A stretch of 64,000 nt of DNA, taken from an uncultured Methanosarcinales archaeon. GTDB taxonomy: Archaea > Nanobdellota > Nanobdellia > Woesearchaeales > JASKKU01. Each line of letters opens with the position of its first letter. Positions within the stretch are counted from its first letter, which is position 1. Made by a program: the position numbers and the translations under genes. Positions 1 through 64,000 of the stretch are shown in pieces. The notes under the pieces were generated by a model. That model was not told the DNA's origin, ran no database searches, and saw only the letters and a list, made by a program, of their open reading frames with translations. The DNA lies in assembly GCA_964386095.1 (NCBI GenBank), contig CAYLQM010000001.1, positions 4,372-68,371 of the forward strand, read 5' to 3'.

Positions 1-4
1 TCCA

Positions 5-634
5 ATGGGACCTTTTTCAGACAAATCTGAGGGAGAATTCCTTCAATGGTTGGATTTTCCATATTCCGGATTAGACTCTACAGAGCAATCGCTTTATATT
101 GTTGCAGAGCCACCTGAAGACATCTTTAATTCATCTTTATCTTCGGAATTTGGAAACGCTTATCCAAATTATGAATATAGACTGGCAATTTCAGATGATG
201 CTACAAGTGGAATAAACGGATTTTATTCCATGAAGCAGTTTACGGACATAAACAGTTTTTCTAAAACTGCCAAGGGGGAATATAAGTTTGTGATAACGCG
301 AGATTCTGACAACGATTTTAATTGGTTTCTTGTGTCGAATGAGACCGGAAACATTCTTACATATGCCTTAAAAACTGAGTATGAACCGATAACTTTTCTG
401 TTTGATGTGATTTTAGGTTTGCATTCTGAAGATTTTGTTCCTTACGGAAAGTATCCAGGTTACTCTTCTACACGACGTTATGACGACATTGTCAGTGGTT
501 GGTGGGAGCCTATTTTTCAAGGCATGGAACCGACTCCTGAAAACTTGGAAGAATTTTGTCCCGAGTTGACAAACACAATGAAAGATGAATTAGATTTTGC
601 AATCTCGTCAATTGAGGATTTTTTTTTCGAGTAA
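5..634 (+). CDS. Hypothetical protein (209 aa). The frame is open to the window edge, so it may be the C-terminal part of a longer protein.
   Basis: ORF 5..634 with no upstream stop before position 2. Asp/Glu-rich, with no recognisable motifs. Confidence 0.35.
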   Translation: MGPFSDKSEGEFLQWLDFPYSGLDSTEQSLYIVAEPPEDIFNSSLSSEFGNAYPNYEYRLAISDDATSGINGFYSMKQFTDINSFSKTAKGEYKFVITRDSDNDFNWFLVSNETGNILTYALKTEYEPITFLFDVILGLHSEDFVPYGKYPGYSSTRRYDDIVSGWWEPIFQGMEPTPENLEEFCPELTNTMKDELDFAISSIEDFFFE

Positions 635-890
635 TTCTTATTGATTTTTTTTCTGATTTTGTTAATGCTTTAAAATTTTAATTTTTTTGAATATATTTAA
701 TATAAATGTGCTTTATTTGAATGAAAAAATGCATTTTTTGTCTGTTTCATTACTCTCTTCTTTGTTCTTTTTTGTCATAAATCCGTTAAATCTTCTGAAA
801 ACACAATCCTGTTAAAAATAAATTATGTGCAAATAAATCAGATGTAGAAGTTATTTATTGTTCTTGGGATTGAATTTAAATTTTTAAAAA

Positions 891-906
891 TATTTATATT
901 TAAAAA
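891..906 (+). promoter_or_regulatory. Archaeal TATA-box-like element (TTTATATTTAAAAA) about 30 bp upstream of tRNA-Ala.
   Basis: AT-rich TATA-like octamer at the expected distance for a BRE/TATA promoter. Sequence-only call. Confidence 0.25.
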
Positions 907-929
907 GTGATTCCAATTAAAGAAATGAT

Positions 930-1001
930 GGGCCGGTAGCTCAGCGGTAGAGTGCTGCTCTCGCACAGCAGAAGCCGCGGGTTCAATTCCCGCCCGGTCC
1001 A
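930..1001 (+). tRNA. tRNA-Ala (anticodon CGC)
   Basis: GGGCCGGTAGCTCAGCGGTAGAGTGCTGCTCTCGCACAGCAGAAGCCGCGGGTTCAATTCCCGCCCGGTCCA. The 7-bp acceptor stem has the G3:U70 alanine identity pair. Anticodon loop is CTCGCAC, and the T-arm is GCGGG/TTCAATT/CCCGC. No CCA is encoded. Confidence 0.85.
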
Positions 1002-1009
1002 TTTCAGAA

Positions 1010-1708
1010 TTGTTAGTGAAAATTATGGCCATAAACACCAAAAAAATCCTGGACTTTTTTCATAAGGACCTTAATTATGAGGGTTATAAAATTTATTTTG
1101 AAACAGAGCGACCCGTGTCTTTACAAAAAGCAAAAGAAATTCAAGAAGATTATACTAAAAAAAATCTTAAACAGCCTTCTCTAGAAGAAATAATCTCTGT
1201 TTCTCAAAGGTTTTATTTTAAAGCCCTTGATGATGTGGAAGAAGTTGTTAAAAAGCAGGGTTTAGGGAAAAAATCTTATGTTCTTATGGGGGATAGGATC
1301 TTAGAGCATTTTAACAAATACACTAATTCTTATTCTAAATCTCTGAATCTGATTTTTGATTCTTTTAGTTTGGAGAACCGAGAGAAGTTTTACCCGCTGT
1401 TGCCGTTAGAAATGACCCGAAGATTTCAAAGTTTGTATTCTGAAAAAGAAACAGAAAACGGTGGTTACGATAAGATGCTTCATTATTTATTTTCCCAGTA
1501 CTTAACTGATAAATTGGGTCCATTGTGCTTATTAGTTCCATTGGAGAAGGTTTTTTCAATAAGTGAAGAACCAGTAACACATATTCTTATGGATATTAGT
1601 GCGGATTTTAGGGGCATGTTTAAATATTATCATGTTGTTTTGGGAAGGGAAAAATACTTGAAACCCAACCTTAGTTATGGTATTCATACTAATCAATGGT
1701 GGTGCTGA
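1010..1708 (+). CDS. Hypothetical protein (232 aa). The start could instead be the internal Met at 1025.
   Basis: Long ORF immediately 3' of the tRNA. No recognisable domain. Confidence 0.4.
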   Translation: MLVKIMAINTKKILDFFHKDLNYEGYKIYFETERPVSLQKAKEIQEDYTKKNLKQPSLEEIISVSQRFYFKALDDVEEVVKKQGLGKKSYVLMGDRILEHFNKYTNSYSKSLNLIFDSFSLENREKFYPLLPLEMTRRFQSLYSEKETENGGYDKMLHYLFSQYLTDKLGPLCLLVPLEKVFSISEEPVTHILMDISADFRGMFKYYHVVLGREKYLKPNLSYGIHTNQWWC

Positions 1709-1867
1709 TTGTAATTCCTTAAAAGATTATACAAAGATTAAAGTTAAAAATTCTAAGATTGTTCAAGCAGGCAGTTCTTTAAAGAAAATTTTATAAATCC
1801 AATCAGGAACCTTCATTTGAGGTGAATTCAAAGCGAATGTGGCTGATAAAGCTGAACGCTATAGAGG

Positions 1868-2422
1868 TTGATTGAAATGGGTTTTTATAAGTATGTTAGG
1901 CAAGTTTGGAAAAGACCAAAAGATTCTTTAGGTGAGTTGTACAAGGAAAGATTAGTTAAGTGGAGAAGAGAGCCGGCAGTAATCCGATTGGAACGACCTA
2001 CGAGGATTGATAGAGCAAGGGCTTTAGGTTATAAAGCCAAGCAGGGTTTTGTGATTGTTAGGGTGCGTGTTAAAAGGGGCACCAAAAAACGGGAGAAAAT
2101 TTCCGGCGGTCGAAGGTCCAAGACGAGCAGAAAATGGAAAACGCTTAAGGTTAATTATCGTTATGTTTGTGAGTTGAGGGCTCAGCGCAGGTATCCAAAC
2201 CTTGAAGTCCTGAATAGTTATTGGGTAGGTAAAGATGGCAAGCATTATTATTATGAAGTAATTTTGGTTGATAAGAATCATCCTGCCATTATGAACGACA
2301 AGGATATCTCATGGATTGCTAACAAGAAGAACGTTAGAAGAGTGTATAGGGGTTTAACTAGTGCGGCAAGAAAATTTAGAGGTCTGAGATGGAAAGGCAA
2401 GGGCGCTGAGAAAGCACGATAA
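1868..2422 (+). CDS. rpl15e: 50S ribosomal protein L15e
   Basis: The 184-aa basic protein is collinear with the L15e family. N-terminus is MGFYKYVRQVWKRP. Other matching stretches: ...RLERPTRIDRARALGYKAKQGFVIVRVRV..KRG and ...YWVGKDGKHYYYEVILVD. Confidence 0.9.
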   Translation: MIEMGFYKYVRQVWKRPKDSLGELYKERLVKWRREPAVIRLERPTRIDRARALGYKAKQGFVIVRVRVKRGTKKREKISGGRRSKTSRKWKTLKVNYRYVCELRAQRRYPNLEVLNSYWVGKDGKHYYYEVILVDKNHPAIMNDKDISWIANKKNVRRVYRGLTSAARKFRGLRWKGKGAEKAR

Positions 2423-2507
2423 ATTTATTTTTCTTTTTGCTATTTCTTTTATTTTAGGTAGTTTTATTTTAGATAGTTTTTTAAAACCTTTTTCTTTCTG
2501 AAAAACT

Positions 2508-3605
2508 ATGCCTGATTACTATGAGAAGATTAAGGAGTTAGAGAGAGAATTGTCTGAAACAAAGTATAACAAACGTACTCAGCATCATATTGGTTTAGTT
2601 AAAGCTAAGATTGCTCAACTTAGAGAGAAGATTGAACAGAGAACGAAATCTTCTTCCGGCGGTCAGGGTTATGCTGTTAGAAAGAGCGGTGATGGTACGG
2701 CAGTTCTGGTAGGTTATCCATCTACGGGTAAATCTACTCTCTTAAATGCTTTAACGAATGCAAATTCAGAAATCGGTGATTATGCGTTTACTACTTTGGA
2801 TGTGATTCCAGGTTTGCTTGAATACAAATTTGCAAAGATTCAAATTTTAGATGTTCCAGGTATTATTGATGGCGCAGCATTAGGGAGAGGTCGAGGTAAG
2901 GAAGTTCTTAGTGTTGTAAGGAATTGCGATTTAGTTATTATGGTTGTTGATGCAACTAATCTTAAGCAATTTGAGTCCCTTAAGAGAGAGCTTTTCTATG
3001 CAGGAGTTAGATTGAATAAACACAAACCAGATGTGATTATTAAACGTACAATGTCTAATGGAATAAAAATCCTTAAAACAGTTAAGCTCACGAAAATAGA
3101 TGTCTCAACCATAAAGACGATTCTTCATCAATTTCGGATTATGAATGCAGATGTTCTGATTAGGGAGAACATTAACGATGATGATTTGATTGATGTAATC
3201 GAGGGAAATAAAAGATATCTGCCAGCCATTACTGTTGTTAACAAGGTTGATTTGGTGAATGAACGAATTCTTAAGGAAACTAGAGAAAAAATAAACCCTG
3301 ACATCTTGATTTCTGCTAAAAACAAATTTCATATAGAAGAACTTAAGCAGTTAATCTATGATAAGTTCGGATTTATACATATCTTTATGAAGGAACCTAA
3401 CAAAGAGCCAGACTTGGAAGAGCCATTGATTATGAGGAAAGGTTGTACAATTGAGGATGTCTGCAATAAAATTCACAGGAGTTTTGTAAAAAATTTTAAA
3501 TACGCGCGGGTTTGGGGAAGAAGTGTAAAATTTCCAGGTCAGTTGAAAGGTTTAAAACACAAACTTTCCGAAGGAGATATTGTGGAATTGCATATCATTA
3601 ATTAA
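2508..3605 (+). CDS. drg: Drg-type (Obg family) GTP-binding protein with a C-terminal TGS domain
   Basis: G1 motif GYPSTGKST, G3 motif DVPG, G4 motif NKVD. The N-terminus is coiled-coil, and the C-terminal TGS-like region is KGCTIEDVCNKIH...VWGRSVKFPGQ. Confidence 0.85.
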   Translation: MPDYYEKIKELERELSETKYNKRTQHHIGLVKAKIAQLREKIEQRTKSSSGGQGYAVRKSGDGTAVLVGYPSTGKSTLLNALTNANSEIGDYAFTTLDVIPGLLEYKFAKIQILDVPGIIDGAALGRGRGKEVLSVVRNCDLVIMVVDATNLKQFESLKRELFYAGVRLNKHKPDVIIKRTMSNGIKILKTVKLTKIDVSTIKTILHQFRIMNADVLIRENINDDDLIDVIEGNKRYLPAITVVNKVDLVNERILKETREKINPDILISAKNKFHIEELKQLIYDKFGFIHIFMKEPNKEPDLEEPLIMRKGCTIEDVCNKIHRSFVKNFKYARVWGRSVKFPGQLKGLKHKLSEGDIVELHIIN

Positions 3606-3712
3606 TTGCAAGCATATTAAAAATATACCTTTTATTAAATCGCTAAACATAGATACAACTTAATTGAGTGGTTACAAATTGACTCTTTTTAATTCTTTTG
3701 AAAATCTTAAAT

Positions 3713-3856
3713 ATGGCAAAAACTCCTAATATAATTATGAGCGTGGATATCGAATGGGATGAGATGGTAATCCCTATGAGGAAGGGGTATATAAAATATG
3801 TACGGGAGTTTGTCAGGAATGAAGGTCGTGAAGACAACGAATCAATGGAAGAGTAA
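3713..3856 (+). CDS. Possible small protein (47 aa, MAKTPNIIMSVDIEWDEMVIPMRKGYIKYVREFVRNEGREDNESMEE). It is below the ORF-track size cut-off.
   Basis: Clean ATG..TAA ORF in an otherwise empty 300-bp gap, with non-low-complexity composition. No homology recognised. Confidence 0.2.
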   Translation: MAKTPNIIMSVDIEWDEMVIPMRKGYIKYVREFVRNEGREDNESMEE

Positions 3857-3919
3857 TTCAGTCTATTCTATGCTTTTCATTAAGATTTGGTTTGTTTGTG
3901 AGATGGGACTCTGTCCTTT

Positions 3920-4429
3920 TTATTCTCTTTTAACTTTGTACAGTCCTGTGGACATTAATAATTCGTATCTGTTTTTGAGTTCTAGGTAGATGGAATCCTT
4001 TTTTATTGAAGTGGCTTTTGGATAAACTTCGCTTAACAAGAAATCGTAAACTTTTCTGGCAGAGTTATACCGTTTTTCCTGAAAGTATTCGTCGAACAAT
4101 CCCAAACTCACATCGCATATTTCGTTAGAAAGGGCGTTTTTGTTTTCTTCAGAAAGTTTAGAATAATTCTCTTTTATGATATCGAAGAGTTTGATTGTTT
4201 TTGAAACTCTGTGCATGCTTATTAACTGCGAAATCTTTTCAACACATTTATTTATCTTTTTGAGGTAACGATTGTTCTTTTTTGTTTCGATTTTTATTCG
4301 TTTTAATTCTTCTTTTGTTTCTCTTTCCAATCTTGAGTTGATTCGTATTCTTTTGATGATAAGAGTAATCTTTGCAATTATTAATAATATGACGAAAGTA
4401 ATGCCTATGGATAATAAGTACCGATTCAT
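3920..4429 (-). CDS. Hypothetical membrane-anchored coiled-coil protein (169 aa)
   Basis: N-terminal TM helix (LLSIGITFVILLIIAKITLII) followed by a Lys/Glu-rich helical region. Lies downstream of rad50 on the same strand. Confidence 0.4.
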   Translation of the reverse strand: MNRYLLSIGITFVILLIIAKITLIIKRIRINSRLERETKEELKRIKIETKKNNRYLKKINKCVEKISQLISMHRVSKTIKLFDIIKENYSKLSEENKNALSNEICDVSLGLFDEYFQEKRYNSARKVYDFLLSEVYPKATSIKKDSIYLELKNRYELLMSTGLYKVKRE

Positions 4430-4517
4430 TTTTTATTTGATTTTTTGTTTGTTCACGAATTGGGTAAAACCAAATAAAATATTTGTTTATTACTTCCCAG
4501 TCAATTAAATTATGAAA

Positions 4518-6980
4518 TTATGCTTCCAAAACTCTGCTGATTGAGTTTTCTTTGTATATCCGGAATTTGTTGTCAACGAAGCTTTCTATTTTACTTTCGT
4601 GACTTACTAAAATTATCTGTTTAATATTTAATTCGTTTAAGACTTCTCTTACACGGTCCATCTGTTCGGTTGAGAATCCGTCGGTGGGTTCATCTAATAT
4701 AATTACATCCTTGGTTTTTATTTCAGATAAAAGATCGTTTATTACTTGATTAAGTGCTAATCTGTATGCCAAGGCAATGCTCGTTTTTTCGCCACCGGAT
4801 AGATCAAAGATTGAAGCATCATAACCGTTCTGTCTAACCCTTGGAGAAAACGATAAGTCCAAATCAACCTTAAGCGTTTCTTCATCAATAAGTTTAGATA
4901 ACCAGTTCTTAAACAGTTCATTAAATCGATGGTACACCCTTGCAAAAAGGTGTTTTTCAATGTTTTCAACCATGGGATTAAATACTTCGGATAACCAGCT
5001 TAAGATTTTATTCATTTCTTTTAGTTTTTTAATTGCAATTTCTTTCTCATTAATCTCTCTATTTAATTTGTCTATTTCTTTTTTGAGCTGATCCAGCATT
5101 TCGGTTTTCATAGATTGTTCAGATAAAAATCTGCTCAAATTCTCTTTAATTTTAAGGAATTCGTTCTCGACGGGTTTGAGTTCTTCGATTTCCTTTTCAA
5201 CAACTTTTTTCCTATCAGAACATTCTATTTGTTTATGATTTAACTCTTTTATTTTCTCTTTTAACTCCTGAATCCTTGAAATGTTTTCTTGCACCCTTTT
5301 TTCCCTTTCCTTTATGAGAAGCTGCTTTTTTTCTATTATGTTTATTGTTTCAATTTTTTCTTCAAGCCTGGTAAGATGTTTTCTTTTTTCTTCAATGTTT
5401 GTTGATGTGAGAATTTTTAATTTTGTTTTGATGTCTTTTTCTCTGCTTAACAATCCATCTTTGTGAATAATCTCTTTGCTGCCGTTTGAAATTTGTTTTT
5501 TTAGACTGGAAATCTGTTCAGAAACAATTAAAGACTTTTCATATCTTCTTTTCAATTTATCTAATTCTTTTTCAACAGATTTAATATTCTTTGAGATTTC
5601 TTCTATTTCTTTTGATAATTCCTGATTTTGTTCTTCAAGTTGCTTTATTTTAGAATTGTTGTCTGTTTGAATCTTTGTTTTATGCTCCTCATTGACTTTT
5701 TGTAAGCACATGGGACAAACCTTTAAATCCGAAACCTTGCTAATTATGCCTTGAAGTTCAACAATCTTGTGTTTGTTTGAATAAATTTTTTTCTCGATCT
5801 CCTGCTTTTCAAGGTTCAGTGTTGCTTTGACCTCCTCTTTTGTTTTAATTTGTTTTTTTAATATTTCGGGGGTTTCGATTGCACTCTTCTTCAATTCCCC
5901 GAGTTTTGATTTTAAGGATTTCAACTGTTCTTCATCGCGTTCAATTCTTTTTAATTGTGATTCAATGTTCTCAAGTTCTTTTCTTAGCGAGTTTATTTTT
6001 AGGCTATGTTGCGTTATTTCATCATTCAGTTTTTTGATTTCAGAAGAAATCTTGTCTTTGTTTTCTACGGATACTTTATAAGTTGAAATCTCATGCTTTA
6101 ACGACCCTAATTCTTTTTTCAGGGCTTCGTTTTCATGTTTTCTATTGATTGTTTCCCTGGCAACAAGCTCTGTTTCTGATTGAATCCTTGATGATAATTT
6201 CTCAAGCGTCATTAATTCCTTTTCTTTCTCGTTTAGCTTTTTTATTTTTTCATTGAGTTTTTCTTCCTGTTCTTTCAATTGTTTAATCGTGTTCTCAAGA
6301 CTTTTTATCGAAGAATTCAATTCTGAAAGATTTTTGTTCTTTTCTTTGAGTTCCTGTTTTTTATTATCAATATCAGAACAGTAACCTTCAAGATATTCTC
6401 TTTTCTCTTTAAGCAGTTGTTTTAATATTAGAGAATTGTCCCTGATTTTTTTGTATTTCTCAATCTGAAATATCTTTCTGAAAGTCTCTTTTCTTTCATC
6501 ATCGTTTATATTGAATATTTGCTTCATCTGTTCTTGAGGCGTGTACACAGTGAACCTGAAAATGGGAGATTTGGATTTACTTACAAGTTCTGATGGATAA
6601 TTTAAAAGACTGATAACTTTTTGTTTAAGTTCTGTGGGACTAAGAACGCTTTTTATTCCGTTGATTATGATGTAACTGTTTTCTTGTTTTATGCTATTTT
6701 TTAATCTCTTCAGATTTCTTCTAATAATGATTTTTTCATTGTTAATCATCAGAGTAAGTTCAACATACCCTGACGATTCTCCTCTTCTTAATAACGAGCT
6801 TGCTTTGAGGGAATCACCACTGGTGCCAGTCCCAAACAAAGCGAATTCAATAGCTTGAAGAATAGTGCTTTTGCCTGCCCCAATATCGCCCAAAAAAAGA
6901 GTTTTTCCTTTTGGAATTTCAATCTCGGTTGTGTCTTTATAGCTTCTAATGTTTTTAAGTTTAACAGATTTAATTATCAT
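4518..6980 (-). CDS. rad50: DNA double-strand break repair ATPase Rad50 (SbcC/SMC-like)
   Basis: N-terminal Walker A FLGDIGAGKSTIL. Long coiled coil with a central CxxC zinc hook (VCPMCLQKV). C-terminal ABC signature LSGGEKTSIALAYRLAL, Walker B IILDEPTDGFS and His-switch VSHE. Confidence 0.8.
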   Translation of the reverse strand: MIIKSVKLKNIRSYKDTTEIEIPKGKTLFLGDIGAGKSTILQAIEFALFGTGTSGDSLKASSLLRRGESSGYVELTLMINNEKIIIRRNLKRLKNSIKQENSYIIINGIKSVLSPTELKQKVISLLNYPSELVSKSKSPIFRFTVYTPQEQMKQIFNINDDERKETFRKIFQIEKYKKIRDNSLILKQLLKEKREYLEGYCSDIDNKKQELKEKNKNLSELNSSIKSLENTIKQLKEQEEKLNEKIKKLNEKEKELMTLEKLSSRIQSETELVARETINRKHENEALKKELGSLKHEISTYKVSVENKDKISSEIKKLNDEITQHSLKINSLRKELENIESQLKRIERDEEQLKSLKSKLGELKKSAIETPEILKKQIKTKEEVKATLNLEKQEIEKKIYSNKHKIVELQGIISKVSDLKVCPMCLQKVNEEHKTKIQTDNNSKIKQLEEQNQELSKEIEEISKNIKSVEKELDKLKRRYEKSLIVSEQISSLKKQISNGSKEIIHKDGLLSREKDIKTKLKILTSTNIEEKRKHLTRLEEKIETINIIEKKQLLIKEREKRVQENISRIQELKEKIKELNHKQIECSDRKKVVEKEIEELKPVENEFLKIKENLSRFLSEQSMKTEMLDQLKKEIDKLNREINEKEIAIKKLKEMNKILSWLSEVFNPMVENIEKHLFARVYHRFNELFKNWLSKLIDEETLKVDLDLSFSPRVRQNGYDASIFDLSGGEKTSIALAYRLALNQVINDLLSEIKTKDVIILDEPTDGFSTEQMDRVREVLNELNIKQIILVSHESKIESFVDNKFRIYKENSISRVLEA

Positions 6981-6995
6981 TATGGCTGGGTTGAT

Positions 6996-7643
6996 TTATT
7001 TCATATTTAAAATTTTGTTTAACAGTCCTGAAAGTTCCCTGATGGAACAAGCGTAACATTCTGGATTGTTATATATAATGTCCTCTTCTGTTGAGAACCC
7101 GTCGCAAATTCCTATTTTGATCAGGCCCCTGATTTTATTCCCGTATTCCAAATCATCAATCCCGTCAGTTATGAAGATGCATTCTTGTGATTTGAGCTTT
7201 CGTTTCTCTAATATTTTTCGGATTCGCTTGTCTTTGTGGGATGTTAATGAAAAGCCCTTTATTTCTTTAAAATACTTCAAGATGTCATGTTTTTTCAAAA
7301 TTCTTTTAATAATTGTTTTGAAATTGTTGGATACGATAATTAAATCAATTCCCTGTTTGTTTAATTTCTCAACAAGAGTTTTTATGCCGTGTTTTAATGG
7401 CGGATCAAAGTTCCTTGAGAACACCAAGAATGAATAGGTTAATATCGCAATCTTCTTTATGAAATTAGGATTCTTTTGTTTGAACAAATCCATAATTGTT
7501 TTTTTTCTTAAAGATTTAAATTCATTAATGTCTTTTAATGGTTTGATTTTGAATTTTTTAAGAATTTTATTGAGGTTCTCAAAAGCATAATTCAAAGAAT
7601 CAACAATCACGCCGTCAAAGTCGAATAAAACTGCCTTTATCAT
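6996..7643 (-). CDS. HAD-superfamily hydrolase (phosphatase-like)
   Basis: HAD motif I VLFDFDGVIVDS sits directly after an internal Met, which is the likely true start. The track ORF extends to 7721. Also motif II IVSNN and motif IV ITDGIDD. Confidence 0.7.
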   Translation of the reverse strand: MIKAVLFDFDGVIVDSLNYAFENLNKILKKFKIKPLKDINEFKSLRKKTIMDLFKQKNPNFIKKIAILTYSFLVFSRNFDPPLKHGIKTLVEKLNKQGIDLIIVSNNFKTIIKRILKKHDILKYFKEIKGFSLTSHKDKRIRKILEKRKLKSQECIFITDGIDDLEYGNKIRGLIKIGICDGFSTEEDIIYNNPECYACSIRELSGLLNKILNMK

Positions 7644-7769
7644 ACTTTTTTCGGCCGCTGGCGCATATTTAAAGGTATCGGTTTGCAGTCCTGAATTTTG
7701 GTTGATGCTGTTAAAATCCACAAAACAAAGAGATAGGACATTACGTTCAGAAGCGGTTGATTAAACAGT

Positions 7770-10682
7770 TTAATGTTTGACTTCCTTTAACCTGTTGACG
7801 AGGAACCTGACAAGTTTGGGATTTAATAAGTTTCCTTTGTTTTGAATGATATCGTAAACCCAAAGTATAAATTTCTCATCAAATTTGTTGTATCCATCAA
7901 TTAATTCCATCATTTTTCGTTTTTGATCCGCGGTTGCATTGATTTTGTCAGTTACTGCAATGAATTCAAGCTTCATCATTTCCCTGTTTTCTTCTTCTTC
8001 AAACTCTTTTTGCTCTTCCAATTCTTTCCAGAATTTATCGTAGGAAAAGCTTTCTTTCAATGTTTCCGCATCAATATTTTTATTCTTATATCTCCTGGAT
8101 ATGTCTGCTAGAATCTTTTGGTGCAATTCTTTGAGAAACTTTAAACGATCCTCCATTCTGAATATGTCTGTTTTACCCTCAAGGACCATCTTTGTTGCGA
8201 AAGGGCTTGGGAACGGAAGATTAACTTGTTCAATCTTAACTTTTCCATCTCGGATGCTTTTGAATACCTTGATAGCATTTTCAATGTCCATTAGGTCTTC
8301 AAGCACTTCTCGTTTGGCTTCCTTCAAGATAGGAAATCCGTTGAAATTCTCCATAAGATATCTCAATAATCTTTGAGAAGAGAACTGTTGCCTTGAAACG
8401 CTCTTAGTGCGTCCTTTGTAATTTCTTAGAATCATTAATCCCCTAACAGCGCAATTTCTGAATCTTCTCTTTAGCACTTCAGTGTTTTCTATAGCTTTCT
8501 CCATAAGTTTTCTTATGTTCTGCAAAGCAAGCGATTCAAGAGGTTTGCCCAAGTTGAGCTTTCTTTCTGAAGAAATGTAAAAACCGTTGTCTGTAATCCC
8601 TATGTTGAGCTTGGTTTTATTTTTTACATAGAGATAAAATGCGACTGCTCTGGAAAGAACATCATTGACCCTTCTTCCGTACATTGTGTGAAATACGGCA
8701 AAATGTTGTTGTTCGTCATTGAATGTTTCAACTATGATTCTTTTGTCGTGCGGTATCTTTGAGAACATGAACTGTTCATACATGTAACTGTATGTTGCAA
8801 AAGCGGCATTTTCATCAACATAAAGGTAATCTTTTATGAATTTCAGAATCTCCTTCTTGTCCTTCTTTTGTTCAAACAATTCAGTGATATACCTTCGGAA
8901 CTTTGAGATATCTAAAGCAATATCAAAGCTTAAGGGAAGCATTTCAGATATCCATGATGGAATTGTGGGTGGCCTACCTATGCTTGTTTTGACTACAGCA
9001 GTATTTCCCCGACTATACCTGAACTCATATGTGCTTCCTCCAAGAACAAAAACATCGCCGGGCCTCAATCTTTCCAGGAAAGCTTCATCAAGGTAACCTA
9101 TAACCCTGTTTCCAAGTTTAACCCTTATTCGCGCTTCATCTGGAATTGTTCCCACATTCGTCATGAAGAGGACTCTGGACAACATTCCTCTTGCTTTTAG
9201 ACTATTGTCCTCAAACCTGACTGCTTTTGCATAAACATTTCTCTCTTCCAAAGACAAACTTTCTCCTGTTAAATATCCTATAACTGAATTAAAATCTTCT
9301 CTTTTTAGTTTGTGATAACTGAAAGAACCCCTTATGATTTCGTAAAGTTGGTCCTGTAGGATGCTTTCATTTATTAAAAACCCGTAAACCATCTGGCTTA
9401 AAACATCTAACGCATTTGTTGGAATATGAATCTTGTCAATTTTCTTTTCAATTGCGTCTTTTAGGATGATGGAACATTCAATCAAATCATCTCTATCTAA
9501 GGTGACAAGTCTTCCTTTGGTTACATTATGCAATTGATGGCCACTCCTTCCGCATCTTTGCAATGCACGGGAAACTGATTTGGGACTGGATAATAAAACA
9601 ACGATGTCAATATAACCAATATCTATTCCGAGTTCTAAAGATGTGGAAGAAACAACGCATTTTAACTTTCCTTTTCTTAATTTGTCTTCAACATTTAATC
9701 TGATTTCTTTAGATAATGAACTGTGATGTGCGGCTATGGTATTGTCATTGTAATTTTGTGGGAACATTGTTTTGAGAGTGTCCACGACCCTTTCGGTTGA
9801 AGCTCGCGTATTGGTGAAAATTAGAGTTGTCTTATGTTCTTGAATTATGTTGTGGAGCAAATTATATAAGGCAGTGTGTTGGGTATGGTAATCTGTGTAG
9901 ATATAATCTTTTACGGGGCTAATTACTTTTAAGTCGAGTTGTTTTATGAACTGCACATCAACAATCTTGCAATCCCTTGGATTTTTTCCCTTAAAACCAA
10001 CCAGGTATTTGGCAACCTCTTCAATAGGGGAAACCGTAGCGGATAATCCCACGCGCGTTATGGAATAGTTGTTTAGCCGGTCTAAAAATTCAAGCGCTAA
10101 AGAGAGCATTGTGCCTCTTTTGTTCTCAGCTAAAGCGTGAATTTCATCAATAATTGCCCAGTCTATATTGGTCAGTTTTTCTCTAAATTTTTTTGAACTT
10201 AAAACAATGGAGAGGGTTTCGGGGGTAGTAATTAAAATGTGGGGCGGTTTTTTTAACATTCGCGATTTTTCTGAAGCGGAAGTGTCTCCGGTTCTGGTGG
10301 CTATTCTGATTTTCTGAATTTTTTTTGAATGCTTCTCGAAGAGTCCTTCAATTTCGTTAAGCGGTTGCTTTAAATTAAACTCAATATCATAATTTAATGC
10401 TCTTAATGGACTCACATAGATTGCGTAAATTTTGTCTTCAAGTATCCCCTTGTCGGCAGAATCAACAAGTTCATTGATTATCGAAAGAAATGCTGTAAGG
10501 GTCTTGGTGGCACCGGTTGGTGCTGAAATCAGTATGTTGTTTCGGGAATGCACTTCTAAGATTCCATACCTCTGGGGAAGTGAGAACTCCTTGAATTTAG
10601 AAAAGAACCATTCCTTAACAACAGGATGCAACACCCGAAGGATGTCCTCTTTTTTATCAGGATGTTTCTTTAAAATAACCAT
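7770..10682 (-). CDS. lhr: Lhr-like large ATP-dependent DEAD/DEAH-box helicase
   Basis: 970 aa. Q/motif I region ISAPTGATKTL, motif II DEIHAL, motif VI QRCGRSGH. There is a ~450-aa Lhr-core-type C-terminal extension after the two RecA domains. Confidence 0.75.
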   Translation of the reverse strand: MVILKKHPDKKEDILRVLHPVVKEWFFSKFKEFSLPQRYGILEVHSRNNILISAPTGATKTLTAFLSIINELVDSADKGILEDKIYAIYVSPLRALNYDIEFNLKQPLNEIEGLFEKHSKKIQKIRIATRTGDTSASEKSRMLKKPPHILITTPETLSIVLSSKKFREKLTNIDWAIIDEIHALAENKRGTMLSLALEFLDRLNNYSITRVGLSATVSPIEEVAKYLVGFKGKNPRDCKIVDVQFIKQLDLKVISPVKDYIYTDYHTQHTALYNLLHNIIQEHKTTLIFTNTRASTERVVDTLKTMFPQNYNDNTIAAHHSSLSKEIRLNVEDKLRKGKLKCVVSSTSLELGIDIGYIDIVVLLSSPKSVSRALQRCGRSGHQLHNVTKGRLVTLDRDDLIECSIILKDAIEKKIDKIHIPTNALDVLSQMVYGFLINESILQDQLYEIIRGSFSYHKLKREDFNSVIGYLTGESLSLEERNVYAKAVRFEDNSLKARGMLSRVLFMTNVGTIPDEARIRVKLGNRVIGYLDEAFLERLRPGDVFVLGGSTYEFRYSRGNTAVVKTSIGRPPTIPSWISEMLPLSFDIALDISKFRRYITELFEQKKDKKEILKFIKDYLYVDENAAFATYSYMYEQFMFSKIPHDKRIIVETFNDEQQHFAVFHTMYGRRVNDVLSRAVAFYLYVKNKTKLNIGITDNGFYISSERKLNLGKPLESLALQNIRKLMEKAIENTEVLKRRFRNCAVRGLMILRNYKGRTKSVSRQQFSSQRLLRYLMENFNGFPILKEAKREVLEDLMDIENAIKVFKSIRDGKVKIEQVNLPFPSPFATKMVLEGKTDIFRMEDRLKFLKELHQKILADISRRYKNKNIDAETLKESFSYDKFWKELEEQKEFEEEENREMMKLEFIAVTDKINATADQKRKMMELIDGYNKFDEKFILWVYDIIQNKGNLLNPKLVRFLVNRLKEVKH

Positions 10683-10760
10683 ATTTTGGGAGAAATGTTA
10701 TCTTCTTTAAAAAATTAATCAAGTATGCATATTGAACAAAAGTTTGAATTAAAGTAAATT

Positions 10761-11576
10761 CTAAATTAAAGCGAGTGGTTCAATCTTCACAGAATTGGGA
10801 AGCTCGCCAAAATCACAATCTTTGCAAGCAGCATCTAAGGGTATGTAACCATCTTTGTTTTCATATCTGGAAGGATTTTTCAGTTTAATTTCTATGAAGA
10901 TGTGATTCTTTAAAAGCAGGTATCTTGATTCTATGCCTATGTGGGTGAACAAGGAAGCTAAAAGGACGCTTATGCCGTCGCAGTCTGCGGAACCTGATTT
11001 AAGCGTTATTTGAGGCGGTTCAATAAATTCTGTTTTTACTGGATCAGGAATGTATTGGATATTGTCCCTGACAAAAAAGTATATTGCCTTGGCATAACAT
11101 AATTCATTGTTGCCTTTTTTATACGGGCAGACCTGTGAAGCAATGTAATCGGCAATTGTTTTCAGTTCTGGTGAAATTCGCGTTCGATGTATTAATAGCT
11201 GTTCAACGATGCTTTGATTTGTTAACAACGGTTTAATGCTTAGATTGCTTAGGAATCCTTTGTCGTTGAGTTCTTTTAATGTAGGGATTTTCAGGGGTTT
11301 GTTTTCAGGTTCAAATATAGAATTTGGAATTATGAAAAAAACAATTATGGAAACAGCAATCAGAATCGCAATTAATCTAACAAAGAACCCTTTGTTTTCA
11401 TCAAGCGTTTGAGAGTTTTCGCTGTCTTCTGGAAAAATGGGCGTACTTTCTTCGTAGATTATAGAGGTATCTTTTGGTGCTCTGATTTGATTGTTCTTTT
11501 CATTCAATCCCCTTTCTTTTGAATCTTTCATTTTTGGATTTTTGACAAGGAATAGTGTATTCTCATAAGTCCACAA
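10761..11576 (-). CDS. Membrane-anchored transglutaminase-like cysteine protease domain protein
   Basis: N-terminal TM (LIAILIAVSIIVFFII). Transglutaminase-core signature GSADCDGISVLLASLFTHIGIESRY, with downstream His and Asp candidates. Confidence 0.6.
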   Translation of the reverse strand: MWTYENTLFLVKNPKMKDSKERGLNEKNNQIRAPKDTSIIYEESTPIFPEDSENSQTLDENKGFFVRLIAILIAVSIIVFFIIPNSIFEPENKPLKIPTLKELNDKGFLSNLSIKPLLTNQSIVEQLLIHRTRISPELKTIADYIASQVCPYKKGNNELCYAKAIYFFVRDNIQYIPDPVKTEFIEPPQITLKSGSADCDGISVLLASLFTHIGIESRYLLLKNHIFIEIKLKNPSRYENKDGYIPLDAACKDCDFGELPNSVKIEPLALI

Positions 11577-12042
11577 AAATCTTTGCAGAATATCCGTTGT
11601 TTTTTTTATTTATTGAAAAATCGTGAAGCGTTATGGCCTTAACTAAATTCAGGCCTTTCTTCTGATTTTGATTTTCACCATAAGCTTCTGCTCTTAGCAG
11701 GAATTTCCTCTTTTCGTTTTTTGTGATCTGCACTTTGACCTTTGAGAAAAACAGTTCATTTATCTCAGATTCGGAGATTAAGGTTGATAAAAAATCATAT
11801 AACAAACCTTCGACGCTTTCATTCTCAAGCCTTATTTTAATCTCTCTTTGTTTTTTTATCTCTTTGATTTTTGCAATTAGCGACAATAATGCAGTGGCGC
11901 AATTCTCAAAAAGTTCGTTAATTGTTTCTCCAAAGGCAACAAACCCTGCATCAGAAGGCAAGTCGTCAAGATATTTAAACTTTGGATTATCTTTTTTATG
12001 CGTGTCCAAATCCTCTTTTTTTGTTCTTTTGGATTTTATCAT
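11563..12042 (-). CDS. Archease (RtcB tRNA-ligase cofactor family)
   Basis: FKYLDDLPSDAGFVAFGETINELFENCATALLSL matches the archease N-terminal region (cf. eHTADiG...G.t.EElFe.aA). C-terminal KAITLHDFSI matches the conserved archease tail. The canonical HTAD is replaced by PSDA. Confidence 0.6.
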   Translation of the reverse strand: MIKSKRTKKEDLDTHKKDNPKFKYLDDLPSDAGFVAFGETINELFENCATALLSLIAKIKEIKKQREIKIRLENESVEGLLYDFLSTLISESEINELFFSKVKVQITKNEKRKFLLRAEAYGENQNQKKGLNLVKAITLHDFSINKKNNGYSAKIFVDL

Positions 12043-12193
12043 CTTTTATGTGGTCTTTTGTCTGAGTTTGATATTGTTTTGTTTGATATTGTTTTAATAG
12101 TGAATTTTATATTTCTTGTCATTTTTTATCTTTCCATTTCCAAAAAGTTTTTATATATCTTTTTTTTCGAATTAAATTATTTAACATTCGCGG

Positions 12194-13288
12194 ATGGTAA
12201 CTATGAAAAAAAAAGAAATTAATTTTTACAAACCCTTGGCGTTTGTTTTGCTAATATTGATACTTTTAGAGTTGCAGTTTAAGTTTAATATATTCTCGGA
12301 CTTGAATGGGATTAAAAGAATGTTCGGTTCTCCTGAATCAGATAAGGTAATGGTTCTTGTAAACAGCGAGAAGATTTATCAGAGCGAGTTTAACGCAACA
12401 TATAACAGCTTGAAAATTGGAAATCCTGCTGTTGCCAAATCTGACGTTTTGCAGTTGTTGATAGAACAGAAGGTTCTCGTTTCCAAGGCGAAGTCTTTAG
12501 GCATTACCGTTAATGATTCTGAAGTGAAACAGTATCTTGACCAATATATTCAACAGGTTGGTGGAGAGCAACAGTTTGATTTTACTCTGAAATCTTTGAA
12601 TTTAAGCAAAGAGATGTTCGAAAATATGTTAAGAGAGCAAATATATATTCAGAAGCTGTTTGAACAATATTACTTTAATCAGATAGATATTGATGATAAC
12701 GAAGTTAATGATTTTGTTGAGCAACAGTTCGGTTCGGCGGATGCAGTAAACGATTCCGTTAAGCAAACTCTTAAGGAAGCGTTGCTTGCGCAAAAGAGAA
12801 TTATCTTTATCCAGGAAAAAGTTGATGAGCTTGTAAAGGAAGCCGACATCAGGTTTTTGGCAGATTTTGAAGATTATTCCGGGATGATTCCGTCTGATGT
12901 TGATGACTCAATTGCAATAAATGATAATTCCATTAAAGATGATAGCACTTTAAAAACGGTTCAAATTGATGTGCCTGAAGATAATTTGAGCATGCAGGGG
13001 AATCGGCAACTCAATTCAGATTTAAAAGAATGCGTGAAAAAGCAATCTGAAGATGTGGATTTTTTCATTATTTGTGATGATTGCGATATGTTCAAATCGT
13101 TTTTTGCTGACAAAGATAGGAAGGCATATATAGGAACTCCGGATGATGAAACTATTTCGTTGATTAAAAATTGTCTGTCCTCGGTTTATCAGGGTTATAT
13201 TCCGGAAGTTATCTGTTTGAATAACGGCAAGTCTTTGACAGATGATTTTGATTCAAAGCTGGAATCATTTTTTGAGGATTGTGTTTAG
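12194..13288 (+). CDS. Secreted SurA-N-terminal-domain-like chaperone with an acidic, Cys-containing C-terminal region
   Basis: Signal/TM LAFVLLILILL. VNSEKIYQSEF...LLIEQKVLVSKAKSLGITVNDSEV resembles the SurA/PpiD N-terminal chaperone domain. No PPIase motif. Confidence 0.4.
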   Translation: MVTMKKKEINFYKPLAFVLLILILLELQFKFNIFSDLNGIKRMFGSPESDKVMVLVNSEKIYQSEFNATYNSLKIGNPAVAKSDVLQLLIEQKVLVSKAKSLGITVNDSEVKQYLDQYIQQVGGEQQFDFTLKSLNLSKEMFENMLREQIYIQKLFEQYYFNQIDIDDNEVNDFVEQQFGSADAVNDSVKQTLKEALLAQKRIIFIQEKVDELVKEADIRFLADFEDYSGMIPSDVDDSIAINDNSIKDDSTLKTVQIDVPEDNLSMQGNRQLNSDLKECVKKQSEDVDFFIICDDCDMFKSFFADKDRKAYIGTPDDETISLIKNCLSSVYQGYIPEVICLNNGKSLTDDFDSKLESFFEDCV

Positions 13289-13360
13289 GAAACTTTGAAG
13301 ATGTTAATTTTTTGATATTGGAATATGCTCCTTGATTTTCAATGAGGGGTCCATCTTAAA

Positions 13361-15496
13361 ATGGGTGATAAAATGATAGAAGGGAAGAAACCTAGGATTA
13401 GATATAAGTCCAAGATCTTAAGGGAAAAAGGGAATAAAAAAGAAGTTGATCCGAAAGAACATTCTTCACAGGACCAAGGAAAAAACAAAAAAGAAAAACC
13501 TGTGACAGCAGAGCATAGAAAGAGTGAAATGAATAAAGAGCGGAATAAAGAGCATAAAACAACTCATTCATATCATGAATCAAAGAAAGAACGCAAATCT
13601 GAAGATGCTGAACAGCAGATATCAAAATCTGAACGCAGAAAAAGTAAGAAAACTAAGAAAACCAAGTTGAATGTGTGGGCAATTGTCTCTTTAATAGAGT
13701 TATTAATCCTGATATTCTTATTGGTATATCATCCTGGCGCTGCAAACAGTAATTCCGCAGGCAATAGGTCCTTAACAGGAGGAATAATAGGAATGGACAA
13801 CAATGAGAATATAAATATTGGTGAGACAAATAATAATGAAAAAAAGGCCGCGGTGGACTTTTATGTGATGGCTTATTGTCCTTTTGGGAATCAAGCAGAA
13901 GAATTCATTTATGATGTTTACAAAAGCATGAAAGATGCCGTAACTTTTAACCCAAGGTATGTTATTTATACTGACTATGCGGGCGGCAGCGAGGATTTTT
14001 GCATTGAAGACCCGGCAGATGGAAAAACTTATTGTTCTATGCACGGCATTCAAGAACTGCATCAGGATATTAGAGAACTTTGCGTGGCCAAATACTTTGG
14101 TATGGATGAATGGTTCGAGTTTGCAATTGCGATGAATGATAAATGCAACTCAGGAAATGCGGATACTTGTTGGGAAGGGGTTGCGAAAGACCTGAGTCTT
14201 GATGTTGGAAAAATAAAAAGTTGTGAGCAGGAGGAAGGGCTTGATTTGGTGAAGGAACAGTATGAACTGGATCAGGAGCATCAGGTTAGCGGTTCGCCAA
14301 CAATCTTTGTTAACGACGAACTTTATACGGGTTCAAGAAGTGCTGCCAGCATGATGACGGTTTTATGCAATTTAGATTCATTAAAACATTCAGATGCTTG
14401 TGAGGATATCCCAGTTTGCACTTCAGATTCTGATTGTCCTACAAAGGAAGGAAAGATAGCAAAATGTGAAAACCCAGGCACAAAGGAAGCTAAGTGTGTT
14501 TATACTGACGATGCAAAGGTAGAATTGATAGTGATTAATGATGACGAATGTCCAATTTGCGAAACCTCTGGAGTTATGATGACTAATCGGAGATACTTTT
14601 TGAATTTAGAGGTTAGAGAGGTTGAAGCAGATACAGCTGAAGGCAAAGAACTTATAGAGAAATATGGCATTGAACATTTGCCGGCTTACATTTTCAGTGA
14701 TAGTGTTACAAAGACAAATGCTTGGCAGGCGCAAGGTGTATCAAGATTCTTCAGGCAGTCCAAAGATAAGTATCTTTTAACTGATAAAGCCATAGGTTCA
14801 ACTTGGCCAGCAGACCCACAAGAAAGGCAGCAGTATCTAGATTTATTACAGAATTATGCTCAGCGCAACTTGGAAGTCTTGAACTACGGCTCAGGTAAAC
14901 CTAGATTGGATTACTTTGTTATGTCTTTTTGCCCTTATGGCAACCCTGCTGAAGAAGCTGCGGAGAAGATTTATTCTTTGTTGGGCGACAAAGTAGAGAT
15001 TGTTCCACATTATATCCTGTCCACAGATGGAAGCAGTTTGTCTTCGCTTCACGGGGTCCAAGAGGCCAATCAGGATGTAAGGGAGCTTTGCGCATTAGAC
15101 CTGTTTGGATTGAGAAAATTCTTTGATTTCGTTTTACAAGTTAATAAAGACTGCAATTCTGGAAATGCGGATACTTGTTGGGAAGATGCAGCTAAGAACG
15201 CGGGGCTTAGAAATGATGAAATTTCCCAGATAAAGAACTGCTTTGATACGAGAAAGTTTGAGATTGCAAAACAAGAGGCTGATTTGAACAATGAGCTGTA
15301 TACATTGTATGGAGGGCAACTTGTGCATCCTTCAGCATCCCCAACATTTTTGATAAATGGCGAAACTTATTCAGGCAGCAGGGATGCAAATGAAATAAAG
15401 AAAGAATTGTGCGCTCTATTTAACGACAACGATAAACCAACTGAATGCAGCGAAACAATTGAGACAACAGCATCATCACCATCAGGCACCTGTTAG
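13361..15496 (+). CDS. Membrane-anchored protein with two tandem DsbA-like thioredoxin-fold domains (CPxG variant) and a long basic N-terminal tail
   Basis: ~110-aa Lys-rich N-terminus, one TM (VWAIVSLIELLILIFLLVY), then two ~270-aa repeats. Each repeat has YCP(F/Y)GN, DKCNSGNADTCWE and a DsbA-type cis-Pro loop (GSPTIFVND / ASPTFLINGE). Confidence 0.55.
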   Translation: MGDKMIEGKKPRIRYKSKILREKGNKKEVDPKEHSSQDQGKNKKEKPVTAEHRKSEMNKERNKEHKTTHSYHESKKERKSEDAEQQISKSERRKSKKTKKTKLNVWAIVSLIELLILIFLLVYHPGAANSNSAGNRSLTGGIIGMDNNENINIGETNNNEKKAAVDFYVMAYCPFGNQAEEFIYDVYKSMKDAVTFNPRYVIYTDYAGGSEDFCIEDPADGKTYCSMHGIQELHQDIRELCVAKYFGMDEWFEFAIAMNDKCNSGNADTCWEGVAKDLSLDVGKIKSCEQEEGLDLVKEQYELDQEHQVSGSPTIFVNDELYTGSRSAASMMTVLCNLDSLKHSDACEDIPVCTSDSDCPTKEGKIAKCENPGTKEAKCVYTDDAKVELIVINDDECPICETSGVMMTNRRYFLNLEVREVEADTAEGKELIEKYGIEHLPAYIFSDSVTKTNAWQAQGVSRFFRQSKDKYLLTDKAIGSTWPADPQERQQYLDLLQNYAQRNLEVLNYGSGKPRLDYFVMSFCPYGNPAEEAAEKIYSLLGDKVEIVPHYILSTDGSSLSSLHGVQEANQDVRELCALDLFGLRKFFDFVLQVNKDCNSGNADTCWEDAAKNAGLRNDEISQIKNCFDTRKFEIAKQEADLNNELYTLYGGQLVHPSASPTFLINGETYSGSRDANEIKKELCALFNDNDKPTECSETIETTASSPSGTC

Positions 15497-15703
15497 ATTT
15501 TTTATTTTTATTTTTTATAGTTTTGAATTGTTCTTGTCTTTTGTTTCATCTTTTGTTCATATTTTATTTGAATTTGATGTTGCATAATGTTTTGACCTAA
15601 TGTAATTAAAGCAATAATTAAAGCAATAGATTAAAAACATTTTCACTCAACAAAAACAAAAAATATATAAATTATTGATTCATTCCTTTACAGTGGTGAT
15701 ATT

Positions 15704-17023
15704 ATGAAACCATCTTTAGAAAAAAAAGTTGAATCCGAGTATGACTTTTCAAGCGAGGAAAACCGTTCGAAAAATATTCTTAAGAAAGCTTTGCTTTGTG
15801 GAGCCGCAGCAGTTGCTCTTTCATCGTGTGGTGTCCGTCCAAACAACACCGCATTCAACCTTTATAACTTTAAAGTTGCCCAGTCAGGCGAGACAAATGA
15901 CAATATCTTTGTCGGTGATTCAATTCTTAGTTTTGATTTATCTTCGCCTGATGCTACAGAGGTTTATCTGCAAATCTACGGGAATGGTGAATTAATCCTG
16001 AAAGACACACTTAAGGCTTCGAGCAATGAAAATGAGGTTTATGCCAAAATTGAGGAGTATTTAGACCTTAGGGTTCCTGATATGAACCTTTTCCCTTACC
16101 AAATTTCAATCATAGCTACAACGCCTCAAAACCCTTCCATAAGTCTGGATTTCTCAACTGAATTAACAACTCCCATGCCAGTTTTTGGCAGAAAGCTTCC
16201 TGAATTGGTAAGTCGTTTGGATGATTTGCTGAATGAATATGTTTCAACAAAAGAACCTGAAGAAAGCCATTATTATTACTTTGTTGATAAAAGTGATGTT
16301 GAAGACGGTTATTATTTAAAAGCGCTTCTTTATGAGTCGTCCGATCTTTTTTTAAGAATTAGTGATGGACGGGGCGGAATTTTAATTTTAGAAGACTTCT
16401 TCCAGAAGCATTCACCTGATGCAACAATGATGCTGTATTCGGTGTGTGACTATCATCCATTTTTGCATTATGCTACAGCTACAGTTTCCGAAGCTTTAAC
16501 TTTGGCAAACATTGAACACATTATACTTGATTCATCACCTGATTTAAATCTTGTTGCTGCACCACTTCCTGAGGAGATTTTTAAATCTGTTAAAGAAAGT
16601 GACGACCCGACAGTTCATCCGTTGTCATCAGCAAAGTATTTCTCAGTTGGAAATAATAACAATGAACTTATCCTCTCTGAAAACTATTTCAAGGGAGAAA
16701 CTTTAAGCAAGGAAGTTCTTGAAAGATACACCTTTTTCAAGAATCGCGATGATTTTTTTGCGTTTAGCAACGAAACAGGCAACTTGTTAGCAATAGCAGT
16801 GGATATGCCATCGCCAAACTTGAGCAATGCTTCAGTGTTTTTGAATTCTCCTTATTTTTTCATAGGCTCTGTGCCTTCTTCAGAATTTTATCAGTCGCAG
16901 GAACAGATTCAGTTAGATGATGGCTCAATACTCAACTCTGTTTTGGATTTGCCTGTGGATTATAAGAATAAAATAAAGAACGCGTTGGATGAAGCTGAAG
17001 AAGACTTGAAAAAACTATTTTGA
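15704..17023 (+). CDS. Hypothetical secreted/lipoprotein-like protein (439 aa)
   Basis: N-terminal hydrophobic segment ending in a lipobox-like LSSCG. No recognisable domain. Confidence 0.45.
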   Translation: MKPSLEKKVESEYDFSSEENRSKNILKKALLCGAAAVALSSCGVRPNNTAFNLYNFKVAQSGETNDNIFVGDSILSFDLSSPDATEVYLQIYGNGELILKDTLKASSNENEVYAKIEEYLDLRVPDMNLFPYQISIIATTPQNPSISLDFSTELTTPMPVFGRKLPELVSRLDDLLNEYVSTKEPEESHYYYFVDKSDVEDGYYLKALLYESSDLFLRISDGRGGILILEDFFQKHSPDATMMLYSVCDYHPFLHYATATVSEALTLANIEHIILDSSPDLNLVAAPLPEEIFKSVKESDDPTVHPLSSAKYFSVGNNNNELILSENYFKGETLSKEVLERYTFFKNRDDFFAFSNETGNLLAIAVDMPSPNLSNASVFLNSPYFFIGSVPSSEFYQSQEQIQLDDGSILNSVLDLPVDYKNKIKNALDEAEEDLKKLF

Positions 17024-17140
17024 TTTTAATTTTATTCTCTTTGTTACCCTTTTTTGTTTAATTTCTTGAATTTAACGTCTTGGAAAGATTTATAAAACCA
17101 ATCCATCTCCTCGTAATTTCTTCGCGTTTTTAATGGTGAA

Positions 17141-18565
17141 ATGATGACTAACAAGACTGAATTGACAGATGGATCCATTGTAAAGGCAATTTTTAAGATT
17201 TTTATCCCGGTGCTTATTGCAAACTTGCTTCAGACAGCATATAATATTACAGATACTTTTTGGGTAGGTAAACTTGGTTCAAAAGCTATAGCTTCCGTTT
17301 CTTTGAGTTTCCCAATAAACTTTCTGTTATTCTCTTTGGTTAATGGTTTTGCTCTTGCAGGGAGTATTCTCGTTGCTCAGTATCAAGGTCAAAAAAACAA
17401 AAGAATGGTTAATTATATCTCGGCGCAGACGATAACTTTCTCAATAATTGGCTCTCTGTTTATAACATTAACAGGTTATTTTTTGACTCCTTATCTGATG
17501 CCCCTTTTTACATCTGATTCTTACATCTTGAACAATTCAACAGCTTATCTTAGAACGATTTTTTTAGGTTCGGTTTTTGTGTTTACCTTTGCAGTTTTTA
17601 ATTCTTTGATGAGAGGTGTGGGTACTCCCAAGATTCCTACAAGGATTTTCTTTATTTCAGTTTTGCTCAATCTTGTTTTTGATCCGCTGTTTATAAATGG
17701 CAGTTGGATATTCCCAGCAATGGGTGTAAAGGGGGCAGCTTTTGTTACTATTCTCACACAGGCCGTGGCTTCGTTAATTGCATTCCTGTTTTTGTGCACG
17801 AAAAGAGGAGAAATACAACTTCATTTCAAAGATTTGAAGCCGAATTTTAATCAAATGAGGCGCTTGGTAAAGATTGGTTATCCTGCTTCCTTGGAGCAAA
17901 TTGCAAGGTCTTTTGGCGGGATGTTGCTGATTTTTCTGGTTTCGAGATTTGATTCAAACGTGATTGCAGCATACGGCATTGGCATGAGATTGTTTAGTTT
18001 TGTGATAATTCCTTCTTTCGCGTTTTTTGTTGCCACATCAACTTTGGTCGGTCAGAATTTAGGCGCTGGCAAAAAAGAGAGGGCTAAGAAAACAACAAAG
18101 GTCAGCATGATTTTGGCTTTCTTAACTTTAACTATTGAGGGGGTCTTAACATTTGTTTTTGCTGAACAAATCATAGGATTTTTTGTGAGTGATCAAAATG
18201 TTATACAAATTGGTAAAATCTTTGTGAGATTAATTTCTTTTGCCTTTGGTTTCTTGGGCATTCAATTGATTATAGAAGGAGCAGCAAATGGTTCGGGTAA
18301 TACCAAATTGGCAATGTTCTTTGCATTTGTTTCGTTGTTTTTTGTAAGATTGCCTTTGGCATACCTTTTATCTTTAGTGTTTAATCTTAGGGAGTTAGGA
18401 ATTTGGCTTGCTTTTTTGATAGAAATCGTTTCTTTGAGTTTTGTTTATATGTACGTTTATAATAAGAGGAGTGATGTTTGGTTCTCCAGAAAGCTTACAG
18501 AAGAGGTTGTCTTGGAATCCAAAACTTTAGAAGCGGTGGAAACTATTGATTCCGAAAAGGATTGA
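17141..18565 (+). CDS. MATE-family multidrug/oligosaccharidyl-lipid efflux transporter
   Basis: 474 aa with ~12 predicted TM helices and MATE-like duplicated halves (GKLGSKAIASVSLSFPI... and GIGMRLFSF...LVGQNLGAGK). Confidence 0.75.
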   Translation: MMTNKTELTDGSIVKAIFKIFIPVLIANLLQTAYNITDTFWVGKLGSKAIASVSLSFPINFLLFSLVNGFALAGSILVAQYQGQKNKRMVNYISAQTITFSIIGSLFITLTGYFLTPYLMPLFTSDSYILNNSTAYLRTIFLGSVFVFTFAVFNSLMRGVGTPKIPTRIFFISVLLNLVFDPLFINGSWIFPAMGVKGAAFVTILTQAVASLIAFLFLCTKRGEIQLHFKDLKPNFNQMRRLVKIGYPASLEQIARSFGGMLLIFLVSRFDSNVIAAYGIGMRLFSFVIIPSFAFFVATSTLVGQNLGAGKKERAKKTTKVSMILAFLTLTIEGVLTFVFAEQIIGFFVSDQNVIQIGKIFVRLISFAFGFLGIQLIIEGAANGSGNTKLAMFFAFVSLFFVRLPLAYLLSLVFNLRELGIWLAFLIEIVSLSFVYMYVYNKRSDVWFSRKLTEEVVLESKTLEAVETIDSEKD

Positions 18566-18707
18566 GATTTTGTAATTATCAATTTTTTGATTAGTCTTTT
18601 CTTAATATTTATCTTAGGTTTTTGTGTAAGCTAAGGAAACATTTTTTAGTTTCTTTGGGTTAGTGTTTGTGAAAATCCTTATAAAGAATTGTTTTTTCTA
18701 AAAGATT

Positions 18708-19373
18708 ATGACTTCCCAAGAGATTATTAATAAAACCGTTGAGTTTGTTAAGCAAGAGCTTAAGGATAACGAATCTGGGCATGATTGGTGGCATGTTTAT
18801 CGTGTTTGGATGCTCACAAAAAAAATTATTGAGACTGAGAGTAAGAGTTATAAGGTAAATAAATTAGTTGCAGAACTTGGTGCGCTTTTGCATGATATTG
18901 CGGATTACAAATTTTTTGATGGCGATGAATCCATAGGACTAAAGAAAGCAGAGGATTTTCTTCAATCTTTAGGCGTTGATGCAGAAACTATTTGTGCTGT
19001 TGTGGATATAATTAAAGATATTTCTTTTAAGGGGCGCATCAAAAAAGTTAGGCAGAAACCGATTGAGTTTATGATTGTTCAGGATGCTGACAGATTAGAC
19101 GCAATTGGAGCGATAGGCATTGCCAGAACATTTAATTATGGCGGGTTCAAAAAACGCTCGATTTATGAACCTGGCCAAAAGCCAAGGGTTTATAATAGTA
19201 AAGAGGAATATCTTAACACTGATTCTTCAACAATAAATCATTTTTATGAAAAACTTCTGCTGTTGAAAGATTTGATGAACACTGAAACAGGAAAGAAACT
19301 TGCTGAACACAGACACAAATTTATGGAGCAGTTTTTGGATGAATTCTTTAAAGAATGGAACGGGTTATGTTAG
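18708..19373 (+). CDS. HD-domain phosphohydrolase
   Basis: H...HD motif (WWHVYRV ... LLHDIADYKF) and downstream VQDADRLDAIGAIGIARTF, typical of the HD superfamily. Confidence 0.7.
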   Translation: MTSQEIINKTVEFVKQELKDNESGHDWWHVYRVWMLTKKIIETESKSYKVNKLVAELGALLHDIADYKFFDGDESIGLKKAEDFLQSLGVDAETICAVVDIIKDISFKGRIKKVRQKPIEFMIVQDADRLDAIGAIGIARTFNYGGFKKRSIYEPGQKPRVYNSKEEYLNTDSSTINHFYEKLLLLKDLMNTETGKKLAEHRHKFMEQFLDEFFKEWNGLC

Positions 19374-19393
19374 ATGATATTAGGACATTGAAA

Positions 19394-19468
19394 TGCCTCG
19401 CTCGGGATTTGAACCCGAGTCTTCGGCTCGAGAGGCCGAAATGATTGGCCGGACTACACCAGCGAGGC
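19394..19468 (-). tRNA. tRNA-Glu (anticodon CUC)
   Basis: Minus-strand read: GCCTCGCTGGTGTAGTCCGGCCAATCATTTCGGCCTCTCGAGCCGAAGACTCGGGTTCAAATCCCGAGCGAGGCA. Acceptor GCCTCGC/GCGAGGC; anticodon stem TCGGC/GCCGA with loop CTCTCGA; T-arm TCGGG/CCCGA. The D-region GGTGTAGTCCGGCCAATCAT is typical of archaeal tRNA-Glu. Confidence 0.85.
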
Positions 19469-19574
19469 GTTATTTAAATTGGGTGAGTATTTGATTTTTA
19501 AAGTTTTTGCTAATTTGCACTCAGTTAATCTTGAAGCAATCTTAAAGAACAGGACCAAAGAAAATAAAGCAGTT

Positions 19575-20945
19575 TTACTTTCTTCTGTAAATGATATGAT
19601 TCGGAGTCATAATTCTGCGATTTGAATCGTTATTCATGGATACCTCGTAAGTGAAATTGTCAATTTTTTCTTCTATTTTGTGAAGAAATTGTGTTACCAT
19701 CTCAGATGCCATTACAATCGGGTCATCATATTTGTCATTTTCCAACATGCCCGTTTTTATAATTTCGTTGCCGATGTTTAATAAATTATATCGCTTGAAT
19801 GTATGATCGTATTCTTTAAAGATGTTTTTTAAAGTATTAACATCTATGCCGTCGTCATTAAACTTATCATAATTTAGATTTAGCATAATTAAATACGCTT
19901 TGTAACTTTTTTCAATTTGGTTCAAGAAGAAGGAAGCATTCTGGTTAACGGCGTAAAGTCTTTTTAGATATCTCTCAAGTTTTTCCTGTTCGCGGTCTTT
20001 TGCAATCTTGATTCTTTGACTTTCAATTTTCTTTTCTTTGTATCTTTTTTCGGCTTCAAGTATCCTAAGTTTTATTTTCTTTTGAACATTATTTATCTTG
20101 TTCTTGATTTCTGTATGTTTATCACGATTTTCCAGAAATATGTACCTGCTGAATTCAACAAACTTTTCACTTTCTTCTTTGTTGAAGTTCTTGGCTTCGA
20201 TTAAATATTGCTCAAAATAGGGGATTATTTTTTCAAGGGCGAATCTTTCATCATTGTCTTTGTCTCTATATTTTAAATTCAACATGCTGATATTGGATTT
20301 AAAGTGAGGCACAAATCTGCCATCGTACATTAAATTAAAGAAGCTCCTTTCGGGCCAGATGAAATTTGCATAGTTTGCATTAGAGATAACATCATCTAAA
20401 GAAAGTCTTTCTTTTGGGGCGATTTTATCAATTCTTTTATTGAACTCATCCAAAGAATCAGATGAATTTATGAGATGGTAAAATATTTGTTTTTGGGCCA
20501 TTTTTTCAAATAGAATATCGTTACGGATTATGTTTATAAACGGACCTTCAATCTTGCTGGTATCTTTATCGAGTTGAGCTAATGCCCGTTCATAAAACTT
20601 GGATGCAGTTTTCAGCTGTTTATTTTCTATCAGTTCTTTGAGAGGCGATTCATAAACGCTTGCAAAATTTAGATTTTGCCAAAATGAACGATTTATTAAA
20701 TCAAGGGATTGATTGTTATAGAATAATTTTGATCGGGTTAGAATCACTTTTTTGATGATGGAATCAATCTTTTTTTGCATTGCACTATTTTGCTTTTCAT
20801 AAAGATTTTTGTTTTGATTCATTGATTCTGAATTTTTTAAAATCTCATTTGTAATGCATCTCACAGCATCTTGTTTAGATTCTTCAATGAGCTCTTTAAG
20901 CGACTTAAAAGATTCTCCTTTTTCATCTGAATTTGACACAGCCAT
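19575..20945 (-). CDS. Hypothetical protein (456 aa, Lys/Glu-rich, partly coiled-coil)
   Basis: Long ORF with no recognisable catalytic motif. First gene of the ORFan block next to tRNA-Glu. Confidence 0.45.
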   Translation of the reverse strand: MAVSNSDEKGESFKSLKELIEESKQDAVRCITNEILKNSESMNQNKNLYEKQNSAMQKKIDSIIKKVILTRSKLFYNNQSLDLINRSFWQNLNFASVYESPLKELIENKQLKTASKFYERALAQLDKDTSKIEGPFINIIRNDILFEKMAQKQIFYHLINSSDSLDEFNKRIDKIAPKERLSLDDVISNANYANFIWPERSFFNLMYDGRFVPHFKSNISMLNLKYRDKDNDERFALEKIIPYFEQYLIEAKNFNKEESEKFVEFSRYIFLENRDKHTEIKNKINNVQKKIKLRILEAEKRYKEKKIESQRIKIAKDREQEKLERYLKRLYAVNQNASFFLNQIEKSYKAYLIMLNLNYDKFNDDGIDVNTLKNIFKEYDHTFKRYNLLNIGNEIIKTGMLENDKYDDPIVMASEMVTQFLHKIEEKIDNFTYEVSMNNDSNRRIMTPNHIIYRRK

Positions 20946-21077
20946 TTTATCACAGGGTAGTGATGAACATAAGTATTTAAAACTTTTGGTTTTTGCTTGC
21001 CATCCTTTATTGCTTTTTAAAAGGATTTTGCGATGTTTTAAAAAGATTTTTAAATTAAGGTTTTAAATATATGTTGT

Positions 21078-21641
21078 ATGGGCGAGCTTTATACAGTAAC
21101 AGTTGTCAAGGAGGAAGTTGTGCATAAGGGAAAGTATAATATTTTTTTGTTTTATGAAGCTCTCCATAGATGGTTTGTCGAGAATAAGTTTTTAGATGAC
21201 TCCGGAAGCGATAATTACCTTGAAACTTATTATTATGAGGACAGGGGCAGTGCTAAAGAAATATATTTCAGATGGAGAACAAAAAAAGGTAGCGATTCCA
21301 AATATTTTAATTATGCTTTGAATCTGGATGCGCATATTGTTGGTTTAAGAGAGGTGGAAACTGTAATTGACGGCAAAAAAATGACTTTGGACAGTGGAGA
21401 AATTACTTTGAATATTGAATCAAAAATGACCATGGATTTGGGAGATTTGCCTTCAAACCCGTTGGTTGGCTTTTTTTACAAGAAATTTTTGGATAGATGG
21501 TTAAAACCTAAATTTGAGTTTTATAAGGATGAGCTTAAGGACAAGACTCTTGGTCTCATAGGTTTCATAAAATCATACTTCCAGATGCCTGGAGCAAAGA
21601 TGGAACCTTCATTTACCCCCTCAAGAGGTGTAGGTGATTAA
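21078..21641 (+). CDS. Hypothetical protein (187 aa)
   Basis: ORF with no recognisable domain. Confidence 0.45.
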   Translation: MGELYTVTVVKEEVVHKGKYNIFLFYEALHRWFVENKFLDDSGSDNYLETYYYEDRGSAKEIYFRWRTKKGSDSKYFNYALNLDAHIVGLREVETVIDGKKMTLDSGEITLNIESKMTMDLGDLPSNPLVGFFYKKFLDRWLKPKFEFYKDELKDKTLGLIGFIKSYFQMPGAKMEPSFTPSRGVGD

Positions 21642-21803
21642 CTTTTCAATTTTTTGCAATTGTAATTTTGATAATCTTGATTTTTGAGAGATAGGTTTAT
21701 AAATGATGAAAATTGGATAAAATCCTTATTTGTTAATTTATTTTTGTTAGTTTGTGATATTTGGTTTATGATATTCAATATGCAAATCTGAAGAGGTGTT
21801 CCT

Positions 21804-22388
21804 ATGTTAGATTTTGAAAAAATTCAAAAAAAGGCAAATCTCGCTAAAGAGTTGGTTAGCAAGGGTATTGCTGTGGACTTGGAAGAAGCATATGAGATGA
21901 TTGAAAATGGTGGATTAGTTGATGCGCCGGAAGAGAATTCAAAGTTCTTTAAGAACATAAATTTAGGAAAATCAAAGATTAAAGAATCTTTAAAAAAGAA
22001 AGCTTCTAACGAAAAGTCGCAGAAAACGTCTTCATCCAAGACTTCTACAGAACAGGATTATAAAATTGAGGTTCTGAATGAAAAACTTATCAGGTTGCAG
22101 GAGAGGGTTTCGCATTTAAACAAGCATATTGAAAACTTGCAAGCATTCTTTGATACGAACTTGCAGGCGATAGAAAATAGACTTAAAGAACTTGAGCAGA
22201 AAATAGCAGACAGTGGAAAAACGAAATCGATTCCTGAGAATGATGTTAAGGATTCTGAGGAAATCAAAGAGTCGGTTAACGAAAATTTGAACGCGAATGA
22301 AAAGAGAGAGCATAACGAAGAACCAAAGACCGATTCAAACATTTCCATACAAAATATCTTTAACAATTCCCATAATCGGTTAGTTTAA
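21804..22388 (+). CDS. Hypothetical acidic coiled-coil protein (194 aa)
   Basis: GAGGTG Shine-Dalgarno-like sequence 7 bp upstream of the ATG. Heptad-like region IEVLNEKLIRLQERVSHLNKHIENLQAFF. Confidence 0.45.
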   Translation: MLDFEKIQKKANLAKELVSKGIAVDLEEAYEMIENGGLVDAPEENSKFFKNINLGKSKIKESLKKKASNEKSQKTSSSKTSTEQDYKIEVLNEKLIRLQERVSHLNKHIENLQAFFDTNLQAIENRLKELEQKIADSGKTKSIPENDVKDSEEIKESVNENLNANEKREHNEEPKTDSNISIQNIFNNSHNRLV

Positions 22389-22419
22389 TCAGATTTTCTG
22401 TTGCCTTATTTTTTTATTT

Positions 22420-23184
22420 TTACCAAATGTCTGAGTTTTGATTCTTGGGTCTTTTCTTATGATTTTTTGTTCTGTTCTTGTTAAAAGTTATTTCCTTCTT
22501 TTTTTCAGAAAGATTCTTTGCCGAGATGAACAAGAAAATAATGTAAAAAAGGAATTCAAGATACAACGTTTTTTTGAACAGATTGATAATTCGTCCAATT
22601 AGGATTATTGAAGTGTATCCCAGGGAAACCTGGAACACTTTTGAGAATCTTAACCAACGCTTCCTTGCCCTGAGAATTGAGAAAGAAACAATGCTTGCAA
22701 CAAGAGCAATAATTATCAATTTTCCAAGTCGCAAAAAGCTCTGGTAAATGATGTTTCCTATTGAAAAAAGGATGTAACTGTTTCTTATAAGAATATGAAA
22801 TTCCCTTGATGCGGTAATGTTTGCAGTTTCAACCCGCTGAAAACAAGTGCTGAGGCATATCGGATTCTTGATATAAATGATTGAACTGTTTACGAAGTTT
22901 TTGTTTGATATGTCGACTTTTAAAGATGAAATGTTGAAATCATCTGGAAGCAGTGCCCACTGTTTTGTGATGACCGGTTTATTCCCGAGGAACATTAAAT
23001 TTAAAGAGTAATCGTTGCTTTTTAGAAGCGTAGATAAATCTTGCCAATAGAGGAAAGCATTAAATATGCTTAAGATTGTAGAAAATATCAGGAGAATTAG
23101 GATTATGTTTATTGTTTTTATTGATGAAAGCTTCTTAGCTTTAAACGGGTTAATAGAATAAAAAAGCGTTTTGAATAACTTCAT
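22420..23184 (-). CDS. Hypothetical membrane protein (254 aa; N- and C-terminal TM helices with an extracytoplasmic middle domain)
   Basis: TM segments INIILILLIFSTILSIF and LIIIALVASIVSFSIL. Last gene of the minus-strand cluster 26884->22420. Confidence 0.45.
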   Translation of the reverse strand: MKLFKTLFYSINPFKAKKLSSIKTINIILILLIFSTILSIFNAFLYWQDLSTLLKSNDYSLNLMFLGNKPVITKQWALLPDDFNISSLKVDISNKNFVNSSIIYIKNPICLSTCFQRVETANITASREFHILIRNSYILFSIGNIIYQSFLRLGKLIIIALVASIVSFSILRARKRWLRFSKVFQVSLGYTSIILIGRIINLFKKTLYLEFLFYIIFLFISAKNLSEKKKEITFNKNRTKNHKKRPKNQNSDIW

Positions 23185-23204
23185 TTTTTACATCCCCCTG
23201 AATT

Positions 23205-25694
23205 TTATGTTGTATAACTGTCTCCTAAAATTACTGGATCATCGAATCCAAGTTTTGGAAGCGAGGCAAAATATGGTGAGTTAAGATAATAATTATACAC
23301 TTTCGATTGATAAAGATTTGCCTTTTCTAATACTTCCTTAAAGTAAGCCGCTGTTTCAAGAACCCTTCGTGGATAAAATCTGCTTTGATCGGGAATGTGA
23401 ATGTCTGCTGCTGCAGCTGCATTCTCCAATGTTTCTCCAAGCTTTTCCTTGTCCCTCGCTCCCGGATATTTTTCTAAGAAATTATCTACATTAGATGGTC
23501 CCCAGTTGTATGCGAGTAATGCAACACCTAAGTTGTTATTATATCTTTTTATTAAATTTTTTAGGTATCGCACTGCAACAACCATATTTGGTTCATATTT
23601 GTTCATATCCTCCCACTCGTATCCTTCACCAAAGTCTTCCCAAACTGCATCGGAAACTTGACAGACTCCCTTGATGTTTTTAAGTCCTTCTGAGTTAGTT
23701 ATTTTGATTTCTTTGCCGTTTTCTTTTTCACCCAAACGATGCTTCTGTTGGATGCCACCTTCAATTGTTGCCAAGCCCATGAGAAGTGCAGGATCAAAAT
23801 TATTTTCCTCTGCAACCTTCTGAGCTGTAGAATAAAGTATTGGATAATCACCGATCAATTCAGCATAGGTTTTGCTAACCTTGTTGTTAGAAAATTCTGT
23901 TTTTTCTATTTTTTCAACGAATTCTTCATCAGCCTTTGCTGAGAGAGTTTTTTTTTTAATTACTTTAACCGCGGGACTTGAGATTTCGTATTCATATTTT
24001 ATTTTGGTATATACTGGCAGTACGGCTTTATAACTTTCAGAAAGAATGTTGCTGTCAATAGTCATAATGCATGGCAAAATGTATTGGTCGCCTTGTTTTA
24101 TTAAGTTCACTTCCTCAATACTTTCGAAGCAATGATAAGCTCCTTGTAGTGTGCTTGTGTCGTCAAAACCGAAATCCGAGAAACAATTCTTTCCTGTTTC
24201 TTCAAGGCCACAATCTGATAGATGTATTTCTTTTGGAGCAAGTATCTTTACATTCTTAATCTCCTTAAATCTTCCACTTCCACTGTTTCTTACGGAAAGG
24301 ATAAACATGTGTTTGTTGTTTTTGGTTGAAATTTGAATGGGATATTCACTCATTTCCCCATTGGCAGATAATCCTACAACAACAGGACCTGAAGAACTCT
24401 TGGTTGATTGGGGTCCATTGAGAAAACCCGATTCTTCAAGATAAGGATTTTTGTTTTGAGCAATGTATTCATATAACTTTTGCTGTTGCATAAAGTAAAA
24501 TTCTCGACTTGCAAATGTGGAAAATTCATAAATTACGTTGGCCTTTAGGGAAGCTTGATAGCTCTTATCAAAAGATATAGCTTCTGAAGGGATCTCGCAA
24601 TTAAGGATTTGGTAACTTAAGGCATTTCTCAAAGGAGCTGGCTCGTCGCAATTAATGCTGTAGCCATTGTCAATGTCTCCAGAAATGGAGTCTATTCTAA
24701 TGGTGTACTTCTCGGTGTTATTAAGGATTTCTCTGGGAATTTGATTCTGACTAGCGCCCTTAAATGATGCACTTATTTTTAACTCAATTTTCTCATTTTC
24801 ATCTACATAAGGCGGCAAAGGTAATGCTGAGGTTATTTTCACTTCTAAAGCTTGTTGCTTGGCGTCATATTGTCCTCTGTCTGATTGGAATGGAGCAATT
24901 CTTTCATTGATCCAGCTTCCGTTTATTAGTCTCTTGATTGGATTAATTATTGAATTTTTAAAGGAACCCCAGAAAGCTTTTGAACCTTCTTTCAAGCGTT
25001 CTGTGATGCTTTTCATCGCAATTTTAGCTTGAATTTGTTCTCCAGGATTGAGCCCTGGAACAGATATCTGCGATGAAATCCTTTGAATATAAGGCCAGGA
25101 CATAAGTGCGAGGAATATTAAAAAAATGGCTATAATCTTTCTAACAAAAGGTGTTGTGGAAGGTCTCTTATAGCTTGAATACAATAGTGCGAACAAGGGC
25201 CATATTGGTAGTAATATCCTGTTCACCAAGAAATATGGATTATTAATCATTCTTGACAGAAGGGGAAAGAAATATACTTCAATCACAAGAATTAGACCAA
25301 AAGCAATGATGTTTCTAAACAGGGCTGTCAAAAAGCCTTCTCCTTCATTCCTCAAAATTGAAAAAATCATTACGAAAAATAGAGCTATCCAAAAATGAAT
25401 TGCATAAACTGAGGAAATGTAAGAATAACCAAACATGATCCCGTCGATGAAAATGTGCTGGAAAATCGTAATTAGAATGAACAGGTCGTAAACATCATAT
25501 GGAAAAAAAGAGCGCAAGAACGCGAACAATCCTTTCCCAACTTTCTTTCCCATTCCAAAACCAACCCCCCCAATTACTCCTGCTGCAAGCTGAGGGCTTA
25601 TCATTCGTGGTGTGTTGAGAAAACCTCCGATTTTTTTAAAAGCGCTACCAATTACGCTCCCAAGTCCTTTAAGAAGACTAGCCTTCTCGCTCAT
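23205..25694 (-). CDS. Large polytopic membrane protein (829 aa) with a C-terminal lytic-transglycosylase (SLT/GH23 lysozyme-like) domain
   Basis: ~7 N-terminal TM helices, a large non-cytoplasmic middle region, and a C-terminal SLT-like segment: LLMGLATIEGGIQQ...SEGLKNIKGVCQVSDAVWEDF...VAVRYLKNLIKRY...LLAYNWGPSNV. Compare the SLT signature ES...GLMQ...AYNaGpG. Confidence 0.5.
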   Translation of the reverse strand: MSEKASLLKGLGSVIGSAFKKIGGFLNTPRMISPQLAAGVIGGVGFGMGKKVGKGLFAFLRSFFPYDVYDLFILITIFQHIFIDGIMFGYSYISSVYAIHFWIALFFVMIFSILRNEGEGFLTALFRNIIAFGLILVIEVYFFPLLSRMINNPYFLVNRILLPIWPLFALLYSSYKRPSTTPFVRKIIAIFLIFLALMSWPYIQRISSQISVPGLNPGEQIQAKIAMKSITERLKEGSKAFWGSFKNSIINPIKRLINGSWINERIAPFQSDRGQYDAKQQALEVKITSALPLPPYVDENEKIELKISASFKGASQNQIPREILNNTEKYTIRIDSISGDIDNGYSINCDEPAPLRNALSYQILNCEIPSEAISFDKSYQASLKANVIYEFSTFASREFYFMQQQKLYEYIAQNKNPYLEESGFLNGPQSTKSSSGPVVVGLSANGEMSEYPIQISTKNNKHMFILSVRNSGSGRFKEIKNVKILAPKEIHLSDCGLEETGKNCFSDFGFDDTSTLQGAYHCFESIEEVNLIKQGDQYILPCIMTIDSNILSESYKAVLPVYTKIKYEYEISSPAVKVIKKKTLSAKADEEFVEKIEKTEFSNNKVSKTYAELIGDYPILYSTAQKVAEENNFDPALLMGLATIEGGIQQKHRLGEKENGKEIKITNSEGLKNIKGVCQVSDAVWEDFGEGYEWEDMNKYEPNMVVAVRYLKNLIKRYNNNLGVALLAYNWGPSNVDNFLEKYPGARDKEKLGETLENAAAAADIHIPDQSRFYPRRVLETAAYFKEVLEKANLYQSKVYNYYLNSPYFASLPKLGFDDPVILGDSYTT

Positions 25695-25705
25695 ACTTTT
25701 TTCAC

Positions 25706-26884
25706 CTAATTATCGGAGATGTATATCTCTAAATGCAGAATGTTCACTTCCTCTGAAACAGGTTCTATTTTTAAATAGTTATTTCCTTCTCTCAGAAATG
25801 AGTTTACTTTGTAAGTGTATATCCTGTCAGAAGTTTCAATATCTGTTTTTATGCCATTAATGTTAACAATAAGTCTTCTATTCTTCAAGTCATCAGGAAA
25901 CTCGACTTTGAGAATAGCATCTTTTGAATTGAGCGAATCAATCTGTTCTTTAGAAACCTGGAAGTAGTATAGTGGATAAGAGGCTTCTTTCAGTTTTGTG
26001 ACAAGTTTAAGCTCATCAATTTTTAAAACGCCTTTTTCAAGAGAGAATTCTAAGTTGTTTTCTCCTTCCAGTATCCTCGATTGACTGATTTCTATTACAT
26101 TAAGGTTGTTGCATGCAGGCGTGCTTTCGTGGACTATTTGATTGTTTAGTTTAATGGTGAGTTTGCCGACTTTGTTAATATCGCAAGTGGTAATGAAATA
26201 AAGTTTAGCAGACTTTAAATTATTAAATTCCTTCTCATAAAGCATAAAACCTGTTTTAGCTGTTAAACTGTCTTTTTTTAGGATGTTAGCTATGATCTTT
26301 AAGTCATTTAATTTAAGTTTGCTCTTGAAGAAAATGAATGGTTTGCCCAGTTTGAAAGCGAGCGTGTTTTCTTTTTGAAGATATTTTGCCGGAATTTCTA
26401 TCGGGTTAATGCTTCCAGAATGTAGTTTATCAGAATAAATCGTATAACCGTTGAGGATTATGTTAGTGATTCCTTTTGATTCATCCACTTTAAAACTAAG
26501 ATATGCTTTTTCTACTTCTTCAGGGTTATCTAGAAGGAACCTTACTTCATTGCTTTTTTCGGAAAAAAAGCTCCTGTCTGTGTAAAAAGAATTTAGGTAA
26601 AAAATCTCTTGGGGTAATGACTCCGCGCAGAGATACAACATGGGCATGGGATGTTCTATCGAATCTTGATCAATTTTGTTAATCTTGCCAGGACTTCTTG
26701 AAAGCAGAGTGTTTGAATTAACCGTTGAAACATTTGAGCTCGTTGTTTCATTATCAGAACCCAGAATTTCATCTCTCGCCTCTGGGGGAATTAAAAGGAG
26801 ATATGCTATGAACAAAAGAATAATTAACACGACAATCATTGATGGTTTTAACTCTTGACCTCTTTTGGAATTGGGCATTGACAT
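25706..26884 (-). CDS. Hypothetical secreted/membrane-anchored protein (392 aa)
   Basis: N-terminal signal-anchor MIVVLIILLFIAYLLLI, then a Ser/Thr-rich linker and a beta-rich domain. First gene of the cluster. Confidence 0.45.
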   Translation of the reverse strand: MSMPNSKRGQELKPSMIVVLIILLFIAYLLLIPPEARDEILGSDNETTSSNVSTVNSNTLLSRSPGKINKIDQDSIEHPMPMLYLCAESLPQEIFYLNSFYTDRSFFSEKSNEVRFLLDNPEEVEKAYLSFKVDESKGITNIILNGYTIYSDKLHSGSINPIEIPAKYLQKENTLAFKLGKPFIFFKSKLKLNDLKIIANILKKDSLTAKTGFMLYEKEFNNLKSAKLYFITTCDINKVGKLTIKLNNQIVHESTPACNNLNVIEISQSRILEGENNLEFSLEKGVLKIDELKLVTKLKEASYPLYYFQVSKEQIDSLNSKDAILKVEFPDDLKNRRLIVNINGIKTDIETSDRIYTYKVNSFLREGNNYLKIEPVSEEVNILHLEIYISDN

Positions 26885-26997
26885 TTTTTCACTTCTTTAT
26901 ATCTTGATTATATCTTGAAACTGCTTATTTTTAAATTTTTTTTATTTATACAATTTTCGTTTACTCCCTTTAAAAATAAAACAGTATACAAAAAAAC

Positions 26998-27019
26998 ACA
27001 ACCTTTAAATAAAGGTTGT
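26998..27019. promoter_or_regulatory. Perfect inverted repeat ACAACCTTTA-AA-TAAAGGTTGT (10-bp arms) 14 bp upstream of gene 27033
   Basis: Read directly from the sequence. Placed over the promoter/5'UTR of the first paralog. Confidence 0.45.
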
Positions 27020-27032
27020 TACCTTATTTTGC

Positions 27033-27479
27033 TTGAGAATGGTAATTTTATTTGATAAATTCAATTTGCCTGATGATATTTTGGATGTTATTTTCTCAAC
27101 CAATAATCAGAGAGCTGTCGCTAAGCTGCTTATGGAATACTTTAAGCAGAATGATGGGGTTCTTGATAAAAAGCAAATGTCCCTATTTGCTAATTCGCTT
27201 CATCTTGGCTTAATTTTTAAGGGGGATATTGAAGGCATTAAAAGTCATAAACCTTTGGTATATAATAAAAGGCAATTTTACGATAGAATTATTACCCCAA
27301 TGAAGAGCATGGGCCTAATTACTTATGATTTGTATGATAAAAAATATAAATTGGGCGGTGATTTTAAAACTCAAATGGCAAAGCTTGGCGAACTGTTTGA
27401 AAAGAAAATAAATGAAGAAAAGAAAGATATAAAGTTCTCTTTCTATCCTCCTGAAGAGATAAAACGAAAGTTACAATAA
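27033..27479 (+). CDS. Small winged-helix-like protein, paralog 1 (148 aa)
   Basis: ~50% identical to ORF 28258..28671 over ~120 aa. Shared blocks: MVILFD.(F/Y)NLP(D/E)DI..VIFST, MSLFA..LH, YNKRQFYDRI(I/L)TPMKSMG(L/M)I.YDLY.K.Y.L. Confidence 0.5.
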   Translation: MRMVILFDKFNLPDDILDVIFSTNNQRAVAKLLMEYFKQNDGVLDKKQMSLFANSLHLGLIFKGDIEGIKSHKPLVYNKRQFYDRIITPMKSMGLITYDLYDKKYKLGGDFKTQMAKLGELFEKKINEEKKDIKFSFYPPEEIKRKLQ

Positions 27480-27558
27480 CAAGGATATAATGGATAAGAG
27501 ATATTATGGGAAACACGAAGACAAGATTAATCCGTTTCCTTGGAAACTTTTGATAACT

Positions 27559-28077
27559 TTAAAAAAAGAGATTGAATATTCTCTCTGAAAGTTTCAGGGG
27601 TTTGCGTTTCTTGTTTTTTATAATTGGCGCTTTTATAAGTGTCAGGCTCTCATTTGTTTGTTTTGTAATCTGATTTTTCTCTTCAATAAGGTTTTTAATA
27701 GATTCACCATTACTATCTTCTTCTGATTCAAAATCCGATTTGCTTTTGACTGTAATCAAATCCCGTTTGCTGTCCCTATCCATTGAATCTAAGAAATACT
27801 GTAAACAGTCTCTTCCGCAGAAATATGCTCTTCTCCTAAAACTTAATTTTCCGAAGATTAATTCCAGGTATTCATCAGATAAAGCATTGCCGCATACAGA
27901 ACAAACTTTATGTTCTTTTCTGTTTATTTTGATAATCTGTTCTTTTATTTCATTTACAAGGAAATCATTATTTGTGGAAAGCAGCTTGTAAAGCTCGATT
28001 AAATCCTCTTCATAAAGCGAATCCAAAAATTTTTTTAATTTTTTCAGAGTCATTTTCGAAAAATATATAAATCCCAA
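27559..28077 (-). CDS. C4 zinc-finger protein (172 aa; start possibly the internal Met at 28053)
   Basis: CSVCGN...(20 aa)...YFCGRDC zinc-ribbon motif and an acidic C-terminal region. Lies between the two paralogs on the opposite strand. Confidence 0.45.
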   Translation of the reverse strand: MGFIYFSKMTLKKLKKFLDSLYEEDLIELYKLLSTNNDFLVNEIKEQIIKINRKEHKVCSVCGNALSDEYLELIFGKLSFRRRAYFCGRDCLQYFLDSMDRDSKRDLITVKSKSDFESEEDSNGESIKNLIEEKNQITKQTNESLTLIKAPIIKNKKRKPLKLSERIFNLFF

Positions 28078-28079
28078 AT

Positions 28080-28099
28080 AGTATAGTTTTAACTATACT
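28080..28099. promoter_or_regulatory. Inverted repeat AGTATAGTT-TT-AACTATACT (9-bp arms) in the divergent intergenic region between the Zn-finger gene and paralog 2
   Basis: Read directly. Same arm/2-bp-spacer architecture as the 26998 palindrome but a different sequence. A TATA-like AAATATATAAA lies just beside it. Confidence 0.45.
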
Positions 28100-28257
28100 G
28101 ATTGAGTTATGTGCTAATTAATATAAATATTTTTCCATTGATTGATGATTTTTATTAGTTTTTACTGTGAAGTGACATATCTTAGGAAAGCTTTATAAGA
28201 TGAGGGTGTTATACCCACTTATCAAAAGGTATTAAAAACTGTAAAGAGGGATACAAA

Positions 28258-28671
28258 ATGGTAATTTTGTTTGATATGTATAACCTGCCTGAGGATATCT
28301 TCGAAGTGATTTTTTCTACTAAACAACAGGCAATTGTTGCAAGGCAGTTGTTTAAAGAGTTTAAACACCATGGAGGAATTATGACTAAATCTGAGATGTC
28401 TCTTTTCGCTACGCAGCTCCACAATGGCGAATATGTTGCAAAAATAGATGAACCTCCATTCATTGGAAAGAAAGTAAAGTTATCATATAATAAGAGGCAG
28501 TTTTATGATAGAATATTAACGCCGATGAAAAGCATGGGGATGATTTATTACGACTTGTATAAAAAAACTTATTCGCTTTCGGACAATTTCAGCAAGCTTA
28601 TGCAGAAATTTGCAATCATGTGGAATCTGGAGTTAAAGAAACCATTGGGAAGTCCAATTAAGCGAGCATAA
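28258..28671 (+). CDS. Small winged-helix-like protein, paralog 2 (137 aa)
   Basis: Paralog of 27033..27479 (see that entry). Confidence 0.5.
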   Translation: MVILFDMYNLPEDIFEVIFSTKQQAIVARQLFKEFKHHGGIMTKSEMSLFATQLHNGEYVAKIDEPPFIGKKVKLSYNKRQFYDRILTPMKSMGMIYYDLYKKTYSLSDNFSKLMQKFAIMWNLELKKPLGSPIKRA

Positions 28672-28735
28672 TGTGTTTTTATAACGATTATATGACTGAT
28701 TATCAATAAATGAATGAATAAAAAAGTCAAATAAA

Positions 28736-29737
28736 ATGATTTCTGAAACTGAAGCCGTTTCCCTTCTTGAAAAATTTGCTAAAGACGGAGATTCTTTTAA
28801 TAAGATATTGTCCCATTCAAGAGAGGTTCAAAGAGTTGCTTTGTTAATAGCACAGGATTTCCTAGCCAACGGAGTTGAGGTTGATCTGGATTTAATCAAA
28901 ATCGGAAGCTTGCTTCATGACATTGGTCGGCTTACATGCTTCCATTTAAATCCTGAAAACTGCTCATTAATTCATGGTGTTGTCGGAGCTGAGATTATTC
29001 GAGAAGAACTTATGGACGAATCTTTAACTTTGATTTGTGAAAGGCACATTGGTTCAGGCATTCTTGAAGAAGAAGTTGAACTTTTAGAATTGCCTTTGCC
29101 AAAAAGGGATTACATGCCTGAATCCAATGAAGAAAAAATTATTACTTATGCGGATAATCTCGTTTTTGATGATGTCGTCAAAACTTTTGATGATGTTTTG
29201 ATCAGATTTCTTAATCAGCTCAGTTTTCTTGTTGTTGGACGATTCTTAAAATTGCACAATTTTATCATGCGGAATTCCGGAAAGAGTGATAGGGTCATAG
29301 ATGTTGCTAATTTTTCTTTACAATGGATGTCAGACTATCTTGATTTTCATAAACAATCTGAAGTTTTCACTAAACTTTTGAATAAAGTATATCTTTCAAA
29401 AAGCAATTTAAAAATCAAAATATTTTTAGATTCATTTATGCCTGAAGATTTTGTTTTGCTGGAAAAAGATACAAATTATGCTCTTTTTGTTTCAACATCC
29501 AAAGCAGATGTATTTAATTTATCCTTGGAAGGTCGTTTGCTTGAAGAAAAAGAATTTTCTGCTCTTCAGAAGAATTTCGTTACAATATCAGGGGAACGGA
29601 AATTGTTAGCTGAAATAATGTTTAAGTTTGATGATTTTGTTAAAAATCCAAAATCTTTTTTCAAATACTTTCGGAAACTTAAAGTGCCTGCATCATTTAA
29701 ATTTAAAGTTCTGCATTCCTTAATCGGCTTGATTTAA
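28736..29737 (+). CDS. HDIG/HD-domain protein with a ~170-aa C-terminal extension of unknown function
   Basis: HSREVQRVALL...IGSLLHDIGR...HGVVGAEII is an HD(IG) metal-dependent phosphohydrolase core. The C-terminal half has no match. Confidence 0.55.
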   Translation: MISETEAVSLLEKFAKDGDSFNKILSHSREVQRVALLIAQDFLANGVEVDLDLIKIGSLLHDIGRLTCFHLNPENCSLIHGVVGAEIIREELMDESLTLICERHIGSGILEEEVELLELPLPKRDYMPESNEEKIITYADNLVFDDVVKTFDDVLIRFLNQLSFLVVGRFLKLHNFIMRNSGKSDRVIDVANFSLQWMSDYLDFHKQSEVFTKLLNKVYLSKSNLKIKIFLDSFMPEDFVLLEKDTNYALFVSTSKADVFNLSLEGRLLEEKEFSALQKNFVTISGERKLLAEIMFKFDDFVKNPKSFFKYFRKLKVPASFKFKVLHSLIGLI

Positions 29738-29857
29738 TTAGGATTTAATTGACTTAATGAAAACTTAAACTGCGCAACTTATTTTTATCCAACATTGTTT
29801 AAATTCTTGACAAATTAAACAAAATTTATAAACTAAATCTTTGTAGTAGATGGAAAA

Positions 29858-31123
29858 ATGGGAGAAATTCTTAAAATAAAAGCACGGCAGGTTTTTGATT
29901 CTAGAGGCAATCCTACTGTTGAAACTGAAGTGATTACGAATAAGGGAATCTTTAGGGCAATGGTGCCGTCAGGTGCCTCCACTGGTTCACATGAAGCGTT
30001 GGAATTAAGAGATGGCGGGAAAGATTATTTGGGCAAGGGTGTTTTTAAAGCAGTTTCGAATGTTAACAAAATTATCGGACCAAAACTGGTGGGCTTAAGT
30101 CCGGAAAACCAGAGGGAAATTGATGAAATCATGTTGAAACTGGATGGCACCGAAAACAAGAGTAAGCTTGGTGCCAATGCAATTTTGTCTGTTTCTATGG
30201 CTGTTTGCAGGGCGGGCGCTGCTGAGAGAAATATTCCTTTATATCAATATATTGCAGAGCTCTCGAATCGGAGTTTACTGATGCCGATTCCTTTTTTTAA
30301 TGTAATCAATGGCGGTAAGCATGCTGGAAATGGGTTGGATATTCAGGAGTTTATGATAACTCCAGTAGGCGCCGAATCTTTTGCAGAAGCAATGAAGATG
30401 GGTACAGAGGTATATCATAACTTAAAACAAATTATCAAGAAAAAATACGGCAAGAATGCGATTAATGTTGGAGATGAGGGGGGGTTCGCTCCTCCTTTGG
30501 AGGATAATGAAGAACCACTCAAATTGTTGGTTGAGGCAATTGAAAGTTCAGGTTATGCAGGGAAAGTTAAGATAGCAATGGACGCCGCCGCCAGTGAATT
30601 TTTTGATGACAACCAATACGTATTTGGCGGGAAGAATTTATCGGCAGATGATTTGATTGAATTTTATAAATCAATTGTTAAGAACTATCCCATAATTTCC
30701 CTTGAAGACCCTTTAGCGGAGGATGATTGGGAAAAATTTGTTAAAATAACTGATGAATTGCACGGCAAAATTCAGATTGTAGGAGACGATCTGTTAGTAA
30801 CAAACCCAAAACGCATTGAAAAAGCAATTGAATTAAAGGCATGTAATGCTCTTTTGCTTAAGGTTAATCAAATAGGTAGTGTCAGCGAGGCAATCGAAGC
30901 GGCAAAACTCGCGGTAACAAATAATCTAAACGTGATGGTCAGTCATAGGAGCGGTGAGACCGAAGATAATTTTATTGCAGATTTAGTTGTGGGTTTAGGC
31001 GTTGGTCAAATTAAAAGCGGGGCACCTTGCCGGTCCGAGAGATTAGCTAAATACAATCAATTGTTAAGAATCGAAGAGAAGGGCATAGCATATAATACCC
31101 ATTTGAATACCCATTTGTTTTGA
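29858..31123 (+). CDS. eno: Enolase (phosphopyruvate hydratase)
   Basis: N-terminus [22 protein letters not shown]. Active-site regions SGETED and (I/L)[10 protein letters not shown](S/T)E. 421 aa. Confidence 0.95.
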
Positions 31124-31253
31124 AATAATTGATTTTAGATTTGAATCACGGATTTTTTGCTTTTTGAAGAAATTCGCATGCCTTTTTTATTGTTTGATTG
31201 AGAAGTGATGAAAAACCTTTAAAAATGTGTTTTGAATAATCTCGTTTAATCAA

Positions 31254-32531
31254 ATGAAAACCGATTTTTTCGAAGAAGGCAAGTCGCGTAGTCACTTTAC
31301 CAAATTTTCTGAGATTATTAAATTGAAGGATAAATTTATTATCAATGAATTTTTCATTAGGTTAATCCTTGTTTTTGTTTCTGCGCAGTTTATTAATCTT
31401 TTAGTTTATAATTACACAAGATCTTTCATGTATGTCTCTCTTGTAGCATTGTTTCAGGTATTACTTTCCTTCTTGTTCGCATCTTTTAATTACAACTATG
31501 AAATTAAAAAAAGCACTATTTTTCTTACTATGATTCTGTTATCGGTTTGCTTATTTGCTTTTGGTTATTTTTATGTTCTTCAGAAAGATTCTCTTTTGAT
31601 TTTTGCAGTTCTTATCCCGGCAGTTTTTAGTTTTGTGATGTCATCTTTGAACAGGTTCAAGAGTAATTTTTTGCCACACGAACAATTTTCTTTTGTTTTA
31701 AGGTCCATTAATCAAATCGGTCTTGTTCTTACTTCATTTTTGATGATTTTCTTTGGTTTTTTAATAGATATTCTTCCAACAAAACAGAGTTTAACTGCAA
31801 CATTTGACCTTGTCAGAATTCTTGCAGTCAATGATTTTTATCTTATTTATGTTCTTGGCGGAGCCGCTGCTTTGATTTATGCATTGTTTTTCTTTTTTAA
31901 TTCTAAAGACGCTTATAAGAAAACTGGAAAATTGGTTAATTTGAGTTCTTTTAGGAAGGATCCGTTGATTCTCATCTTTTCGCTCTTTAACTCAATAGTA
32001 AATGTCTCACTCATTTTTGTTGGGCCTTTTTTATACGAAAGTTTAAATTATTTGAAATATAGATTTACAGCAGTTACTCTGATTTTTTCTTTGGCAATGA
32101 TGTCTTCAGTTGTGTCCCCGAGAATTGTCTATAGTAATTTGCGAAGATATGGTGCGTTCTTTGTAGCACTCATTGGATTGCTTTTGTTCTTGTGTTTCCC
32201 TATTGCAATGCTATTCTTTGAGGATAATATTTTGTATATCGTGCTGGGAATATATTTAGGAACCTTGGGTGCATCAATGGCAACTTACTCTTTTGAATAC
32301 ACTCTTACTAAGAAATATTCTAAGGAAGATTTCGCGAAATCAAAGTTTTCGTTGCAAACTATGACAGCTTTTATTGAAACGCTTATATTGTTATTCTCGT
32401 CATTTAGTTTGATTGCTTTGCCTTTGGGTTTAATTTATAAACTTCTATTTGCTTTCACTATTTTTACCTCAGCGTTTTATGTGGTTTATAGCAAGTTCAT
32501 TTTTAGGAACCGCATGAAAAATATAGTTTAA
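31254..32531 (+). CDS. Hypothetical polytopic membrane protein (425 aa, ~10-12 TM)
   Basis: Hydrophobic throughout, with no recognisable transporter signature. Confidence 0.45.
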   Translation: MKTDFFEEGKSRSHFTKFSEIIKLKDKFIINEFFIRLILVFVSAQFINLLVYNYTRSFMYVSLVALFQVLLSFLFASFNYNYEIKKSTIFLTMILLSVCLFAFGYFYVLQKDSLLIFAVLIPAVFSFVMSSLNRFKSNFLPHEQFSFVLRSINQIGLVLTSFLMIFFGFLIDILPTKQSLTATFDLVRILAVNDFYLIYVLGGAAALIYALFFFFNSKDAYKKTGKLVNLSSFRKDPLILIFSLFNSIVNVSLIFVGPFLYESLNYLKYRFTAVTLIFSLAMMSSVVSPRIVYSNLRRYGAFFVALIGLLLFLCFPIAMLFFEDNILYIVLGIYLGTLGASMATYSFEYTLTKKYSKEDFAKSKFSLQTMTAFIETLILLFSSFSLIALPLGLIYKLLFAFTIFTSAFYVVYSKFIFRNRMKNIV

Positions 32532-32555
32532 ACACCTTTTAAATGAGTGGGATAA

Positions 32556-33053
32556 ATGATTATTAGAAACAATCAAAAGGGGATGTCACCTTTAATTGCG
32601 CTGATAGTATTAGTTTCGATAGCTGTATCTCTAGGAGTCCTGACGATAAATATAATAAATCTTCTTACTTCGGACGAATCCAGTTCTCCTGTATGCGGAT
32701 TAGTTGATTTTAATATAAAGAAATTCAAAGAGAATTATTTTCTTTGCATAACTGATTCAAACAAACTCTCATTCATTCTGGAAAATACCGGTAAACAGAA
32801 AATAGATGCTTTCAAGATTTCCGTAATTGGTTCTTCTAAGAGTTACTCTACAGAGCTTGAGGCAAATCTTGATGTCGGTGAGCTTTTAGATAAGAGGCAA
32901 TCACCGCTGCCTTTCGGGGTTATAGGAATTTTGTATGAAGTGAAGATTCTCCCAGAAGTGAAATCGGCTGAGAATGGCAAACATGTTCTTTGCACAGAAA
33001 AAGCAAAGAGCTTTGTGGACATTCCGAAGTGCACACAATTAGAAATATCTTAA
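32556..33053 (+). CDS. Archaeal type-IV-pilin-like protein with a class III signal peptide
   Basis: The N-terminal basic stretch ends in KG, followed by the hydrophobic stretch MSPLIALIVLVSIAVSLGVL. This is the PibD/FlaK-type prepilin cleavage context. Confidence 0.5.
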   Translation: MIIRNNQKGMSPLIALIVLVSIAVSLGVLTINIINLLTSDESSSPVCGLVDFNIKKFKENYFLCITDSNKLSFILENTGKQKIDAFKISVIGSSKSYSTELEANLDVGELLDKRQSPLPFGVIGILYEVKILPEVKSAENGKHVLCTEKAKSFVDIPKCTQLEIS

Positions 33054-33168
33054 AATAAACTGCGAAGCAATATAACAGTATTCGATTAAATAAGCTAATC
33101 TTTTCAAAATCTTTATAACTATGTGAGATCATCTTTATAAGGTATTATTTTAAGTTGATAATGTTAAA

Positions 33169-33960
33169 ATGATTGAAGCCAAACAGATTATTCAGTGGTT
33201 TAATGAGGATACATCTTTAAGCTGGCGGGATATTATTTACAAAATTGTTAAAGAGAAAAGTATTGACCCTTGGGATGTTGACGTTTCTTTGTTGGCAAAG
33301 GAGTATCTAAATACCTTAAAGGCTTTAAAGGAATTTAATTTTCAGATTTCTGGAGATGTTGTTCTAACTGCGGCAATACTTTTAAAATATAAATCTAAAA
33401 AGCTGATAGACGAGAAACTTAGGAATTTTGAGGATTTGCTGTCTTCAGCTGATGAAGAGGATGCTAATTTCTTTATGCCGGATTTCTTTGATGGGGCGGA
33501 TAATTTTGCAATTGATACATCCGATTTTGATTCTCTTGATGATTTGCCGACTAACCAAAAGGATTTCGTTCTGAGGCCCAGGGTTCCACAAGCTAGACAG
33601 AGAAGAGTTTATTTGAACGATTTGATTGATGCTTTAGAGAATGCTTTGAGTGTCAAGAAAAGACATTATTCTAAAATGCTTAACAAAGAGCCGAAGACGA
33701 CTTACGAGAAGAAATCCCTGTTTGATATAAGGGCTATCGTAAATCAAGTTTTTGAGAAGATATTGGATGCCTTTAAAAGATTCAAAACACGAAAGATAAG
33801 TTACGACATTCTGGCCACTGATTCAAAATCCGAAAAGATTCAAACTTTTGTGGCTTTAGTGCACTTAGATTTTCATCAAAAGGTAGAACTTCAGCAAAAT
33901 CAGAGTTTTGGCAATATTGACATTTACTTAAAAGATGCGGAAAACAATATCAGGATTTAA
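33169..33960 (+). CDS. scpA: Segregation and condensation protein A (ScpA, kleisin)
   Basis: SIDPWDVDVSLLAKEYLNTL...ISGDVVLTAAILLKYKSKKL parallels the ScpA N-terminal region (IDIYDIPVAKITEQYL...ASEYLVMAATLLSIKSRML). Acidic middle region and a basic C-terminal winged-helix region. Confidence 0.6.
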   Translation: MIEAKQIIQWFNEDTSLSWRDIIYKIVKEKSIDPWDVDVSLLAKEYLNTLKALKEFNFQISGDVVLTAAILLKYKSKKLIDEKLRNFEDLLSSADEEDANFFMPDFFDGADNFAIDTSDFDSLDDLPTNQKDFVLRPRVPQARQRRVYLNDLIDALENALSVKKRHYSKMLNKEPKTTYEKKSLFDIRAIVNQVFEKILDAFKRFKTRKISYDILATDSKSEKIQTFVALVHLDFHQKVELQQNQSFGNIDIYLKDAENNIRI

Positions 33961-33981
33961 GCGTTGGGATTTTATTAATAA

Positions 33982-34395
33982 TTAACAACAGTAAAACTCT
34001 TCTTGTTCTTTTTTGGTAACATCAAAAGGCACATCGTGTTTTTTCATATTTTCTATGAATTCCTTGTTTTCTTTAAGCTCAATTCCTTTTTTTACAAGAA
34101 TTGTCCTAATGGCTCTGAAAATAGTAGTGAGTTCAAGTTTGCTTGGACACAATTCCTCGCAGGCACCGCATAATGCGCATGCGTAAAATATTTTTGGTTC
34201 TATCTTTTTTGAATCAACGAGAATATTTTTCCCTCTGGGCGAGTAAGCTTCGTTTAGAAGAGTATTGAATACAGGGCAGATTTCTTTGCACAAACCGCAT
34301 CGCGAGCACAACTGCAACTTTTCCTGAAGTTCATTTAGCAGATTCTCAAGTTCTTCATCTTCAACTTCTGACAGGGATTTTGTTTCGGGTTCCAT
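33982..34395 (-). CDS. 2x[4Fe-4S] ferredoxin-domain subunit (GlcF N-half/HdrC-like)
   Basis: Two CxxCxxCxxxCP motifs (CSRCGLCKEICP, CALCGACEELCP). Confidence 0.65.
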   Translation of the reverse strand: MEPETKSLSEVEDEELENLLNELQEKLQLCSRCGLCKEICPVFNTLLNEAYSPRGKNILVDSKKIEPKIFYACALCGACEELCPSKLELTTIFRAIRTILVKKGIELKENKEFIENMKKHDVPFDVTKKEQEEFYCC

Positions 34396-34401
34396 TTTTT
34401 C

Positions 34402-35592
34402 TTAATTCTGACTGTTTAATTTTTCAGAGAGTGTGTTGAATAACTCTCTGTTGAATATGTTTTGAGGGTCGTATTTAAATTTTAAATTCGCAATATTTTC
34501 TAAGAAAATCTTATTGGCGAATTCAGCCTTCTTTAAACCGATTCCGTGTTCTCCCGACACTTTTCCGTTTAACTTTCCCACGAAAGAGTACATCTTTTTT
34601 ATGAGATCTTTTTGATTTTTCTTGAAACATGGATGAATTATGCCTGAACCAATATGACCAAAATAGGGTATATTATTTTTCTCAAGAAATCTTAAAAAAG
34701 GTTCAAGATTTTCTTCATCTATCTGCGGGTCTTCTATCAGGATAAAACCCTGCTCGGCAAGCGTGGGGTAAGCCTTTTCCCTTATTCTTAAAATTCTTTC
34801 GTATTCATCATCAGCGGTTTCATCTAATAATCCTGCAAGCAGTACAATTTTCTCACAGCCCAAGATTAATTGAGTGCTTTTTTTATCAATAACCTCGAGC
34901 ATAATGGTTTTGTCATTTTTCTTGTAGTGCTTCATATCTTTTAGCATGTCCTCTACATTTTCATATTCTTTTGATTCAATTTTTATGCGGGGTTTTTCAA
35001 TTAGCTTTAATTTTGCTTTAACAATTATGCCAAACGTCCCTTCAGAACCAATGATCTCCTTGGAAGCAATCCCGTTTCCATTCCCGTCTAAAAATAAAAC
35101 TTCATCAATCCAATTCTCTACTTTGCCGAATCTGAGACTCCAATTGCCTGCAGAATTGCAGTTAATCATACCACCGATGGTGCAAACTCTGTGAGATGAA
35201 GGAATTACAGGAAAAATAGTTCTCTTAAGCATTTCATTAAGGACATTGCATATAACACCAGGCTCAACAATTGCAAACTTTTCTTTTTCATTTATTTCTA
35301 TGATGTTGTTGAGTCTTGATAAGTCAGCAACAATTTCACTGCTTAAAGCATTTCCGACCAGATTTGTTCCGCTCCCTCTCGCAGTTATACTAACATTGTT
35401 GTTTTTACAAATTTTAATTATGTCTTTGAGTTGCTCTGCACTGGTAGGAAATACAACTATCTGAGGTTGAATAGAAATAGTGCTGGCATCCTGGCTGTAA
35501 GCATAAACCTCGATATCTTTGCTGAATTGTTTGAATTCTATTCTCTTTTTGTTGAATTCAATAGTTATTTTGGTTAATGTTTCTGAGTTCAT
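34402..35592 (-). CDS. FAD-binding oxidase subunit (GlcD/D-lactate dehydrogenase-like)
   Basis: FAD_binding_4-type N-terminus (PQIVVFPTSAEQLKDIIKICKNNNVSITARGSGTNLVGNA) and a C-terminal FAD-oxidase domain. Confidence 0.7.
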   Translation of the reverse strand: MNSETLTKITIEFNKKRIEFKQFSKDIEVYAYSQDASTISIQPQIVVFPTSAEQLKDIIKICKNNNVSITARGSGTNLVGNALSSEIVADLSRLNNIIEINEKEKFAIVEPGVICNVLNEMLKRTIFPVIPSSHRVCTIGGMINCNSAGNWSLRFGKVENWIDEVLFLDGNGNGIASKEIIGSEGTFGIIVKAKLKLIEKPRIKIESKEYENVEDMLKDMKHYKKNDKTIMLEVIDKKSTQLILGCEKIVLLAGLLDETADDEYERILRIREKAYPTLAEQGFILIEDPQIDEENLEPFLRFLEKNNIPYFGHIGSGIIHPCFKKNQKDLIKKMYSFVGKLNGKVSGEHGIGLKKAEFANKIFLENIANLKFKYDPQNIFNRELFNTLSEKLNSQN

Positions 35593-35598
35593 TTTTAA

Positions 35599-36351
35599 TT
35601 AAAGTCCTAATGCCCTAACTAATAATTGGGACAATTCTACGACAGGCAAGTTTTTTGAGTTTTCTTTTAGGTGAAGATAACAGAGAGGGCAACTTGTTAT
35701 CATTGCATCGACTTCCATTTCTTCAGCTTGCGACACTCTCTTTTGCGCAATTTTATTTGATAGGTCTTTATTAGTAGTTCTTACTCCTGCTCCCCCGCCA
35801 CAACAAAAAGAATTTTCTCTTGAGAAATTCATCTCTTTGAGTTCTTTTACGCATTTTAATATTATATTCCTTGGCTCATCATAAATGCTTGAATGTCTTC
35901 CGAGATGACATGGGTCATGATAAGTTACCTTTGCAAAGGGCATGTTTTTTACTTTCAATTTATATGACTGCTCGTTTAACAATTGTGTGAAATGTATTAC
36001 TTTGAAACCTTGCCTGTTCCAGTTTTCAAATTTTGAATATTCGTGATGGAATGTGTGATAACATGCAGGGCAATTAGTTAGGATGGTCTTAATACTTCTT
36101 GATGAAAAATATATGATGTTCTTTTCAATCTGATTTTTAAATACCTCTTCATACCCAGCATTGAATGCCGGGGACCCGCAACATTTGATTTCGTCTACAA
36201 CAATATAATCTAAATTAAGATAATCCAGAATCTTGATGTAATTTTGTTCGAGGTCCTTGCCAACATATCTGGTAAGACACCCGGGATAATATGCAAGATT
36301 CCCTGAGCTGGACCTTGAAAACAGGTTTTTGATGGAATCAATCAATTTCAT
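35599..36351 (-). CDS. CCG-domain subunit (GlcF C-half/HdrB/LutA-like)
   Basis: Two cysteine-rich CCG motifs (CCGSPAF and FCCGGGAG). Forms an operon with the FAD and Fe-S subunits. Confidence 0.65.
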   Translation of the reverse strand: MKLIDSIKNLFSRSSSGNLAYYPGCLTRYVGKDLEQNYIKILDYLNLDYIVVDEIKCCGSPAFNAGYEEVFKNQIEKNIIYFSSRSIKTILTNCPACYHTFHHEYSKFENWNRQGFKVIHFTQLLNEQSYKLKVKNMPFAKVTYHDPCHLGRHSSIYDEPRNIILKCVKELKEMNFSRENSFCCGGGAGVRTTNKDLSNKIAQKRVSQAEEMEVDAMITSCPLCYLHLKENSKNLPVVELSQLLVRALGL

Positions 36352-36412
36352 TTTTATTATCTTTTTATTGTGTAATGTTATATACTTTGTAAAAATATCT
36401 TGCTTTAAAAGT

Positions 36413-37672
36413 TTAAAGTATCATCTTAATTAGATAAATACCTAAACCTACCAAAACGATTCCCATAATTAATCTAAACCATTTTCGGTATTTTAATCTC
36501 GTAGCATTAACACTGCTAACGTCCCCGCCTTGTGTTATTGAATAAACTATGAATATTAATGGTAGGACAAATATGAAGTTATACACAATTAAAATAAAGA
36601 GGAGCCCGACAAAACTTATATTGTTAAGCATTAACAGCGAAATCAGGCCGGCATACATAATGCCCGAGCAGGGGAACTCAATGATGGTTATGATGATGCC
36701 CAATGCAATAATCGACGGCAACGAAAGTTTCTGAATTAATTCAGTGACTCTTTTCTTAGATTTGTCTGATAACGAAAAACTTATTCCCTTGCCGTATGCA
36801 AAGAAGTCTTTTATGTTAACAATTCCGGCGAAGATTACAATAATAGCGACTCCAAGCAGCACATAAAATCCAATAACACTGTTTACGGCTGTAGAAGTTT
36901 TGGTTAGAAACGCGTTAAGTCCCAGTGCTAAAAGCACACCTATTATGAAATATGAAACATAGATGGTCATAATGTATATCAAACTGTATTTTTTGATTCG
37001 TTTTTTGGCTTTGAACAGCATCAGTTGTGATATTAATAATGCGAGAACAGACATTATGCATGGATTGACTGAATCTGAAATAGCTGTAATAAACACTAAC
37101 CAGATTAATTTAAATGGGCTTAATTCAGATTTGTTATCTTGTAATAAGCTTAATTCAGACTTGTTATCTTGTGCTTTTTCCTCATTAACTTCTGCCATTC
37201 CTGAGTTTATGAAGTTTATTATTGGAGAATCGCCCTGGACAGTTATGCTGTTGGTTATGTTTGATAAATCGAGTTTAATTAATGTTGGTACGGCCCCATA
37301 GTAAAATTCTCTTTTGGATTTAAAGATATTGCAAAAACTCAGGAAGATTTCCCTGCCCGGCACATCATCAACTCCGAGTTTTATTACCTTATAACTTGAG
37401 TTAAGGGAATCCAGCACGCCGCTTTCAACAACCTTTTCGCAATGCGGACAGGTCCTTGAATAAAAAAACAGGATGTTTGTTTTTTCCGGTTCAATTTTTT
37501 CATCAAGAAAAGTTTGGCTTTCGTTAGACAATTCAGGAAGTTCAATTGAAAGAGCTATGCTTGAAGGCATAATTAAGGATATAGTTAACATTACTAAGAA
37601 AAGTGTTAAAGTAAAAAAAGTTGGCCCATTGAACTGCAAATTTTCCTTTTTGTTTGCTTTTTTCGTTTTCAT
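36413..37672 (-). CDS. Thioredoxin-fold domain fused to a CcdA/DsbD-type transmembrane thiol:disulfide electron-transfer domain
   Basis: N-terminal signal-anchor plus CPHC thioredoxin motif. C-terminal polytopic domain has the two conserved DsbD-core cysteines (SDSVNPCIMSVL and IEFPCSGIMYAGL). Confidence 0.6.
   Translation of the reverse strand: MKTKKANKKENLQFNGPTFFTLTLFLVMLTISLIMPSSIALSIELPELSNESQTFLDEKIEPEKTNILFFYSRTCPHCEKVVESGVLDSLNSSYKVIKLGVDDVPGREIFLSFCNIFKSKREFYYGAVPTLIKLDLSNITNSITVQGDSPIINFINSGMAEVNEEKAQDNKSELSLLQDNKSELSPFKLIWLVFITAISDSVNPCIMSVLALLISQLMLFKAKKRIKKYSLIYIMTIYVSYFIIGVLLALGLNAFLTKTSTAVNSVIGFYVLLGVAIIVIFAGIVNIKDFFAYGKGISFSLSDKSKKRVTELIQKLSLPSIIALGIIITIIEFPCSGIMYAGLISLLMLNNISFVGLLFILIVYNFIFVLPLIFIVYSITQGGDVSSVNATRLKYRKWFRLIMGIVLVGLGIYLIKMIL
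37118..37174. repeat. Near-perfect ~28-bp tandem duplication inside the Trx-CcdA gene, encoding QDNKSELSLL/QDNKSELSPF
   Basis: gcttaattcaga(t/c)ttgttatcttgt occurs twice, 30 bp apart. Confidence 0.6.
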
Positions 37673-37929
37673 GAAATCCCCCTTACAATTCTAATTTTTA
37701 CGAGCAAAGCGTTCTCTTAAATTTTTGATATTCTGTGAATCTGAATGTTTTTACTGTCTTTTTATTGCTCACTACTTCTTTATAAATTCCGAAACAATTT
37801 ATAAATGTTTGTTTCAAAAGATGAAACATGTTGATTTTAATTCAAATTGGAAGGATTATGCTTGAGGGAATTTTAACGTTTTTTTCATAATCTTTATAAA
37901 TTATCCTGAGTCTTACCTTTAGTGATATT

Positions 37930-39003
37930 ATGGCAAGATACAATGAAGATGACAAATTAAAAAAAGCGCATGATTATGTTTTCATAGAACCAACCGTGGA
38001 CCTTGCGGGATGGCCGGAGGTTAAAGGTTATGATTTTGAAAAAGGCTTTGATTTCTGGGATTTTTTGAAAAGTTATTATTGCACAGGATTTCAAGCGACC
38101 TCATTGTATAGAGCAATTACGCTTATAAGACAAATGCGCAGGGAGAAAGCAACTATTTTTTTGGGTTATACCTCAAACATGATTAGTTGCGGGGTCAGGG
38201 AACAAATAAAGTACTTAACGAAAAATAAATTTGTTAATGTTCTGGTTACCACAACGGGCGGTTTGGAGGAGGACATTATTAAAGCCAAAAAACCTTTTGT
38301 TCTGGGAAGTTATGATGCTGACGGCAGTTCTTTAAGGGAAAAGGGCATTAATAGAACAGGAAACCTTTTTATTCCTGATGACAGATATCTATTTTTTGAG
38401 GCTTTTATTAATGGATTGCTTAAAAGATTGTATGAATTAAAGAAAGTTTGGACCATATCCGAGTTTGTATATGAAATGGGTCGCGAGTTGGAGATGTTAG
38501 CAAAAAGTGATAAAGAAATAGATGTTGAAAGTTCTGTTACTTACTGGGCTTACAAGAATTCCATTCCTTATTTCGTTCTGCCTTTAGTGGACGGTTCCCT
38601 GGGGGATATCATTTATTTTTTTAAGAGAACTCACCCGGATTTTATGATTGATGAAACCAGTGTTATTATTCAAGTCAATAACATTGCGATGAATGCTGAA
38701 AAGTCAGGCGTTGTTGCTTTAGGTGGTTCTGTGCCAAAGCATTTGGTAGCTAATGCAAACCTGTTTAGAGAAGGTGCAGATTATGCTGTTTATGTAAATA
38801 CTGCTATGGAATACGAAGGTTCAAACGCTGGAGCGAATCCTGATGAGGCGGTTTCATGGGGCAAATTTAAAGCAAAAAGGAAAACAGTTAAAATCTATGC
38901 CGAAGCGAGTTTGGTCTTTCCATTGATTGTGGCAGGCGCTTTTTATCTTCCATTAACGGCTTCAGACCTAGATTTCAATGAAAAATCTGAAAAGAAAATT
39001 TAA
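37930..39003 (+). CDS. dys: Deoxyhypusine synthase
   Basis: GYTSNMISCGVREQIKYL...VNVLVTTTGGLEEDIIK...GINRTGNLFIPDD closely parallels the DHS NAD-/spermidine-binding core. Confidence 0.85.
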   Translation: MARYNEDDKLKKAHDYVFIEPTVDLAGWPEVKGYDFEKGFDFWDFLKSYYCTGFQATSLYRAITLIRQMRREKATIFLGYTSNMISCGVREQIKYLTKNKFVNVLVTTTGGLEEDIIKAKKPFVLGSYDADGSSLREKGINRTGNLFIPDDRYLFFEAFINGLLKRLYELKKVWTISEFVYEMGRELEMLAKSDKEIDVESSVTYWAYKNSIPYFVLPLVDGSLGDIIYFFKRTHPDFMIDETSVIIQVNNIAMNAEKSGVVALGGSVPKHLVANANLFREGADYAVYVNTAMEYEGSNAGANPDEAVSWGKFKAKRKTVKIYAEASLVFPLIVAGAFYLPLTASDLDFNEKSEKKI

Positions 39004-39120
39004 TTTTAAAGATTGTTTTTAAGCGTTTTATAGCGCTTTTTAATTTTTAAAAATCCAAATAATCCAAATAAATCCAAATGTCAGCATGATTTTATGAAAT
39101 AACCGGAAAGAGGGAATAAA

Positions 39121-39645
39121 ATGGCATTGAAACGAACAGAACAAATGGTTGAAAGCGAATACAACATACATTTAAAGAACATCATCTTAATGGTAGGATT
39201 GTTTACCGGATTTGTTTTCATAATCACTTTTTCAACGATTTATGTTTCAGACGCCATTAAAAACAATAATGCGTGCGGATGCGTAATTCCGATCCCAGTG
39301 ATGATTTTGATATTGTCTTCCTTGGGCGTGTTCGTGGGGGCGATAACCTCCTATCTTTTCCTAATTCGCTTATTCGCGGTTAGAGAGAATTTGGACAAAC
39401 AAAAACAATTAAGTTCCAAGCTTCTGTTCAGATTACTCGAACCAGATGAGCGCAAGGTTATAAAATTTCTTGTAAAAAACAACGGAACGGTTTATCAATC
39501 AAAGATTTCATCGCTTTTAGATGACCGAGTGAAAGCTTACAGGATTATTTCAAGGTTAAAGGACTCAGGTCTAATTAAGGTTGTTAAGGATCAAAAGACC
39601 AATTTAATCAGCATGGAAAAAGATTTAATAGAACTTCTTAAATGA
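39121..39645 (+). CDS. Membrane-anchored winged-helix (MarR/TrmB-like) protein
   Basis: Two TM helices, then ERKVIKFLVKNNGTVYQSKISSLL...RIISRLKDSGLIKV (wHTH-like). Confidence 0.4.
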   Translation: MALKRTEQMVESEYNIHLKNIILMVGLFTGFVFIITFSTIYVSDAIKNNNACGCVIPIPVMILILSSLGVFVGAITSYLFLIRLFAVRENLDKQKQLSSKLLFRLLEPDERKVIKFLVKNNGTVYQSKISSLLDDRVKAYRIISRLKDSGLIKVVKDQKTNLISMEKDLIELLK

Positions 39646-39738
39646 TTCATTAGGTTTTAAAGTGTTGTTTTCAACAAATCTTTTAGATTTCCTTTGAATT
39701 TTTCAAAATCTTTTTAAATCTCCAGTGTAGTACTGTTT

Positions 39739-42700
39739 TTGAGTGAGAAAATGCAAAATAGAAAATCTGTAACATTAAAGGTTAGTGGAGCCATTTCAGA
39801 CGATGTGAATAAAGGCATAGTTAGAATAGATGTTTCCTATTTGCGCGATATTGGGGCGAGGCCGGGCGACATTGTAGAAATTGAAGGCAAACGCACGACT
39901 GTGGCAATTGTTGATAGAGCTTACCCGAGCGATATTGGTTTAAACATCATAAGAATGGATGGTCCCACACGAAGGAATTGCCAAACGAGCATTGGCGAAT
40001 TTGTTAAGGTAAGGAAAGCTGATTTTAAGATTGCAGACAAGGTTATTATTGCCCCAGCTCAAGAAGGTGTGGTTATACAAGCTCCAAACTCATTTTTCAA
40101 GAGCGGATTAATTGGCAAACCTGTTGTTAAAGGAGATATTGTGTCTATTGGAGGAAGCAACTCAAGAACAAGAATCTTCTCGCAAAGCAGATTCTTTGAT
40201 GATTTGGATATATCCAGGATAATCAATCAGAACTTAAATAGATTTGGTTTTAGTGATTTAAAATTTGTAGTGGTTGATGTTAATCCTAAGGGAACTCCTG
40301 TTCTTATAACTGATACAACAGAGGTAGTCTTTAATCCAGAAGCCGTTCCAAAGGTTGAATCTAAGGCGTTGGATGTTACTTATGAAGACATTGGCGGTTT
40401 GAGTGAAGAGATTAGGAAAATTAGAGAAATGGTTGAATTGCCTTTGAGATATCCTGAACTTTTTGAAAGATTGGGAATTGATTCGCCAAAAGGCGTTCTT
40501 TTGCATGGTCCCCCAGGTACAGGTAAAACAATGCTGGCTAAAGCTGTAGCAAATGAGACAAATGCGCATTTTATCCTTATAAACGGCCCTGAAATTATGA
40601 GCAAATATTATGGTCAGAGCGAACAGAATCTTCGTCAGAAATTCGAGGAAGCTGAAAAGAATGCTCCAAGCATAATCTTTATTGATGAAATTGATGCAAT
40701 CGCTCCTAAGAGAGAAGAATCCAAGGGCGAGGTTGAGAGAAGAGTTGTTGCGCAACTCTTGGCATTGATGGACGGGTTGAAATCTCGTGGCAAGGTTATA
40801 GTTATTGCTGCAACCAACATCCCAAATCAAATAGACCCTGCATTAAGGAGACCTGGAAGATTCGATCGAGAGCTAGAGATTGGCGTCCCCGATATGAATG
40901 GGAGGAAACAGATTCTAAAGATTCATACGAGAAACATGCCAATACTTCCTCAAGTTGAATGGTTTGAACTTAAACCTGCTTTGAAAAGTAGAATCTCAGA
41001 GACGCTTAAAAAACTTAAACAGGATAAACGAGACGTGGAAGTTAAATTAAAAGAATGCGATAAAGAATTTAAGAAATATACTACTATGGTGCAAGAGATA
41101 ACTAAAAATATAAACGAACTCAATGAAAAAAGGTTTAACAGTGGGGAAGGCAAGTTTATTGAGCTTTCAAATAAGATTAAAGAGCGCACATCTGATAAGA
41201 AATTCTATGAAATGAGATTAGAGGAACTTAAACGGGATAAAGATAATTATACCTACAAACTTGAGCAAATTAAACAAAATTCTGAGCATTTATCAAACAT
41301 TCTTGAGCTTATAAAGAATGTTAAGTATGTTGATGGATTATTGTTGGGGCTGTCTTATGATGAGAACAACTTGTTAGAGAGCAAATTGAAGGATTATGTC
41401 CTGGGACTGTTGTCTAAGAATAATGCTGATATTAAGGATTTTAAGATAGCTCATTCATTCAGGAAGTTTAAAGATGAAATCTTGGAAAAAGTTCAAAGTT
41501 CCGTGTTGAAAAAGAAAATTTCAGCGTTGGAGTTTGGCGGCGGCAAGTTTAATAAGGAGACCTTAAAAATTCTGTTGGATTTAATTAATGATAAGGTGTT
41601 AAAAGGGAAATTAAAGATGTTTATAGAAATTGCTGATGATGATGCGGATTTAACCAAATTGATTACAGGAAACTATCTGCCATATGATCTTAAATCCTCA
41701 ATATTAAACGGGCTTAAGGAAAATATTTTAAATGAATTGGCCGAGAAGACTCACGGTTTTGTTGGGGCTGATTTGGCTGCGTTGGCTAAGGAAGCTGCAA
41801 TGGCTGCCGTTAGAAGAATTCTGCCGGACATTATGAAGACAGAGGAAGAAAGTGTTTCTGAAGACATTCTCAACAGCGTTTATGTAACCAATGAGGATTT
41901 TAGGGAAGCTTTGAGGGTTGTCAGACCAAGCGCTTTGAGGGAAGTTTTTGTAGAAGTTCCTAATGTTGCTTGGGAAGACATCGGTGGATTGGAGGATGTA
42001 AAACAAGAATTAAAAGAAGTTGTGGAGTGGCCGCTTAAGCATAAAGAGGCATTCAGAAGACTTTCAATAAAACCGCCTAAGGGAGTTTTGTTGTATGGTC
42101 CGCCTGGTACAGGCAAGACTTTGTTAGCTAAAGCAGTGGCAAGCGAAACCTCGTCAAACTTTATTCTTATTAAAGGTCCTGAGTTGATTAGTAAATGGGT
42201 TGGCGAGAGTGAAAGAGCAATTCGTGAAATCTTTAAGAAGGCGAGGCAGACATCTCCATGCGTGATTTTCTTTGATGAAATTGATGCAATTGCTTCAAGG
42301 AGGTCTTCATCTTCGCAAGACTCAAAAGTTAATGAAAGAGTTGTTAATCAACTTTTAACGGAAATGGATGGTGTTGAAGAGTTGAATGATGTAGTGATTA
42401 TCGCTGCAACCAACAGGCCTGATATTCTGGATACAGCACTTTTAAGACCGGGCAGGTTTGATAGAATTATTTTAACTCCTGCTCCGGATTTGAAATCCCG
42501 GCTTGAAATCTTTAAAGTACATACTAAGGGAATGCCTCTGGCTAAGGATGTTAGTTTGGATGAACTTGCCGAAAAAACTGAAGGGTATTCTGGTGCAGAT
42601 ATTGAAGCGATATGCAGGGAAGCAGCTATGCTTGCTTTAAGAGAAGATCTCAATGCAATGGAAGTAAAAATGGAACATTTTGAGGGTGCTCTTAAACGAG

Positions 42701-42813
42701 TTTATCCGTCCATAACTTCTGAAATTATGAAAGCTTATGCTGAACTCCAAAAGAAGTTTAGGGCAGCGAAGGGCGAGGAATTAAGATTAAACAAACCGTC
42801 GTATTATGGTTAA
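39739..42813 (+). CDS. cdc48: Cdc48/VCP-like AAA+ ATPase (N domain + D1 + D2) with a large insertion in the D1 lid
   Basis: N domain ([23 protein letters not shown]). Two Walker A motifs GPPGTGKT and two Walker B motifs (IIFIDEIDA / VIFFDEIDA). SRH regions ([21 protein letters not shown] / [21 protein letters not shown]). It is 1024 aa against a usual ~740. Confidence 0.85.
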
Positions 42814-42851
42814 TTCCATTTCCTTTTTTAATTTTTGATTACGGTGATGAA

Positions 42852-43061
42852 ATGAACGATTTTTTATTGTTTTATCTGGCAGTTGTTGGACTGCTTGCAT
42901 TGTATTGGGTTCTTTTTGGTGAGAAACGGTTTCAGAAGATGATTAAGAAAGATTGCAAATCTGATGAAAACTTAGATGAAAAAAGCGAGTATAAAATTAA
43001 CAGCAAAAAAATAAATACCAGTTCAAATAAGAAAATGGAGAAACAGGATAAAACCGCTTAA
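42852..43061 (+). CDS. Small membrane protein (69 aa)
   Basis: One TM (LLFYLAVVGLLALYWVLF) plus a Lys-rich tail. Its stop is 1 bp before the nif3 start. Confidence 0.3.
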   Translation: MNDFLLFYLAVVGLLALYWVLFGEKRFQKMIKKDCKSDENLDEKSEYKINSKKINTSSNKKMEKQDKTA

Positions 43062-43062
43062 A

Positions 43063-43833
43063 ATGATGCGAGACAAAATCATCAGGTTTTTGAACAATCA
43101 GTTGAACGTTAATGAAATAGATGACCAAAGCGTTAATGGAATTCAAGTTGACGGAAGCAGGTATGTGAACAGAGTTCTTACTGCTGTTGATGCTGACATT
43201 AATTCAATTAAAAGGGCCGTAGAATTGAATGTTAATTTGATGATAGTCCATCATGGCTTATTCTGGAAGAAGAATGAAGTTATTATTGGACCTTTGTATG
43301 AGAAGGTTGCTTTATTGATTAAACACAATGTCTCTTTGTATGCAGTTCATCTTCCTTTGGATATCCATGAAGAGTTTGGCAACAATATTCAGATTGTAAA
43401 AGCTCTTGCGTTAAGAAATATCTCAAAATTCGCAGAGTACCGTAACCTGTTTTTAGGCTATTCTGGCGAGGTGGAGTTGTCGAATATAGGGTCCTTTAAG
43501 AGTTTTGTTGAGGAATCTCTTAATACAAAAATTAAGCTATTTAATTTTGGTTCCAAAGAGGTAAAAAAAGTTGGGGTAGTGTCCGGAGCAGGCGGGTTTT
43601 CAGTTTCTCTTGCTCCTCAGTATGGAGTTGACACTATAATCACCGGTGAGGCGAGTTACCCTGAGATTCTTCTTGCCAGAGATTTAGGCATAAATCTTAT
43701 GCTTGCAGGTCATTACGAAACTGAGGTTTTTGGCGTTAGGGCTATTGCAAATAAACTGAACACTCTTTTTGGACCAGATGGGTTGAGTGTTGAGTTTTAT
43801 GAAAGTAATTCAAACAAGAATTTTCAAGTTTAA
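43063..43833 (+). CDS. Nif3-family dinuclear-metal-centre protein (GTP cyclohydrolase 1 type 2 homolog)
   Basis: NIF3 family hallmarks MIVHHGLFWK and LAGHYETE, and a ~250-aa size. Confidence 0.7.
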   Translation: MMRDKIIRFLNNQLNVNEIDDQSVNGIQVDGSRYVNRVLTAVDADINSIKRAVELNVNLMIVHHGLFWKKNEVIIGPLYEKVALLIKHNVSLYAVHLPLDIHEEFGNNIQIVKALALRNISKFAEYRNLFLGYSGEVELSNIGSFKSFVEESLNTKIKLFNFGSKEVKKVGVVSGAGGFSVSLAPQYGVDTIITGEASYPEILLARDLGINLMLAGHYETEVFGVRAIANKLNTLFGPDGLSVEFYESNSNKNFQV

Positions 43834-43882
43834 TTTTATAGTTGTTTGAGGCGGATGCTTAAAAACTTAATTTGCGGGGATT

Positions 43883-45238
43883 TTGATAAAAATGGGCGAT
43901 TTGAAACGGGTCAGGATAATTACAGATAAAGGTTCTTTTGAAGGCATACATTTAACCGATGTTGCCAAAGATAACAGGAAATTCTTGCTGCTTAAATTGG
44001 ACAACGGTTATAATATCGGAATTGCTTACGATAACATTAAAAAAAAGGAAGTGTTGTCTAAATTGTCTGAAACTGCTTGGCAAACAGGAGATGAAAGCAA
44101 AGCACAATCAATTGATTCACGAAATTGGGATTCTTCGCTGGTTATTATTCACACCGGAGGCACTATTGCATCCAAAATTGATTATGAAACCGGGGCGGTC
44201 AAGGCGCTATTTAATCCTGAAGAAATTGTTGGACTGTTCCCTGAAATAAAAGGAGATTACAATATAAAGTCAAAGCTGTTGTTGAACATATTTTCAGAAG
44301 ACCTTAATTTCAAAGTTTATAACCTAATACTTAAAGAGATTGAAAATCTGGTCAAAAGCAAAGAAAACATACGTGGAATTATTCTTACTCACGGTACAGA
44401 TACTCTGCATTACACAAGTGCCGCATTAAAATTCGCTCTTGAAAATTTACCATTTCCAATTGTGCTGGTTGGCGCGCAACGCAGCTCGGATAGACCTTCA
44501 ACGGATGCAAGATATAATTTAATTGCGGCAGCCAGTTTCATAAACTATGTTTATGAGAATCGCTTAAAATCCGATGTGTTTGTTTGTATGCACGGTTCTG
44601 TAAATGACGATTTTAATTATATATTTGATGCATTTAATGTTCGAAAGATGCACACTTCCAGGAGGGATGCTTTTAAGCAGATTAACGACGAACCTTTGGC
44701 GAAGGTTTTTAAGAATGGAGATGTTAAGATTATTAATGATAAATTGAAAAAAGCAGATTCTACTAAGACTAAAAAGAATTTTAAAGCAAAATATTACCGA
44801 GAATCGCTTAAGATAGGCGTTCTTTATGCCCATCCAAACCTGTTTCCGCAAGAGATTTTAGCTTTCAGCAGGTTTGATGGTCTAATTTTAGCTGGCACAG
44901 GGTTGGGCCATTTAGCTATAAATAAGTCGGAAGACAATGTTACTATTGATAACACCAAAAATCTTCAGGCATTAAAACAGCTTATTAATTCAGATACTCT
45001 TGTCGTGGTTGCACCGCAAACGATAAATGGAAGAATTAATCTTAATGTTTATTCCACAGGAAGATTGTTGAGGGAAGCAGGCGTTCTCGGAAATTTGTGC
45101 GATATGACGATTGAAACGGCTTTTATTAAACTTGCCTATCTGCTTTCGAATTATTCCGTTGAAAAAGCAAAAGAACTATACGAGAAAAACCTATGCGGCG
45201 AGATTAATGAGAGAAGCAGATATTTCCAGGACTTTTAG
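43883..45238 (+). CDS. gatD: Glutamyl-tRNA(Gln) amidotransferase subunit D
   Basis: Asparaginase-type motifs IIHTGGTIAS and ILTHGTDTLHYTSAAL, plus a GatD-type N-terminal extension. Confidence 0.9.
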   Translation: MIKMGDLKRVRIITDKGSFEGIHLTDVAKDNRKFLLLKLDNGYNIGIAYDNIKKKEVLSKLSETAWQTGDESKAQSIDSRNWDSSLVIIHTGGTIASKIDYETGAVKALFNPEEIVGLFPEIKGDYNIKSKLLLNIFSEDLNFKVYNLILKEIENLVKSKENIRGIILTHGTDTLHYTSAALKFALENLPFPIVLVGAQRSSDRPSTDARYNLIAAASFINYVYENRLKSDVFVCMHGSVNDDFNYIFDAFNVRKMHTSRRDAFKQINDEPLAKVFKNGDVKIINDKLKKADSTKTKKNFKAKYYRESLKIGVLYAHPNLFPQEILAFSRFDGLILAGTGLGHLAINKSEDNVTIDNTKNLQALKQLINSDTLVVVAPQTINGRINLNVYSTGRLLREAGVLGNLCDMTIETAFIKLAYLLSNYSVEKAKELYEKNLCGEINERSRYFQDF

Positions 45239-45270
45239 GACTTTTAGGAATTGTAATTGCGTGATAAAAA

Positions 45271-47157
45271 ATGATTAAAGTTGAAGAACTCAGGAAATCA
45301 TTAATCACATCAAAAGGCAAAATTGAGGGTCTGGATTATGCTAAGTTGGGTTTTAAATGCGGTTTAGAGATTCATCAGCAATTAAATGTTGGCAAGCTCT
45401 TTTGTGGTTGCGATTTTGACGAAGATGATTTAGTGATTGGCAAGGTTGCACGCGAGCTGACAGTTTCCAAGGGGGAAACTGGAGATATCGACGCTGCTGC
45501 ATCTTTTGAAAAATTAAAGGAATTGGAGATTAGATATAGTGTTGGTAAAAACAGTTCCTGTTTGGTTGAGCTTGATGAGGAACCACCGCACGAAGTTAAT
45601 CCAAGAGCTCTTTATGCAGCTTATCAGTTATCCATGTTATTTGATATGACGATTGTTGATATGATACAATTTATGAGGAAGATAGTAATTGATGGTTCTA
45701 ATACTACTGGATTTCAAAGAACTGCCTTAGTTGCTATGAATGGCAGAATTAAAACATCTTTGGGTGCGATTAATCTTGCGACAATGTGTTTAGAAGAAGA
45801 CGCCTGCAAAATCGAATCAAAGGACGGGTCTCAGGTTAAATACGATTTATCGAGACTAGGCGTTCCGTTAATAGAATTGGCAACCCAGCCGAACATAAAA
45901 AATCCCGAGCATGCAAAAGAAACTGCCGAAACAATAGGGCTTTTGTTGAGAAGCAGTGAATTCGTTAAGCGCGGTCTTGGAACTATCAGACAGGACTTGA
46001 ATGTTTCTATTGAAAACGGCGCGAGAGTTGAAATCAAAGGCGCGCAGGACCTTGAAAACATTCCAAATCTTTTAAGAAATGAAGTCATAAGGCAATTGAA
46101 TCTTGCAAAAGTAAGAGATTACTTAATCAAAAATGTAGACAGGTCTTTACTTAAATTAGAGATTGTGGATTTGAGCCATTGTTTTTCTAATAGCGGATCA
46201 AAGGTAATCAAAAGCGCGTTAAGTAAAAGAGGCAGGGTTTTGGGCATAAGGCTTCCTGGATTTTCAGGAGTTTTGGGGTTGGAATTAAACCCAAATAGAA
46301 GAGTAGGTACAGAGGTGGCTGATTATGCTAAACAAGTTTCAGGCGTTAAAGGATTGTTTCACTCAGATGAATTGCCAGGTTATGGCATTGCTGTTGATGA
46401 AGTGCAAAGAGTGAAAAAAGAACTCTCCTGTTCAAAGGATGATGCTTTTATTATGATTGCAGATATTGAAAAGAAAGCTAAGCTTGCTTTAAAAGCAGCT
46501 TTTAATCGCGTTTCGGCTTTGTTTGATAACATTCCGAAAGAAGTGAGACAGGCCAATCCTGACGGCACAACAAAGTTTTTGAGACCGATGCCTGGCAGTG
46601 CCAGGATGTACCCTGAAACAGATGTGCCTTACATAATCCCTAATTTGAGTTCGGTGAAAAAACCTAAATTAATAACGGAGAAGGTTAAAAAGCTTGTTAA
46701 ATTGGGACTTGACGAGAATTCCGGTAAGCAAATAATCAGGGAGGGTTATTACGACTTCTTTTTGCAGGCAGTCAGTAATTTTAAGGGATTGAAACCTTCT
46801 TTTATCTATTCAGTAATCATCTCAAAGATAAAGGAGCTGCGAAGAATGCATCCGGATTTCAATTACAATTTGTTGGATGAGGAGTTTTTTTCAAACTTGC
46901 TTTCTAATCTGAACGAAAAAAGAATTTCAAAACAAAGCGTTGATGATATTTTGTTGAAAAAAGGCTTGGGCAAACCTGTTGATTTTGAAAAATATGAAGT
47001 TCTTTCCGCGCATAAAATTGAAGAATTTGTTAAGAAAATTCGTGACAGAAATTCCAAGTTAAACTTTAAACAAGCAATGGGCGAAGTCATGAAAGAACTC
47101 CGAGGGAAAGCTGACGGTAAAACAATTGCCAAAATCGTAAGAAAGTATTTCAAGTAA
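45271..47157 (+). CDS. gatE: Glutamyl-tRNA(Gln) amidotransferase subunit E
   Basis: GatB/E core GLEIHQQLN and a C-terminal GatB/YqeY-like tail. 628 aa, immediately after gatD. Confidence 0.9.
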   Translation: MIKVEELRKSLITSKGKIEGLDYAKLGFKCGLEIHQQLNVGKLFCGCDFDEDDLVIGKVARELTVSKGETGDIDAAASFEKLKELEIRYSVGKNSSCLVELDEEPPHEVNPRALYAAYQLSMLFDMTIVDMIQFMRKIVIDGSNTTGFQRTALVAMNGRIKTSLGAINLATMCLEEDACKIESKDGSQVKYDLSRLGVPLIELATQPNIKNPEHAKETAETIGLLLRSSEFVKRGLGTIRQDLNVSIENGARVEIKGAQDLENIPNLLRNEVIRQLNLAKVRDYLIKNVDRSLLKLEIVDLSHCFSNSGSKVIKSALSKRGRVLGIRLPGFSGVLGLELNPNRRVGTEVADYAKQVSGVKGLFHSDELPGYGIAVDEVQRVKKELSCSKDDAFIMIADIEKKAKLALKAAFNRVSALFDNIPKEVRQANPDGTTKFLRPMPGSARMYPETDVPYIIPNLSSVKKPKLITEKVKKLVKLGLDENSGKQIIREGYYDFFLQAVSNFKGLKPSFIYSVIISKIKELRRMHPDFNYNLLDEEFFSNLLSNLNEKRISKQSVDDILLKKGLGKPVDFEKYEVLSAHKIEEFVKKIRDRNSKLNFKQAMGEVMKELRGKADGKTIAKIVRKYFK

Positions 47158-47196
47158 AATTTAATTTTTTAAAAATGAGAAACAATACTAAGATTT

Positions 47197-48021
47197 TTAT
47201 TTAAACAAACTCCTAAATAACGGCAGTTCGCTGATGTCTTTCGGTTTTCTCTTCTTTTTCGTTTGCCTCGACACGTTAAGATTTTTGTAGTTGTTTACAA
47301 CCTCTTCCCCATATAACAAGGACATTATCTCCAGAGTGTTGTTGTTTACCTCATTTAATTTTTGACAGATGTCTTCTTTTATTTTGCTATCTTGGTACTT
47401 TTCGCTGAGGGAGAACAAATCAATTAATTCAGAAATGTCATGACTCAATATTTCATAAGTAGTACCTTTTGAGCGATTGAAAAACTGCGACCCTGGAATT
47501 TTCAAGTATTCTTTTCTAGTATATTCCCCTTTGTTTCTTCTTATCGCATAAATGCCCTGGATTGTATCATAGCCTCTTTTAATGAGATCGTAAGGTGTAA
47601 TGCATTCCAAAACCTTTTCTTTGGTCAGACTTCTTTTTTCTGGATTATTATAATCTACAATCTTTTCCCATAAACCCGCAAAGAATGTAACTTTGAACCA
47701 ATTCAAGTCAAAATCAAGATTTTTGTTTGTTTTTATTTTGTATTCTTCAAAAGTTTTTTCAGTTAGTCTAGATAAATCATCAACGAATGCAGGAAAATCT
47801 GTATGGTCGTTGACGCAAAGAATGCCATAATAGGCTTTCTTCATTTCTTGTTTTGTGATTCCATTATATAACTTTAAGGTAAAATTAGGCCCTGATTTAA
47901 GATGTCTTGTGATGCTATGGACCATCTCGCCTTTGTAGTATCTCCGCATGTACAACAGATTTCGCGGTCGAGTCACATCCGAATGAGTTACATACTCCTT
48001 GATTTTCTCAACCAGGCTCAT
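47197..48021 (-). CDS. Hypothetical protein (274 aa)
   Basis: ORF with no recognisable domain. Confidence 0.4.
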   Translation of the reverse strand: MSLVEKIKEYVTHSDVTRPRNLLYMRRYYKGEMVHSITRHLKSGPNFTLKLYNGITKQEMKKAYYGILCVNDHTDFPAFVDDLSRLTEKTFEEYKIKTNKNLDFDLNWFKVTFFAGLWEKIVDYNNPEKRSLTKEKVLECITPYDLIKRGYDTIQGIYAIRRNKGEYTRKEYLKIPGSQFFNRSKGTTYEILSHDISELIDLFSLSEKYQDSKIKEDICQKLNEVNNNTLEIMSLLYGEEVVNNYKNLNVSRQTKKKRKPKDISELPLFRSLFK

Positions 48022-48082
48022 TATTTTGCTGAGAAATCAAACAGGTTTATAAATATTATGTTTTGTTACTATTGCGGGGATA

Positions 48083-48829
48083 TCAAACTTTCTTTTTTTC
48101 TTCTTCCTCTTCTGCGTAATATTGCTCGAATTCTTTACCTACATCAATCTTGAGTTGAACTGCCGAGTTAGTTGAATTCGCACTAACGTAAATTGATGGC
48201 GCAGAGACTCTAATGAATTCATTGTTGACTTTGAATACTGCAAAAGAACCAACTCTAACTCTTTTCGTACCGAACTTGTATGCGTTGGAAATGTTGATTA
48301 AAGTTAAATAGACATAATTGTATCCTGAATTGTTGTCATGAATAATATCGTCAATATTAATTGCAAGCCCTTTCAAATTGTATTGCTCTAAAGATACGTA
48401 ATTCCGGTTGTTTATTGGCGTTGTATCTTCTATAACTGAATCAAGGGTACATTTTCCCTCACTGCAATTATTTTCGCAGATGAAAGTTTTGTTCCTTAAA
48501 CTATTATTTTCACAGAACCATTCCAAAACAGTTTGATTATCCATGCAAACATCCTTTTTTTCAATTGAGAAGTTTTGCGATGGATACTGATAGATTAACT
48601 CAACATAAGTTTGTTCGTAAATATTCTTATAATTAAATTCGGGCTTTTCTCTGCAGATTGTTCCAATTAATGATTCGCAGGTTCCATTAATGCATTTTGA
48701 ATTGTTGGAGCAATCTGAGTCACAGGTGCAAATGTTGTCTTGAACTGTCTCCGGCAACTTAACAGTTAGGATTATTAAAGCGATTAAAAATATGGTAATT
48801 AAAGATACAAAGAGCTTGTGCTTCATCAT
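48083..48829 (-). CDS. Secreted cysteine-rich protein (248 aa)
   Basis: Signal peptide LFVSLITIFLIALIIL plus multiple CxxxC/CxC clusters. Confidence 0.45.
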   Translation of the reverse strand: MMKHKLFVSLITIFLIALIILTVKLPETVQDNICTCDSDCSNNSKCINGTCESLIGTICREKPEFNYKNIYEQTYVELIYQYPSQNFSIEKKDVCMDNQTVLEWFCENNSLRNKTFICENNCSEGKCTLDSVIEDTTPINNRNYVSLEQYNLKGLAINIDDIIHDNNSGYNYVYLTLINISNAYKFGTKRVRVGSFAVFKVNNEFIRVSAPSIYVSANSTNSAVQLKIDVGKEFEQYYAEEEEEKKKV

Positions 48830-48964
48830 TTTGCTGTGTTCAAACCAAAACTGTTTTTTTATTTTTAAACTTTTGTAATAATCTTAGAATAATACTCTTT
48901 GGTCAAACAGCAGACTGAAGTTTTCAAAATATTTATAATTGAATGCATAGTCTATATTTAAATC

Positions 48965-50644
48965 ATGAAACGGGAATTGCCTGATATCATTGAAAAATAT
49001 GCTCTTAAAAATGCCATAGAACATAATGGCAAAGCAAATCCAAAAGCGCTGATTGGGAAAGTGATTGCAGAATTTCCCGAATATAAAACCAAAATTCGCG
49101 AGATAATGCCTTTCATCGAACAAAAGGCATCCGAAATAAATGATTTATCTCTGGAAGAACAGAAGCAGATTGCCCAGGAAAAGCATCCTGAAATATTTGT
49201 GAAAGAGAAAAAGAAGAAGGACCTGCCGGAGTTGCCTAACGCAGTGAAAGGAAAGGTTGTTACAAGGATTCCCCCTGAACCGAGCAAGTACGCTCATATT
49301 GGCCATGCTTTATCCTTTCTCATAAATTACATCTATGCCAGGAGGTACGAAGGCAAGAGTATTCTCAGGTTTGAAGATACCAACCCTGAAAAATCTGCTC
49401 AAGAGTTTGTTGATGCAATGCTAAATGATGTGCAAAATTATTTGGGAATCAAGCCTGATAAGATTATGTTTGCATCGGATGACATGCCCAAGTTTATTGA
49501 AGCAGCTGTTGAATTGATTAAACGTGGAAAGGCTTATGTTTGTTTTTGTGATCAGCAAACAATGAAGGAAAATCGGCAGAAAGGTCTGGAGTGCAGTTGC
49601 CGCAGTAAAAGTGTTGAGAAAAACCTAAAAGATTGGCAAGGAATGACGAATGGAAAATACAGTGCTGGGAAATGCACTTTAAGATTGAAGATTGATATGA
49701 AACATAAAAATTATGTTATGAGAGACCCGGTAATCTTCAGGATAGTCGAGCATGAACATTACAAGCACGGGCAAAAATACCGCGTTTGGCCAATGTATGA
49801 TTTTGAGAATTCTTTAGAGGATGCGTGGAATGGCGTAACTCACATACTTAGGAGCAATGAATTTGGAAAAATGCGCGAGGAATTGCAGAATTATATTAAG
49901 GAATTGTTCGGTTATCCAAAACCTTTTGTTAAACAATACGGCAGATTTAATGTAATGGGTTCAACAACAAAAGGCAGAGAAATAAGAGAATTGATTGAAA
50001 AGGGAGAATTAATTGGATGGGATGATCCAAGATTGGTTACATTAAAAGCTTTGAAACGAAGGGGTATACAACGGGAAGCTCTTTATGAAATGGTTAAAAA
50101 GATCGGATTATCATCGCAAATAACTAACATTGATTGGAATTTCATAAGCGCTTTTAACCGCAGGATTGTTGATAAATGTGCCAAGAGATTTATGTTAATC
50201 AGAAATCCTGTTAAGATTAGAATTAAGGGGGCTGAACCTCACGAAATAAAGATAAGACTTCATCCTGATGTTGATTACGGGTTAAAAACTCTTAAGGTTA
50301 ATGAAGAATTTTACCTCGAGAAAGAAGACTTTGAAAGCATAAGAGACAACGAAGTTGTAAGATTAATGGAATGCTTAAACTTCTATAAAAAGGGCGATGA
50401 ATTTTATTTTCATTCTTACGATTATAATGGATTTAAAGGCAAGGGTAACAAGATTATACATTGGTTGCCTGTTGAGGATTCGCAAGTTTTAAAAGTTAAA
50501 ATAATGATGCCTGATGCAAAAAAGATTGATGCATTATGTGAATTTAATGTTAAAGATGTTAAAGTGGATGAAATCGTTCAATTTGAGAGGTTTGGATTTG
50601 CTCGAAAAGATTCTGAGTTGGAGTTTTGGTATTCGCACAAGTGA
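48965..50644 (+). CDS. gltX: Glutamyl-tRNA synthetase (archaeal/eukaryotic-type class I Glx-RS)
   Basis: HIGH motif HIGHALSF and a Glx-RS catalytic core (RFEDTNPE). 559 aa with an anticodon-binding beta-barrel C-terminus. Confidence 0.85.
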   Translation: MKRELPDIIEKYALKNAIEHNGKANPKALIGKVIAEFPEYKTKIREIMPFIEQKASEINDLSLEEQKQIAQEKHPEIFVKEKKKKDLPELPNAVKGKVVTRIPPEPSKYAHIGHALSFLINYIYARRYEGKSILRFEDTNPEKSAQEFVDAMLNDVQNYLGIKPDKIMFASDDMPKFIEAAVELIKRGKAYVCFCDQQTMKENRQKGLECSCRSKSVEKNLKDWQGMTNGKYSAGKCTLRLKIDMKHKNYVMRDPVIFRIVEHEHYKHGQKYRVWPMYDFENSLEDAWNGVTHILRSNEFGKMREELQNYIKELFGYPKPFVKQYGRFNVMGSTTKGREIRELIEKGELIGWDDPRLVTLKALKRRGIQREALYEMVKKIGLSSQITNIDWNFISAFNRRIVDKCAKRFMLIRNPVKIRIKGAEPHEIKIRLHPDVDYGLKTLKVNEEFYLEKEDFESIRDNEVVRLMECLNFYKKGDEFYFHSYDYNGFKGKGNKIIHWLPVEDSQVLKVKIMMPDAKKIDALCEFNVKDVKVDEIVQFERFGFARKDSELEFWYSHK

Positions 50645-51306
50645 AAATGTTAGCGAAAGTTTTTAAAGAAAATCTAAAGTCAATGCTCTCGGGGATTTTG
50701 CTTGGTTTGTTGGTGTTTATCTTTTTCATTTTATCTTCGTGTAGCCATGCTGATTTCAGTAATGATAATCCTAAACTGTTGAACGGTAAGAGGTGCGTTT
50801 TGATTATTGCTCCAGAAAATTTTAGGGATGAGGAGTTAACAGTCACCAAGGATGTATTAATTGAGAACGGAGCATATGTAGATGTTGCTTCAGTTAAGAA
50901 GGGAGTTGTTAAAGGGATGTTGGGTTACTCAATACAGGTTGATAAAACTGTTTCAGAACTTTCTGTTGATGACTTTGATTGCGTTGTTATTGTTGGAGGT
51001 TCTGGCGCTCCTGTTTTGCTTAAGCATGATGAAGTGCTTGATTTTGTTAAGAGAAGCAATGAGTTAAATAAGACTATCGGCGCGATTTGTTTAGGCCCCA
51101 TGGTTTTGGCAAAGGCAGGAGTTCTTGAAAGCAAAGATGCAACTGTTTTCAAGAGCAAAGAATCTCTTGATGTTTTTAAGGAGAATAATGTTAATTTCGT
51201 TGATAAGCCTTTGGTTGAAATCGGCAACATAATTACTGCAAATGGTCCGGATTATGCAGCAGATTTTGCGTATGCTTTGGTCAGATTGTTGAGCGAGAAT
51301 AATTAA
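50626..51306 (+). CDS. DJ-1/PfpI-family protein with an N-terminal signal/lipobox (start more likely the Met at 50647)
   Basis: Catalytic-Cys context IGAICLGPMVLAKAG. N-terminal hydrophobic region ends in LSSC (lipobox-like). Confidence 0.7.
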   Translation: MVFAQVKMLAKVFKENLKSMLSGILLGLLVFIFFILSSCSHADFSNDNPKLLNGKRCVLIIAPENFRDEELTVTKDVLIENGAYVDVASVKKGVVKGMLGYSIQVDKTVSELSVDDFDCVVIVGGSGAPVLLKHDEVLDFVKRSNELNKTIGAICLGPMVLAKAGVLESKDATVFKSKESLDVFKENNVNFVDKPLVEIGNIITANGPDYAADFAYALVRLLSENN

Positions 51307-51335
51307 GATAAAATTATGAAGACACAAAAAACCTG

Positions 51336-51653
51336 ATTGAAGATCAGCTTAATTCAAAAGGAAAACAAACACGAAATGTTTGGGCAATTCCACTTACACC
51401 AAAAAAGGAAAAATGGGCAGGAGAACATCCAACTCAAAAACCTGAAGAATTACTTAGGAGAGTTCTATTGGCATGCACTAATCCCGAAGATTTAGTTTTA
51501 GATCCGTTTTTGGGCTCTGGCACAACCTCAGCAGTCGCTATGAAACTAAGAGGAAACTCAATAGGCATTGAAAAAAATAAAAAATATTTGGAAATCATAA
51601 AAATTTGTAAACAAATTTTCTTAATATCTTTGAGGGGAGATGTTATCTCTTAA
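51336..51653 (+). pseudogene. C-terminal remnant of a beta-class N4/N6 DNA methyltransferase (motif I only; catalytic DPPY half absent)
   Basis: Open frame after a stop at 51333 encodes ...NVWAIPL...[58 protein letters not shown]. This is the HPTxKP + DPFxGSGTT + IGIE signature. No ATG is present and the listed start is TTG. Confidence 0.55.
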
Positions 51654-51753
51654 AAAACCATGCGAGGTGGTGCTGGAAAAAGATATTTCAACCAAAAACT
51701 TTTTATTTGCAATTCATCTAATTTAATCTAATGAATATGTTCCGGGTGAAAAA

Positions 51754-51936
51754 ATGATTGGCATAACTGAATTATTGATAATCTTGCTGATAATTTTAAT
51801 TCTTTTTGGGCCAAAGAGACTGCCTGAATTGGCAAGAGCTATAGGAAAATCGGTTCATGAATTCAAAAAGGCTTCGAGGGGAGAATACGCCGAAGATGAA
51901 AAGCCCAAAAAGAGAAACACAAAAAAGAAAAAGTAA
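51754..51936 (+). CDS. tatA: Twin-arginine translocase subunit TatA
   Basis: TM LLIILLIILILFGPKRLPELARAIGKSVHEFKKA matches the TatA/E consensus. Confidence 0.8.
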   Translation: MIGITELLIILLIILILFGPKRLPELARAIGKSVHEFKKASRGEYAEDEKPKKRNTKKKK

Positions 51937-52627
51937 TCTTATCAAGAGACCTCTCGCTGAACACTTGGAAGAGTTCAGATTTAGGATGCTCTTTTCCCTT
52001 TTTTTCTTTATGATAGTTTCACTAGTTTTATTTTTTGTCTCCCCTTATGTTTTAAAAAGAGTAATAAATGATTTCATAAATAATTCCGTGAAAATTGTTT
52101 CTTTAAGTCCAACGGAGGTAATACTGTCGGAAATAAGAATTGCTCTGTTTCTTTCTTTTATTGCATCACTGCCTGTGTTTATTTATCACTTATTCAAGTT
52201 CGTTAAGCCGGCAGTTAAAGATAATGAAAAACCTATGTTTGTTCTGTTCATTCTGTCCAGCCCTTTATTGTTTCTGCTTGGAAGCTGGTTTGCTTACTTT
52301 GTTGTATTGAAGTTTGCAATTGCCTTTTTTTCAAAAATCTCTTTGGTTGTAGTGAATTACAACTTGTGGAGTATTAAGGAATTGACCAAATTCATTCTGA
52401 ATTTTTGCTTCTCTTTTGGGCTCGTGTTTGAATTGCCTCTCATAATGTTCTTTTTAAATGCCTTAGGTTTGTTAAGTAAAGATGACTTTAAAAAATACCG
52501 ACCTTTTATTTATGTGATTATTTTTGTTCTCGCAGCCGTAATTACCCCGCCAGATGTTATCACCCAGTTGATTTTAGCTTTCCCGTTAATAATTCTTTAT
52601 GAGTTGTCCTTGCTTTTTATTAGATGA
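51857..52627 (+). CDS. tatC: Twin-arginine translocase subunit TatC (true start probably an internal Met, e.g. 51896)
   Basis: LAEHLEEFRFRM near the N-terminus and 6 TM helices. The track ORF overlaps tatA by 80 bp in another frame. Confidence 0.75.
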   Translation: MNSKRLRGENTPKMKSPKRETQKRKSNLIKRPLAEHLEEFRFRMLFSLFFFMIVSLVLFFVSPYVLKRVINDFINNSVKIVSLSPTEVILSEIRIALFLSFIASLPVFIYHLFKFVKPAVKDNEKPMFVLFILSSPLLFLLGSWFAYFVVLKFAIAFFSKISLVVVNYNLWSIKELTKFILNFCFSFGLVFELPLIMFFLNALGLLSKDDFKKYRPFIYVIIFVLAAVITPPDVITQLILAFPLIILYELSLLFIR

Positions 52628-52629
52628 TT

Positions 52630-54330
52630 TTATTTTTTATTTTCTGAGAAAACATGAGCCCTGTAAACATACACCTCTGTAGAGGAATCTTTCCAACAAT
52701 AAGGGTTCATGCCGCCTTTTATGCAAAGTTGGGTTAAAAACGATTCCTTATCAGGCAACTGCTCCCATACTTGAGGCAGGTAGGTGCTTTGCCTGAAACC
52801 TCTTTTCAATATTACGCCATGAACATTTGGAATAAGCTTGTTTTTCAAATCTTCGGGAGACGAAAATGTAAGTCTTGTTGGTACTGAGAGTGCAGAGATT
52901 TCTATGGTAATATCTTTTAATTCATCTGTTGAAACAGGGTTAAACCTGGGATCATTCACAGCGGCGTTTATTGCGTTGTCCATAACGCATTTATAGAGTT
53001 CTTCTTGAGGTAATATGTGCCCAATGCAACCTCTCAGCATTCCGTTCTTTTCAAGCGTTACAAAACAACCCATCTTTTGTTTTAATTTGTCAGATACCTG
53101 TGATTTATCTACTTTGGGTCTTCTCCCTGTTGCGAGATAAGTTTCAATGGTTTCACGGGCTAATTTCAGCAAAAATTCTTTTTCTTCAGGCGTTAATTCA
53201 ATAACACTATCTTCCGGGTTAGAGAATGCAATTGCCATGTAGCTCACCGAGTTTGTGAAATCGTTTAAGATGTTGCCAGATGCATCATATTTGATTAAGG
53301 TTGTATTTAATTGTTTGTCTTTTATTATGTTTAAAAGTAGGATTATTGGATTCCTGCCACAGATTGTATCTTGGGTTCTTTGGATGAAATTGTAAAAATT
53401 CAATGCGTCCTTGCTTTTAATACTTTCAAAAGCTTGCAAATCAAGTTTTTTAATGTTTTCCTTAACATTATCTGTAAATGGCAAATAACCATAATTTGCA
53501 CCGTAATGAGTGAAATCCGAGCTAACAACTATCAAACTATCATTATCGATGTATTCGTTTAGGGTTTTTGCAATCTCCTGCAAATCAGCATAACTGTTCA
53601 AGTTTCCAACCAACAAAGGAACGATTTCAAAGTCATTTAAACAGTACTGTAAGAAAGGAAGCTCTATTTCGATAGCATGTTCTTTTGAATGCATTTCAGG
53701 AACAAATGTGAAAAGAGGTTTTTTTAATAATTCTTTAACAATGTTTGAGACTTCAATTTTTCCGAGCGGGGTTCTGTAATGAGTAAAGTTTCCCACAGAA
53801 ATCCCCCGAAAGCTTGCATAATGAGATGGCGCCAAAATGAATACTTTCTGGTAGCTTTTATTGCAAATTGTGTTAAAAGCTGTTGAAGCGGTTTGACCGG
53901 AGAAACGCCAACCAGCATGAGGCACTATTATGGCAAAAATGTTTTCTTTTTTTAGTTTGCTGATTGTATTATTAATTTCTTGGATTTCCTTATTGTTTTT
54001 AAAGAAGGTTTCAATCTCGTTAATTACAGCTTCTTTTGTTCTGGGATACCATGAACCTGAGATTGCTGGTTCTCTTACAATTTCTTTAAACTTCGTTGTT
54101 TGTTTATTTGCCAAACCCGTTTCAGTTTTGTTGCCTAATTTCGTGCGAAATACAAGAATAGCAATAATTATGATTAATATCACAAGGGAAATTTTGAAAA
54201 TCGTTTTAATTTCTATAATTTGTTTTTTGCCTGATGTTTTGCTTTTATTCTTTCTTTTTGTCTTTTTGGCGGGTTTGCGAATTTTTGTCATCCTACCATC
54301 GCCCTGGAATTTCAGTATTGCAATATTCAC
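52630..54330 (-). CDS. Memo-like + AMMECR1 fusion protein with an N-terminal membrane anchor (AmmeMemoRadiSam components A+B fused)
   Basis: Basic N-terminal tail and one TM (ISLVILIIIIAILVF). Memo/UPF0103 motifs (SGSWYP..., IVPHAGWRFSGQTA). C-terminal AMMECR1 domain (MGCFVTLEKNGMLRGCIGHILP...VNDPRF). Confidence 0.75.
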   Translation of the reverse strand: MNIAILKFQGDGRMTKIRKPAKKTKRKNKSKTSGKKQIIEIKTIFKISLVILIIIIAILVFRTKLGNKTETGLANKQTTKFKEIVREPAISGSWYPRTKEAVINEIETFFKNNKEIQEINNTISKLKKENIFAIIVPHAGWRFSGQTASTAFNTICNKSYQKVFILAPSHYASFRGISVGNFTHYRTPLGKIEVSNIVKELLKKPLFTFVPEMHSKEHAIEIELPFLQYCLNDFEIVPLLVGNLNSYADLQEIAKTLNEYIDNDSLIVVSSDFTHYGANYGYLPFTDNVKENIKKLDLQAFESIKSKDALNFYNFIQRTQDTICGRNPIILLLNIIKDKQLNTTLIKYDASGNILNDFTNSVSYMAIAFSNPEDSVIELTPEEKEFLLKLARETIETYLATGRRPKVDKSQVSDKLKQKMGCFVTLEKNGMLRGCIGHILPQEELYKCVMDNAINAAVNDPRFNPVSTDELKDITIEISALSVPTRLTFSSPEDLKNKLIPNVHGVILKRGFRQSTYLPQVWEQLPDKESFLTQLCIKGGMNPYCWKDSSTEVYVYRAHVFSENKK

Positions 54331-55501
54331 ATTTTCCGTTTTTAATATGATTTTGAATTATGAGAAATCCTTTTCGTTCGATCAATAATTTGTTGCAATT
54401 TGGGCAATAAGTATGCTCGCCATCATGACCTGGCACATTTCCAATGTAAACAAATTTTAATCCTTGTTCTAAAGCAATCTTTCTCGCCCGGGTGAGAGTT
54501 TCAACAGGCGTGGGCGGTACATTTTGCAGTTTGTATTCTGGATGAAATCTGGAGAAATGTAAGGGGGTATTTTCAAACCCATTGTCATACAGCCATTTCG
54601 CCATCTTTTTAATCATATCAAGATCGTCAGTCCAATTTGGTATGATTAAATTGGTTATCTCTAACCAAACCCCTTCCTCATTTAACACTTTGAGCGTTCG
54701 TAAAACTGGGTCCAAGGTTCCGCCATTGAGCTTCTGATAGGTGCTGTTGCTAAAACTTTTCAAGTCAATATTGGCGGCGTCAAGAAACTTTGTTAGAGTT
54801 CTCAAAGGTTTTTCATTGATATATCCAGCGCTGATTAATACATTTTTAATCCCTTGTTCTCTTGCGAGTTTAGCAATATCGTAAGTGTATTCATAAAATA
54901 CAATGGGTTCAGAGTAAGTGTAGGCAATTGATGTGCAGTTGTTTTTCGCGGCTTCTTCAACAACTTGTTGTGACGAAAGATTATAGCTTTGCAGGTCTTC
55001 CGGATTTGATTGAGAAATCTCCCAATTCTGACAGTTTAAACATCTAAGATTGCAACCGGCAGTTGCTATTGAAAAGGCTGCGCTTTCAGGATAAAAATGA
55101 AACAACGGTTTTTTTTCAATGGGGTCAATATGCAATGCAACTGGTTTTCCATAAACTAAGGAATATAAGGTATTGTTGTGATTTTCTCTTACTCTGCAGA
55201 TTCCTCTACTGCCTTCCTGAAGAAAACATTCCCTTGGACATAACAAACATTTGACTCCAAAATCATATTTCTCATAAAACATTGCTTCTTTAAGAGAATC
55301 GAGTTTCATTTTGTCACTCTCTTTAGAAGTATTAGTTAAAAGACTATTTAAACTTTTAGAACCCAACAAGGAGTTAAACCCGTAAAGAGCCACGGCTAAA
55401 CTACCCAAACCAAGCACACTCTTTTTTATGAACTCTCTCCTGTCAACTTTTTTGGAGAGGATTTTTGGAATTCTGTTTTTAGATTTTTCTTTTTTGGGCA
55501 T
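54293..55501 (-). CDS. AmmeMemoRadiSam-system radical SAM enzyme with an N-terminal twin-arginine signal peptide
   Basis: CNLRCLNCQNWEIS is a CxxxCxxC radical-SAM motif. KCLLCPRECFLQEGSRGICRVREN is the family-typical N-terminal Cys cluster. The first ~50 aa read DRREFIKKSVLGLGSLAVALYGFNSLLGSKS, i.e. the Tat consensus S/T-R-R-x-F-L-K, then an h-region and an AxA-like site. Confidence 0.8.
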   Translation of the reverse strand: MPKKEKSKNRIPKILSKKVDRREFIKKSVLGLGSLAVALYGFNSLLGSKSLNSLLTNTSKESDKMKLDSLKEAMFYEKYDFGVKCLLCPRECFLQEGSRGICRVRENHNNTLYSLVYGKPVALHIDPIEKKPLFHFYPESAAFSIATAGCNLRCLNCQNWEISQSNPEDLQSYNLSSQQVVEEAAKNNCTSIAYTYSEPIVFYEYTYDIAKLAREQGIKNVLISAGYINEKPLRTLTKFLDAANIDLKSFSNSTYQKLNGGTLDPVLRTLKVLNEEGVWLEITNLIIPNWTDDLDMIKKMAKWLYDNGFENTPLHFSRFHPEYKLQNVPPTPVETLTRARKIALEQGLKFVYIGNVPGHDGEHTYCPNCNKLLIERKGFLIIQNHIKNGKCEYCNTEIPGRW

Positions 55502-55694
55502 ATTTTATTTTTTATGTGATTTGTTTTTAAAAATCTTATTGAACTTATGTAGGTTAAGGATGTTTAAGATAGATTGTTTTTCAGTTCTTTCGTAAGTGAA
55601 GGTATGTTGGAGTTTTAAGGATAGAAGAAATTAAGGTTAAGGTTTCCCCAGCTTTAACTGCTCTTCTACTGAAGTCATACCAGAAAATAGGGGA

Positions 55695-56447
55695 TTATTT
55701 TGTAAACTTTTTAACAGAGCAGCACCTTTTTAGCATTCTCCAGATTAAACCAACTGGACAAAAATGATTGCACCAAAATCTTGGAATTACCATTGAGAAC
55801 AATACCAATATGCCAATTATAACTGAGCCGAGTTTAACAGAGTAGGATGGCGTTAGGAAAATTCTTGTAATGAATTCGAGTTTCTGGGGGATAATGAGCA
55901 ATGAAAAGAATGCCAGCAGGAAAAATGTAAGAAAGATATAACCCATTGCATTTAAAATTAAACTTATTTTCTTGTTTTTATCAGGATTTATTTGTTTAAT
56001 TTTTAAACTTCTGCCAACAAGGTTTAAACTGTCTTGAACTTTTCCAACAGGGCACAAGTTGGAACACCATGTTCTTGATTCCAAGTTCATTAACACTGCG
56101 CTTGATAAAATGATATTCTGCATTTGGCCAAAAGGGCATTTTGCAGGACAAACCGAACAGAAAACATAAGGCATTTTAAACCTGCATTTAAACAGCGGGG
56201 CGGCAACAACAGGAATTAACAAGAATTGACCGAGGTTTCCGGTTTTATGCTTCAAATTCAATGCCTTTTTTGAAACTTTGAACATAAGAATTCCAAAGAC
56301 AAACAAGAATAGAATGAGGATTGTTAAATAAACACCTCTTTTGTAGAACAATCTGTTGATTGAGGCGTTTTTAAAGAAAAGAAGCAAGAGAATGAAAAAG
56401 AGAAGGTTGTAACTCAAACCCATCCAAAACTTTTTGTTATTAACCAT
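55695..56447 (-). CDS. Cys-rich polytopic membrane protein (3 x CxxxCP-type motifs), possible membrane redox/Fe-S protein
   Basis: CSVCPAKCPFG, CSNLCPVGK and CNHFCPVG between TM helices. 250 aa. Confidence 0.45.
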   Translation of the reverse strand: MVNNKKFWMGLSYNLLFFILLLLFFKNASINRLFYKRGVYLTILILFLFVFGILMFKVSKKALNLKHKTGNLGQFLLIPVVAAPLFKCRFKMPYVFCSVCPAKCPFGQMQNIILSSAVLMNLESRTWCSNLCPVGKVQDSLNLVGRSLKIKQINPDKNKKISLILNAMGYIFLTFFLLAFFSLLIIPQKLEFITRIFLTPSYSVKLGSVIIGILVLFSMVIPRFWCNHFCPVGLIWRMLKRCCSVKKFTK

Positions 56448-56467
56448 AATCTGCTAACTTTTGATTT

Positions 56468-58642
56468 TTAATTTTTAAACTTAACGAATAAAGTTGTGCA
56501 AAACTTTAATGCTGCCAAGATTAGACTTGTTTGCAATAAACCGAATAATGGGATTAAGATTAACGCTGTGATTATTGCTCCAAACAAGGCTCCCATAAAA
56601 TCCAAGCTGTATAATTCAGCCGAGGTTTTGGACTCGTTTTCAAAACTGATTTTAGCAACTGCGGGGAATTCAAGTCCTATAAGAAAATAAATTATAAACA
56701 AAGAAGACGAGAGAAGCAGTGTGGTTAGTGCTTGGGAATTAATGCTGCTTAATAACTTTATGATTAATGGCAGTAATATTAAAGCAATTGCGATTAAAAG
56801 CTCTGCATTTACGAGTGTTTTATTGTTTAATTTCTTCAGATTTCTGTATGCAAATAAACCGCCTGAAGTCATGCCGAGCAGAGCGGCTGAAATCAGCAAT
56901 CCTAAAGAGTAATACAATGTGCCGGCAATAATCTGAAATGAGAGGACTGCAACAATTTCAATGGCGGAAGCAACTATGCCTGATGAGAAGATAAGCACCC
57001 TTTTTGAATTGTTGCCCACAAACAAGATTAAATATCCTATGAATGAGCTGATAATTAGAAAAAACAAAACCCAGAATTTCAAACTAATCATCTGCAACCA
57101 GTTTAAAGAATAGAGAAAAAAAGCTCTTGGTTTAAAATTAAGATTTGGGGGTGTTTCCATATTTGTTTCTGAATTGAGCTGGGCAATTCTGTCGGGCGTT
57201 AATTGGCCTGTTAGATAGTATTCATTTACAAACAGATTAGAAATGTTTCTTTCTTTAACTTTGTTGATCAGTTGTACCGGCGATGTTGAAACATTGCTGT
57301 TTGAAGCAATAAAATAAACACGAGAACCAGGAATTAATTTTACAAATTTAAAGCAGGGATTTAAAGATTGTTTTATTGTTGAATAAAGCAGTTTTGTTTT
57401 CTCATTTAAGTAATTAGAGTAAACTCCTAAAGGAAATATTACTATGCTTCTGTTATTTGTTCTTTTTTTAAGCAAATGGAAGAATTCCTGCGAATAAAAT
57501 CTGTTGAATTCCAGGCTTGCAGGTTCGGGGAGATTTAATATGATCACATCAAAGGTTTTGTTCGTTTCTTTTAGAAATTGTAAGGCATCTCTTGAAATTG
57601 TTTGAATTTTGTCATTAGGTGTTAAGTTGAAATAAGTGTTTAGGATTTCAGTTAAGGTTTTGTCAGGTTCGATGATATAAACTTCCTTAATATTGTATTT
57701 GAGAACTTCATTAACCAAATCAGGATTGCCGTTCGGGACGGTGAATATTGTTTTAGGATTATCAAGCTGTAGCATAGCATAGTGCACAAGTTCTTCACTG
57801 CTTTGCTTGTCGTTTGATGAATAAATCAATTGACCGTTCTGATAAAGATTGTGTTGATTAATGATTTTAGTTAAAATGTAATTCCCAAACTTTGAGTTTT
57901 TTGTTAAAATTATCTGCTGGCCTGGGAACCCTTTTGACAGCGAAAAAGTTTCCAAATTTAGTCTAAGAAGCAAAATCGTTAAGAGTATTATGAAAGTAAT
58001 TAACAATACCTGTTTTGCTCTTTTTTTCAAATGAATCATTGAAATCATTATGAGATTAAGCGCTAGGGCGATTATAGTAATGGTTGTGTTATTCAACAAA
58101 TAACCCAAGAAAAAAGTAAAAATCAATGCGCCGAATACATTGCCCAAGTTATCAACATAGTAGCTTTTGGAAATTGACTTGTATCTTTGGTTAAGCGCTT
58201 TGGGAATGCAACTTAATAAACAGCCGTACAAAATGCAGAACGGAAACAAAATCAACAATGAAAACAAGAATAAACTTTGCAGGGCAACGAGAGTGCCGAT
58301 GGGGAACAAGAGGTTTCTTAACCATCTGATTGCAATGATTGTTGCTAATGGCAGAATGCCTAATGAAATATGAAAACTTAAAAGTTTCTTATCAGAAATC
58401 TTAAACCTTTTACATAGGTTTGCTCCGATTGAAAGCAAAATTAACCAGCTGACAAAAATGGTGATGTAAGAGAATTCATTGCCGTAAAAAGAATCCATAA
58501 GTTCTTTAATAATCAGAAGTTGCGTTAATGTTGCAGTTAAAGCTATAATGAATAAGGAAAAAATGTATTTCTTGTTTTTGTTTTTAATTAATACATGGTT
58601 TTGTCTTTTTTTTGGTTCCATAACTCGAAAGGTTTGAGACAT
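56468..58642 (-). CDS. Membrane protein with an embedded spermidine-synthase-like (aminopropyl/methyltransferase-fold) domain
   Basis: >12 TM helices flank a soluble segment: KEVYIIEPDKTLTEILNTYF...DKIQTISRDALQFLKETNKTFDVIILNLPEPASLEFNRFYSQEFFHLLKK (SpeE-like). The Gly-rich GGGDGG motif is degenerate (VPNGNPD). Confidence 0.55.
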   Translation of the reverse strand: MSQTFRVMEPKKRQNHVLIKNKNKKYIFSLFIIALTATLTQLLIIKELMDSFYGNEFSYITIFVSWLILLSIGANLCKRFKISDKKLLSFHISLGILPLATIIAIRWLRNLLFPIGTLVALQSLFLFSLLILFPFCILYGCLLSCIPKALNQRYKSISKSYYVDNLGNVFGALIFTFFLGYLLNNTTITIIALALNLIMISMIHLKKRAKQVLLITFIILLTILLLRLNLETFSLSKGFPGQQIILTKNSKFGNYILTKIINQHNLYQNGQLIYSSNDKQSSEELVHYAMLQLDNPKTIFTVPNGNPDLVNEVLKYNIKEVYIIEPDKTLTEILNTYFNLTPNDKIQTISRDALQFLKETNKTFDVIILNLPEPASLEFNRFYSQEFFHLLKKRTNNRSIVIFPLGVYSNYLNEKTKLLYSTIKQSLNPCFKFVKLIPGSRVYFIASNSNVSTSPVQLINKVKERNISNLFVNEYYLTGQLTPDRIAQLNSETNMETPPNLNFKPRAFFLYSLNWLQMISLKFWVLFFLIISSFIGYLILFVGNNSKRVLIFSSGIVASAIEIVAVLSFQIIAGTLYYSLGLLISAALLGMTSGGLFAYRNLKKLNNKTLVNAELLIAIALILLPLIIKLLSSINSQALTTLLLSSSLFIIYFLIGLEFPAVAKISFENESKTSAELYSLDFMGALFGAIITALILIPLFGLLQTSLILAALKFCTTLFVKFKN

Positions 58643-59076
58643 TCTTCTCTTGAAATCTGAGTGAATTTTATTTCACTTTCGTTCTCTAACGGGTTATTTT
58701 GTATGAATTCATAGATTCTCTTGTCGTCAAAACCTATCTCCTCAGCATCCTTGCTCGTACATCCAAAATAAACCTTTTTTATTCTGGCCCAGTAAATTGC
58801 TGACAAACACATTGGACACGGCTGGCATGTTGTGTATAAATCGCAGTCACTCAAGTCAAAGGTTTTTAGTTTTTTTGACGCTTTTCTTATGGCTGTAATC
58901 TCTGCATGCGCAGTGGGGTCTTTATTTTTTAACACCATGTTATGTGCTTTAACTATGATCTTTCCATCTTTGACAATAACGGCTCCAAATGGACCGCCAT
59001 GCCCTTTTTTTATGCCTTTTAAAGCTTCTTCTATGGCAATTTTCATGAATTCATTGTGATTAATCATCAAACGCAC
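58588..59076 (-). CDS. guaD: Guanine deaminase (CDA-fold, GuaD-type)
   Basis: GGPFGAVIVKDGKII, DPTAHAEITAIRKA, CQPCPMCLSAIYWAR, GFDD..IYEF and PFELW are almost residue-for-residue like Bacillus GuaD. The start is likely the internal MKIAIEEA. Confidence 0.75.
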   Translation of the reverse strand: MRLMINHNEFMKIAIEEALKGIKKGHGGPFGAVIVKDGKIIVKAHNMVLKNKDPTAHAEITAIRKASKKLKTFDLSDCDLYTTCQPCPMCLSAIYWARIKKVYFGCTSKDAEEIGFDDKRIYEFIQNNPLENESEIKFTQISREECLKPFELWNQKKDKTMY

Positions 59077-59093
59077 CTTTTAATGTATTTAGT

Positions 59094-60116
59094 TTAATTA
59101 AGATAAGCCTGCTTGTGAAGTTTCAACAGTTCTTTATTCTCTCTGAATCCTTTCAATAGATTAACGATTTCCCTTGCAACAGCGTTCTTTAAATCTAAAG
59201 GATGAAGTTTCTTAGCAATGAAATCTTTTTCAAGATGTTCATAAGTTGCATATTCAACATTACCGCCGAACTTTTCTGCTCTTTCAATCATAAAAGGTTC
59301 GTTCCTGTCCTGTTTTAAAATCATAATAAGATACTTTACTAATGACATGATACCATTGTTTGGGTCCCCTTCGGCGCATTCAGCTTTTCGGATTTTCCAT
59401 CTTACTGAATTTTCATCATCAAGCAAGTCAATTTTGCTGTATTCAACGCTGGAACTCATCTTTTCCCCAACAAGACCTCGAATCATTGGAGAAATCAATT
59501 CAATTTTGGCATTGTAATTAATCTTTGGGAGGAACTCTCTCGCGTAAACCATAATCTTTCTTTGATCCAAACCCCCGTATTGAATATCAACACCTAAATA
59601 AACCTCATCCAAGGCCTGCATTAAAGGATAGATAAGGTTAGCAAGTTTGGGGTTCTCCGTCATTTTCACGACTTCAGAAGCGGATTTTTTGCAGATTCTT
59701 ATGTTTGAAACGCTACTTAATCTGAGCACATCCCTAAAATAATCGCTATTCAATTCAATATCACTCCCCTTTACAAATTCCAACTTAGTTATGTCAACTT
59801 TGATGGTGTTAAGTATTTGGATTATGGCTTTTTTGTAGTATTCTGTTCTCTTTTCAAGTAAATTCCACGGCACGCCATCTAGAGCAGCATGCAAGTCTGC
59901 AAGTAGAATTTTTACTTTAAAGCCGGCTTTTAAGAAATCTGCAATCTTCAACATGGGAAAGAAGTAAGCTACCGAAATGCTGCCCGTAGGCATGGTCCCC
60001 CAATAAAGTGATGGAGTTTGCTTTGTTTTTAAAAGTTCCTTGAGTTCGTCTTCGGTTATAACCTCCTGCAGATTTCGGGTGACTAAATTGTATTTTGATT
60101 CAAGGTCCATTTTCAA
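59094..60116 (-). CDS. tyrS: Tyrosyl-tRNA synthetase (archaeal/eukaryotic type)
   Basis: YWGTMPTGSISVAYF...KAGFKVKILLADLHAALD, IYPLMQALDEVYLGVDIQYGGLDQRKI, KMSSS (KMSKS variant), ERAEKFGG and HPLDLKNAVA are collinear with M. jannaschii and human TyrRS. Confidence 0.85.
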   Translation of the reverse strand: MKMDLESKYNLVTRNLQEVITEDELKELLKTKQTPSLYWGTMPTGSISVAYFFPMLKIADFLKAGFKVKILLADLHAALDGVPWNLLEKRTEYYKKAIIQILNTIKVDITKLEFVKGSDIELNSDYFRDVLRLSSVSNIRICKKSASEVVKMTENPKLANLIYPLMQALDEVYLGVDIQYGGLDQRKIMVYAREFLPKINYNAKIELISPMIRGLVGEKMSSSVEYSKIDLLDDENSVRWKIRKAECAEGDPNNGIMSLVKYLIMILKQDRNEPFMIERAEKFGGNVEYATYEHLEKDFIAKKLHPLDLKNAVAREIVNLLKGFRENKELLKLHKQAYLN

Positions 60117-60198
60117 AAGTTATGGACAAATTCTGATTTATATGTTTATCTATTAATTGATAACAATAACTTTGAAAAAATGACCAATTAAAAATTGA

Positions 60199-60220
60199 GT
60201 TTGTGTGGCGTTTGTGTGGC
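60199..60220. repeat. Perfect 11-bp tandem duplication (GTTTGTGTGGC x2) in the tyrS/ppa divergent intergenic region
   Basis: Read directly. Three spaced AAAAT(C/T)AAAGA copies follow at 60247, 60262 and 60280. Confidence 0.5.
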
Positions 60221-60322
60221 ATTCCGTAAATTTTGCATAATTTAATAAAATCAAAGATAGTAAAATCAAAGAAATTAATAAAATTAAAGAAATCTTTAAA
60301 ACACTTTCTGTTTTGAAATGCT

Positions 60323-60880
60323 TTGATGGAGGTGATTGATATGGACCCCTGGAAGGATATTGAAACCGGAAGAAAAGTTCCAGAAATTGTTAATGCAATA
60401 GTTGAGATACCAATGGGCTCAAGGAACAAATATGAGTTTGATAAAAAAACAAGTTTAATCCGCTTGGATAGGGTAGTTTATAGCTCGGTTTCTTACCCTG
60501 GCGATTATGGTTTTATTCCTCAAACACTGTGGGAAGATGGTGACCCCTTGGATGTGTTAATTATAACGAGATTTCCGTCCCATCCTTTAGTAATTATGGA
60601 GGTTAGACCTATTGGGGTAATGAATTTAATTGACGACTCTGAGAGAGACGACAAAATAATTGCTGTTCCTGTAGGTGATCCTTTCTTTGAGAATATTAAA
60701 GATATTGATGAATTATCGCCTCATATCTTGGAAGAGATAACGAATTTTTTTGAGATATATAAACAGCTGCAAAAAAAAACTGTGAAAGTTGAGAGGTTGC
60801 TTAATAGGGAAGAGGCTTATAAAAGCATTGAACACGGAATGAAATTGTTTAAAGAAAGATTTGGAAATAAAAAAGAATAA
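60323..60880 (+). CDS. ppa: Inorganic pyrophosphatase (family I)
   Basis: EIPMGSRNKYEFDK, DYGFIPQTLWEDGDPLDVL and VPVGDP are the canonical family I PPase motifs. Confidence 0.9.
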   Translation: MMEVIDMDPWKDIETGRKVPEIVNAIVEIPMGSRNKYEFDKKTSLIRLDRVVYSSVSYPGDYGFIPQTLWEDGDPLDVLIITRFPSHPLVIMEVRPIGVMNLIDDSERDDKIIAVPVGDPFFENIKDIDELSPHILEEITNFFEIYKQLQKKTVKVERLLNREEAYKSIEHGMKLFKERFGNKKE

Positions 60881-60890
60881 TTATTTATTT

Positions 60891-62057
60891 TCAAATTTTG
60901 GCCCTTTCTTTTAGGACCTTGGCAAGGTCGGTTTTTTCCCAGGTAAATTCAGGTTCTTCCCTGCCAAAATGACCAAATGCAGCTGTTTTCTTGTAAATTG
61001 GTCTTTTAAGATTTAAATGGGCAATTATACCTTTAGGTGTTAATGGAAACAGGGTTCTAACTAAATAAGCAAGTTTTTGTTCATTGATTTTACCAGTGCC
61101 AAAAGTGTCAATGTAAATCCCTACGGGTTGCGCAATACCAATAGCATAAGCCAACTGAACCTCGCATTTCTCAGCAAGACCCGCTGCAACTATGTTTTTG
61201 GCGATGTATCTTGTCATATAAGCTCCGCTTCTATCAACTTTGCTGGGGTCTTTTCCTGAAAAAGCGCCACCGCCGTGCCTGCCCAAGCCTCCATAGGTGT
61301 CAACAATGATTTTTCTTCCAGTTAAGCCAGTATCAGCAGCAGGACCGCCTAAAACGAACCTACCGGTAGAATTTATATATGTTTGGGTGTCTTCTTTTAA
61401 GTATCTTTTAAGAACGGGTTTGATTACATGGGTTTTTATATCTTCCTGCAATTTTGCGTGCTTTATGTTTTCGTTATGTTGGGTTGCGATAACAACAGTT
61501 TTGACTTTGCAGGGCTTTTCATCAACATATTCCACAGTAACTTGACTTTTGCAGTCTGGTCCTAAATATTTTAAGATTCCTAATTCTCTCACTTCTTTTA
61601 ACTTCTGGGTTAATTTATGAGCCAACATAATAGGTAAAGGCATAAGCTCTTTAGTTTCATTTGTAGCATAACCGAACATCATTCCTTGATCTCCAGCGCC
61701 CTGTTCGTGATTTTCGTTTTCGTCAACTCCGCGAGCAATGTCTGGGCTTTGGGGTTGAACTGAAACGAGAATCCCGCAACTATTGTAATCAAGCCCCCAT
61801 TTAACATCATTATAACCAATTTCTTTTATGGTTTCTCTTGCAACTTTGTCGATATTTACCTGGGCCTTGCTCTTGATTTCGCCCGCAATTATAATGTATC
61901 CTTTGGTTGCCAATGCTTCCACAGCCACTCTTGATTCGGGGTCTTTCTCAAGAAAAGCATCCAGAACTGCATCTGAAATCTGATCACAAACTTTATCAGG
62001 ATGGCCTGCACCAACGCTCTCAGAAGTAATTAACCTTTTCATAAAATCACCTCGCAT
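60891..62057 (-). CDS. metK: S-adenosylmethionine synthetase, bacterial/eukaryotic type
   Basis: [55 protein letters not shown] and DTYGG are MetK hallmarks. Confidence 0.9.
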
Positions 62058-62199
62058 TAAAGCTCAAGAGATATCTTATCTCATTGCATCTTTTAAAATC
62101 GAAATATTTATGCGCAATTATTTATAACTTATTGTTAGAAATATTCCTATCGGAATTGTTTTAGAAACCTTTTTATTAAATCAGTTTTAAAATACTTTT

Positions 62200-62427
62200 A
62201 TGGCTGATAGTCATCACAAAAGAGAGAGCATTAAAGAATTGAAGATGAGAATAAAGACGCTTGAAGATGCTCTTGTCGAAAAGGATGAAAGAATTCAAGA
62301 ATTGATGAAAAAGAACCAGCTCCTGACAAAGCTTTCTTTAAGAATTGAAGAGAGAAACTTAGAGCTTCAAGGTTTAATTCGCGAATTAAGAAATAAAATT
62401 AAAAAATTTGATAAAAAAGAAGAATAA
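62200..62427 (+). CDS. Small coiled-coil protein (75 aa)
   Basis: Heptad-rich Lys/Glu sequence. Isolated ORF with its own intergenic spacing. Confidence 0.3.
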   Translation: MADSHHKRESIKELKMRIKTLEDALVEKDERIQELMKKNQLLTKLSLRIEERNLELQGLIRELRNKIKKFDKKEE

Positions 62428-62435
62428 GAATAAAT

Positions 62436-63044
62436 TCACTTTACGCAATTGTGGGGTTTTAAACCGGCAAATTCAGCTCTATCCTTGGATTCATAATATC
62501 TTTTCTTGATAAGTCTCTTAGCAACAGGACAACTTTCCACATGATACTGGTTTGAGAACTTTCCTGCAACATATCTTACCGGTTTATGCTCAGACTTCTT
62601 CTCAATGTTTTTTTTTGTTTTTTGCTTTTTCTTGCTACTTTTAAATTCGTTCTTTTTAACTTGTTCAGATTTTTTGTCGTTAATTTCCTTTTTTTGCAGA
62701 TTCTCGATGTAACGACTGCCTAACTTACCTAACCTTTTCTCGCGTTCTTCTAGTTCTAAACTTATTGAGGTGAATATTAGGCCCACGACGCTTACCAAAA
62801 AAGCAAGGGTGGTGTCTACTCCTCTAATGCCTGTTAAGAAAACTATTGTAATTAGCAGAAGATTTAAAGCATTGTGAATTAATATTAGATTATCTCTTTG
62901 CTTGCTGAAAGCTAAAACGCCCAACGAAAACACAGCTAATAGTGAAATCTCAAAAAAGAGAGGTGTATTAAACAAAGCTTTAATTATTAATCCCAAAAAA
63001 ACTAAAGAGAATAGTACTTGCCAGAGGAAGGTTTTTCGTTTCAT
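62436..63044 (-). CDS. Membrane protein with a C-terminal Cys/His zinc-binding motif (Ada-like YHxxxC...PxxC)
   Basis: Four TM helices, a Lys-rich linker, then YHVESCPVAKRL...AEFAGLKPHNC. Confidence 0.4.
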   Translation of the reverse strand: MKRKTFLWQVLFSLVFLGLIIKALFNTPLFFEISLLAVFSLGVLAFSKQRDNLILIHNALNLLLITIVFLTGIRGVDTTLAFLVSVVGLIFTSISLELEEREKRLGKLGSRYIENLQKKEINDKKSEQVKKNEFKSSKKKQKTKKNIEKKSEHKPVRYVAGKFSNQYHVESCPVAKRLIKKRYYESKDRAEFAGLKPHNCVK

Positions 63045-63097
63045 TTTTAAGAATAAACATCCAACAACTATTTAAATTTTTTCATTTTGGAGTAGTG

Positions 63098-63400
63098 TCA
63101 TCTGGCAAGCGTACGAATTATCCTATAAACTAAGACTGTTAAGAAACCGATTAACCAATTTCTAAATATGAGAATGAGCACAATTAGTAATACTATATTA
63201 ATGCCGAAAAGACCGTTAAAGAGCACATCAGCAATGAGAATGCCTATAAGAACATATAAAAGGAATTCGCTGGTTTTTTCTTTAACAGGAATTTGGGTAT
63301 AGGGAAGATTAAGAAAAGACAGATCTATGAATTGGTTAACTATAGCAAAACAAGCCGCGATTAATAGCAAGTCAACAAAGAATTTTATAATTCTGCCCAT
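63098..63400 (-). CDS. Small membrane protein (100 aa, 3 TM)
   Basis: Hydrophobic ORF. Confidence 0.35.
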   Translation of the reverse strand: MGRIIKFFVDLLLIAACFAIVNQFIDLSFLNLPYTQIPVKEKTSEFLLYVLIGILIADVLFNGLFGINIVLLIVLILIFRNWLIGFLTVLVYRIIRTLAR

Positions 63401-63453
63401 GATTTATTTTAGGATTCTTTAAGTTAAAAAATGTTTCTGTTAATTTTGCCACT

Positions 63454-64000
63454 TTAAATCTCTTCGAGTGGTTGGATATTCAGCAGTTCGAGCCCTTTTC
63501 CAAGCATGCTTTTAACTAAAAATGCTAACGCAATCCTTGTTTCTCTGTTTTCAGAGTTGATGATTGGCGTGCTGTGATAGTAACTATTAAATGCTTCAGC
63601 TAATCTTATGAGATAATTAGCAATGATATTGGGTTTCATTTGATCAGCACTGTTCATTACAATCAGAGGGAATTGCGCTAATAATGAAATCATCTCATTT
63701 TCTTTTGAGGTCAAGTCTTTAACAACGAGCCCCTTAAAATTTAATTTTCCAATTGACTTCTTATATTTTCTGATTAAACTGGCAATTCTTGCGTGCGTGT
63801 ATTGAATATAAACTCCGCTCTGGCCATCAAAAGAGAGCGATTCCTGGGGGTCAAATACAAAATCTTTCTTGGGGTCTATTTTGAGCATATGGAAATTTAT
63901 GGCCGAAAGCGCGATTTTCTCTGCAAGCTTCTCATCATCCCTGCCTCTTTTTAAGAGTTCTTCTAGGGCGAGTTGCTTGATTTCATCAAAGAAATCATCG
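63454..64000 (-). CDS. argS: Arginyl-tRNA synthetase, C-terminal part (DALR anticodon-binding domain). The 5' portion lies beyond the window edge.
   Basis: YIQYTHARIASLIRK (ArgRS hallmark) then DALR-domain helices, ending ...LNIQPLEEI. Reading frame is open upstream of the listed Met to position 64000 (…KLAEKIALSAINFHMLKID…). Confidence 0.8.
   Translation of the reverse strand, partial: DDFFDEIKQLALEELLKRGRDDEKLAEKIALSAINFHMLKIDPKKDFVFDPQESLSFDGQSGVYIQYTHARIASLIRKYKKSIGKLNFKGLVVKDLTSKENEMISLLAQFPLIVMNSADQMKPNIIANYLIRLAEAFNSYYHSTPIINSENRETRIALAFLVKSMLGKGLELLNIQPLEEI

Follow-up and report, generated by a model that had tools for sequence, protein, structure and literature searches.

How an otherwise standard archaeal Cdc48 comes to carry 257 additional residues in the lid of its first AAA ring, and whether these residues could serve the motor, is the question raised by this locus. 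The gene lies in a window of 64,000 nucleotides, the whole stretch of DNA that was analysed. The original prediction described it as a standard Cdc48 with one interruption, and this is borne out by Pfam, alignment to VAT and p97, the Walker motifs, and the pore loops. The parts of the gene outside the interruption are as follows.

39739..42813, + strand: Cdc48/VAT gene, one unbroken ORF of 1024 codons from TTG
39772..40341, + strand, aa 12-201: N domain, with Pfam CDC48_N at 12-95 (E=4e-25) and CDC48_2 at 118-201 (E=1.6e-7)
40495..40884, + strand, aa 253-382: D1 large AAA subdomain (Pfam AAA), with Walker A at 257-264, Walker B DE at 316-317, and pore loop SKYYG
40891..40944, + strand, aa 385-402: D1 lid helix alpha5, ending in HTRNMPI, from alignment to p97 (3hu2)
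41728..41868, + strand, about aa 664-710: rest of the D1 lid (Pfam AAA_lid_3); the VAT and p97 alignments restart at 660-664
42097..42120, + strand, aa 787-794: D2 Walker A; D2 is otherwise canonical, with pore loop SKWVG
42802..42810, + strand: C-terminal Tyr-Tyr-Gly, read from the sequence against a published pattern (PMC3493965)

The real start of the protein is likely the ATG at 39751 (1020 aa), which is preferred over the TTG at 39739 because homologues begin MQNRKS or MQPRRS at an ATG matching this position. A Pfam search of the ORF returned CDC48_N and CDC48_2, which correspond to the N-terminal double-psi barrel and beta-clam domain, and two stretches each of AAA (E=1e-101) and AAA_lid_3. 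The Walker A motif GPPGTGKT and the Walker B motif DEID each occur twice, and both rings have aromatic pore loops of the VAT type (SKYYG in D1, SKWVG in D2) that are the same in all clade members. The closest PDB entry is Thermoplasma acidophilum VAT (5g4f, E=6e-243), and the alignment to VAT and p97 spans the full length of the protein. The Nc subdomain of the N domain holds about 26 residues (aa 140-165) more than VAT, where the alignment skips from query residue 139 to 166. The C-terminal YYG fits the HbYX pattern of archaeal proteasome-docking ATPases, [LVIMGAPFYW][FY]x (PMC3493965), but the family consensus is Y-[YMFL]-G, and the conserved Tyr possibly stands at position -3. The family assignment, made by sequence, is to an intact VAT-type Cdc48 of an uncultured DPANN (Woesearchaeales-like) archaeon.

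The ORF is interrupted solely between HTRNMPI (aa 396-402) and ELAEKTHGF. VAT covers query residues 166-402 and 660-1004, and six VAT residues stand opposite query 403-659. Measured between HTRxMP and TxGFxGAD, the spacing is 269 residues here versus 13 in canonical close relatives (256 longer). The junctions read MPI/LPQVEW and NILN/ELAEK, and the bounds first proposed for the insert, 40921-41745 (aa 395-669), bracket it correctly. Its parts, of which the inner divisions are predicted, are given below.

40945..41715, + strand, aa 403-659: the insert as set against VAT, 257 residues, from the VAT alignment
40960..41310, + strand: predicted antiparallel coiled-coil hairpin, helices at aa 408-466 and 470-524 (H7-65 and H69-123 of the AlphaFold2 model, and heptads)
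about aa 467-469, + strand: predicted hairpin turn in the FNSGEG region (AlphaFold2 model)
41311..41682, + strand, aa 525-648: predicted compact helical domain of seven helices and a tiny beta hairpin
41683..41745, + strand, aa 649-669: predicted final helix of the insert, running into lid helix alpha6 (H248-268 of the AlphaFold2 model); the VAT alignment is back at aa 660

An assembly chimera, or an intein, intron, or frameshift that yields a Cdc48 of normal length, could give this arrangement, and the GC content does fall to 0.30–0.33 within the insert compared to 0.40–0.43 in the flanks. This drop is accounted for by the composition of the insert, which is rich in Lys, Glu, Asn, and Ile. 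The 267- to 270-aa form is shared by relatives, as the original prediction had proposed to check, and at least nine contigs, which come from different samples and were assembled independently of one another, have it (carriers P0001-7, P0069, and L001-L008, from JGI, ENA, NCBI, and Logan assemblies). One of these (L001) has the same gene order as the window, with deoxyhypusine synthase, a small ORF, Cdc48, NIF3, GatD, and GatE, and another (L002) retains Cdc48-NIF3-GatD-GatE. With this conserved synteny and a continuous reading frame, neither a chimera nor a frameshift, which the prediction had named among the objections to itself, was found. The DNA was also searched for repeats, internal or flanking, that an insertion might have left, and only chance-level matches of 16–23 nt turned up. 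An intein was considered and rejected: there is no N-terminal Cys/Ser and no C-terminal His-Asn followed by Cys/Ser/Thr, the model is almost wholly helical with one tiny beta hairpin rather than a beta-rich HINT fold, and no intein or HINT family matched in Pfam at E≤10. The earlier statement that the frame is continuous and free of intein motifs thus stands, and together with the protein-level conservation described next, these results effectively refute an artefact or a removable element.

The insert alignment is almost gap-free, with 25%–32% identity and 29 invariant columns. Between the window and L001, the insert has a pN of 0.205 and a pS of 0.81; saturation of the synonymous sites (pS about 0.8) rules out a formal dN/dS, and pN is given against pS instead. 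Recurrence in independent assemblies, constant length, and a pN far below pS all agree with the original view of a genuine inserted D1-lid module, and comparison of these sequences indicates that, within one monophyletic clade, purifying selection acts on the insert, which is translated and keeps its length. A metagenome scan with the full insert alignment gave no match, as the patterns were too degenerate, and a rescan with the globular half recovered four loci, all from already known lineages.

Conservation of this kind bears on a second explanation, which is that a permissive lid loop gains and loses helical sequence by drift and that the 267-aa version folds stably with no specific partner or regulatory role. 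We consider such a tolerated expansion somewhat unlikely. Insert length is constant within three residues down to about 25% identity, with indels of only one or two residues, whereas length usually drifts in neutral segments of low complexity. The low pN relative to pS also argues against drift, as do the invariant polar residues of the globular module (E141, E146, K183, K205, K223, D233, D234, and K259 in insert numbering), which lie in a helical domain whose family-invariant residues follow the pattern G-L-S..E, K, F, K-L, D-D, and G..P. Small DPANN genomes would make 770 nt without benefit less expected as well. The globular part is better conserved than the hairpin in three of four comparisons (70%, 40%, and 38% identity, versus 58%, 23%, and 22% for the hairpin), which speaks for a functional module; for P0069, the value is 24% for both. 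In favour of a tolerated expansion, the insert pN is about threefold that of the N domain and D2 and 12-fold that of D1 (0.017). Invariant residues of the hairpin are mostly a/d core positions, and its surface and tip are poorly conserved, which fits a tolerated segment and makes it less likely that the arm has a specific binding site.

The original prediction had treated the whole insert of about 270 residues as a heptad-patterned coiled coil and had proposed an alignment to delimit it and an AlphaFold model. Alignment set about 257 residues against VAT, and modelling confined the coiled coil to about half of the insert. AlphaFold2 models built on shallow alignments of five sequences gave a pLDDT of 88 and a pTM of 0.70, and 86.6 and 0.78 for a second model. 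The two hairpin helices have block pLDDT values of 83–96, and each arm comprises about 57 residues, or roughly 85 Å, in a hairpin of about 117 aa. Heptads run in register 0 over insert residues ~8-63 and in register 1 over ~64-126, and the peak heptad score is 0.82 compared to 0.725 for the 95th percentile of shuffles. A two-stranded antiparallel coiled coil is therefore predicted for the first ~120 residues only; the other ~145 have no heptad pattern, and of these, about 125 are modelled as a compact multi-helix domain and the last ~20 as a helix toward the lid. The model thus predicts, with good confidence, a two-helix hairpin of about 85 Å followed by a helical domain of about 125 residues that leads back into the lid.

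Relatives of the compact helical domain were absent from Pfam, PDB, and sequence searches, and the 50 Foldseek matches listed for the hairpin are generic coiled-coil folds only. An exhaustive profile search of the insert against 1.84 billion representatives yielded a single match (P0121, E=6e-5), which was rejected as a homologue because it is a repetitive coiled-coil protein with generic coiled-coil similarity. That search found no insert homologues outside Cdc48, which is again as expected for a tolerated expansion; insert-bearing Cdc48s were probably masked in it by insert-less 50% cluster representatives. A word-indexed search with the insert alone returned no match and missed even the near-identical P0001, and this is read as the behaviour of a K/E-rich query and not as absence. 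The same index queried with lid plus insert returned almost solely short partial proteins but revealed 73-aa inserts in Thermococcus.

The insert is not a one-off: in DPANN relatives and in Thermococcus, this loop is also occupied by inserts, and their lengths vary widely. More than 13 residues are held at the D1-lid alpha5-alpha6 loop by 56 of the 119 related Cdc48s compared (17–269 residues), in length classes of 17, 23–28, 85–104, 122–201, and 267–269. The DPANN inserts of 85–201 aa and those of Thermococcus enter at the same point between HTRxMP and TxGFxGAD and are all helical and K/E-rich; the 267-aa version is the longest seen among the compared Cdc48s and alone has a structure prediction, with its hairpin and globular domain. 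Seven Thermococcus-type sequences (P0124, P0125, P0127, P0133, P0174, P0187, and P0206) have 73–74 aa there. Homology between this class and the 267-aa class is unsupported (hhalign probability 0.2%), with only an I-x-P start in common, a feature of 30 out of 54 inserts. The 133-aa insert of P0009 is the one exception, as its last ~55 residues are common with the 267-aa insert (hhalign 91.5%; blastp 43% over 54 aa). No similarity of the 267-aa class to the remaining classes was detectable (hhalign probability below 13%), and homology between insert classes was otherwise rejected. Comparison of these sequences marks the alpha5-alpha6 loop as a recurrent insertion hot spot of archaeal Cdc48, filled mostly by unrelated classes. 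A description of lid inserts in archaeal Cdc48 was not found in the literature. On a core neighbor-joining tree, which is indicative only, the insert classes are interleaved with canonical forms. Repeated gain, loss, and replacement at one site, by classes that are mostly dissimilar, fits a permissive loop with nearly neutral inserts and counts against a functional arm.

The position of the loop points the other way. Residues 155-394 of p97 in 3hu2 align to query 168-406 with an offset of 12, so that N399 is the equivalent of p97 N387, and the insertion begins three residues past it in the alpha5-alpha6 loop. In p97, N387 lies opposite the N-domain residue R155 at the N-D1 interface, and locking this contact inhibits the ATPase (PMC3318706, PMC5102582). 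The loop would sit at the rim of the D1 ring, on its outer side and three residues past the residue that touches the p97 N domain in its "down" position, and from this placement the globular base module most likely adjoins the N-D1 interface. There it may bias or sense the position of the N domain and thereby affect D1 ATPase activity and cofactor coupling, and the hairpin would most likely act as a peripheral arm of fixed length that reaches a neighbouring protomer, a partner, or a substrate. We tentatively favour, at a little under an even chance, this lineage-specific peripheral regulatory or docking arm, a built-in appendage that would be a functional analogue, and not a homologue, of the ClpB/Hsp104 M-domain, the Vps4 beta-domain, and the Rix7 post-alpha7 insert. 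A weak hint toward the regulatory arm comes from clade-specific core substitutions, 15 of 24 of which fall in the N domain or D1 lid, a clustering that could simply reflect lower conservation there. The original prediction had the insert projecting from the ring where adaptor binding would matter; the site is a plausible one for regulation or for adaptors, and the insert may project from the ring and may bind adaptors.

Two further readings were considered. Six arms running along or above the D1 ring could touch neighbouring protomers or each other, forming a crown or belt by which the hexamer is stabilised or entry on the cis side is gated, comparable to repressed ClpB M-domains and the coiled coils of PAN/Rpt. 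A fixed arm of ~85 Å would be comparable to inter-protomer distances on a ring of ~160 Å, ClpB M-domains make head-to-tail belts (PMC4428496), and the Rix7 D1 lid insert touches the adjacent protomer (PMC6355894). Such a ring-level element is nonetheless improbable, as the arm has no conserved surface patches and the D1 interfaces are already 99% conserved between the window and L001, like those of insert-less relatives. More broadly, the loop may be a general slot for an adaptor in cis, into which archaeal lineages have repeatedly grafted helical modules near the N-D1 interface, tuning the position of the N domain, the coupling of the ATPase, or the recruitment of substrates and partners. On this reading, the 267-aa version would be the most elaborate, an arm resembling the ClpB M-domain with a new domain at its base, making an intrinsically regulated or partner-activated motor. 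The reason for repeated grafting would be that archaea, to our knowledge, lack the eukaryotic repertoire of Cdc48 cofactors. We regard this generalisation as unlikely, if less so than the ring-level element.

Cdc48/p97 is regulated through the N domain and the N-D1 interface, where human disease mutations cluster. The protein described here is a natural Cdc48 with a large conserved module, predicted to be folded, grafted three residues from the equivalent of that interface. Its relatives, with 0, 17, 85, 104, 135, 160, 200, and 267 extra residues, form a ready-made variant series suited to asking how lid appendages affect N-domain dynamics, ATPase coupling, and partner recruitment. Should the insert turn out to be neutral, it would amount to a small oddity in how DPANN proteins evolve.

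Compared to T. acidophilum VAT (PDB 5g4f and 5vc7), the protein has the N, D1, and D2 order, Walker motifs, Tyr-Tyr and Trp-Val pore loops, and aromatic C-terminal tail in common. It differs in having 257 residues opposite six of VAT, and in the ~26 extra Nc residues.

In ClpB/Hsp104, which is also a two-ring protein unfoldase, the M-domain is a coiled coil attached laterally to the first AAA ring; in ClpB it controls the motor and provides a docking site for Hsp70 (PMC4428496). The insert could itself be a true equivalent of the M-domain, recruiting Hsp70 or a different chaperone and making Cdc48 a partner-activated disaggregase, a proposal that we consider highly improbable. It has a topological analogy only in its favour, a coiled coil in the small subdomain of the first AAA module (PMC4428496), here between the Pfam AAA core, which ends at aa 382, and AAA_lid_3. 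Against it, the M-domain has four helices in a mixed coiled coil, whose wings are motif 1 and motif 2, whereas the insert is modelled by AlphaFold2 as a two-helix hairpin with a globular domain; no ClpB/Hsp104 chain is among the 50 Foldseek matches listed; the arm surface is not conserved; and the window holds no Hsp70 gene. The ClpB M-domain enters later in the lid than post-alpha5, so the lid loop is apparently a different one. Reviews call M-domains unique to ClpB/Hsp104, and the insert is not homologous to them.

Lineage-specific inserts in or next to the lid also occur in other members of the Cdc48 family, namely Rix7/NVL (D1 lid), Pex1 (D2), and Yta7 (a D2 bromodomain). The Rix7 post-alpha7 insert occupies the docking place of the p97 N domain and matters in vivo (PMC6355894; Cdc48-family inserts also in PMC5070193). 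These eukaryotic inserts are post-alpha7 or between subdomains and comprise ~10–50 aa or a known domain, in contrast to the archaeal, post-alpha5 insert of 257 aa, which includes a domain of no known fold and thereby adds a helical domain of ~125 residues without detectable relatives.

With ClpB, dynein, and Vps4, the insert represents a convergence on an arm grown out of an AAA lid. The stalk and buttress hairpins of dynein emerge from AAA small subdomains and are likewise antiparallel, and dynein motor chains are among the weak, non-significant fold matches. The dynein stalk carries a binding domain at its tip, whereas the tip of the hairpin predicted here has none and is unconserved, and the globular module instead lies at its base.

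The window encodes a Cdc48 in a single uninterrupted frame of 1024 codons when read from TTG. Translation more likely begins at the ATG at 39751, since homologues start with a Met four codons downstream of the TTG; database entry P0001, a homologue of 1020 aa, begins at this ATG, and the actual product is probably also 1020 aa.

Features of the window (positions, strand, description)
930-1001, forward: tRNA gene (Rfam)
4518-10682, reverse: SMC/Rad50-like ATPase (AAA_23, 819 aa) near an Lhr-type helicase (969 aa; DEAD, WH_Lhr, DEAD_assoc), separated by a 241-aa ORF
19394-19468, reverse: tRNA gene (Rfam)
23205-25694, reverse: 828-aa protein ending in an SLT lytic-transglycosylase domain, here in an archaeal (DPANN) genome
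39121-39645, forward: small protein directly upstream of Cdc48; hydrophobic segments at the N terminus, winged-helix-like DUF7343 at the C terminus
39739-42813, forward: Cdc48 ORF
52630-54330, reverse: Memo-like domain and AMMECR1 fused in a single ORF

Pfam identified CDC48_N, CDC48_2, two AAA core, and two AAA_lid_3 domains in the Cdc48, and the closest solved structure is VAT of Thermoplasma (PDB 5g4f, E = 6e-243). VAT residues 140-376 pair with query residues 166-402 and VAT 383-724 with query 660-1004, so that the place of six VAT residues is taken by 257 (aa 403-659, nt 40945-41715). An insertion of about 270 aa at 40921-41745 in the D1 lid had been predicted from sequence, and both its coordinates and the description of its flanks are correct. 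Walker A and Walker B are unbroken in D1 and D2, and the pore loops are of VAT type (SKYYG, SKWVG). A jump from query residue 139 to 166 in the same alignment reflects ~26 more residues than VAT in the Nc (beta-clam) subdomain ([30 protein letters not shown]; window 40156-40233, aa 140-165), which the near-constant core length among relatives suggests are common to most DPANN Cdc48s. The C terminus, YYG, matches the HbYX pattern that marks archaeal proteasome-docking ATPases (PMC3493965), but relatives end in Y-[YMFL]-G. Nearly all of 119 DPANN Cdc48s have this ending, with an invariant Tyr at -3 where classical HbYX has it at -2, and it may be a variant proteasome-docking tail.

The insert is not an artefact. 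Top matches of the protein were Cdc48s of Woesearchaeota/Nanoarchaeota (DPANN), among which eight clusters (P0001-P0007 and P0069, the last truncated at its C terminus) carry a 267-269-residue insert at the identical point. Genome and metagenome scans found additional copies at loci L003-L008, and the insert-bearing sequences derive from different samples assembled by JGI, ENA, NCBI, and Logan. Aligned across three lineages, the insert is nearly gap-free; identity is 25-32%, and 29 columns are invariant. Between the window and locus L001, pN in the insert is 0.205 and pS is 0.81, for which no formal ratio is given because synonymous sites are saturated; pN is 0.076 in the N domain, 0.017 in D1, and 0.068 in the lid plus D2. 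Recurrence in separate assemblies of related genomes, the near gap-free alignment, and a pN far below pS support the original prediction of a genuine inserted domain, and one ORF spans it as described. GC content dips inside the insert because of its Lys/Glu/Asn/Ile-rich composition, and no meaningful flanking repeats were found around it. An intein, already discounted in the prediction, was rejected because neither junction (MPI|LPQVEW and NILN|ELAEK) has intein nucleophiles, a nearly all-helical fold is predicted, and a Pfam search of the insert gave no match.

Cdc48 length was surveyed in 119 close relatives, leaving out P0008. This 993-aa entry has its whole D1 module in exact tandem duplication with identical copies; the duplication probably arose in assembly, and a real three-ring ATPase is less likely. 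Outside the alpha5-alpha6 loop, length is nearly constant at ~743-769 residues (exceptions are one of 795 and the truncated P0069 at 627); the variable part is the spacing from HTRxMP to TxGFxGAD.

Spacing from HTRxMP to TxGFxGAD among 119 relatives
12-13 residues: 63 sequences
17-28 residues: 17 sequences
85-104 residues: 19 sequences
122-201 residues: 12 sequences
267-269 residues: 8 sequences

A neighbour-joining tree of the Cdc48 core recovered the 267-aa class as monophyletic and the remaining insert classes scattered among canonical forms, implying that inserts were repeatedly gained, lost, or replaced. No sequence similarity was detectable between most insert classes. The exception is homologue P0009, whose 133-aa insert matches the 267-aa class over the final ~55 residues (hhalign probability 91.5%; 43% in blastp over 54 residues). 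In Thermococcus, partial Cdc48 sequences have a helical insert of 73-74 aa whose position coincides exactly with that of the 267-aa insert and whose sequence has no detectable similarity to it. More than half of the inserts (30 of 54) start with I-x-P, which may be left over from a shared ancestor or be helix-capping convergence. With the insert as sole query, word-indexed protein searches did not return even the near-identical P0001, and with lid plus insert they gave almost only partial proteins of <600 aa; negatives from such searches with K/E-rich queries are untrustworthy. Those lid inserts of the Cdc48 family that were found described lie after alpha7 in Rix7/NVL and p97 D2; an insert in Pex1 D2 and the bromodomain of Yta7 are known as well (PMC6355894, PMC5070193). 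A literature search found no description of the inserts reported here. The window's Cdc48 thus has a new lid appendage, at an insertion hot spot for which no earlier account was found.

An AlphaFold2 model of the insert built on a five-sequence alignment (pLDDT 88, pTM 0.70) predicts an antiparallel hairpin of two long helices (insert 7-65 and 69-123; aa 408-466 and 470-524), then several short helices, a tiny beta hairpin, and a last helix (aa 649-669) that is continuous with alpha6 of the lid. Modelled separately, the C-terminal 146 residues gave a pLDDT of 86.6 and a pTM of 0.78. The prediction of ~270 heptad-patterned residues was half right: one register covers insert residues ~8-63 and a second ~64-126 (peak 0.82 vs 0.725 for the 95th percentile of shuffles), with none afterwards. 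On the model, the coiled-coil label should give way to a hairpin followed by a globular domain, and this ~125-residue domain has no detectable relatives. Identity to the window is higher in the globular part than in the hairpin in three of four comparisons (70/40/38% vs 58/23/22%); the two parts tie at 24% in the fourth, P0069. Invariant hairpin residues are mostly a/d core positions, and the tip is variable.

The order Cdc48-NIF3-GatD-GatE is kept at two fully read loci, L001 and L002. In L001, as in window 37930-47157, deoxyhypusine synthase and a small ORF also precede Cdc48. The slot of the small upstream gene, whose DUF7343 match is only just under the cut-off (E = 8e-6), holds a 173-aa gene in L001 (1848-2369), and its pairing with Cdc48 may be conserved. 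A 753-aa protein similar to the window's SLT protein lies near the L001 Cdc48 locus (11717-12338); the target of such proteins could be the wall of a bacterial host or prey. L003 (CAYQFL010000031.1), labelled 'uncultured Methanosarcinales archaeon', encodes a Cdc48 of DPANN type whose 270-aa insert has 69% identity to that of the window; the contig is likely mis-binned. Rfam matched nothing in the window except the two tRNA genes.

Alignment to the p97 N-D1 structure has an offset of 12, which equates window N399 in HTRNMPI with p97 N387. In p97, the residue opposite N387 in the coplanar 'down' state is R155 of the N domain; a disulfide between R155C and N387C fixes the N domain in this state and inhibits the ATPase, and the disease mutation N387H shifts the up/down equilibrium (PMC3318706, PMC5102582). 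The insertion begins three residues past N399 and re-enters alpha6 via its best-conserved stretch. This equivalence supports the reading of the position as relevant to regulation, and from it and the conserved return we infer the placement and function of the insert. The globular part would form a base module at the rim of the D1 ring, next to the N-D1 interface, with the ~85-Å hairpin as a fixed-length arm directed away from it; the insert may tune N-domain position or ATPase coupling, or offer a docking surface. Fifteen of 24 clade-specific substitutions fall in the N domain or D1 lid, a weak hint of such a role that could also reflect lower conservation there. The hairpin surface and tip are unconserved and the site is evolutionarily labile, which argues against specific binding by the arm. 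The main rival reading, still plausible, is a tolerated expansion segment with no specific role, against which stand the strictly conserved insert length, the low pN relative to pS, and the invariant polar residues of the base module. The natural series of lid inserts should be useful for studying N-D1 regulation. As a base module and arm acting at the N-D1 interface, the insert would work much as the Vps4 beta-domain does, to which it is unrelated. It would also resemble in its working the ClpB/Hsp104 M-domain (PMC4428496) and the Rix7 D1 lid insert (PMC6355894), both likewise unrelated to it.

Follow-up and report, generated by a model that had tools for sequence, protein, structure and literature searches.

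A candidate extracytoplasmic variant of the AmmeMemoRadiSam system with linked membrane proteins and adjacent tatAC in an uncultured archaeon

Gene content of the locus

Within the window, the whole 64-kb stretch of archaeal DNA that was analysed, we examined four minus-strand genes together with tatA and tatC (Table 1). Open reading frames and domain matches agree with the six products and positions proposed in the initial annotation. tatC and the gene for a Memo-AMMECR1 fusion are convergent and separated by 2 nt, confirming that the anchored fusion ends tail-to-tail with tatA-tatC. A 193-nt AT-rich gap lies between the Fer4_5 gene and the radical SAM (rSAM) gene, so that a single four-gene transcript is unproven.

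Table 1. Features of the locus, in window coordinates
Feature	Position	Strand	Basis
tatA	51754..51936	+	PF02416, 78.9 bits; TIGR01411, 71.4 bits (cutoff 53.9)
tatC (start uncertain, overlaps tatA)	51857..52627	+	PF00902, 185.7 bits; TIGR00945, 167.4 bits (cutoff 132.7)
Signal-anchored Memo-AMMECR1 fusion	52630..54291	-	TIGR04336, TIGR04335, hydropathy, charge, motifs
AmmeMemoRadiSam-type radical SAM enzyme, 402 aa	54293..55501	-	TIGR04337, motifs, conserved leader
Tat leader of the rSAM enzyme, residues 1-47	55361..55501	-	
Polytopic Cys-rich Fer4_5 (NapH-type) membrane protein, 250 aa	55695..56447	-	PF12801, alignments, adjacency, fusions
14-TM MFS transporter with extracytoplasmic spermidine-synthase-fold domain (MFS-SpeE), 724 aa	56468..58642	-	
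SpeE-like class-I SAM-fold domain, residues ~243-500, predicted outward-facing	57143..57916	-	

The rSAM enzyme exceeds the TIGR04337 cutoff of 220 bits, scoring 390, and contains C150xxxCxxC, an N-terminal CxxCxxxC...C motif and C-terminal CPNC/CEYC. Its leader passes from a lysine-rich n-region through D-R-R-E-F-I-K-K to an h-region, SVLGLGSLAVALYGFNSLLG, whose mild hydrophobicity falls below the level at which a TM helix is scored. The motif and hydrophobic stretch, conserved in the clade, bear out the Tat leader that had been proposed for this enzyme, and among ORFs of at least 100 aa it is the only Tat-like leader in the window. No clear cleavage site was seen in the leader, and as such it may persist as an anchor; the Tat leader of Rieske proteins likewise stays uncleaved in this role. 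The adjacent fusion likely starts at the ATG at 54291, 1 nt past the TAG of the rSAM gene, with GTG 54330 a possible alternative. It has an N-terminus rich in K/R and a single TM helix, the anchor that had been claimed, followed by a Memo domain (TIGR04336, 224 bits; motifs PHAG, SHY, DFTH and ICG) and an AMMECR1 domain (TIGR04335, 210 bits; motifs RGCIG and DPRF).

The small membrane protein belongs to the Fer4_5 family (PF12801, 41.3 bits; cutoff 22), which upholds part of the likeness to NapH and NosR drawn in the initial annotation; matches to the NapH/NosR profiles themselves are weak and sub-threshold (39.6 against 234, 35.5 against 213 and 22 against 1000). All three of its reported CxxxCP motifs were found (C100PAKC104P, C128SNLC132P and C226NHFC230P), with invariant cysteines in a small family alignment, where the eight invariant cysteines form C-x8-C-x2-C-P-x2-C and two copies of W-C-x3-C-P-x-G. 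K/R-rich segments flank these motifs, which suggests from sequence that they lie at the cytoplasmic face. The AF2 model of this protein, with a pLDDT of 46.6, is too poor to show an outward electron path.

The largest product had been described as a polytopic protein with an embedded SpeE-like domain. The SpeE fold stands (PF01564 Spermine_synth, 4.4e-14), while the membrane part is corrected to an MFS transporter fold, and the protein, at 43.8 bits, lies just above the cutoff of 40 for NF037959, 'fused MFS/spermidine synthase'. The MFS N-lobe (TM1-6) is followed by TM7, the SpeE-like domain, TM8 and the MFS C-lobe (TM9-14), in an AF2 model with a pLDDT of 90.7. Inside loops carry 14.4 lysines plus arginines against 1.7 in outside loops, and the positive-inside rule holds in 65/65 homologues; the SpeE-like domain is accordingly predicted to be held by the TM7-TM8 hairpin on the outer face of the membrane. 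Motif I (SGGxSG), the Glu of motif II and the Asp that binds adenine are retained in the family. In the window protein, motif I reads PNGNPD, the most degenerate among the 65 homologues, and this uniquely degenerate Gly loop means that this particular domain may not bind SAM. Motif IV is [DNS]-[LV]-[PG]-[DE]-P across the family; the window protein and those of Bacteroidota read N-L-P-E-P there, in place of the catalytic D-x-x-D-P; the 724-aa protein scores 55.6 bits with the SpeE equivalog, for which the cutoff is 249.55. The family is very large (12,799 representatives at 50% identity, E <= 1e-30) and uncharacterised, and its members are automatically annotated 'spermidine synthase'.

Conservation of the gene arrangement

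The arrangement is seen again in more than 100 independent loci, and is therefore not a product of chance. The suggestion that the membrane genes occur together with AmmeMemoRadiSam genes was borne out from both sides: of the 73 informative genomes fetched with the rSAM query, 62 contain MFS-SpeE, and in 56 it lies immediately upstream of the Tat-type rSAM gene on the same strand, while loci retrieved with the Fer4_5 query contain rSAM in 32 of 59. Unbiased clustering over 91 loci yielded only three conserved genes. Adjacency is kept in Bacteroidota, Ignavibacteriota, Desulfobacteraceae, Omnitrophota, Woesearchaeota and other DPANN. Linkage to tatAC recurs in DPANN-type loci; besides the window, it was seen at L001-L004, L083, L091, L093, L105, L115 and L121.

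The signals for export are equally widespread. [ST][RK]RxF[IL]K with an h-region occurs in nearly all of the best 120 rSAM homologues, the leader being found in 86-90 of the 92 loci of the clade and on 30 of the 32 rSAMs from the Fer4_5 query. Its twin residues in bacterial enzymes are mostly KR rather than RR, and the full Tat consensus (S/T-R/K-R-x-F-L/I-K with a moderate h-region) is kept in ~120 loci from two domains of life. Memo-AMMECR1 proteins carry signal peptides, lipoboxes or anchors in ~70 loci; the window protein has an N-in signal anchor and its bacterial counterparts have Sec or lipoprotein signal peptides. In this sample of bacteria, the rSAM leader and the Memo signal peptide correlate perfectly, and two leaderless loci (L058 and L077) have neither a Memo signal peptide nor, in flanks of ~10 kb, an MFS-SpeE gene. 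As a further control, L157, a close relative whose rSAM is 85% identical and which shares the TyrRS-deaminase synteny, lacks the leader, MFS-SpeE and Fer4_5 as a single block.

The distribution of Fer4_5 is narrower. No Fer4_5 gene was present in the sampled Bacteroidota, Ignavibacteriota and Desulfobacteraceae loci, and it is therefore not a universal requirement. DPANN loci show six independent arrangements with Fer4_5; stand-alone adjacencies number 12 loci, and in 22 metagenomic loci MFS-SpeE carries the module as a C-terminal fusion, with rSAM directly next. At the equivalent position, Omnitrophota encode a NosR-like protein in which FMN_bind, Fer4_5 and ferredoxin domains are combined. 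We note that certain Fer4_5 relatives sit amid housekeeping genes. Taken by gene order and fusion, these data show a tight genetic tie of MFS-SpeE, and in many lineages of stand-alone or fused Fer4_5, to the Tat-type rSAM gene.

Relation to characterised systems

The canonical AmmeMemoRadiSam system is defined bioinformatically by TIGR04335 (protein A/AMMECR1), TIGR04336 (protein B/Memo) and TIGR04337 (rSAM), and a role in RNA base modification has been proposed for it (Balaji & Aravind 2007, PMC2034487). All three modules in the window score above the curated cutoffs, are encoded by adjacent, translationally coupled genes, and keep the rSAM CxxxCxxC, the AMMECR1 RGChG and DxR[aromatic], and the Memo His/Asp/Cys motifs. 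In contrast to the canonical system, the rSAM starts with a Tat leader, Memo is fused to AMMECR1 behind a signal anchor or peptide, and one or two additional membrane proteins (MFS-SpeE and Fer4_5) are obligately linked, with tatAC adjacent in DPANN. The RNA-modification proposal is a poor fit to this Tat-type clade, since the clade is predicted to act outside the cytoplasm. We found no earlier description of such an exported AmmeMemoRadiSam variant.

The accessory proteins likewise depart from their nearest relatives. The Fer4_5 protein resembles NapH, NosR, MauN and CcoG in being polytopic with W-C-x3-C-P-x-G at the ends of TM helices, but has no C-terminal 2x[4Fe-4S] ferredoxin domain, adds the invariant C-x8-C-x2-C-P-x2-C, and is often fused to MFS-SpeE. 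Polyamine aminopropyltransferases of the NF037959/PRK03612 type share with MFS-SpeE an N-terminal polytopic domain followed by a complete SpeE fold; unlike them, MFS-SpeE has a second seven-TM block completing the 14-TM MFS, an outward SpeE-like domain with an altered motif IV, and linkage to a Tat-type rSAM gene. NapG, hydrogenase small subunits and Rieske proteins are familiar cases of a cofactor-containing Fe-S protein that bears a twin-arginine leader and whose gene neighbours that of a membrane redox partner, but here the passenger is an rSAM, needing SAM and a very low-potential electron. To our knowledge, no member of the radical SAM superfamily has been shown to be exported.

Proposed mode of action and alternatives

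Three independent lines support an extracytoplasmic location: the conserved Tat leader, the signals and anchors of Memo-AMMECR1, and the outward SpeE-like domain. We lean towards reading the region as an AmmeMemoRadiSam variant that acts outside the cytoplasm and brings its own supporting membrane proteins, and infer the export of the enzyme, its SAM and electron supply and its substrate as follows. The rSAM enzyme would fold and gain its Fe-S clusters in the cytoplasm, be exported by the neighbouring TatAC and stay at the outer face of the membrane. There, metal-dependent, dioxygenase-like Memo and AMMECR1, with its catalytic Cys, would join it in acting on a substrate in the envelope, for which a membrane lipid or isoprenoid, or a surface molecule, is likelier than RNA. 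What the three-gene system in the cytoplasm has for free, MFS-SpeE would bring through the membrane, most likely by exporting and docking the adenosyl cofactor (SAM) or the substrate itself, and the Fer4_5 module would relay the reducing equivalents needed to cleave SAM from the cytoplasmic side of the membrane.

Several observations weigh against this view: most bacterial leaders read KR, Fer4_5 is missing from whole lineages and its cysteine motifs seem to face the cytoplasm, the Gly loop of the window's SpeE-like domain is degenerate, the 193-nt gap divides the genes, and the rSAMs of L157 and L095 are leaderless. Moreover, neither SAM nor a low-potential reductant is known outside the cytoplasm. 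This supply problem would be solved by a split pathway, which we regard as unlikely but credible, as both are available in the cytoplasm: the rSAM would remain on the cytoplasmic side, its RR leader a membrane-targeting or partner-binding remnant comparable to the vestigial Tat motif of NarG, and would modify a precursor with electrons fed by Fer4_5 at the inner face, the MFS exporting an intermediate to be finished outside by the SpeE-like domain and Memo-AMMECR1. The MFS fold, implying that something is transported, is consistent with this, as are the K/R-rich, presumably cytoplasmic segments flanking the CxxxCP motifs, which agree with the topology of NapH in the literature. So too are two leaderless rSAMs, one at L157 beside a still-anchored Memo-AMMECR1, and one at L095, in the same neighbourhood, where a separate small ORF encodes a Tat leader. 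However, retention of the Tat consensus across two domains of life exceeds the needs of a remnant, and the linkage of tatAC in small DPANN genomes, with rSAM the only Tat-type ORF in 64 kb, and the perfect leader/signal peptide correlation in the sampled bacteria also argue against a split.

The remaining alternatives concern the accessory proteins. Fer4_5 could be a CcoG-like factor that serves the metal site of exported Memo by reducing or delivering Cu or Fe, all else being as in the extracytoplasmic variant. Memo binds metal, and metal reductases of the CcoG type, CcoG itself being a cupric reductase, belong to the Fer4_5 fold family; dispensability in many lineages is expected of an accessory maturation factor, and the eight invariant cysteines occur without the ferredoxin-type CxxCxxCxxxCP domain of NapH/NosR. 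We nevertheless consider this role improbable, as the 22 fusions are to MFS-SpeE and not Memo, Fer4_5 adjoins rSAM in two loci (L087 and L088) with no Memo gene on the contig, and the Omnitrophota protein has a typical electron-transfer architecture. That an ordinary membrane spermidine synthase or polyamine transporter and an unrelated generic ferredoxin-like protein are merely coincidental neighbours is highly improbable. The automatic annotation of relatives, the 193-nt gap splitting the two gene pairs and the housekeeping context of some Fer4_5 relatives would fit such a view, but adjacency from Bacteroidota to Woesearchaeota and other DPANN, the gene fusions, the low SpeE equivalog score, the altered D-x-x-D-P and the outward-facing domain oppose it, and the co-occurrence data effectively refute it. 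As to the extracytoplasmic variant, we know of no rSAM enzyme acting outside the cytoplasm, and if our reading is true this system would be the first case of radical-SAM chemistry outside the cytoplasm.

Gene content and layout of the locus

The four minus-strand open reading frames that the initial annotation had placed between 58642 and 52630, ending tail-to-tail with tatA-tatC, were found at exactly these positions, with the Memo-AMMECR1 fusion and tatC converging across a gap of 2 nt. The window is AT-rich (GC about 35%), and the closest relatives of its proteins carry the names Woesearchaeota or Nanoarchaeota, which together with neighbouring genes of archaeal type makes a DPANN archaeon the most likely source. 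The gene for MFS-SpeE, an MFS transporter with a spermidine-synthase-fold domain, is separated by 20 nt from that for the Cys-rich membrane protein Fer4_5, which in turn is followed after an AT-rich gap of 193 nt by the gene for the radical SAM enzyme (rSAM), and as such a single four-gene transcript cannot be taken as given. A promoter and terminator scan of 51600-59200 gave counts equal to the shuffled expectation, the consensus sequences being bacterial and the host archaeal.

Features of the locus and its surroundings, with profile scores in bits against the cutoff where one applies
Feature	Coordinates	Strand	Length (aa)	Profile matches
DJ-1/PfpI family protein	50626-51306	+		
tatA	51754-51936	+		TIGR01411, 71.4 vs 53.9
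tatC	51857-52627	+		TIGR00945, 167.4 vs 132.7
Memo-AMMECR1 fusion	52630-54291	-		TIGR04336, 224.3 vs 26; TIGR04335, 210 vs 99
rSAM	54293-55501	-	402	TIGR04337, 390.1 vs 220 (residues 80-402); PF04055, 66.5
Fer4_5 protein, polytopic	55695-56447	-	250	PF12801, 41.3 vs 22 (in two stretches); NapH/NosR similarity sub-threshold
MFS-SpeE	56468-58642	-	724	PF01564 Spermine_synth; NF037959, 43.8 vs 40
Cytidine deaminase	58588-59076	-		
MetK (SAM synthetase)	60891-62057	-	388	

The catalytic core of the window is a genuine AmmeMemoRadiSam system. The rSAM exceeds the TIGR04337 cutoff, carries the radical SAM cluster motif CxxxCxxC (C150-N-L-R-C-L-N-C) and is associated with Memo/AMMECR1, the fusion most likely starting at the ATG at 54291, 1 nt past the rSAM stop codon. 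The fusion scores above the Memo and AMMECR1 cutoffs, with the AMMECR1 motifs RGChG (RGCIG433) and DxR[aromatic] (DPRF460), and the Memo metal-site motifs PHAG, SHY, DFTH and ICG all present. TatA and TatC both exceed their curated cutoffs.

Several further features of the locus were apparent. The tatC frame must open upstream of the tatA stop codon to take in the conserved N-terminal HLEEFRFR (51857-51936), which gives an overlap with tatA of at least about 40 nt; it is called likewise in L001, one of the homologous loci that we fetched from other genomes and metagenomes and numbered L. Just upstream of tatA, in a synteny kept in the closest relatives (L001-L003, L086), lies a DJ-1/PfpI family gene, whose product is probably exported, as its N-terminal hydrophobic segment ends in a lipobox-like ILSSC. 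The cytidine deaminase gene overlaps the annotated start of the MFS-SpeE reading frame by 55 nt (58588-58642); translation may really begin at a Met further downstream, given that residues 1-8 are disordered in the AlphaFold2 (AF2) model. MetK, a SAM synthetase of bacterial type with no signal, is encoded 2.2 kb upstream of MFS-SpeE; that such a gene lies near a SAM-dependent system predicted to be exported may be coincidence.

Predicted export signals and topology of the encoded proteins

The Tat leader proposed for rSAM was borne out by a K-rich n-region, the motif D-R-R-E-F-I-K-K and a 20-residue h-region of Gly, Ala, Ser and Leu with a hydrophobicity too low to register as a transmembrane (TM) helix, an arrangement that agrees with the Tat-substrate motif (S/T-R-R-x-F-L-K followed by a moderately hydrophobic h-region). 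The rSAM is the sole ORF of at least 100 aa with a Tat-type leader in the 64-kb window and adjoins tatAC, which also lies next to the rSAM locus in the DPANN-type loci L001-L004, L083, L091, L093, L105, L115 and L121. Nearly all full-length proteins among the best 120 of more than 8000 rSAM homologues have the same leader architecture, with the motif S-R-R-E/D-F-L/I-K in DPANN and S/T-K-R-x-F-I/V-K in Bacteroidota. A pattern search detected the leader in 86 of 92 fetched loci (61 KR, 18 RR, 6 RK and 1 KK); of the six loci missed, three carry variant leaders (SKREFLK, NRRQFTK and SIREFIK) and one is N-masked sequence, placing overall conservation at 86-90 of the 92. A canonical RR leader was present in 30 of 32 rSAMs from a second, independently fetched set of loci. 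The predicted Tat leader of rSAM is as such a clade-wide feature and no artefact.

The Tat-type rSAMs of DPANN and Bacteroidota are 55-63% identical across the divide between archaea and bacteria (L006-L085 against the window), and this identity, together with the whole three-gene module being common to both domains, suggests inter-domain horizontal transfer of the module. Two other N-termini differ in form. At L120 (10010-11146, minus strand) an rSAM homologue with MFS-SpeE and a free-standing Fer4_5 gene as neighbours begins with KK and a strongly hydrophobic helix (LIKKIFAFLFLVLVVGAAVFYIF) instead of a Tat-type leader; this N-terminus resembles a signal anchor of the Sec type, and Fe-S loading before export would be difficult to square with it. 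At L095 in Omnitrophota (9286-12084, minus strand) an AmmeMemoRadiSam-type rSAM of 325 aa has no leader, and immediately downstream a second ORF, of 68 aa, reads 'TRRDFLKTTGIFMAGLFLF...EARHY'. This small product amounts to a Tat leader with the pre-domain segment on its own, and the gene may have been split or the product may be a hitch-hiking partner for Tat export.

In the window Memo-AMMECR1 fusion, 14 of the first 36 residues are K/R and one strongly hydrophobic helix comes next, and the anchor attributed to it can be described as an N-in signal anchor. Archaeal fusions have signal anchors at the N-terminus, and the bacterial fusions (about 60 loci) signal peptides of Sec or lipoprotein type, such as '...FFNFNQGCSSQDK' and '...PVQAQKR'; these partner enzymes are predicted to be extracytoplasmic too. 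In the DPANN locus L004 (11276-15275), genes for an LplT-like MFS protein, a 4'-phosphopantetheinyl transferase (ACPS) and an Aas-like protein with AMP-binding, PP-binding and acyltransferase domains are inserted between rSAM and Memo-AMMECR1. This insert is a lysophospholipid-recycling-type cassette, and it hints weakly at a lipid substrate.

For MFS-SpeE, an AF2 model built on 45 homologues (pLDDT 90.7, pTM 0.89) places a globular domain at residues ~243-500 between two blocks of seven TM helices, and this domain has the SpeE fold (an N-terminal beta domain and a Rossmann domain), in agreement with the earlier description of a polytopic protein with an embedded SpeE-like domain. The chain thus runs from the MFS N-lobe (TM1-6) through the TM7/TM8 hairpin, which bears the SpeE-like domain at its tip, to the MFS C-lobe (TM9-14). 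Predicted cytoplasmic loops contain a mean of 14.4 K+R compared with 1.7 on the opposite side, a pattern found in 65 of 65 homologues, and by this unambiguous application of the positive-inside rule the SpeE-like domain is predicted to be extracytoplasmic. Since a Gly-rich motif I (S-G-G-x-S-G), the Glu of motif II and the Asp that binds adenine are all retained in the family, it probably binds an adenosyl ligand, while the aminopropyltransferase D-x-x-D-P is replaced by [DNS]-L-P-[DE]-P. Among the 65 homologues, motif I is most degenerate in the window copy (P-N-G-N-P-D), in which motif IV, as in Bacteroidota, is N-L-P-E-P; other DPANN copies keep S-G-G-V-S-G and D-L-P-D-P. The protein just reaches the cutoff for the fused MFS/spermidine synthase family NF037959, with an MFS fold present in its membrane part. 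This family is large, with 12,799 representatives at 50% identity (E <= 1e-30), the best 150 of which are all full length, and its members bear automatic names only.

The three CxxxCP motifs reported in the 250-aa Fer4_5 protein are real, with Cys and Pro invariant among relatives in a small alignment. The resemblance to NapH/NosR held in part. Membership of Pfam Fer4_5 (PF12801) is supported by the domain score and by units of a TM helix with W-C-x3-C-P-x-G, but the protein falls below the NapH/NosR HMM cutoffs (NF007013, 39.6 vs 234; TIGR02163, 35.5 vs 213; NF046105, 22.1 vs 1000) and lacks both a C-terminal 2x[4Fe-4S] ferredoxin (CxxCxxCxxxCP) and a Fer4 domain, its Cys motifs being C-x8-C-x2-C-P-x2-C and two CxxxCP only. 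Charge counts suggest a cytoplasmic location for the two CxxxCP motifs and are ambiguous for the 4-Cys motif. An AF2 model on a 5-sequence alignment reached a pLDDT of 46.6, too low for use.

Conservation and genetic coupling of the components

Querying with rSAM at one genome per species returned 80 loci, mostly from Bacteroidota, with others from Ignavibacteriota, Desulfobacteraceae, Theionarchaea and Woesearchaeota, and 73 of these were informative in having at least 2.5 kb upstream of rSAM. The expected co-occurrence of membrane genes with AmmeMemoRadiSam genes was observed for MFS-SpeE in 62 of the 73 informative loci, in 56 of which it lies directly upstream of rSAM on the same strand; the Memo-AMMECR1 fusion was present in 64, and both in 59. 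Unbiased clustering of all ORFs from 91 loci, each against every other, returned exactly three conserved families, namely rSAM (91), Memo-AMMECR1 (74) and MFS-SpeE (72). Approached from the other side, remote homologues of MFS-SpeE at L095 (Omnitrophota) and L096 (another bacterium) likewise adjoin an AmmeMemoRadiSam-type rSAM gene. The same module occurs in more than 100 sampled loci, and so is not unique to the window.

Fer4_5 evolves fast, and an indexed search gave three relatives only. A metagenome scan with the Fer4_5 alignment as sole query returned 59 loci. In 22 of these Fer4_5 is fused to the C-terminus of MFS-SpeE in an ORF of ~1000 aa that directly precedes Tat-rSAM and Memo-AMMECR1, and in 12 it is a separate gene adjoining rSAM or MFS-SpeE. 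The remaining 25 have no visible partner gene, 17 of them on contigs below 3.5 kb; partnerless relatives on long contigs are surrounded by housekeeping genes (GH1, DEAD helicase, AlaRS, CoaE). In DPANN, Fer4_5 adjoins rSAM or MFS-SpeE in six different gene orders. In Omnitrophota the corresponding place is taken by a NosR-like protein that combines FMN_bind, Fer4_5 and ferredoxin domains and that at L095 precedes the rSAM gene together with a 69-aa TM protein. No bacterial locus retrieved through rSAM, those of Bacteroidota type included, gave a hit to a profile of six DPANN Fer4_5 proteins, which rules out Fer4_5 as a universal component; it is a frequent accessory. The possibility that a Fer4_5 module is hidden in the ~830-900 aa bacterial MFS-SpeE ORFs gained no support in Bacteroidota loci from the same six-protein profile; the metagenome scan alone yielded true fusions.

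Natural controls are provided by loci in which rSAM has no leader. L058 and L077, the only truly leaderless rSAM genes in the genome set, are accompanied by Memo-AMMECR1 without a signal peptide, and no MFS-SpeE gene lies within ~10 kb on either side of rSAM. L157 (1-2867; compare window 55300-60116) encodes an rSAM 85% identical to that of the window in the same synteny of TyrRS, cytidine deaminase, rSAM and Memo-AMMECR1, and is missing the 65-codon Tat leader, the MFS-SpeE gene and the Fer4_5 gene as one block of ~3.3 kb, with an in-frame stop nine codons upstream of the new rSAM start. Together, these three loci tie the leader to the membrane partners. The L157 Memo-AMMECR1 retains its signal anchor, and a retained anchor beside a leaderless rSAM is a puzzle for the export reading. 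Internal Met65 of the window rSAM matches the position of the L157 start, and a leaderless isoform is therefore conceivable.

Proposed mode of action, alternatives and wider significance

The observed core is made up of the genes themselves, the leader and its conservation, the signal peptides and anchors, an outward SAM-fold domain on the MFS protein, the Cys-rich module and the genetic coupling of these parts, and it very probably represents a genuine conserved multi-gene system. These data support as a whole the initial annotation's proposal of an extracytoplasmic radical SAM module with putative export and supply of SAM and electrons. The system is probably extracytoplasmic, and on balance we favour an exported system with membrane partners as the overall explanation. 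The rSAM would be loaded with Fe-S clusters in the cytoplasm and exported by TatAC, possibly remaining anchored through an uncleaved leader, and would act at the outer face together with Memo and AMMECR1; MFS-SpeE would export and dock SAM, or alternatively the substrate, and Fer4_5 would relay reducing power. A cytoplasmic form of the system would need three domains only, and to these the putative exported form adds a transporter bearing a SAM-fold receptor and, in many cases, a transmembrane module of Cys/Fe-S type; the additions match the two things that an rSAM outside would lack, SAM and an electron. The specific roles in SAM and electron supply are offered tentatively.

The strongest rival, which we consider rather unlikely, is a split pathway with rSAM at the inner face, the MFS part exporting its product and the outer domains completing the chemistry. 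The leaderless rSAM and anchored Memo-AMMECR1 of L157 would fit such an arrangement, as would the leaderless rSAM of L095 and the probably cytoplasmic CxxxCP motifs of Fer4_5; conservation of the full Tat consensus, the linkage to tatAC and the correlation of the leader with the Memo signal peptide all speak against it. That Fer4_5 handles metal for Memo appears improbable. Chance adjacency, or an ordinary spermidine synthase among the neighbours, is excluded: the 724-aa protein has the SpeE fold but misses the equivalog cutoffs by far (TIGR00417, 55.6 bits vs 249.55; PRK00811, 63.7 vs 260), its SpeE-like domain lacks the GGGxG dcSAM loop and the catalytic D-x-x-D-P, and HMM cutoffs, motifs and topology together rule it out as a canonical spermidine synthase.

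Memo and AMMECR1 have conserved counterparts from archaea to humans, and the human proteins (MEMO1, AMMECR1) are linked to disease. The working assumption, as far as we are aware, has been that radical SAM enzymes act in the cytoplasm only. Burroughs and colleagues reportedly linked Memo contexts to isoprenoid modification in 2019. RNA modification has been proposed for the AmmeMemoRadiSam system (Balaji & Aravind 2007, PMC2034487). Our literature searches turned up neither an exported radical SAM enzyme nor an AmmeMemoRadiSam system described as exported or as linked with MFS-SpeE and Fer4_5, and an earlier mention in Burroughs et al. 2019 JBC (PCAD-Memo superfamily) is possible.

It is quite possible, if short of probable, that this is the first radical SAM system outside the cytoplasm, with a Tat-exported rSAM kept active at the outer membrane face by an MFS protein that exports SAM and docks it on the outward SAM-fold domain and, in many lineages, by a fused or adjacent Cys-rich transmembrane redox module as electron source, and that the substrate of the whole system is an envelope molecule. 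An exported system would argue against RNA as substrate and make an envelope molecule more likely. A large clade with every catalytic domain predicted to be exported limits the possible substrate, and counts against the RNA-modification proposal (PMC2034487) at least for that clade. The rSAMs predicted to be exported are about 55-60% identical to cytoplasmic ones, so that, if export is true, the substrate of the whole system would be a membrane or envelope molecule, which for human MEMO1 and AMMECR1 too would mean, for example, a lipid or isoprenoid and not RNA. Cells would then possess a route by which SAM and electrons of low potential cross the membrane. The finding offers a concrete, genetically linked set of partners for studying Memo, AMMECR1 and rSAM function, and supplies a functional context for the large family of fused MFS/spermidine synthase proteins. 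In DPANN archaea, rSAM may be a principal reason that the Tat system is kept.

Follow-up and report, generated by a model that had tools for sequence, protein, structure and literature searches.

A conserved twin-arginine leader on an archaeal radical SAM enzyme of the Memo/AMMECR1-linked family suggests a system that works on the outer face of the cell membrane

Radical SAM (rSAM) enzymes are regarded as strictly cytoplasmic, because they need SAM, a low-potential electron donor and oxygen-sensitive clusters. Since an archaeal rSAM gene at positions 54293..55501 on the minus strand of a 64-kb stretch of DNA (contig CAYLQM010000001.1, assembly GCA_964386095.1; hereafter the window) appears to begin with a twin-arginine (Tat) signal, we addressed whether this leader is real, whether it is shared by related proteins, and whether its context is consistent with export. 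A preliminary description had read it as a textbook Tat signal peptide on an AmmeMemoRadiSam-family enzyme, implying a highly unusual topology. Our analysis supports the central part of that reading, although several of its details require correction and export itself remains an inference from sequence.

Anatomy and coding status of the leader

The open reading frame begins with ATG and encodes 402 amino acids. It scores 390.1 bits against the family model TIGR04337 (cutoff 220, E 7.5e-117), and the match covers only residues 80-402, leaving about 79 N-terminal residues outside the family model. The catalytic core (54296..55264, minus strand; codons 80-402) contains an N-terminal 4-Cys site, a CX3CX2C motif at C150/C154/C157 and a C-terminal 4-Cys site. 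In 106 sequences C85, C102, C150, C154, C157, C366 and C391 are invariant, and C88, C92, C369 and C394 are at least 90% conserved. The core also matches Pfam Radical_SAM with 66.5 bits. An AF2 model has a pLDDT of ~98 for residues 70-402, and its best structural match is the pyruvate formate-lyase activating enzyme (PFL-AE, PDB 3CB8), with a TM of 0.82 on the target and an rmsd of 2.6 Å.

The leader starts with a Lys-rich n-region of 19 codons (55445..55501, minus strand), MPKKEKSKNRIPKILSKKV, which is predicted to be disordered (pLDDT 52-63). This is followed by the motif D-R-R-E-F-I-K at residues 20-26 (55424..55444, minus strand) and by an uncharged stretch of 21 residues, 29-49 (55355..55417, minus strand), SVLGLGSLAVALYGFNSLLGS, after which the basic residue K50 sits in the c-region. 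There are 12 K/R in residues 1-28. The h-region is only weakly hydrophobic, with a 19-residue Kyte-Doolittle mean of 1.56, compared with 3.04 for the anchor of the partner protein by the same measure. It lies in a helix (residues 21-46) that the AF2 model places apart from the globular core. Among the 192 ORFs of at least 50 aa in the window, this is the only real gene with such an N-terminus.

The leader is nevertheless not quite textbook. The curated Tat-signal model TIGR01409 gives 12.9 bits against a cutoff of 16.7, and Pfam TAT_signal (PF10518) gives no hit, so that these models cannot confirm the leader and we relied instead on motif conservation and context. The residue at position -1 is D rather than S/T, and by inspection no convincing small-x-small (AxA) cleavage site follows the h-region in the window protein or in its DPANN relatives, which suggests that the segment is probably a signal-anchor here. 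The overlap with the downstream gene noted in the preliminary description is probably not real, as it exists only if that gene starts at GTG 54330. The ATG at 54291 lies 1 nt after the TAG stop (54295-54293) and matches the gene call in locus L085, a syntenic relative.

We next asked whether the leader is translated. Against the 77%-identical relative L085, codons 1-50 have a pN of 0.16 with a pS of 0.73 (saturated), similar to the core, where pN is 0.12, indicating that the leader is coding and under purifying selection. Both genes start MPKK downstream of a conserved A/T box, ATTTTTAAAAA (55524..55534, minus strand, 23-33 nt upstream of the ATG), which is found at the same position in the otherwise diverged upstream region of L085. 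This box is a candidate archaeal TATA box, and its reading as a promoter for a leaderless or short-leader mRNA is inference. A scan for sigma-70 promoters and terminators was at chance level and does not apply to an archaeon, and a search of Rfam found only two tRNAs in the window.

Conservation of the leader among related loci

The leader is a family-wide feature, not a peculiarity of this ORF. In 25 diverse homologues the only conserved leader positions are R22, F24 and K26; in our alignment R22 and F24 are invariant and K26 is at least 90% conserved, while the rest of the leader varies. The conserved core across phyla can be written [KR]-R-x-F-[LIV]-K, and DPANN relatives have the exact S-R-R-E-F-L-K. 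Of 83 related loci (numbered with the prefix L), from DPANN archaea, Bacteroidota, Ignavibacteriota, Desulfobacterota and Omnitrophota, about 64 carry versions of the motif: 39 KR, 15 RR and 6 RK Tat-like leaders, plus 4 that combine the motif with a very hydrophobic h-region. A further 10 have hydrophobic leaders without the motif and 9 have no leader. One cultured carrier is Mangrovibacterium marinum DSM 28823 (locus L014). The mean Kyte-Doolittle value is 1.55 in Tat-like leaders against 2.86 in the hydrophobic class, and a basic residue follows the h-region. Among 150 representatives clustered at 50% identity, 28 were classed as Tat-like and about four more by eye, most of them RR and many with AxA sites, whereas about half have no leader. 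The KR variants give no hit with TIGR01409, and the relative P0005 scores 16.5 bits. No lipobox is conserved in the Bacteroidota leaders, arguing against a lipoprotein reading.

Gene context, partner protein and domain fusions

The gene immediately downstream (52630..54291, minus strand) encodes a fusion of Memo (system protein B; TIGR04336, 224 bits) and AMMECR1 (protein A; TIGR04335, 210 bits). It has an N-terminal basic stretch with 13 K/R followed by a strongly hydrophobic signal-anchor. A Memo-AMMECR1 gene was found in 50 of the 83 related loci, many of whose contigs are truncated, and the partner has a Sec, lipoprotein or anchor N-terminus in 45 of 46 loci, as in L001, where it reads MKSVVRFLLFVFLPAITVSSVYA and then QD. 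The single exception pairs with a leaderless rSAM.

Convergent with this gene and ending 2 nt from its 3' end is tatC (51857..52627, plus strand; PF00902, 185.7 bits; TIGR00945, 167 bits against a cutoff of 132.7), the true start of which is uncertain; the ORF as listed overlaps tatA (51754..51936, plus strand; PF02416, 78.9 bits; TIGR01411, 71 bits against a cutoff of 53.9). The tatA-tatC genes lie within 2.5 kb of the rSAM/Memo-AMMECR1 genes in 6 of 8 DPANN loci (the window, L085, L003, L086, L087 and L088), although the other flanking genes differ.

Upstream of the rSAM gene is a gene (55695..56447, minus strand) for a NapH-like Fe-S membrane protein, which matches PF12801 (Fer4_5) with 41.3 bits against a cutoff of 22 and falls far below the NapH and NosR equivalog cutoffs. 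Four TMs are predicted, with an N-in/C-in topology, and it is a candidate transmembrane electron donor. It is adjacent to the rSAM gene in the DPANN loci L003, L054, L086, L088 and L089, and is fused to the rSAM domain in the homologues P0123, P0126 and P0137. The next gene (56468..58642, minus strand) encodes a membrane protein of roughly 14 TMs with a central spermidine-synthase-like domain (residues ~231-524; hits to PF01564 and NF037959, 'fused MFS/spermidine synthase'). It neighbours the rSAM gene in 62 of 83 loci, and a family-level positive-inside analysis puts its SpeE-like domain outside; the window copy has a degenerate glycine loop. All of our TM and topology assignments rest on a simple hydropathy and positive-inside script.

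Domain fusions among the homologues also place the rSAM domain with extracytosolic or electron-conduit modules. FMN_bind is joined to rSAM with no TM between the two domains and with an intact D..SGAT flavinylation motif in P0142 and P0144; FMN_bind is followed by six TMs of NapH type and then rSAM in P0123 and P0137; DsbD_2 is fused to rSAM in P0124 and P0140; and CBM_11-rSAM and beta-propeller-rSAM fusions lie behind signal peptides. DsbD_2, FMN_bind and NapH genes are also adjacent in other loci, FMN_bind for example in L052, L065, L074 and L075. NapH-like and DsbD systems with FMN-binding domains have been described as electron routes to extracytosolic enzymes (PMC8238504), but the flavinylation papers we searched do not mention rSAM, Memo or AMMECR1.

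A model for export and its alternatives

Taken together, we favour, with moderate confidence, a model in which the gene encodes a PFL-activase-like rSAM enzyme of the AmmeMemoRadiSam family with a functional twin-arginine targeting leader. The enzyme would fold and receive its Fe-S and other metal centres in the cytoplasm, and would then be recognised by the neighbouring TatA/TatC machinery and moved across the membrane, where in this DPANN archaeon it probably stays tethered to the outer face by its uncleaved h-region. There it would work with the Memo-AMMECR1 protein, held by a Sec-type signal-anchor, with the extracytoplasmic spermidine-synthase-like domain, and with the NapH-like protein, which would supply electrons across the membrane. 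Tat dependence, the topology and the electron route are inferred, as above all is the source of SAM: there is no obvious way to supply SAM outside the membrane and none is known, although it could be exported by the MFS-like membrane domain or carried out bound to the folded enzyme. A membrane or envelope molecule, or the partner protein itself, is a guess at the substrate. The taxa that carry the system appear to be mostly anaerobic, and an exposed Fe-S enzyme is therefore feasible.

Some observations fit less easily. In certain close or related systems the rSAM is leaderless while the partner keeps its export signal, namely L090, at 85% identity and with an in-frame stop upstream, and the Thermodesulfovibrionales loci L061, L062, L071 and L077; the two proteins therefore may not need to share a compartment. 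Omnitrophota-type members have very hydrophobic, Sec-like leaders, which is hard to reconcile with cytoplasmic Fe-S loading. One fusion, P0131, has an anchor with no N-terminal charge and KK after the helix, suggesting an N-out/C-in orientation and a cytoplasm-facing enzyme. These features could indicate that the N-terminal segment is only a membrane tether and the RR/KR motif part of a basic flank, with the catalytic domain on the cytoplasmic face, a reading that would also remove the SAM-supply problem. We consider this unlikely, since the 12 K/R that precede the h-region, against four in its C-terminal flanks, give N-in/C-out by the positive-inside rule, and translocation of a +10 N-tail is unlikely. 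Nor does a plain anchor explain why R-x-F-[LIV]-K is conserved while the rest of the leader drifts, or the weak hydrophobicity, the tatAC linkage and the fusions to FMN_bind without an intervening TM.

Insertion or export by Sec/SRP, with metal centres loaded or repaired outside and the cysteines perhaps kept reduced by adjacent CcdA/DsbD-like proteins, appears less likely still. It would accommodate the KR and RK variants, the motif-free hydrophobic leaders, the sub-threshold TIGR01409 score and the DsbD_2 gene that is adjacent wherever the leader is Sec-like (L040, L043, L047, L050, L055, L063, L076 and L083). However, we are not aware of any extracytoplasmic Fe-S assembly system, and the window protein has RR, a weak h-region and a basic c-region, which are Sec-avoidance features, with tatAC beside the operon. 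It is similarly doubtful that the motif is a vestigial leader serving chaperone binding, proofreading or membrane docking without translocation, as in the respiratory nitrate reductase NarG. The low score, the lack of an AxA site on inspection and the leaderless relatives are compatible with this, but remnant leaders seem to lack a proper h-region, whereas here it is intact and conserved in character across phyla, many relatives have complete RR signals with AxA sites, and the exported partner and electron-conduit context point to real export. Finally, translation from an internal Met (M65 or M73) just before KEAMFYEK, raised in the preliminary description as an alternative start, is rejected on selection and conservation grounds. 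L090 does naturally start 5 residues before KEAMFYEK with its own GAGG ribosome-binding site, but the internal Mets of the window protein are absent from P0002 and from most homologues, and the leader is conserved at protein level from archaea to bacteria.

The canonical, cytoplasmic AmmeMemoRadiSam system shares the three family models, the gene adjacency and the conserved rSAM core with its CX3CX2C motif and flanking Cys sites. Here, in addition, the rSAM has a ~79-residue Tat-type leader, Memo and AMMECR1 are fused behind a signal-anchor, and the cluster includes the 14-TM SpeE-like protein, the NapH-like protein and tatAC. Published predictions for the family concern RNA base modification (PMC2034487). 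No family member has a solved structure, and a PDB sequence search returns only PFL-AE (3CB8/3C8F; phmmer E 1e-11, ~21% identity), which has the same partial-barrel fold and acts on a protein substrate but is a ~245-aa cytoplasmic enzyme with one cluster, no leader and no flanking 4-Cys sites; no glycyl-radical enzyme is encoded nearby. The arrangement of a PF12801 protein next to, or fused with, a cofactor-bearing enzyme with a twin-arginine leader recalls NapGH, NosR-NosZ and PceC/RdhC-reductive dehalogenase, although in the text we could search the served enzyme has never been an rSAM enzyme, and the window NapH-like protein lacks an FMN_bind domain of its own. The proposed signal-anchor resembles that of bacterial and plastid Rieske Fe-S proteins, in which an N-terminal twin-arginine (or natural KR) motif appears to be followed by an uncleaved helix that tethers a pre-folded Fe-S domain to the outer face. 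The protein family and the chemistry differ, and Tat dependence, which to our knowledge has been shown experimentally for Rieske proteins, is only inferred here. We found no literature describing an exported rSAM enzyme, and none of the titles or abstracts of the six papers found with 'AmmeMemoRadiSam' concerned the system's mechanism or localisation, but we cannot exclude that the main comparative study of Memo-AMMECR1-rSAM contexts (Burroughs et al., 2019; PMC6664185) already noted signal peptides.

More tentatively, it is possible that a whole branch of the AmmeMemoRadiSam system, found in DPANN archaea and many anaerobic bacterial phyla, is an extracytoplasmic radical SAM machine. It would comprise a Tat-exported rSAM enzyme, an exported Memo-AMMECR1 protein, the outward-facing SpeE-like domain of a 14-TM protein and a dedicated NapH-, DsbD- or FMN-type electron conduit, together carrying out radical chemistry on a membrane or envelope substrate outside the cytoplasm. 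That would require either SAM export, with the MFS-like membrane domain as the candidate, or co-export of SAM bound to the folded enzyme.

A large, phylogenetically broad clade built for export would break the rule that rSAM enzymes are cytoplasmic, and would raise questions about how SAM and electrons reach the outer face of the membrane. The finding also bears on two disease-linked human proteins, MEMO1 and AMMECR1, whose prokaryotic relatives belong to this system and whose biochemical function is still unknown. A consistent location at the membrane or envelope narrows the search for the substrate.

The radical SAM gene and its leader

The ORF at 54293..55501 on the minus strand is exactly as given in the preliminary description, encoding a protein of 402 aa from an ATG start. 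A profile search showed that it matches the NCBIfam model for the AmmeMemoRadiSam system radical SAM (rSAM) enzyme (TIGR04337) with 390 bits against a cutoff of 220, and that this match covers only residues 80-402, so that about 79 residues precede the family core. The leader comprises a Lys-rich n-region with 12 K/R in the first 28 residues, the motif D-R-R-E-F-I-K at residues 20-26, a stretch of 21 uncharged residues (29-49) of modest hydrophobicity with a 19-residue Kyte-Doolittle mean of 1.56, and a basic residue, K50. Within the 64-kb window this is the only real gene with such an N-terminus. An AlphaFold2 model built on 106 homologues gives a very confident core, with pLDDT about 98 from residue 70 onwards, whereas the leader is predicted as a disordered tail followed by a separate helix at 21-46. 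The best structural match of the modelled core is pyruvate formate-lyase activating enzyme (3CB8, TM 0.82 on the target), which is also the only solved relative found by sequence. Eleven cysteines are conserved, comprising the CX3CX2C motif and a four-Cys site on each side of it, and the protein therefore carries several metal centres.

The window is archaeal and encodes GatD/GatE and CDC48, and the closest named homologues are from Woesearchaeota and Nanoarchaeota, which are DPANN archaea. It also encodes an 829-aa protein with a lytic transglycosylase (SLT) domain at 23205..25694 (-), a murein-degrading domain that could relate to an episymbiotic lifestyle. The archaeal enzyme is about 55-60% identical to proteins from Bacteroidales loci (L005-L038), and the gene cluster is shared across domains, which suggests inter-domain horizontal transfer of the whole module.

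We next addressed whether the leader is translated, and conclude that it most likely is. In a codon-by-codon comparison with a 77%-identical relative (locus L085), codons 1-50 have a pN of 0.16 while synonymous sites are saturated (pS 0.73), a constraint similar to that on the core, for which pN is 0.12. Both genes begin MPKK, and an ATTTTTAAAAA box lies 23-33 nt upstream in both, in otherwise diverged DNA; we infer that this might be an archaeal TATA box for a leaderless or short-leader transcript. The two internal Met codons, one of which had been put forward in the preliminary description as an alternative start, are not conserved. The preliminary description also reported an overlap with the downstream gene. 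However, that gene most likely starts at ATG 54291, 1 nt after the stop, as it does in L085, and the genes are tightly packed but probably do not overlap.

Comparative evidence for a Tat-type leader

The leader had been described as a textbook Tat signal peptide with an AxA-like site. The curated Tat-signal HMM TIGR01409 is the second of the two reported NCBIfam matches to the leader, and the only signal-peptide model among them, but it scores 12.9 bits against a cutoff of 16.7, and Pfam TAT_signal finds nothing. 'Textbook' is therefore too strong, and we see no convincing AxA cleavage site.

The comparative evidence is nevertheless strong. Nearly all of the best 120 homologues are 375-425 aa long and carry a leader, and in an alignment of 25 diverse members the only conserved leader positions are R22, F24 and K26, that is, the second arginine, the phenylalanine and the lysine of the Tat consensus. 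DPANN relatives have the exact S-R-R-E-F-L-K, while Bacteroidota and Ignavibacteriota have S/T-K-R-x-F-[ILV]-K and several Desulfobacterales have T-R-K-E-F-L-K. Tat substrates with natural KR leaders probably exist, and RK is likely to be partially tolerated. In 83 related loci we classified 39 KR, 15 RR and 6 RK leaders; four more carry the motif with a very hydrophobic h-region, 10 have hydrophobic leaders without the motif, and 9 have no leader. Among 150 representatives of clusters at 50% identity, 28 were classed as Tat-like, and about four more by eye. Most of these are RR and many have AxA sites, whereas roughly half of the representatives have no leader.

Gene neighbourhood and domain fusions

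The tatA and tatC genes, at 51754..52627 (+), lie convergent to the operon, and tatC ends 2 nt from the 3' end of the partner gene. The listed tatC ORF overlaps tatA by 80 nt, so its true start is uncertain. In 6 of 8 DPANN loci (the window, L085, L003, L086, L087 and L088), tatC and, wherever the locus extends far enough, tatA lie within about 2.5 kb of the rSAM/Memo-AMMECR1 genes, although the other flanking genes differ between loci; the exceptions are L089 and L054. This suggests that the Tat system there may serve mainly this enzyme. A DJ-1/PfpI-family protein encoded at 50626..51306 (+) has an N-terminal hydrophobic segment ending in a lipobox-like LSSC and is syntenic next to tatA in L085, and it may be another exported protein of the neighbourhood. 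In the DPANN locus L003 three genes lie between the rSAM and Memo-AMMECR1 genes (7276..11275), encoding an MFS transporter, a phosphopantetheinyl transferase and an Aas-like AMP-binding/acyltransferase, which hints at a link with lipid handling.

The partner, encoded at 52630..54291 (-), is a fusion of Memo and AMMECR1 behind a Lys-rich stretch and a strongly hydrophobic helix (KD 3.04). In related loci 45 of 46 evaluable partners have a Sec signal, a lipoprotein signal or an anchor, an example being MKSVVRFLLFVFLPAITVSSVYA|QD in locus L001. The one exception, in locus L078, also has a leaderless rSAM. The commonest neighbour, present in 62 of 83 loci, is a membrane protein of about 710 aa with a spermidine-synthase-like (SpeE-like) domain. 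A family-level hydropathy and positive-inside analysis, which like our other topology calls rests on a simple script, gives seven TMs on each side of that domain and places the domain outside. The family consensus keeps SGG..G and acidic nucleotide-binding residues, but the window copy, at 56468..58642 (-), has PNGNP and NLPEP in place of the glycine loop and the catalytic DxxDP, so it is not a canonical aminopropyltransferase.

Candidate electron conduits are also linked to the enzyme. A NapH-like Fer4_5 protein with four TMs sits just upstream of the rSAM gene in the window, and one also neighbours the rSAM gene in five other DPANN loci. In natural fusions (homologues P0123, P0126, P0137, P0124, P0140, P0142, P0144, P0128, P0129, P0127 and P0131) the rSAM domain is joined to FMN_bind, to FMN_bind plus a NapH-like module, to DsbD_2, to all three together, to a CBM_11 domain, to a beta-propeller, or to Memo-AMMECR1. 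In P0142 and P0144 no TM segment separates FMN_bind from the rSAM domain and the D..SGAT flavinylation motif is intact, whereas in P0123 and P0137 six TMs separate the two domains, which puts them on the same side of the membrane. Triple rSAM-AMMECR1-Memo fusions of about 1000-1150 aa without leaders also exist (for example P0192 and P0206). DsbD_2 genes, or DsbD_2-FMN_bind-NapH fusion genes, are adjacent to the rSAM gene in a dozen further loci. NapH-like and DsbD-like systems with FMN-binding domains have been described as modular electron routes to extracytosolic enzymes, most of whose client reactions are unknown, although that study does not mention radical SAM, Memo or AMMECR1 (PMC8238504).

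Alternative readings and proposed mechanism

Some of the data do not fit readily with export of the enzyme by Tat. A relative with 85% identity (locus L090, 1685..2695) has a naturally leaderless enzyme, with an in-frame stop 10 codons upstream and its own GAGG site; its partner keeps the anchor, while the SpeE-like and Fer4_5 genes are absent at the syntenic position, between the deaminase and the rSAM gene. Thermodesulfovibrionales loci likewise combine a leaderless rSAM with a lipoprotein-type partner, and the two proteins may therefore not need to share a compartment. Furthermore, the enzymes of eight loci that are mostly from Omnitrophota (L040, L043, L047, L050, L055, L063, L076 and L083) have very hydrophobic, Sec-like leaders, each with an adjacent CcdA/DsbD_2-like gene. 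Such leaders are hard to square with cytoplasmic Fe-S loading, and how an Fe-S enzyme would be matured after Sec export is unexplained. Of the alternatives, a plain membrane tether with the enzyme facing the cytoplasm is unlikely but the least improbable, Sec-dependent export and a vestigial Tat motif are each somewhat more doubtful, and an untranslated leader is very unlikely.

The protein is a member of the TIGR04337 family and has the defining features that could be tested. It differs from the canonical cytoplasmic system in the Tat-type leader on the rSAM enzyme, the fused and, by inference, exported partner, the membrane protein, and the electron conduit. The closest functional analogies are probably NapH-family proteins that serve Tat-exported enzymes, and Tat-dependent signal-anchors such as Rieske proteins. 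We found no paper describing an exported radical SAM enzyme, although this does not take in the key comparative study of the system (Burroughs et al. 2019).

We consider it more likely than not, on evidence that is inferred from sequence throughout, that the enzyme is loaded with its metal centres in the cytoplasm and is then moved by TatAC. No route for SAM to the outside is known, and the MFS-like membrane domain, or co-export of bound SAM, are guesses. In this archaeon the enzyme probably stays tethered by its uncleaved h-region on the outer face, where the Memo-AMMECR1 protein and the SpeE-like domain would also sit and where the NapH-like protein would feed it electrons. In diderm bacteria whose leaders carry AxA sites, the enzyme would be a soluble periplasmic protein.
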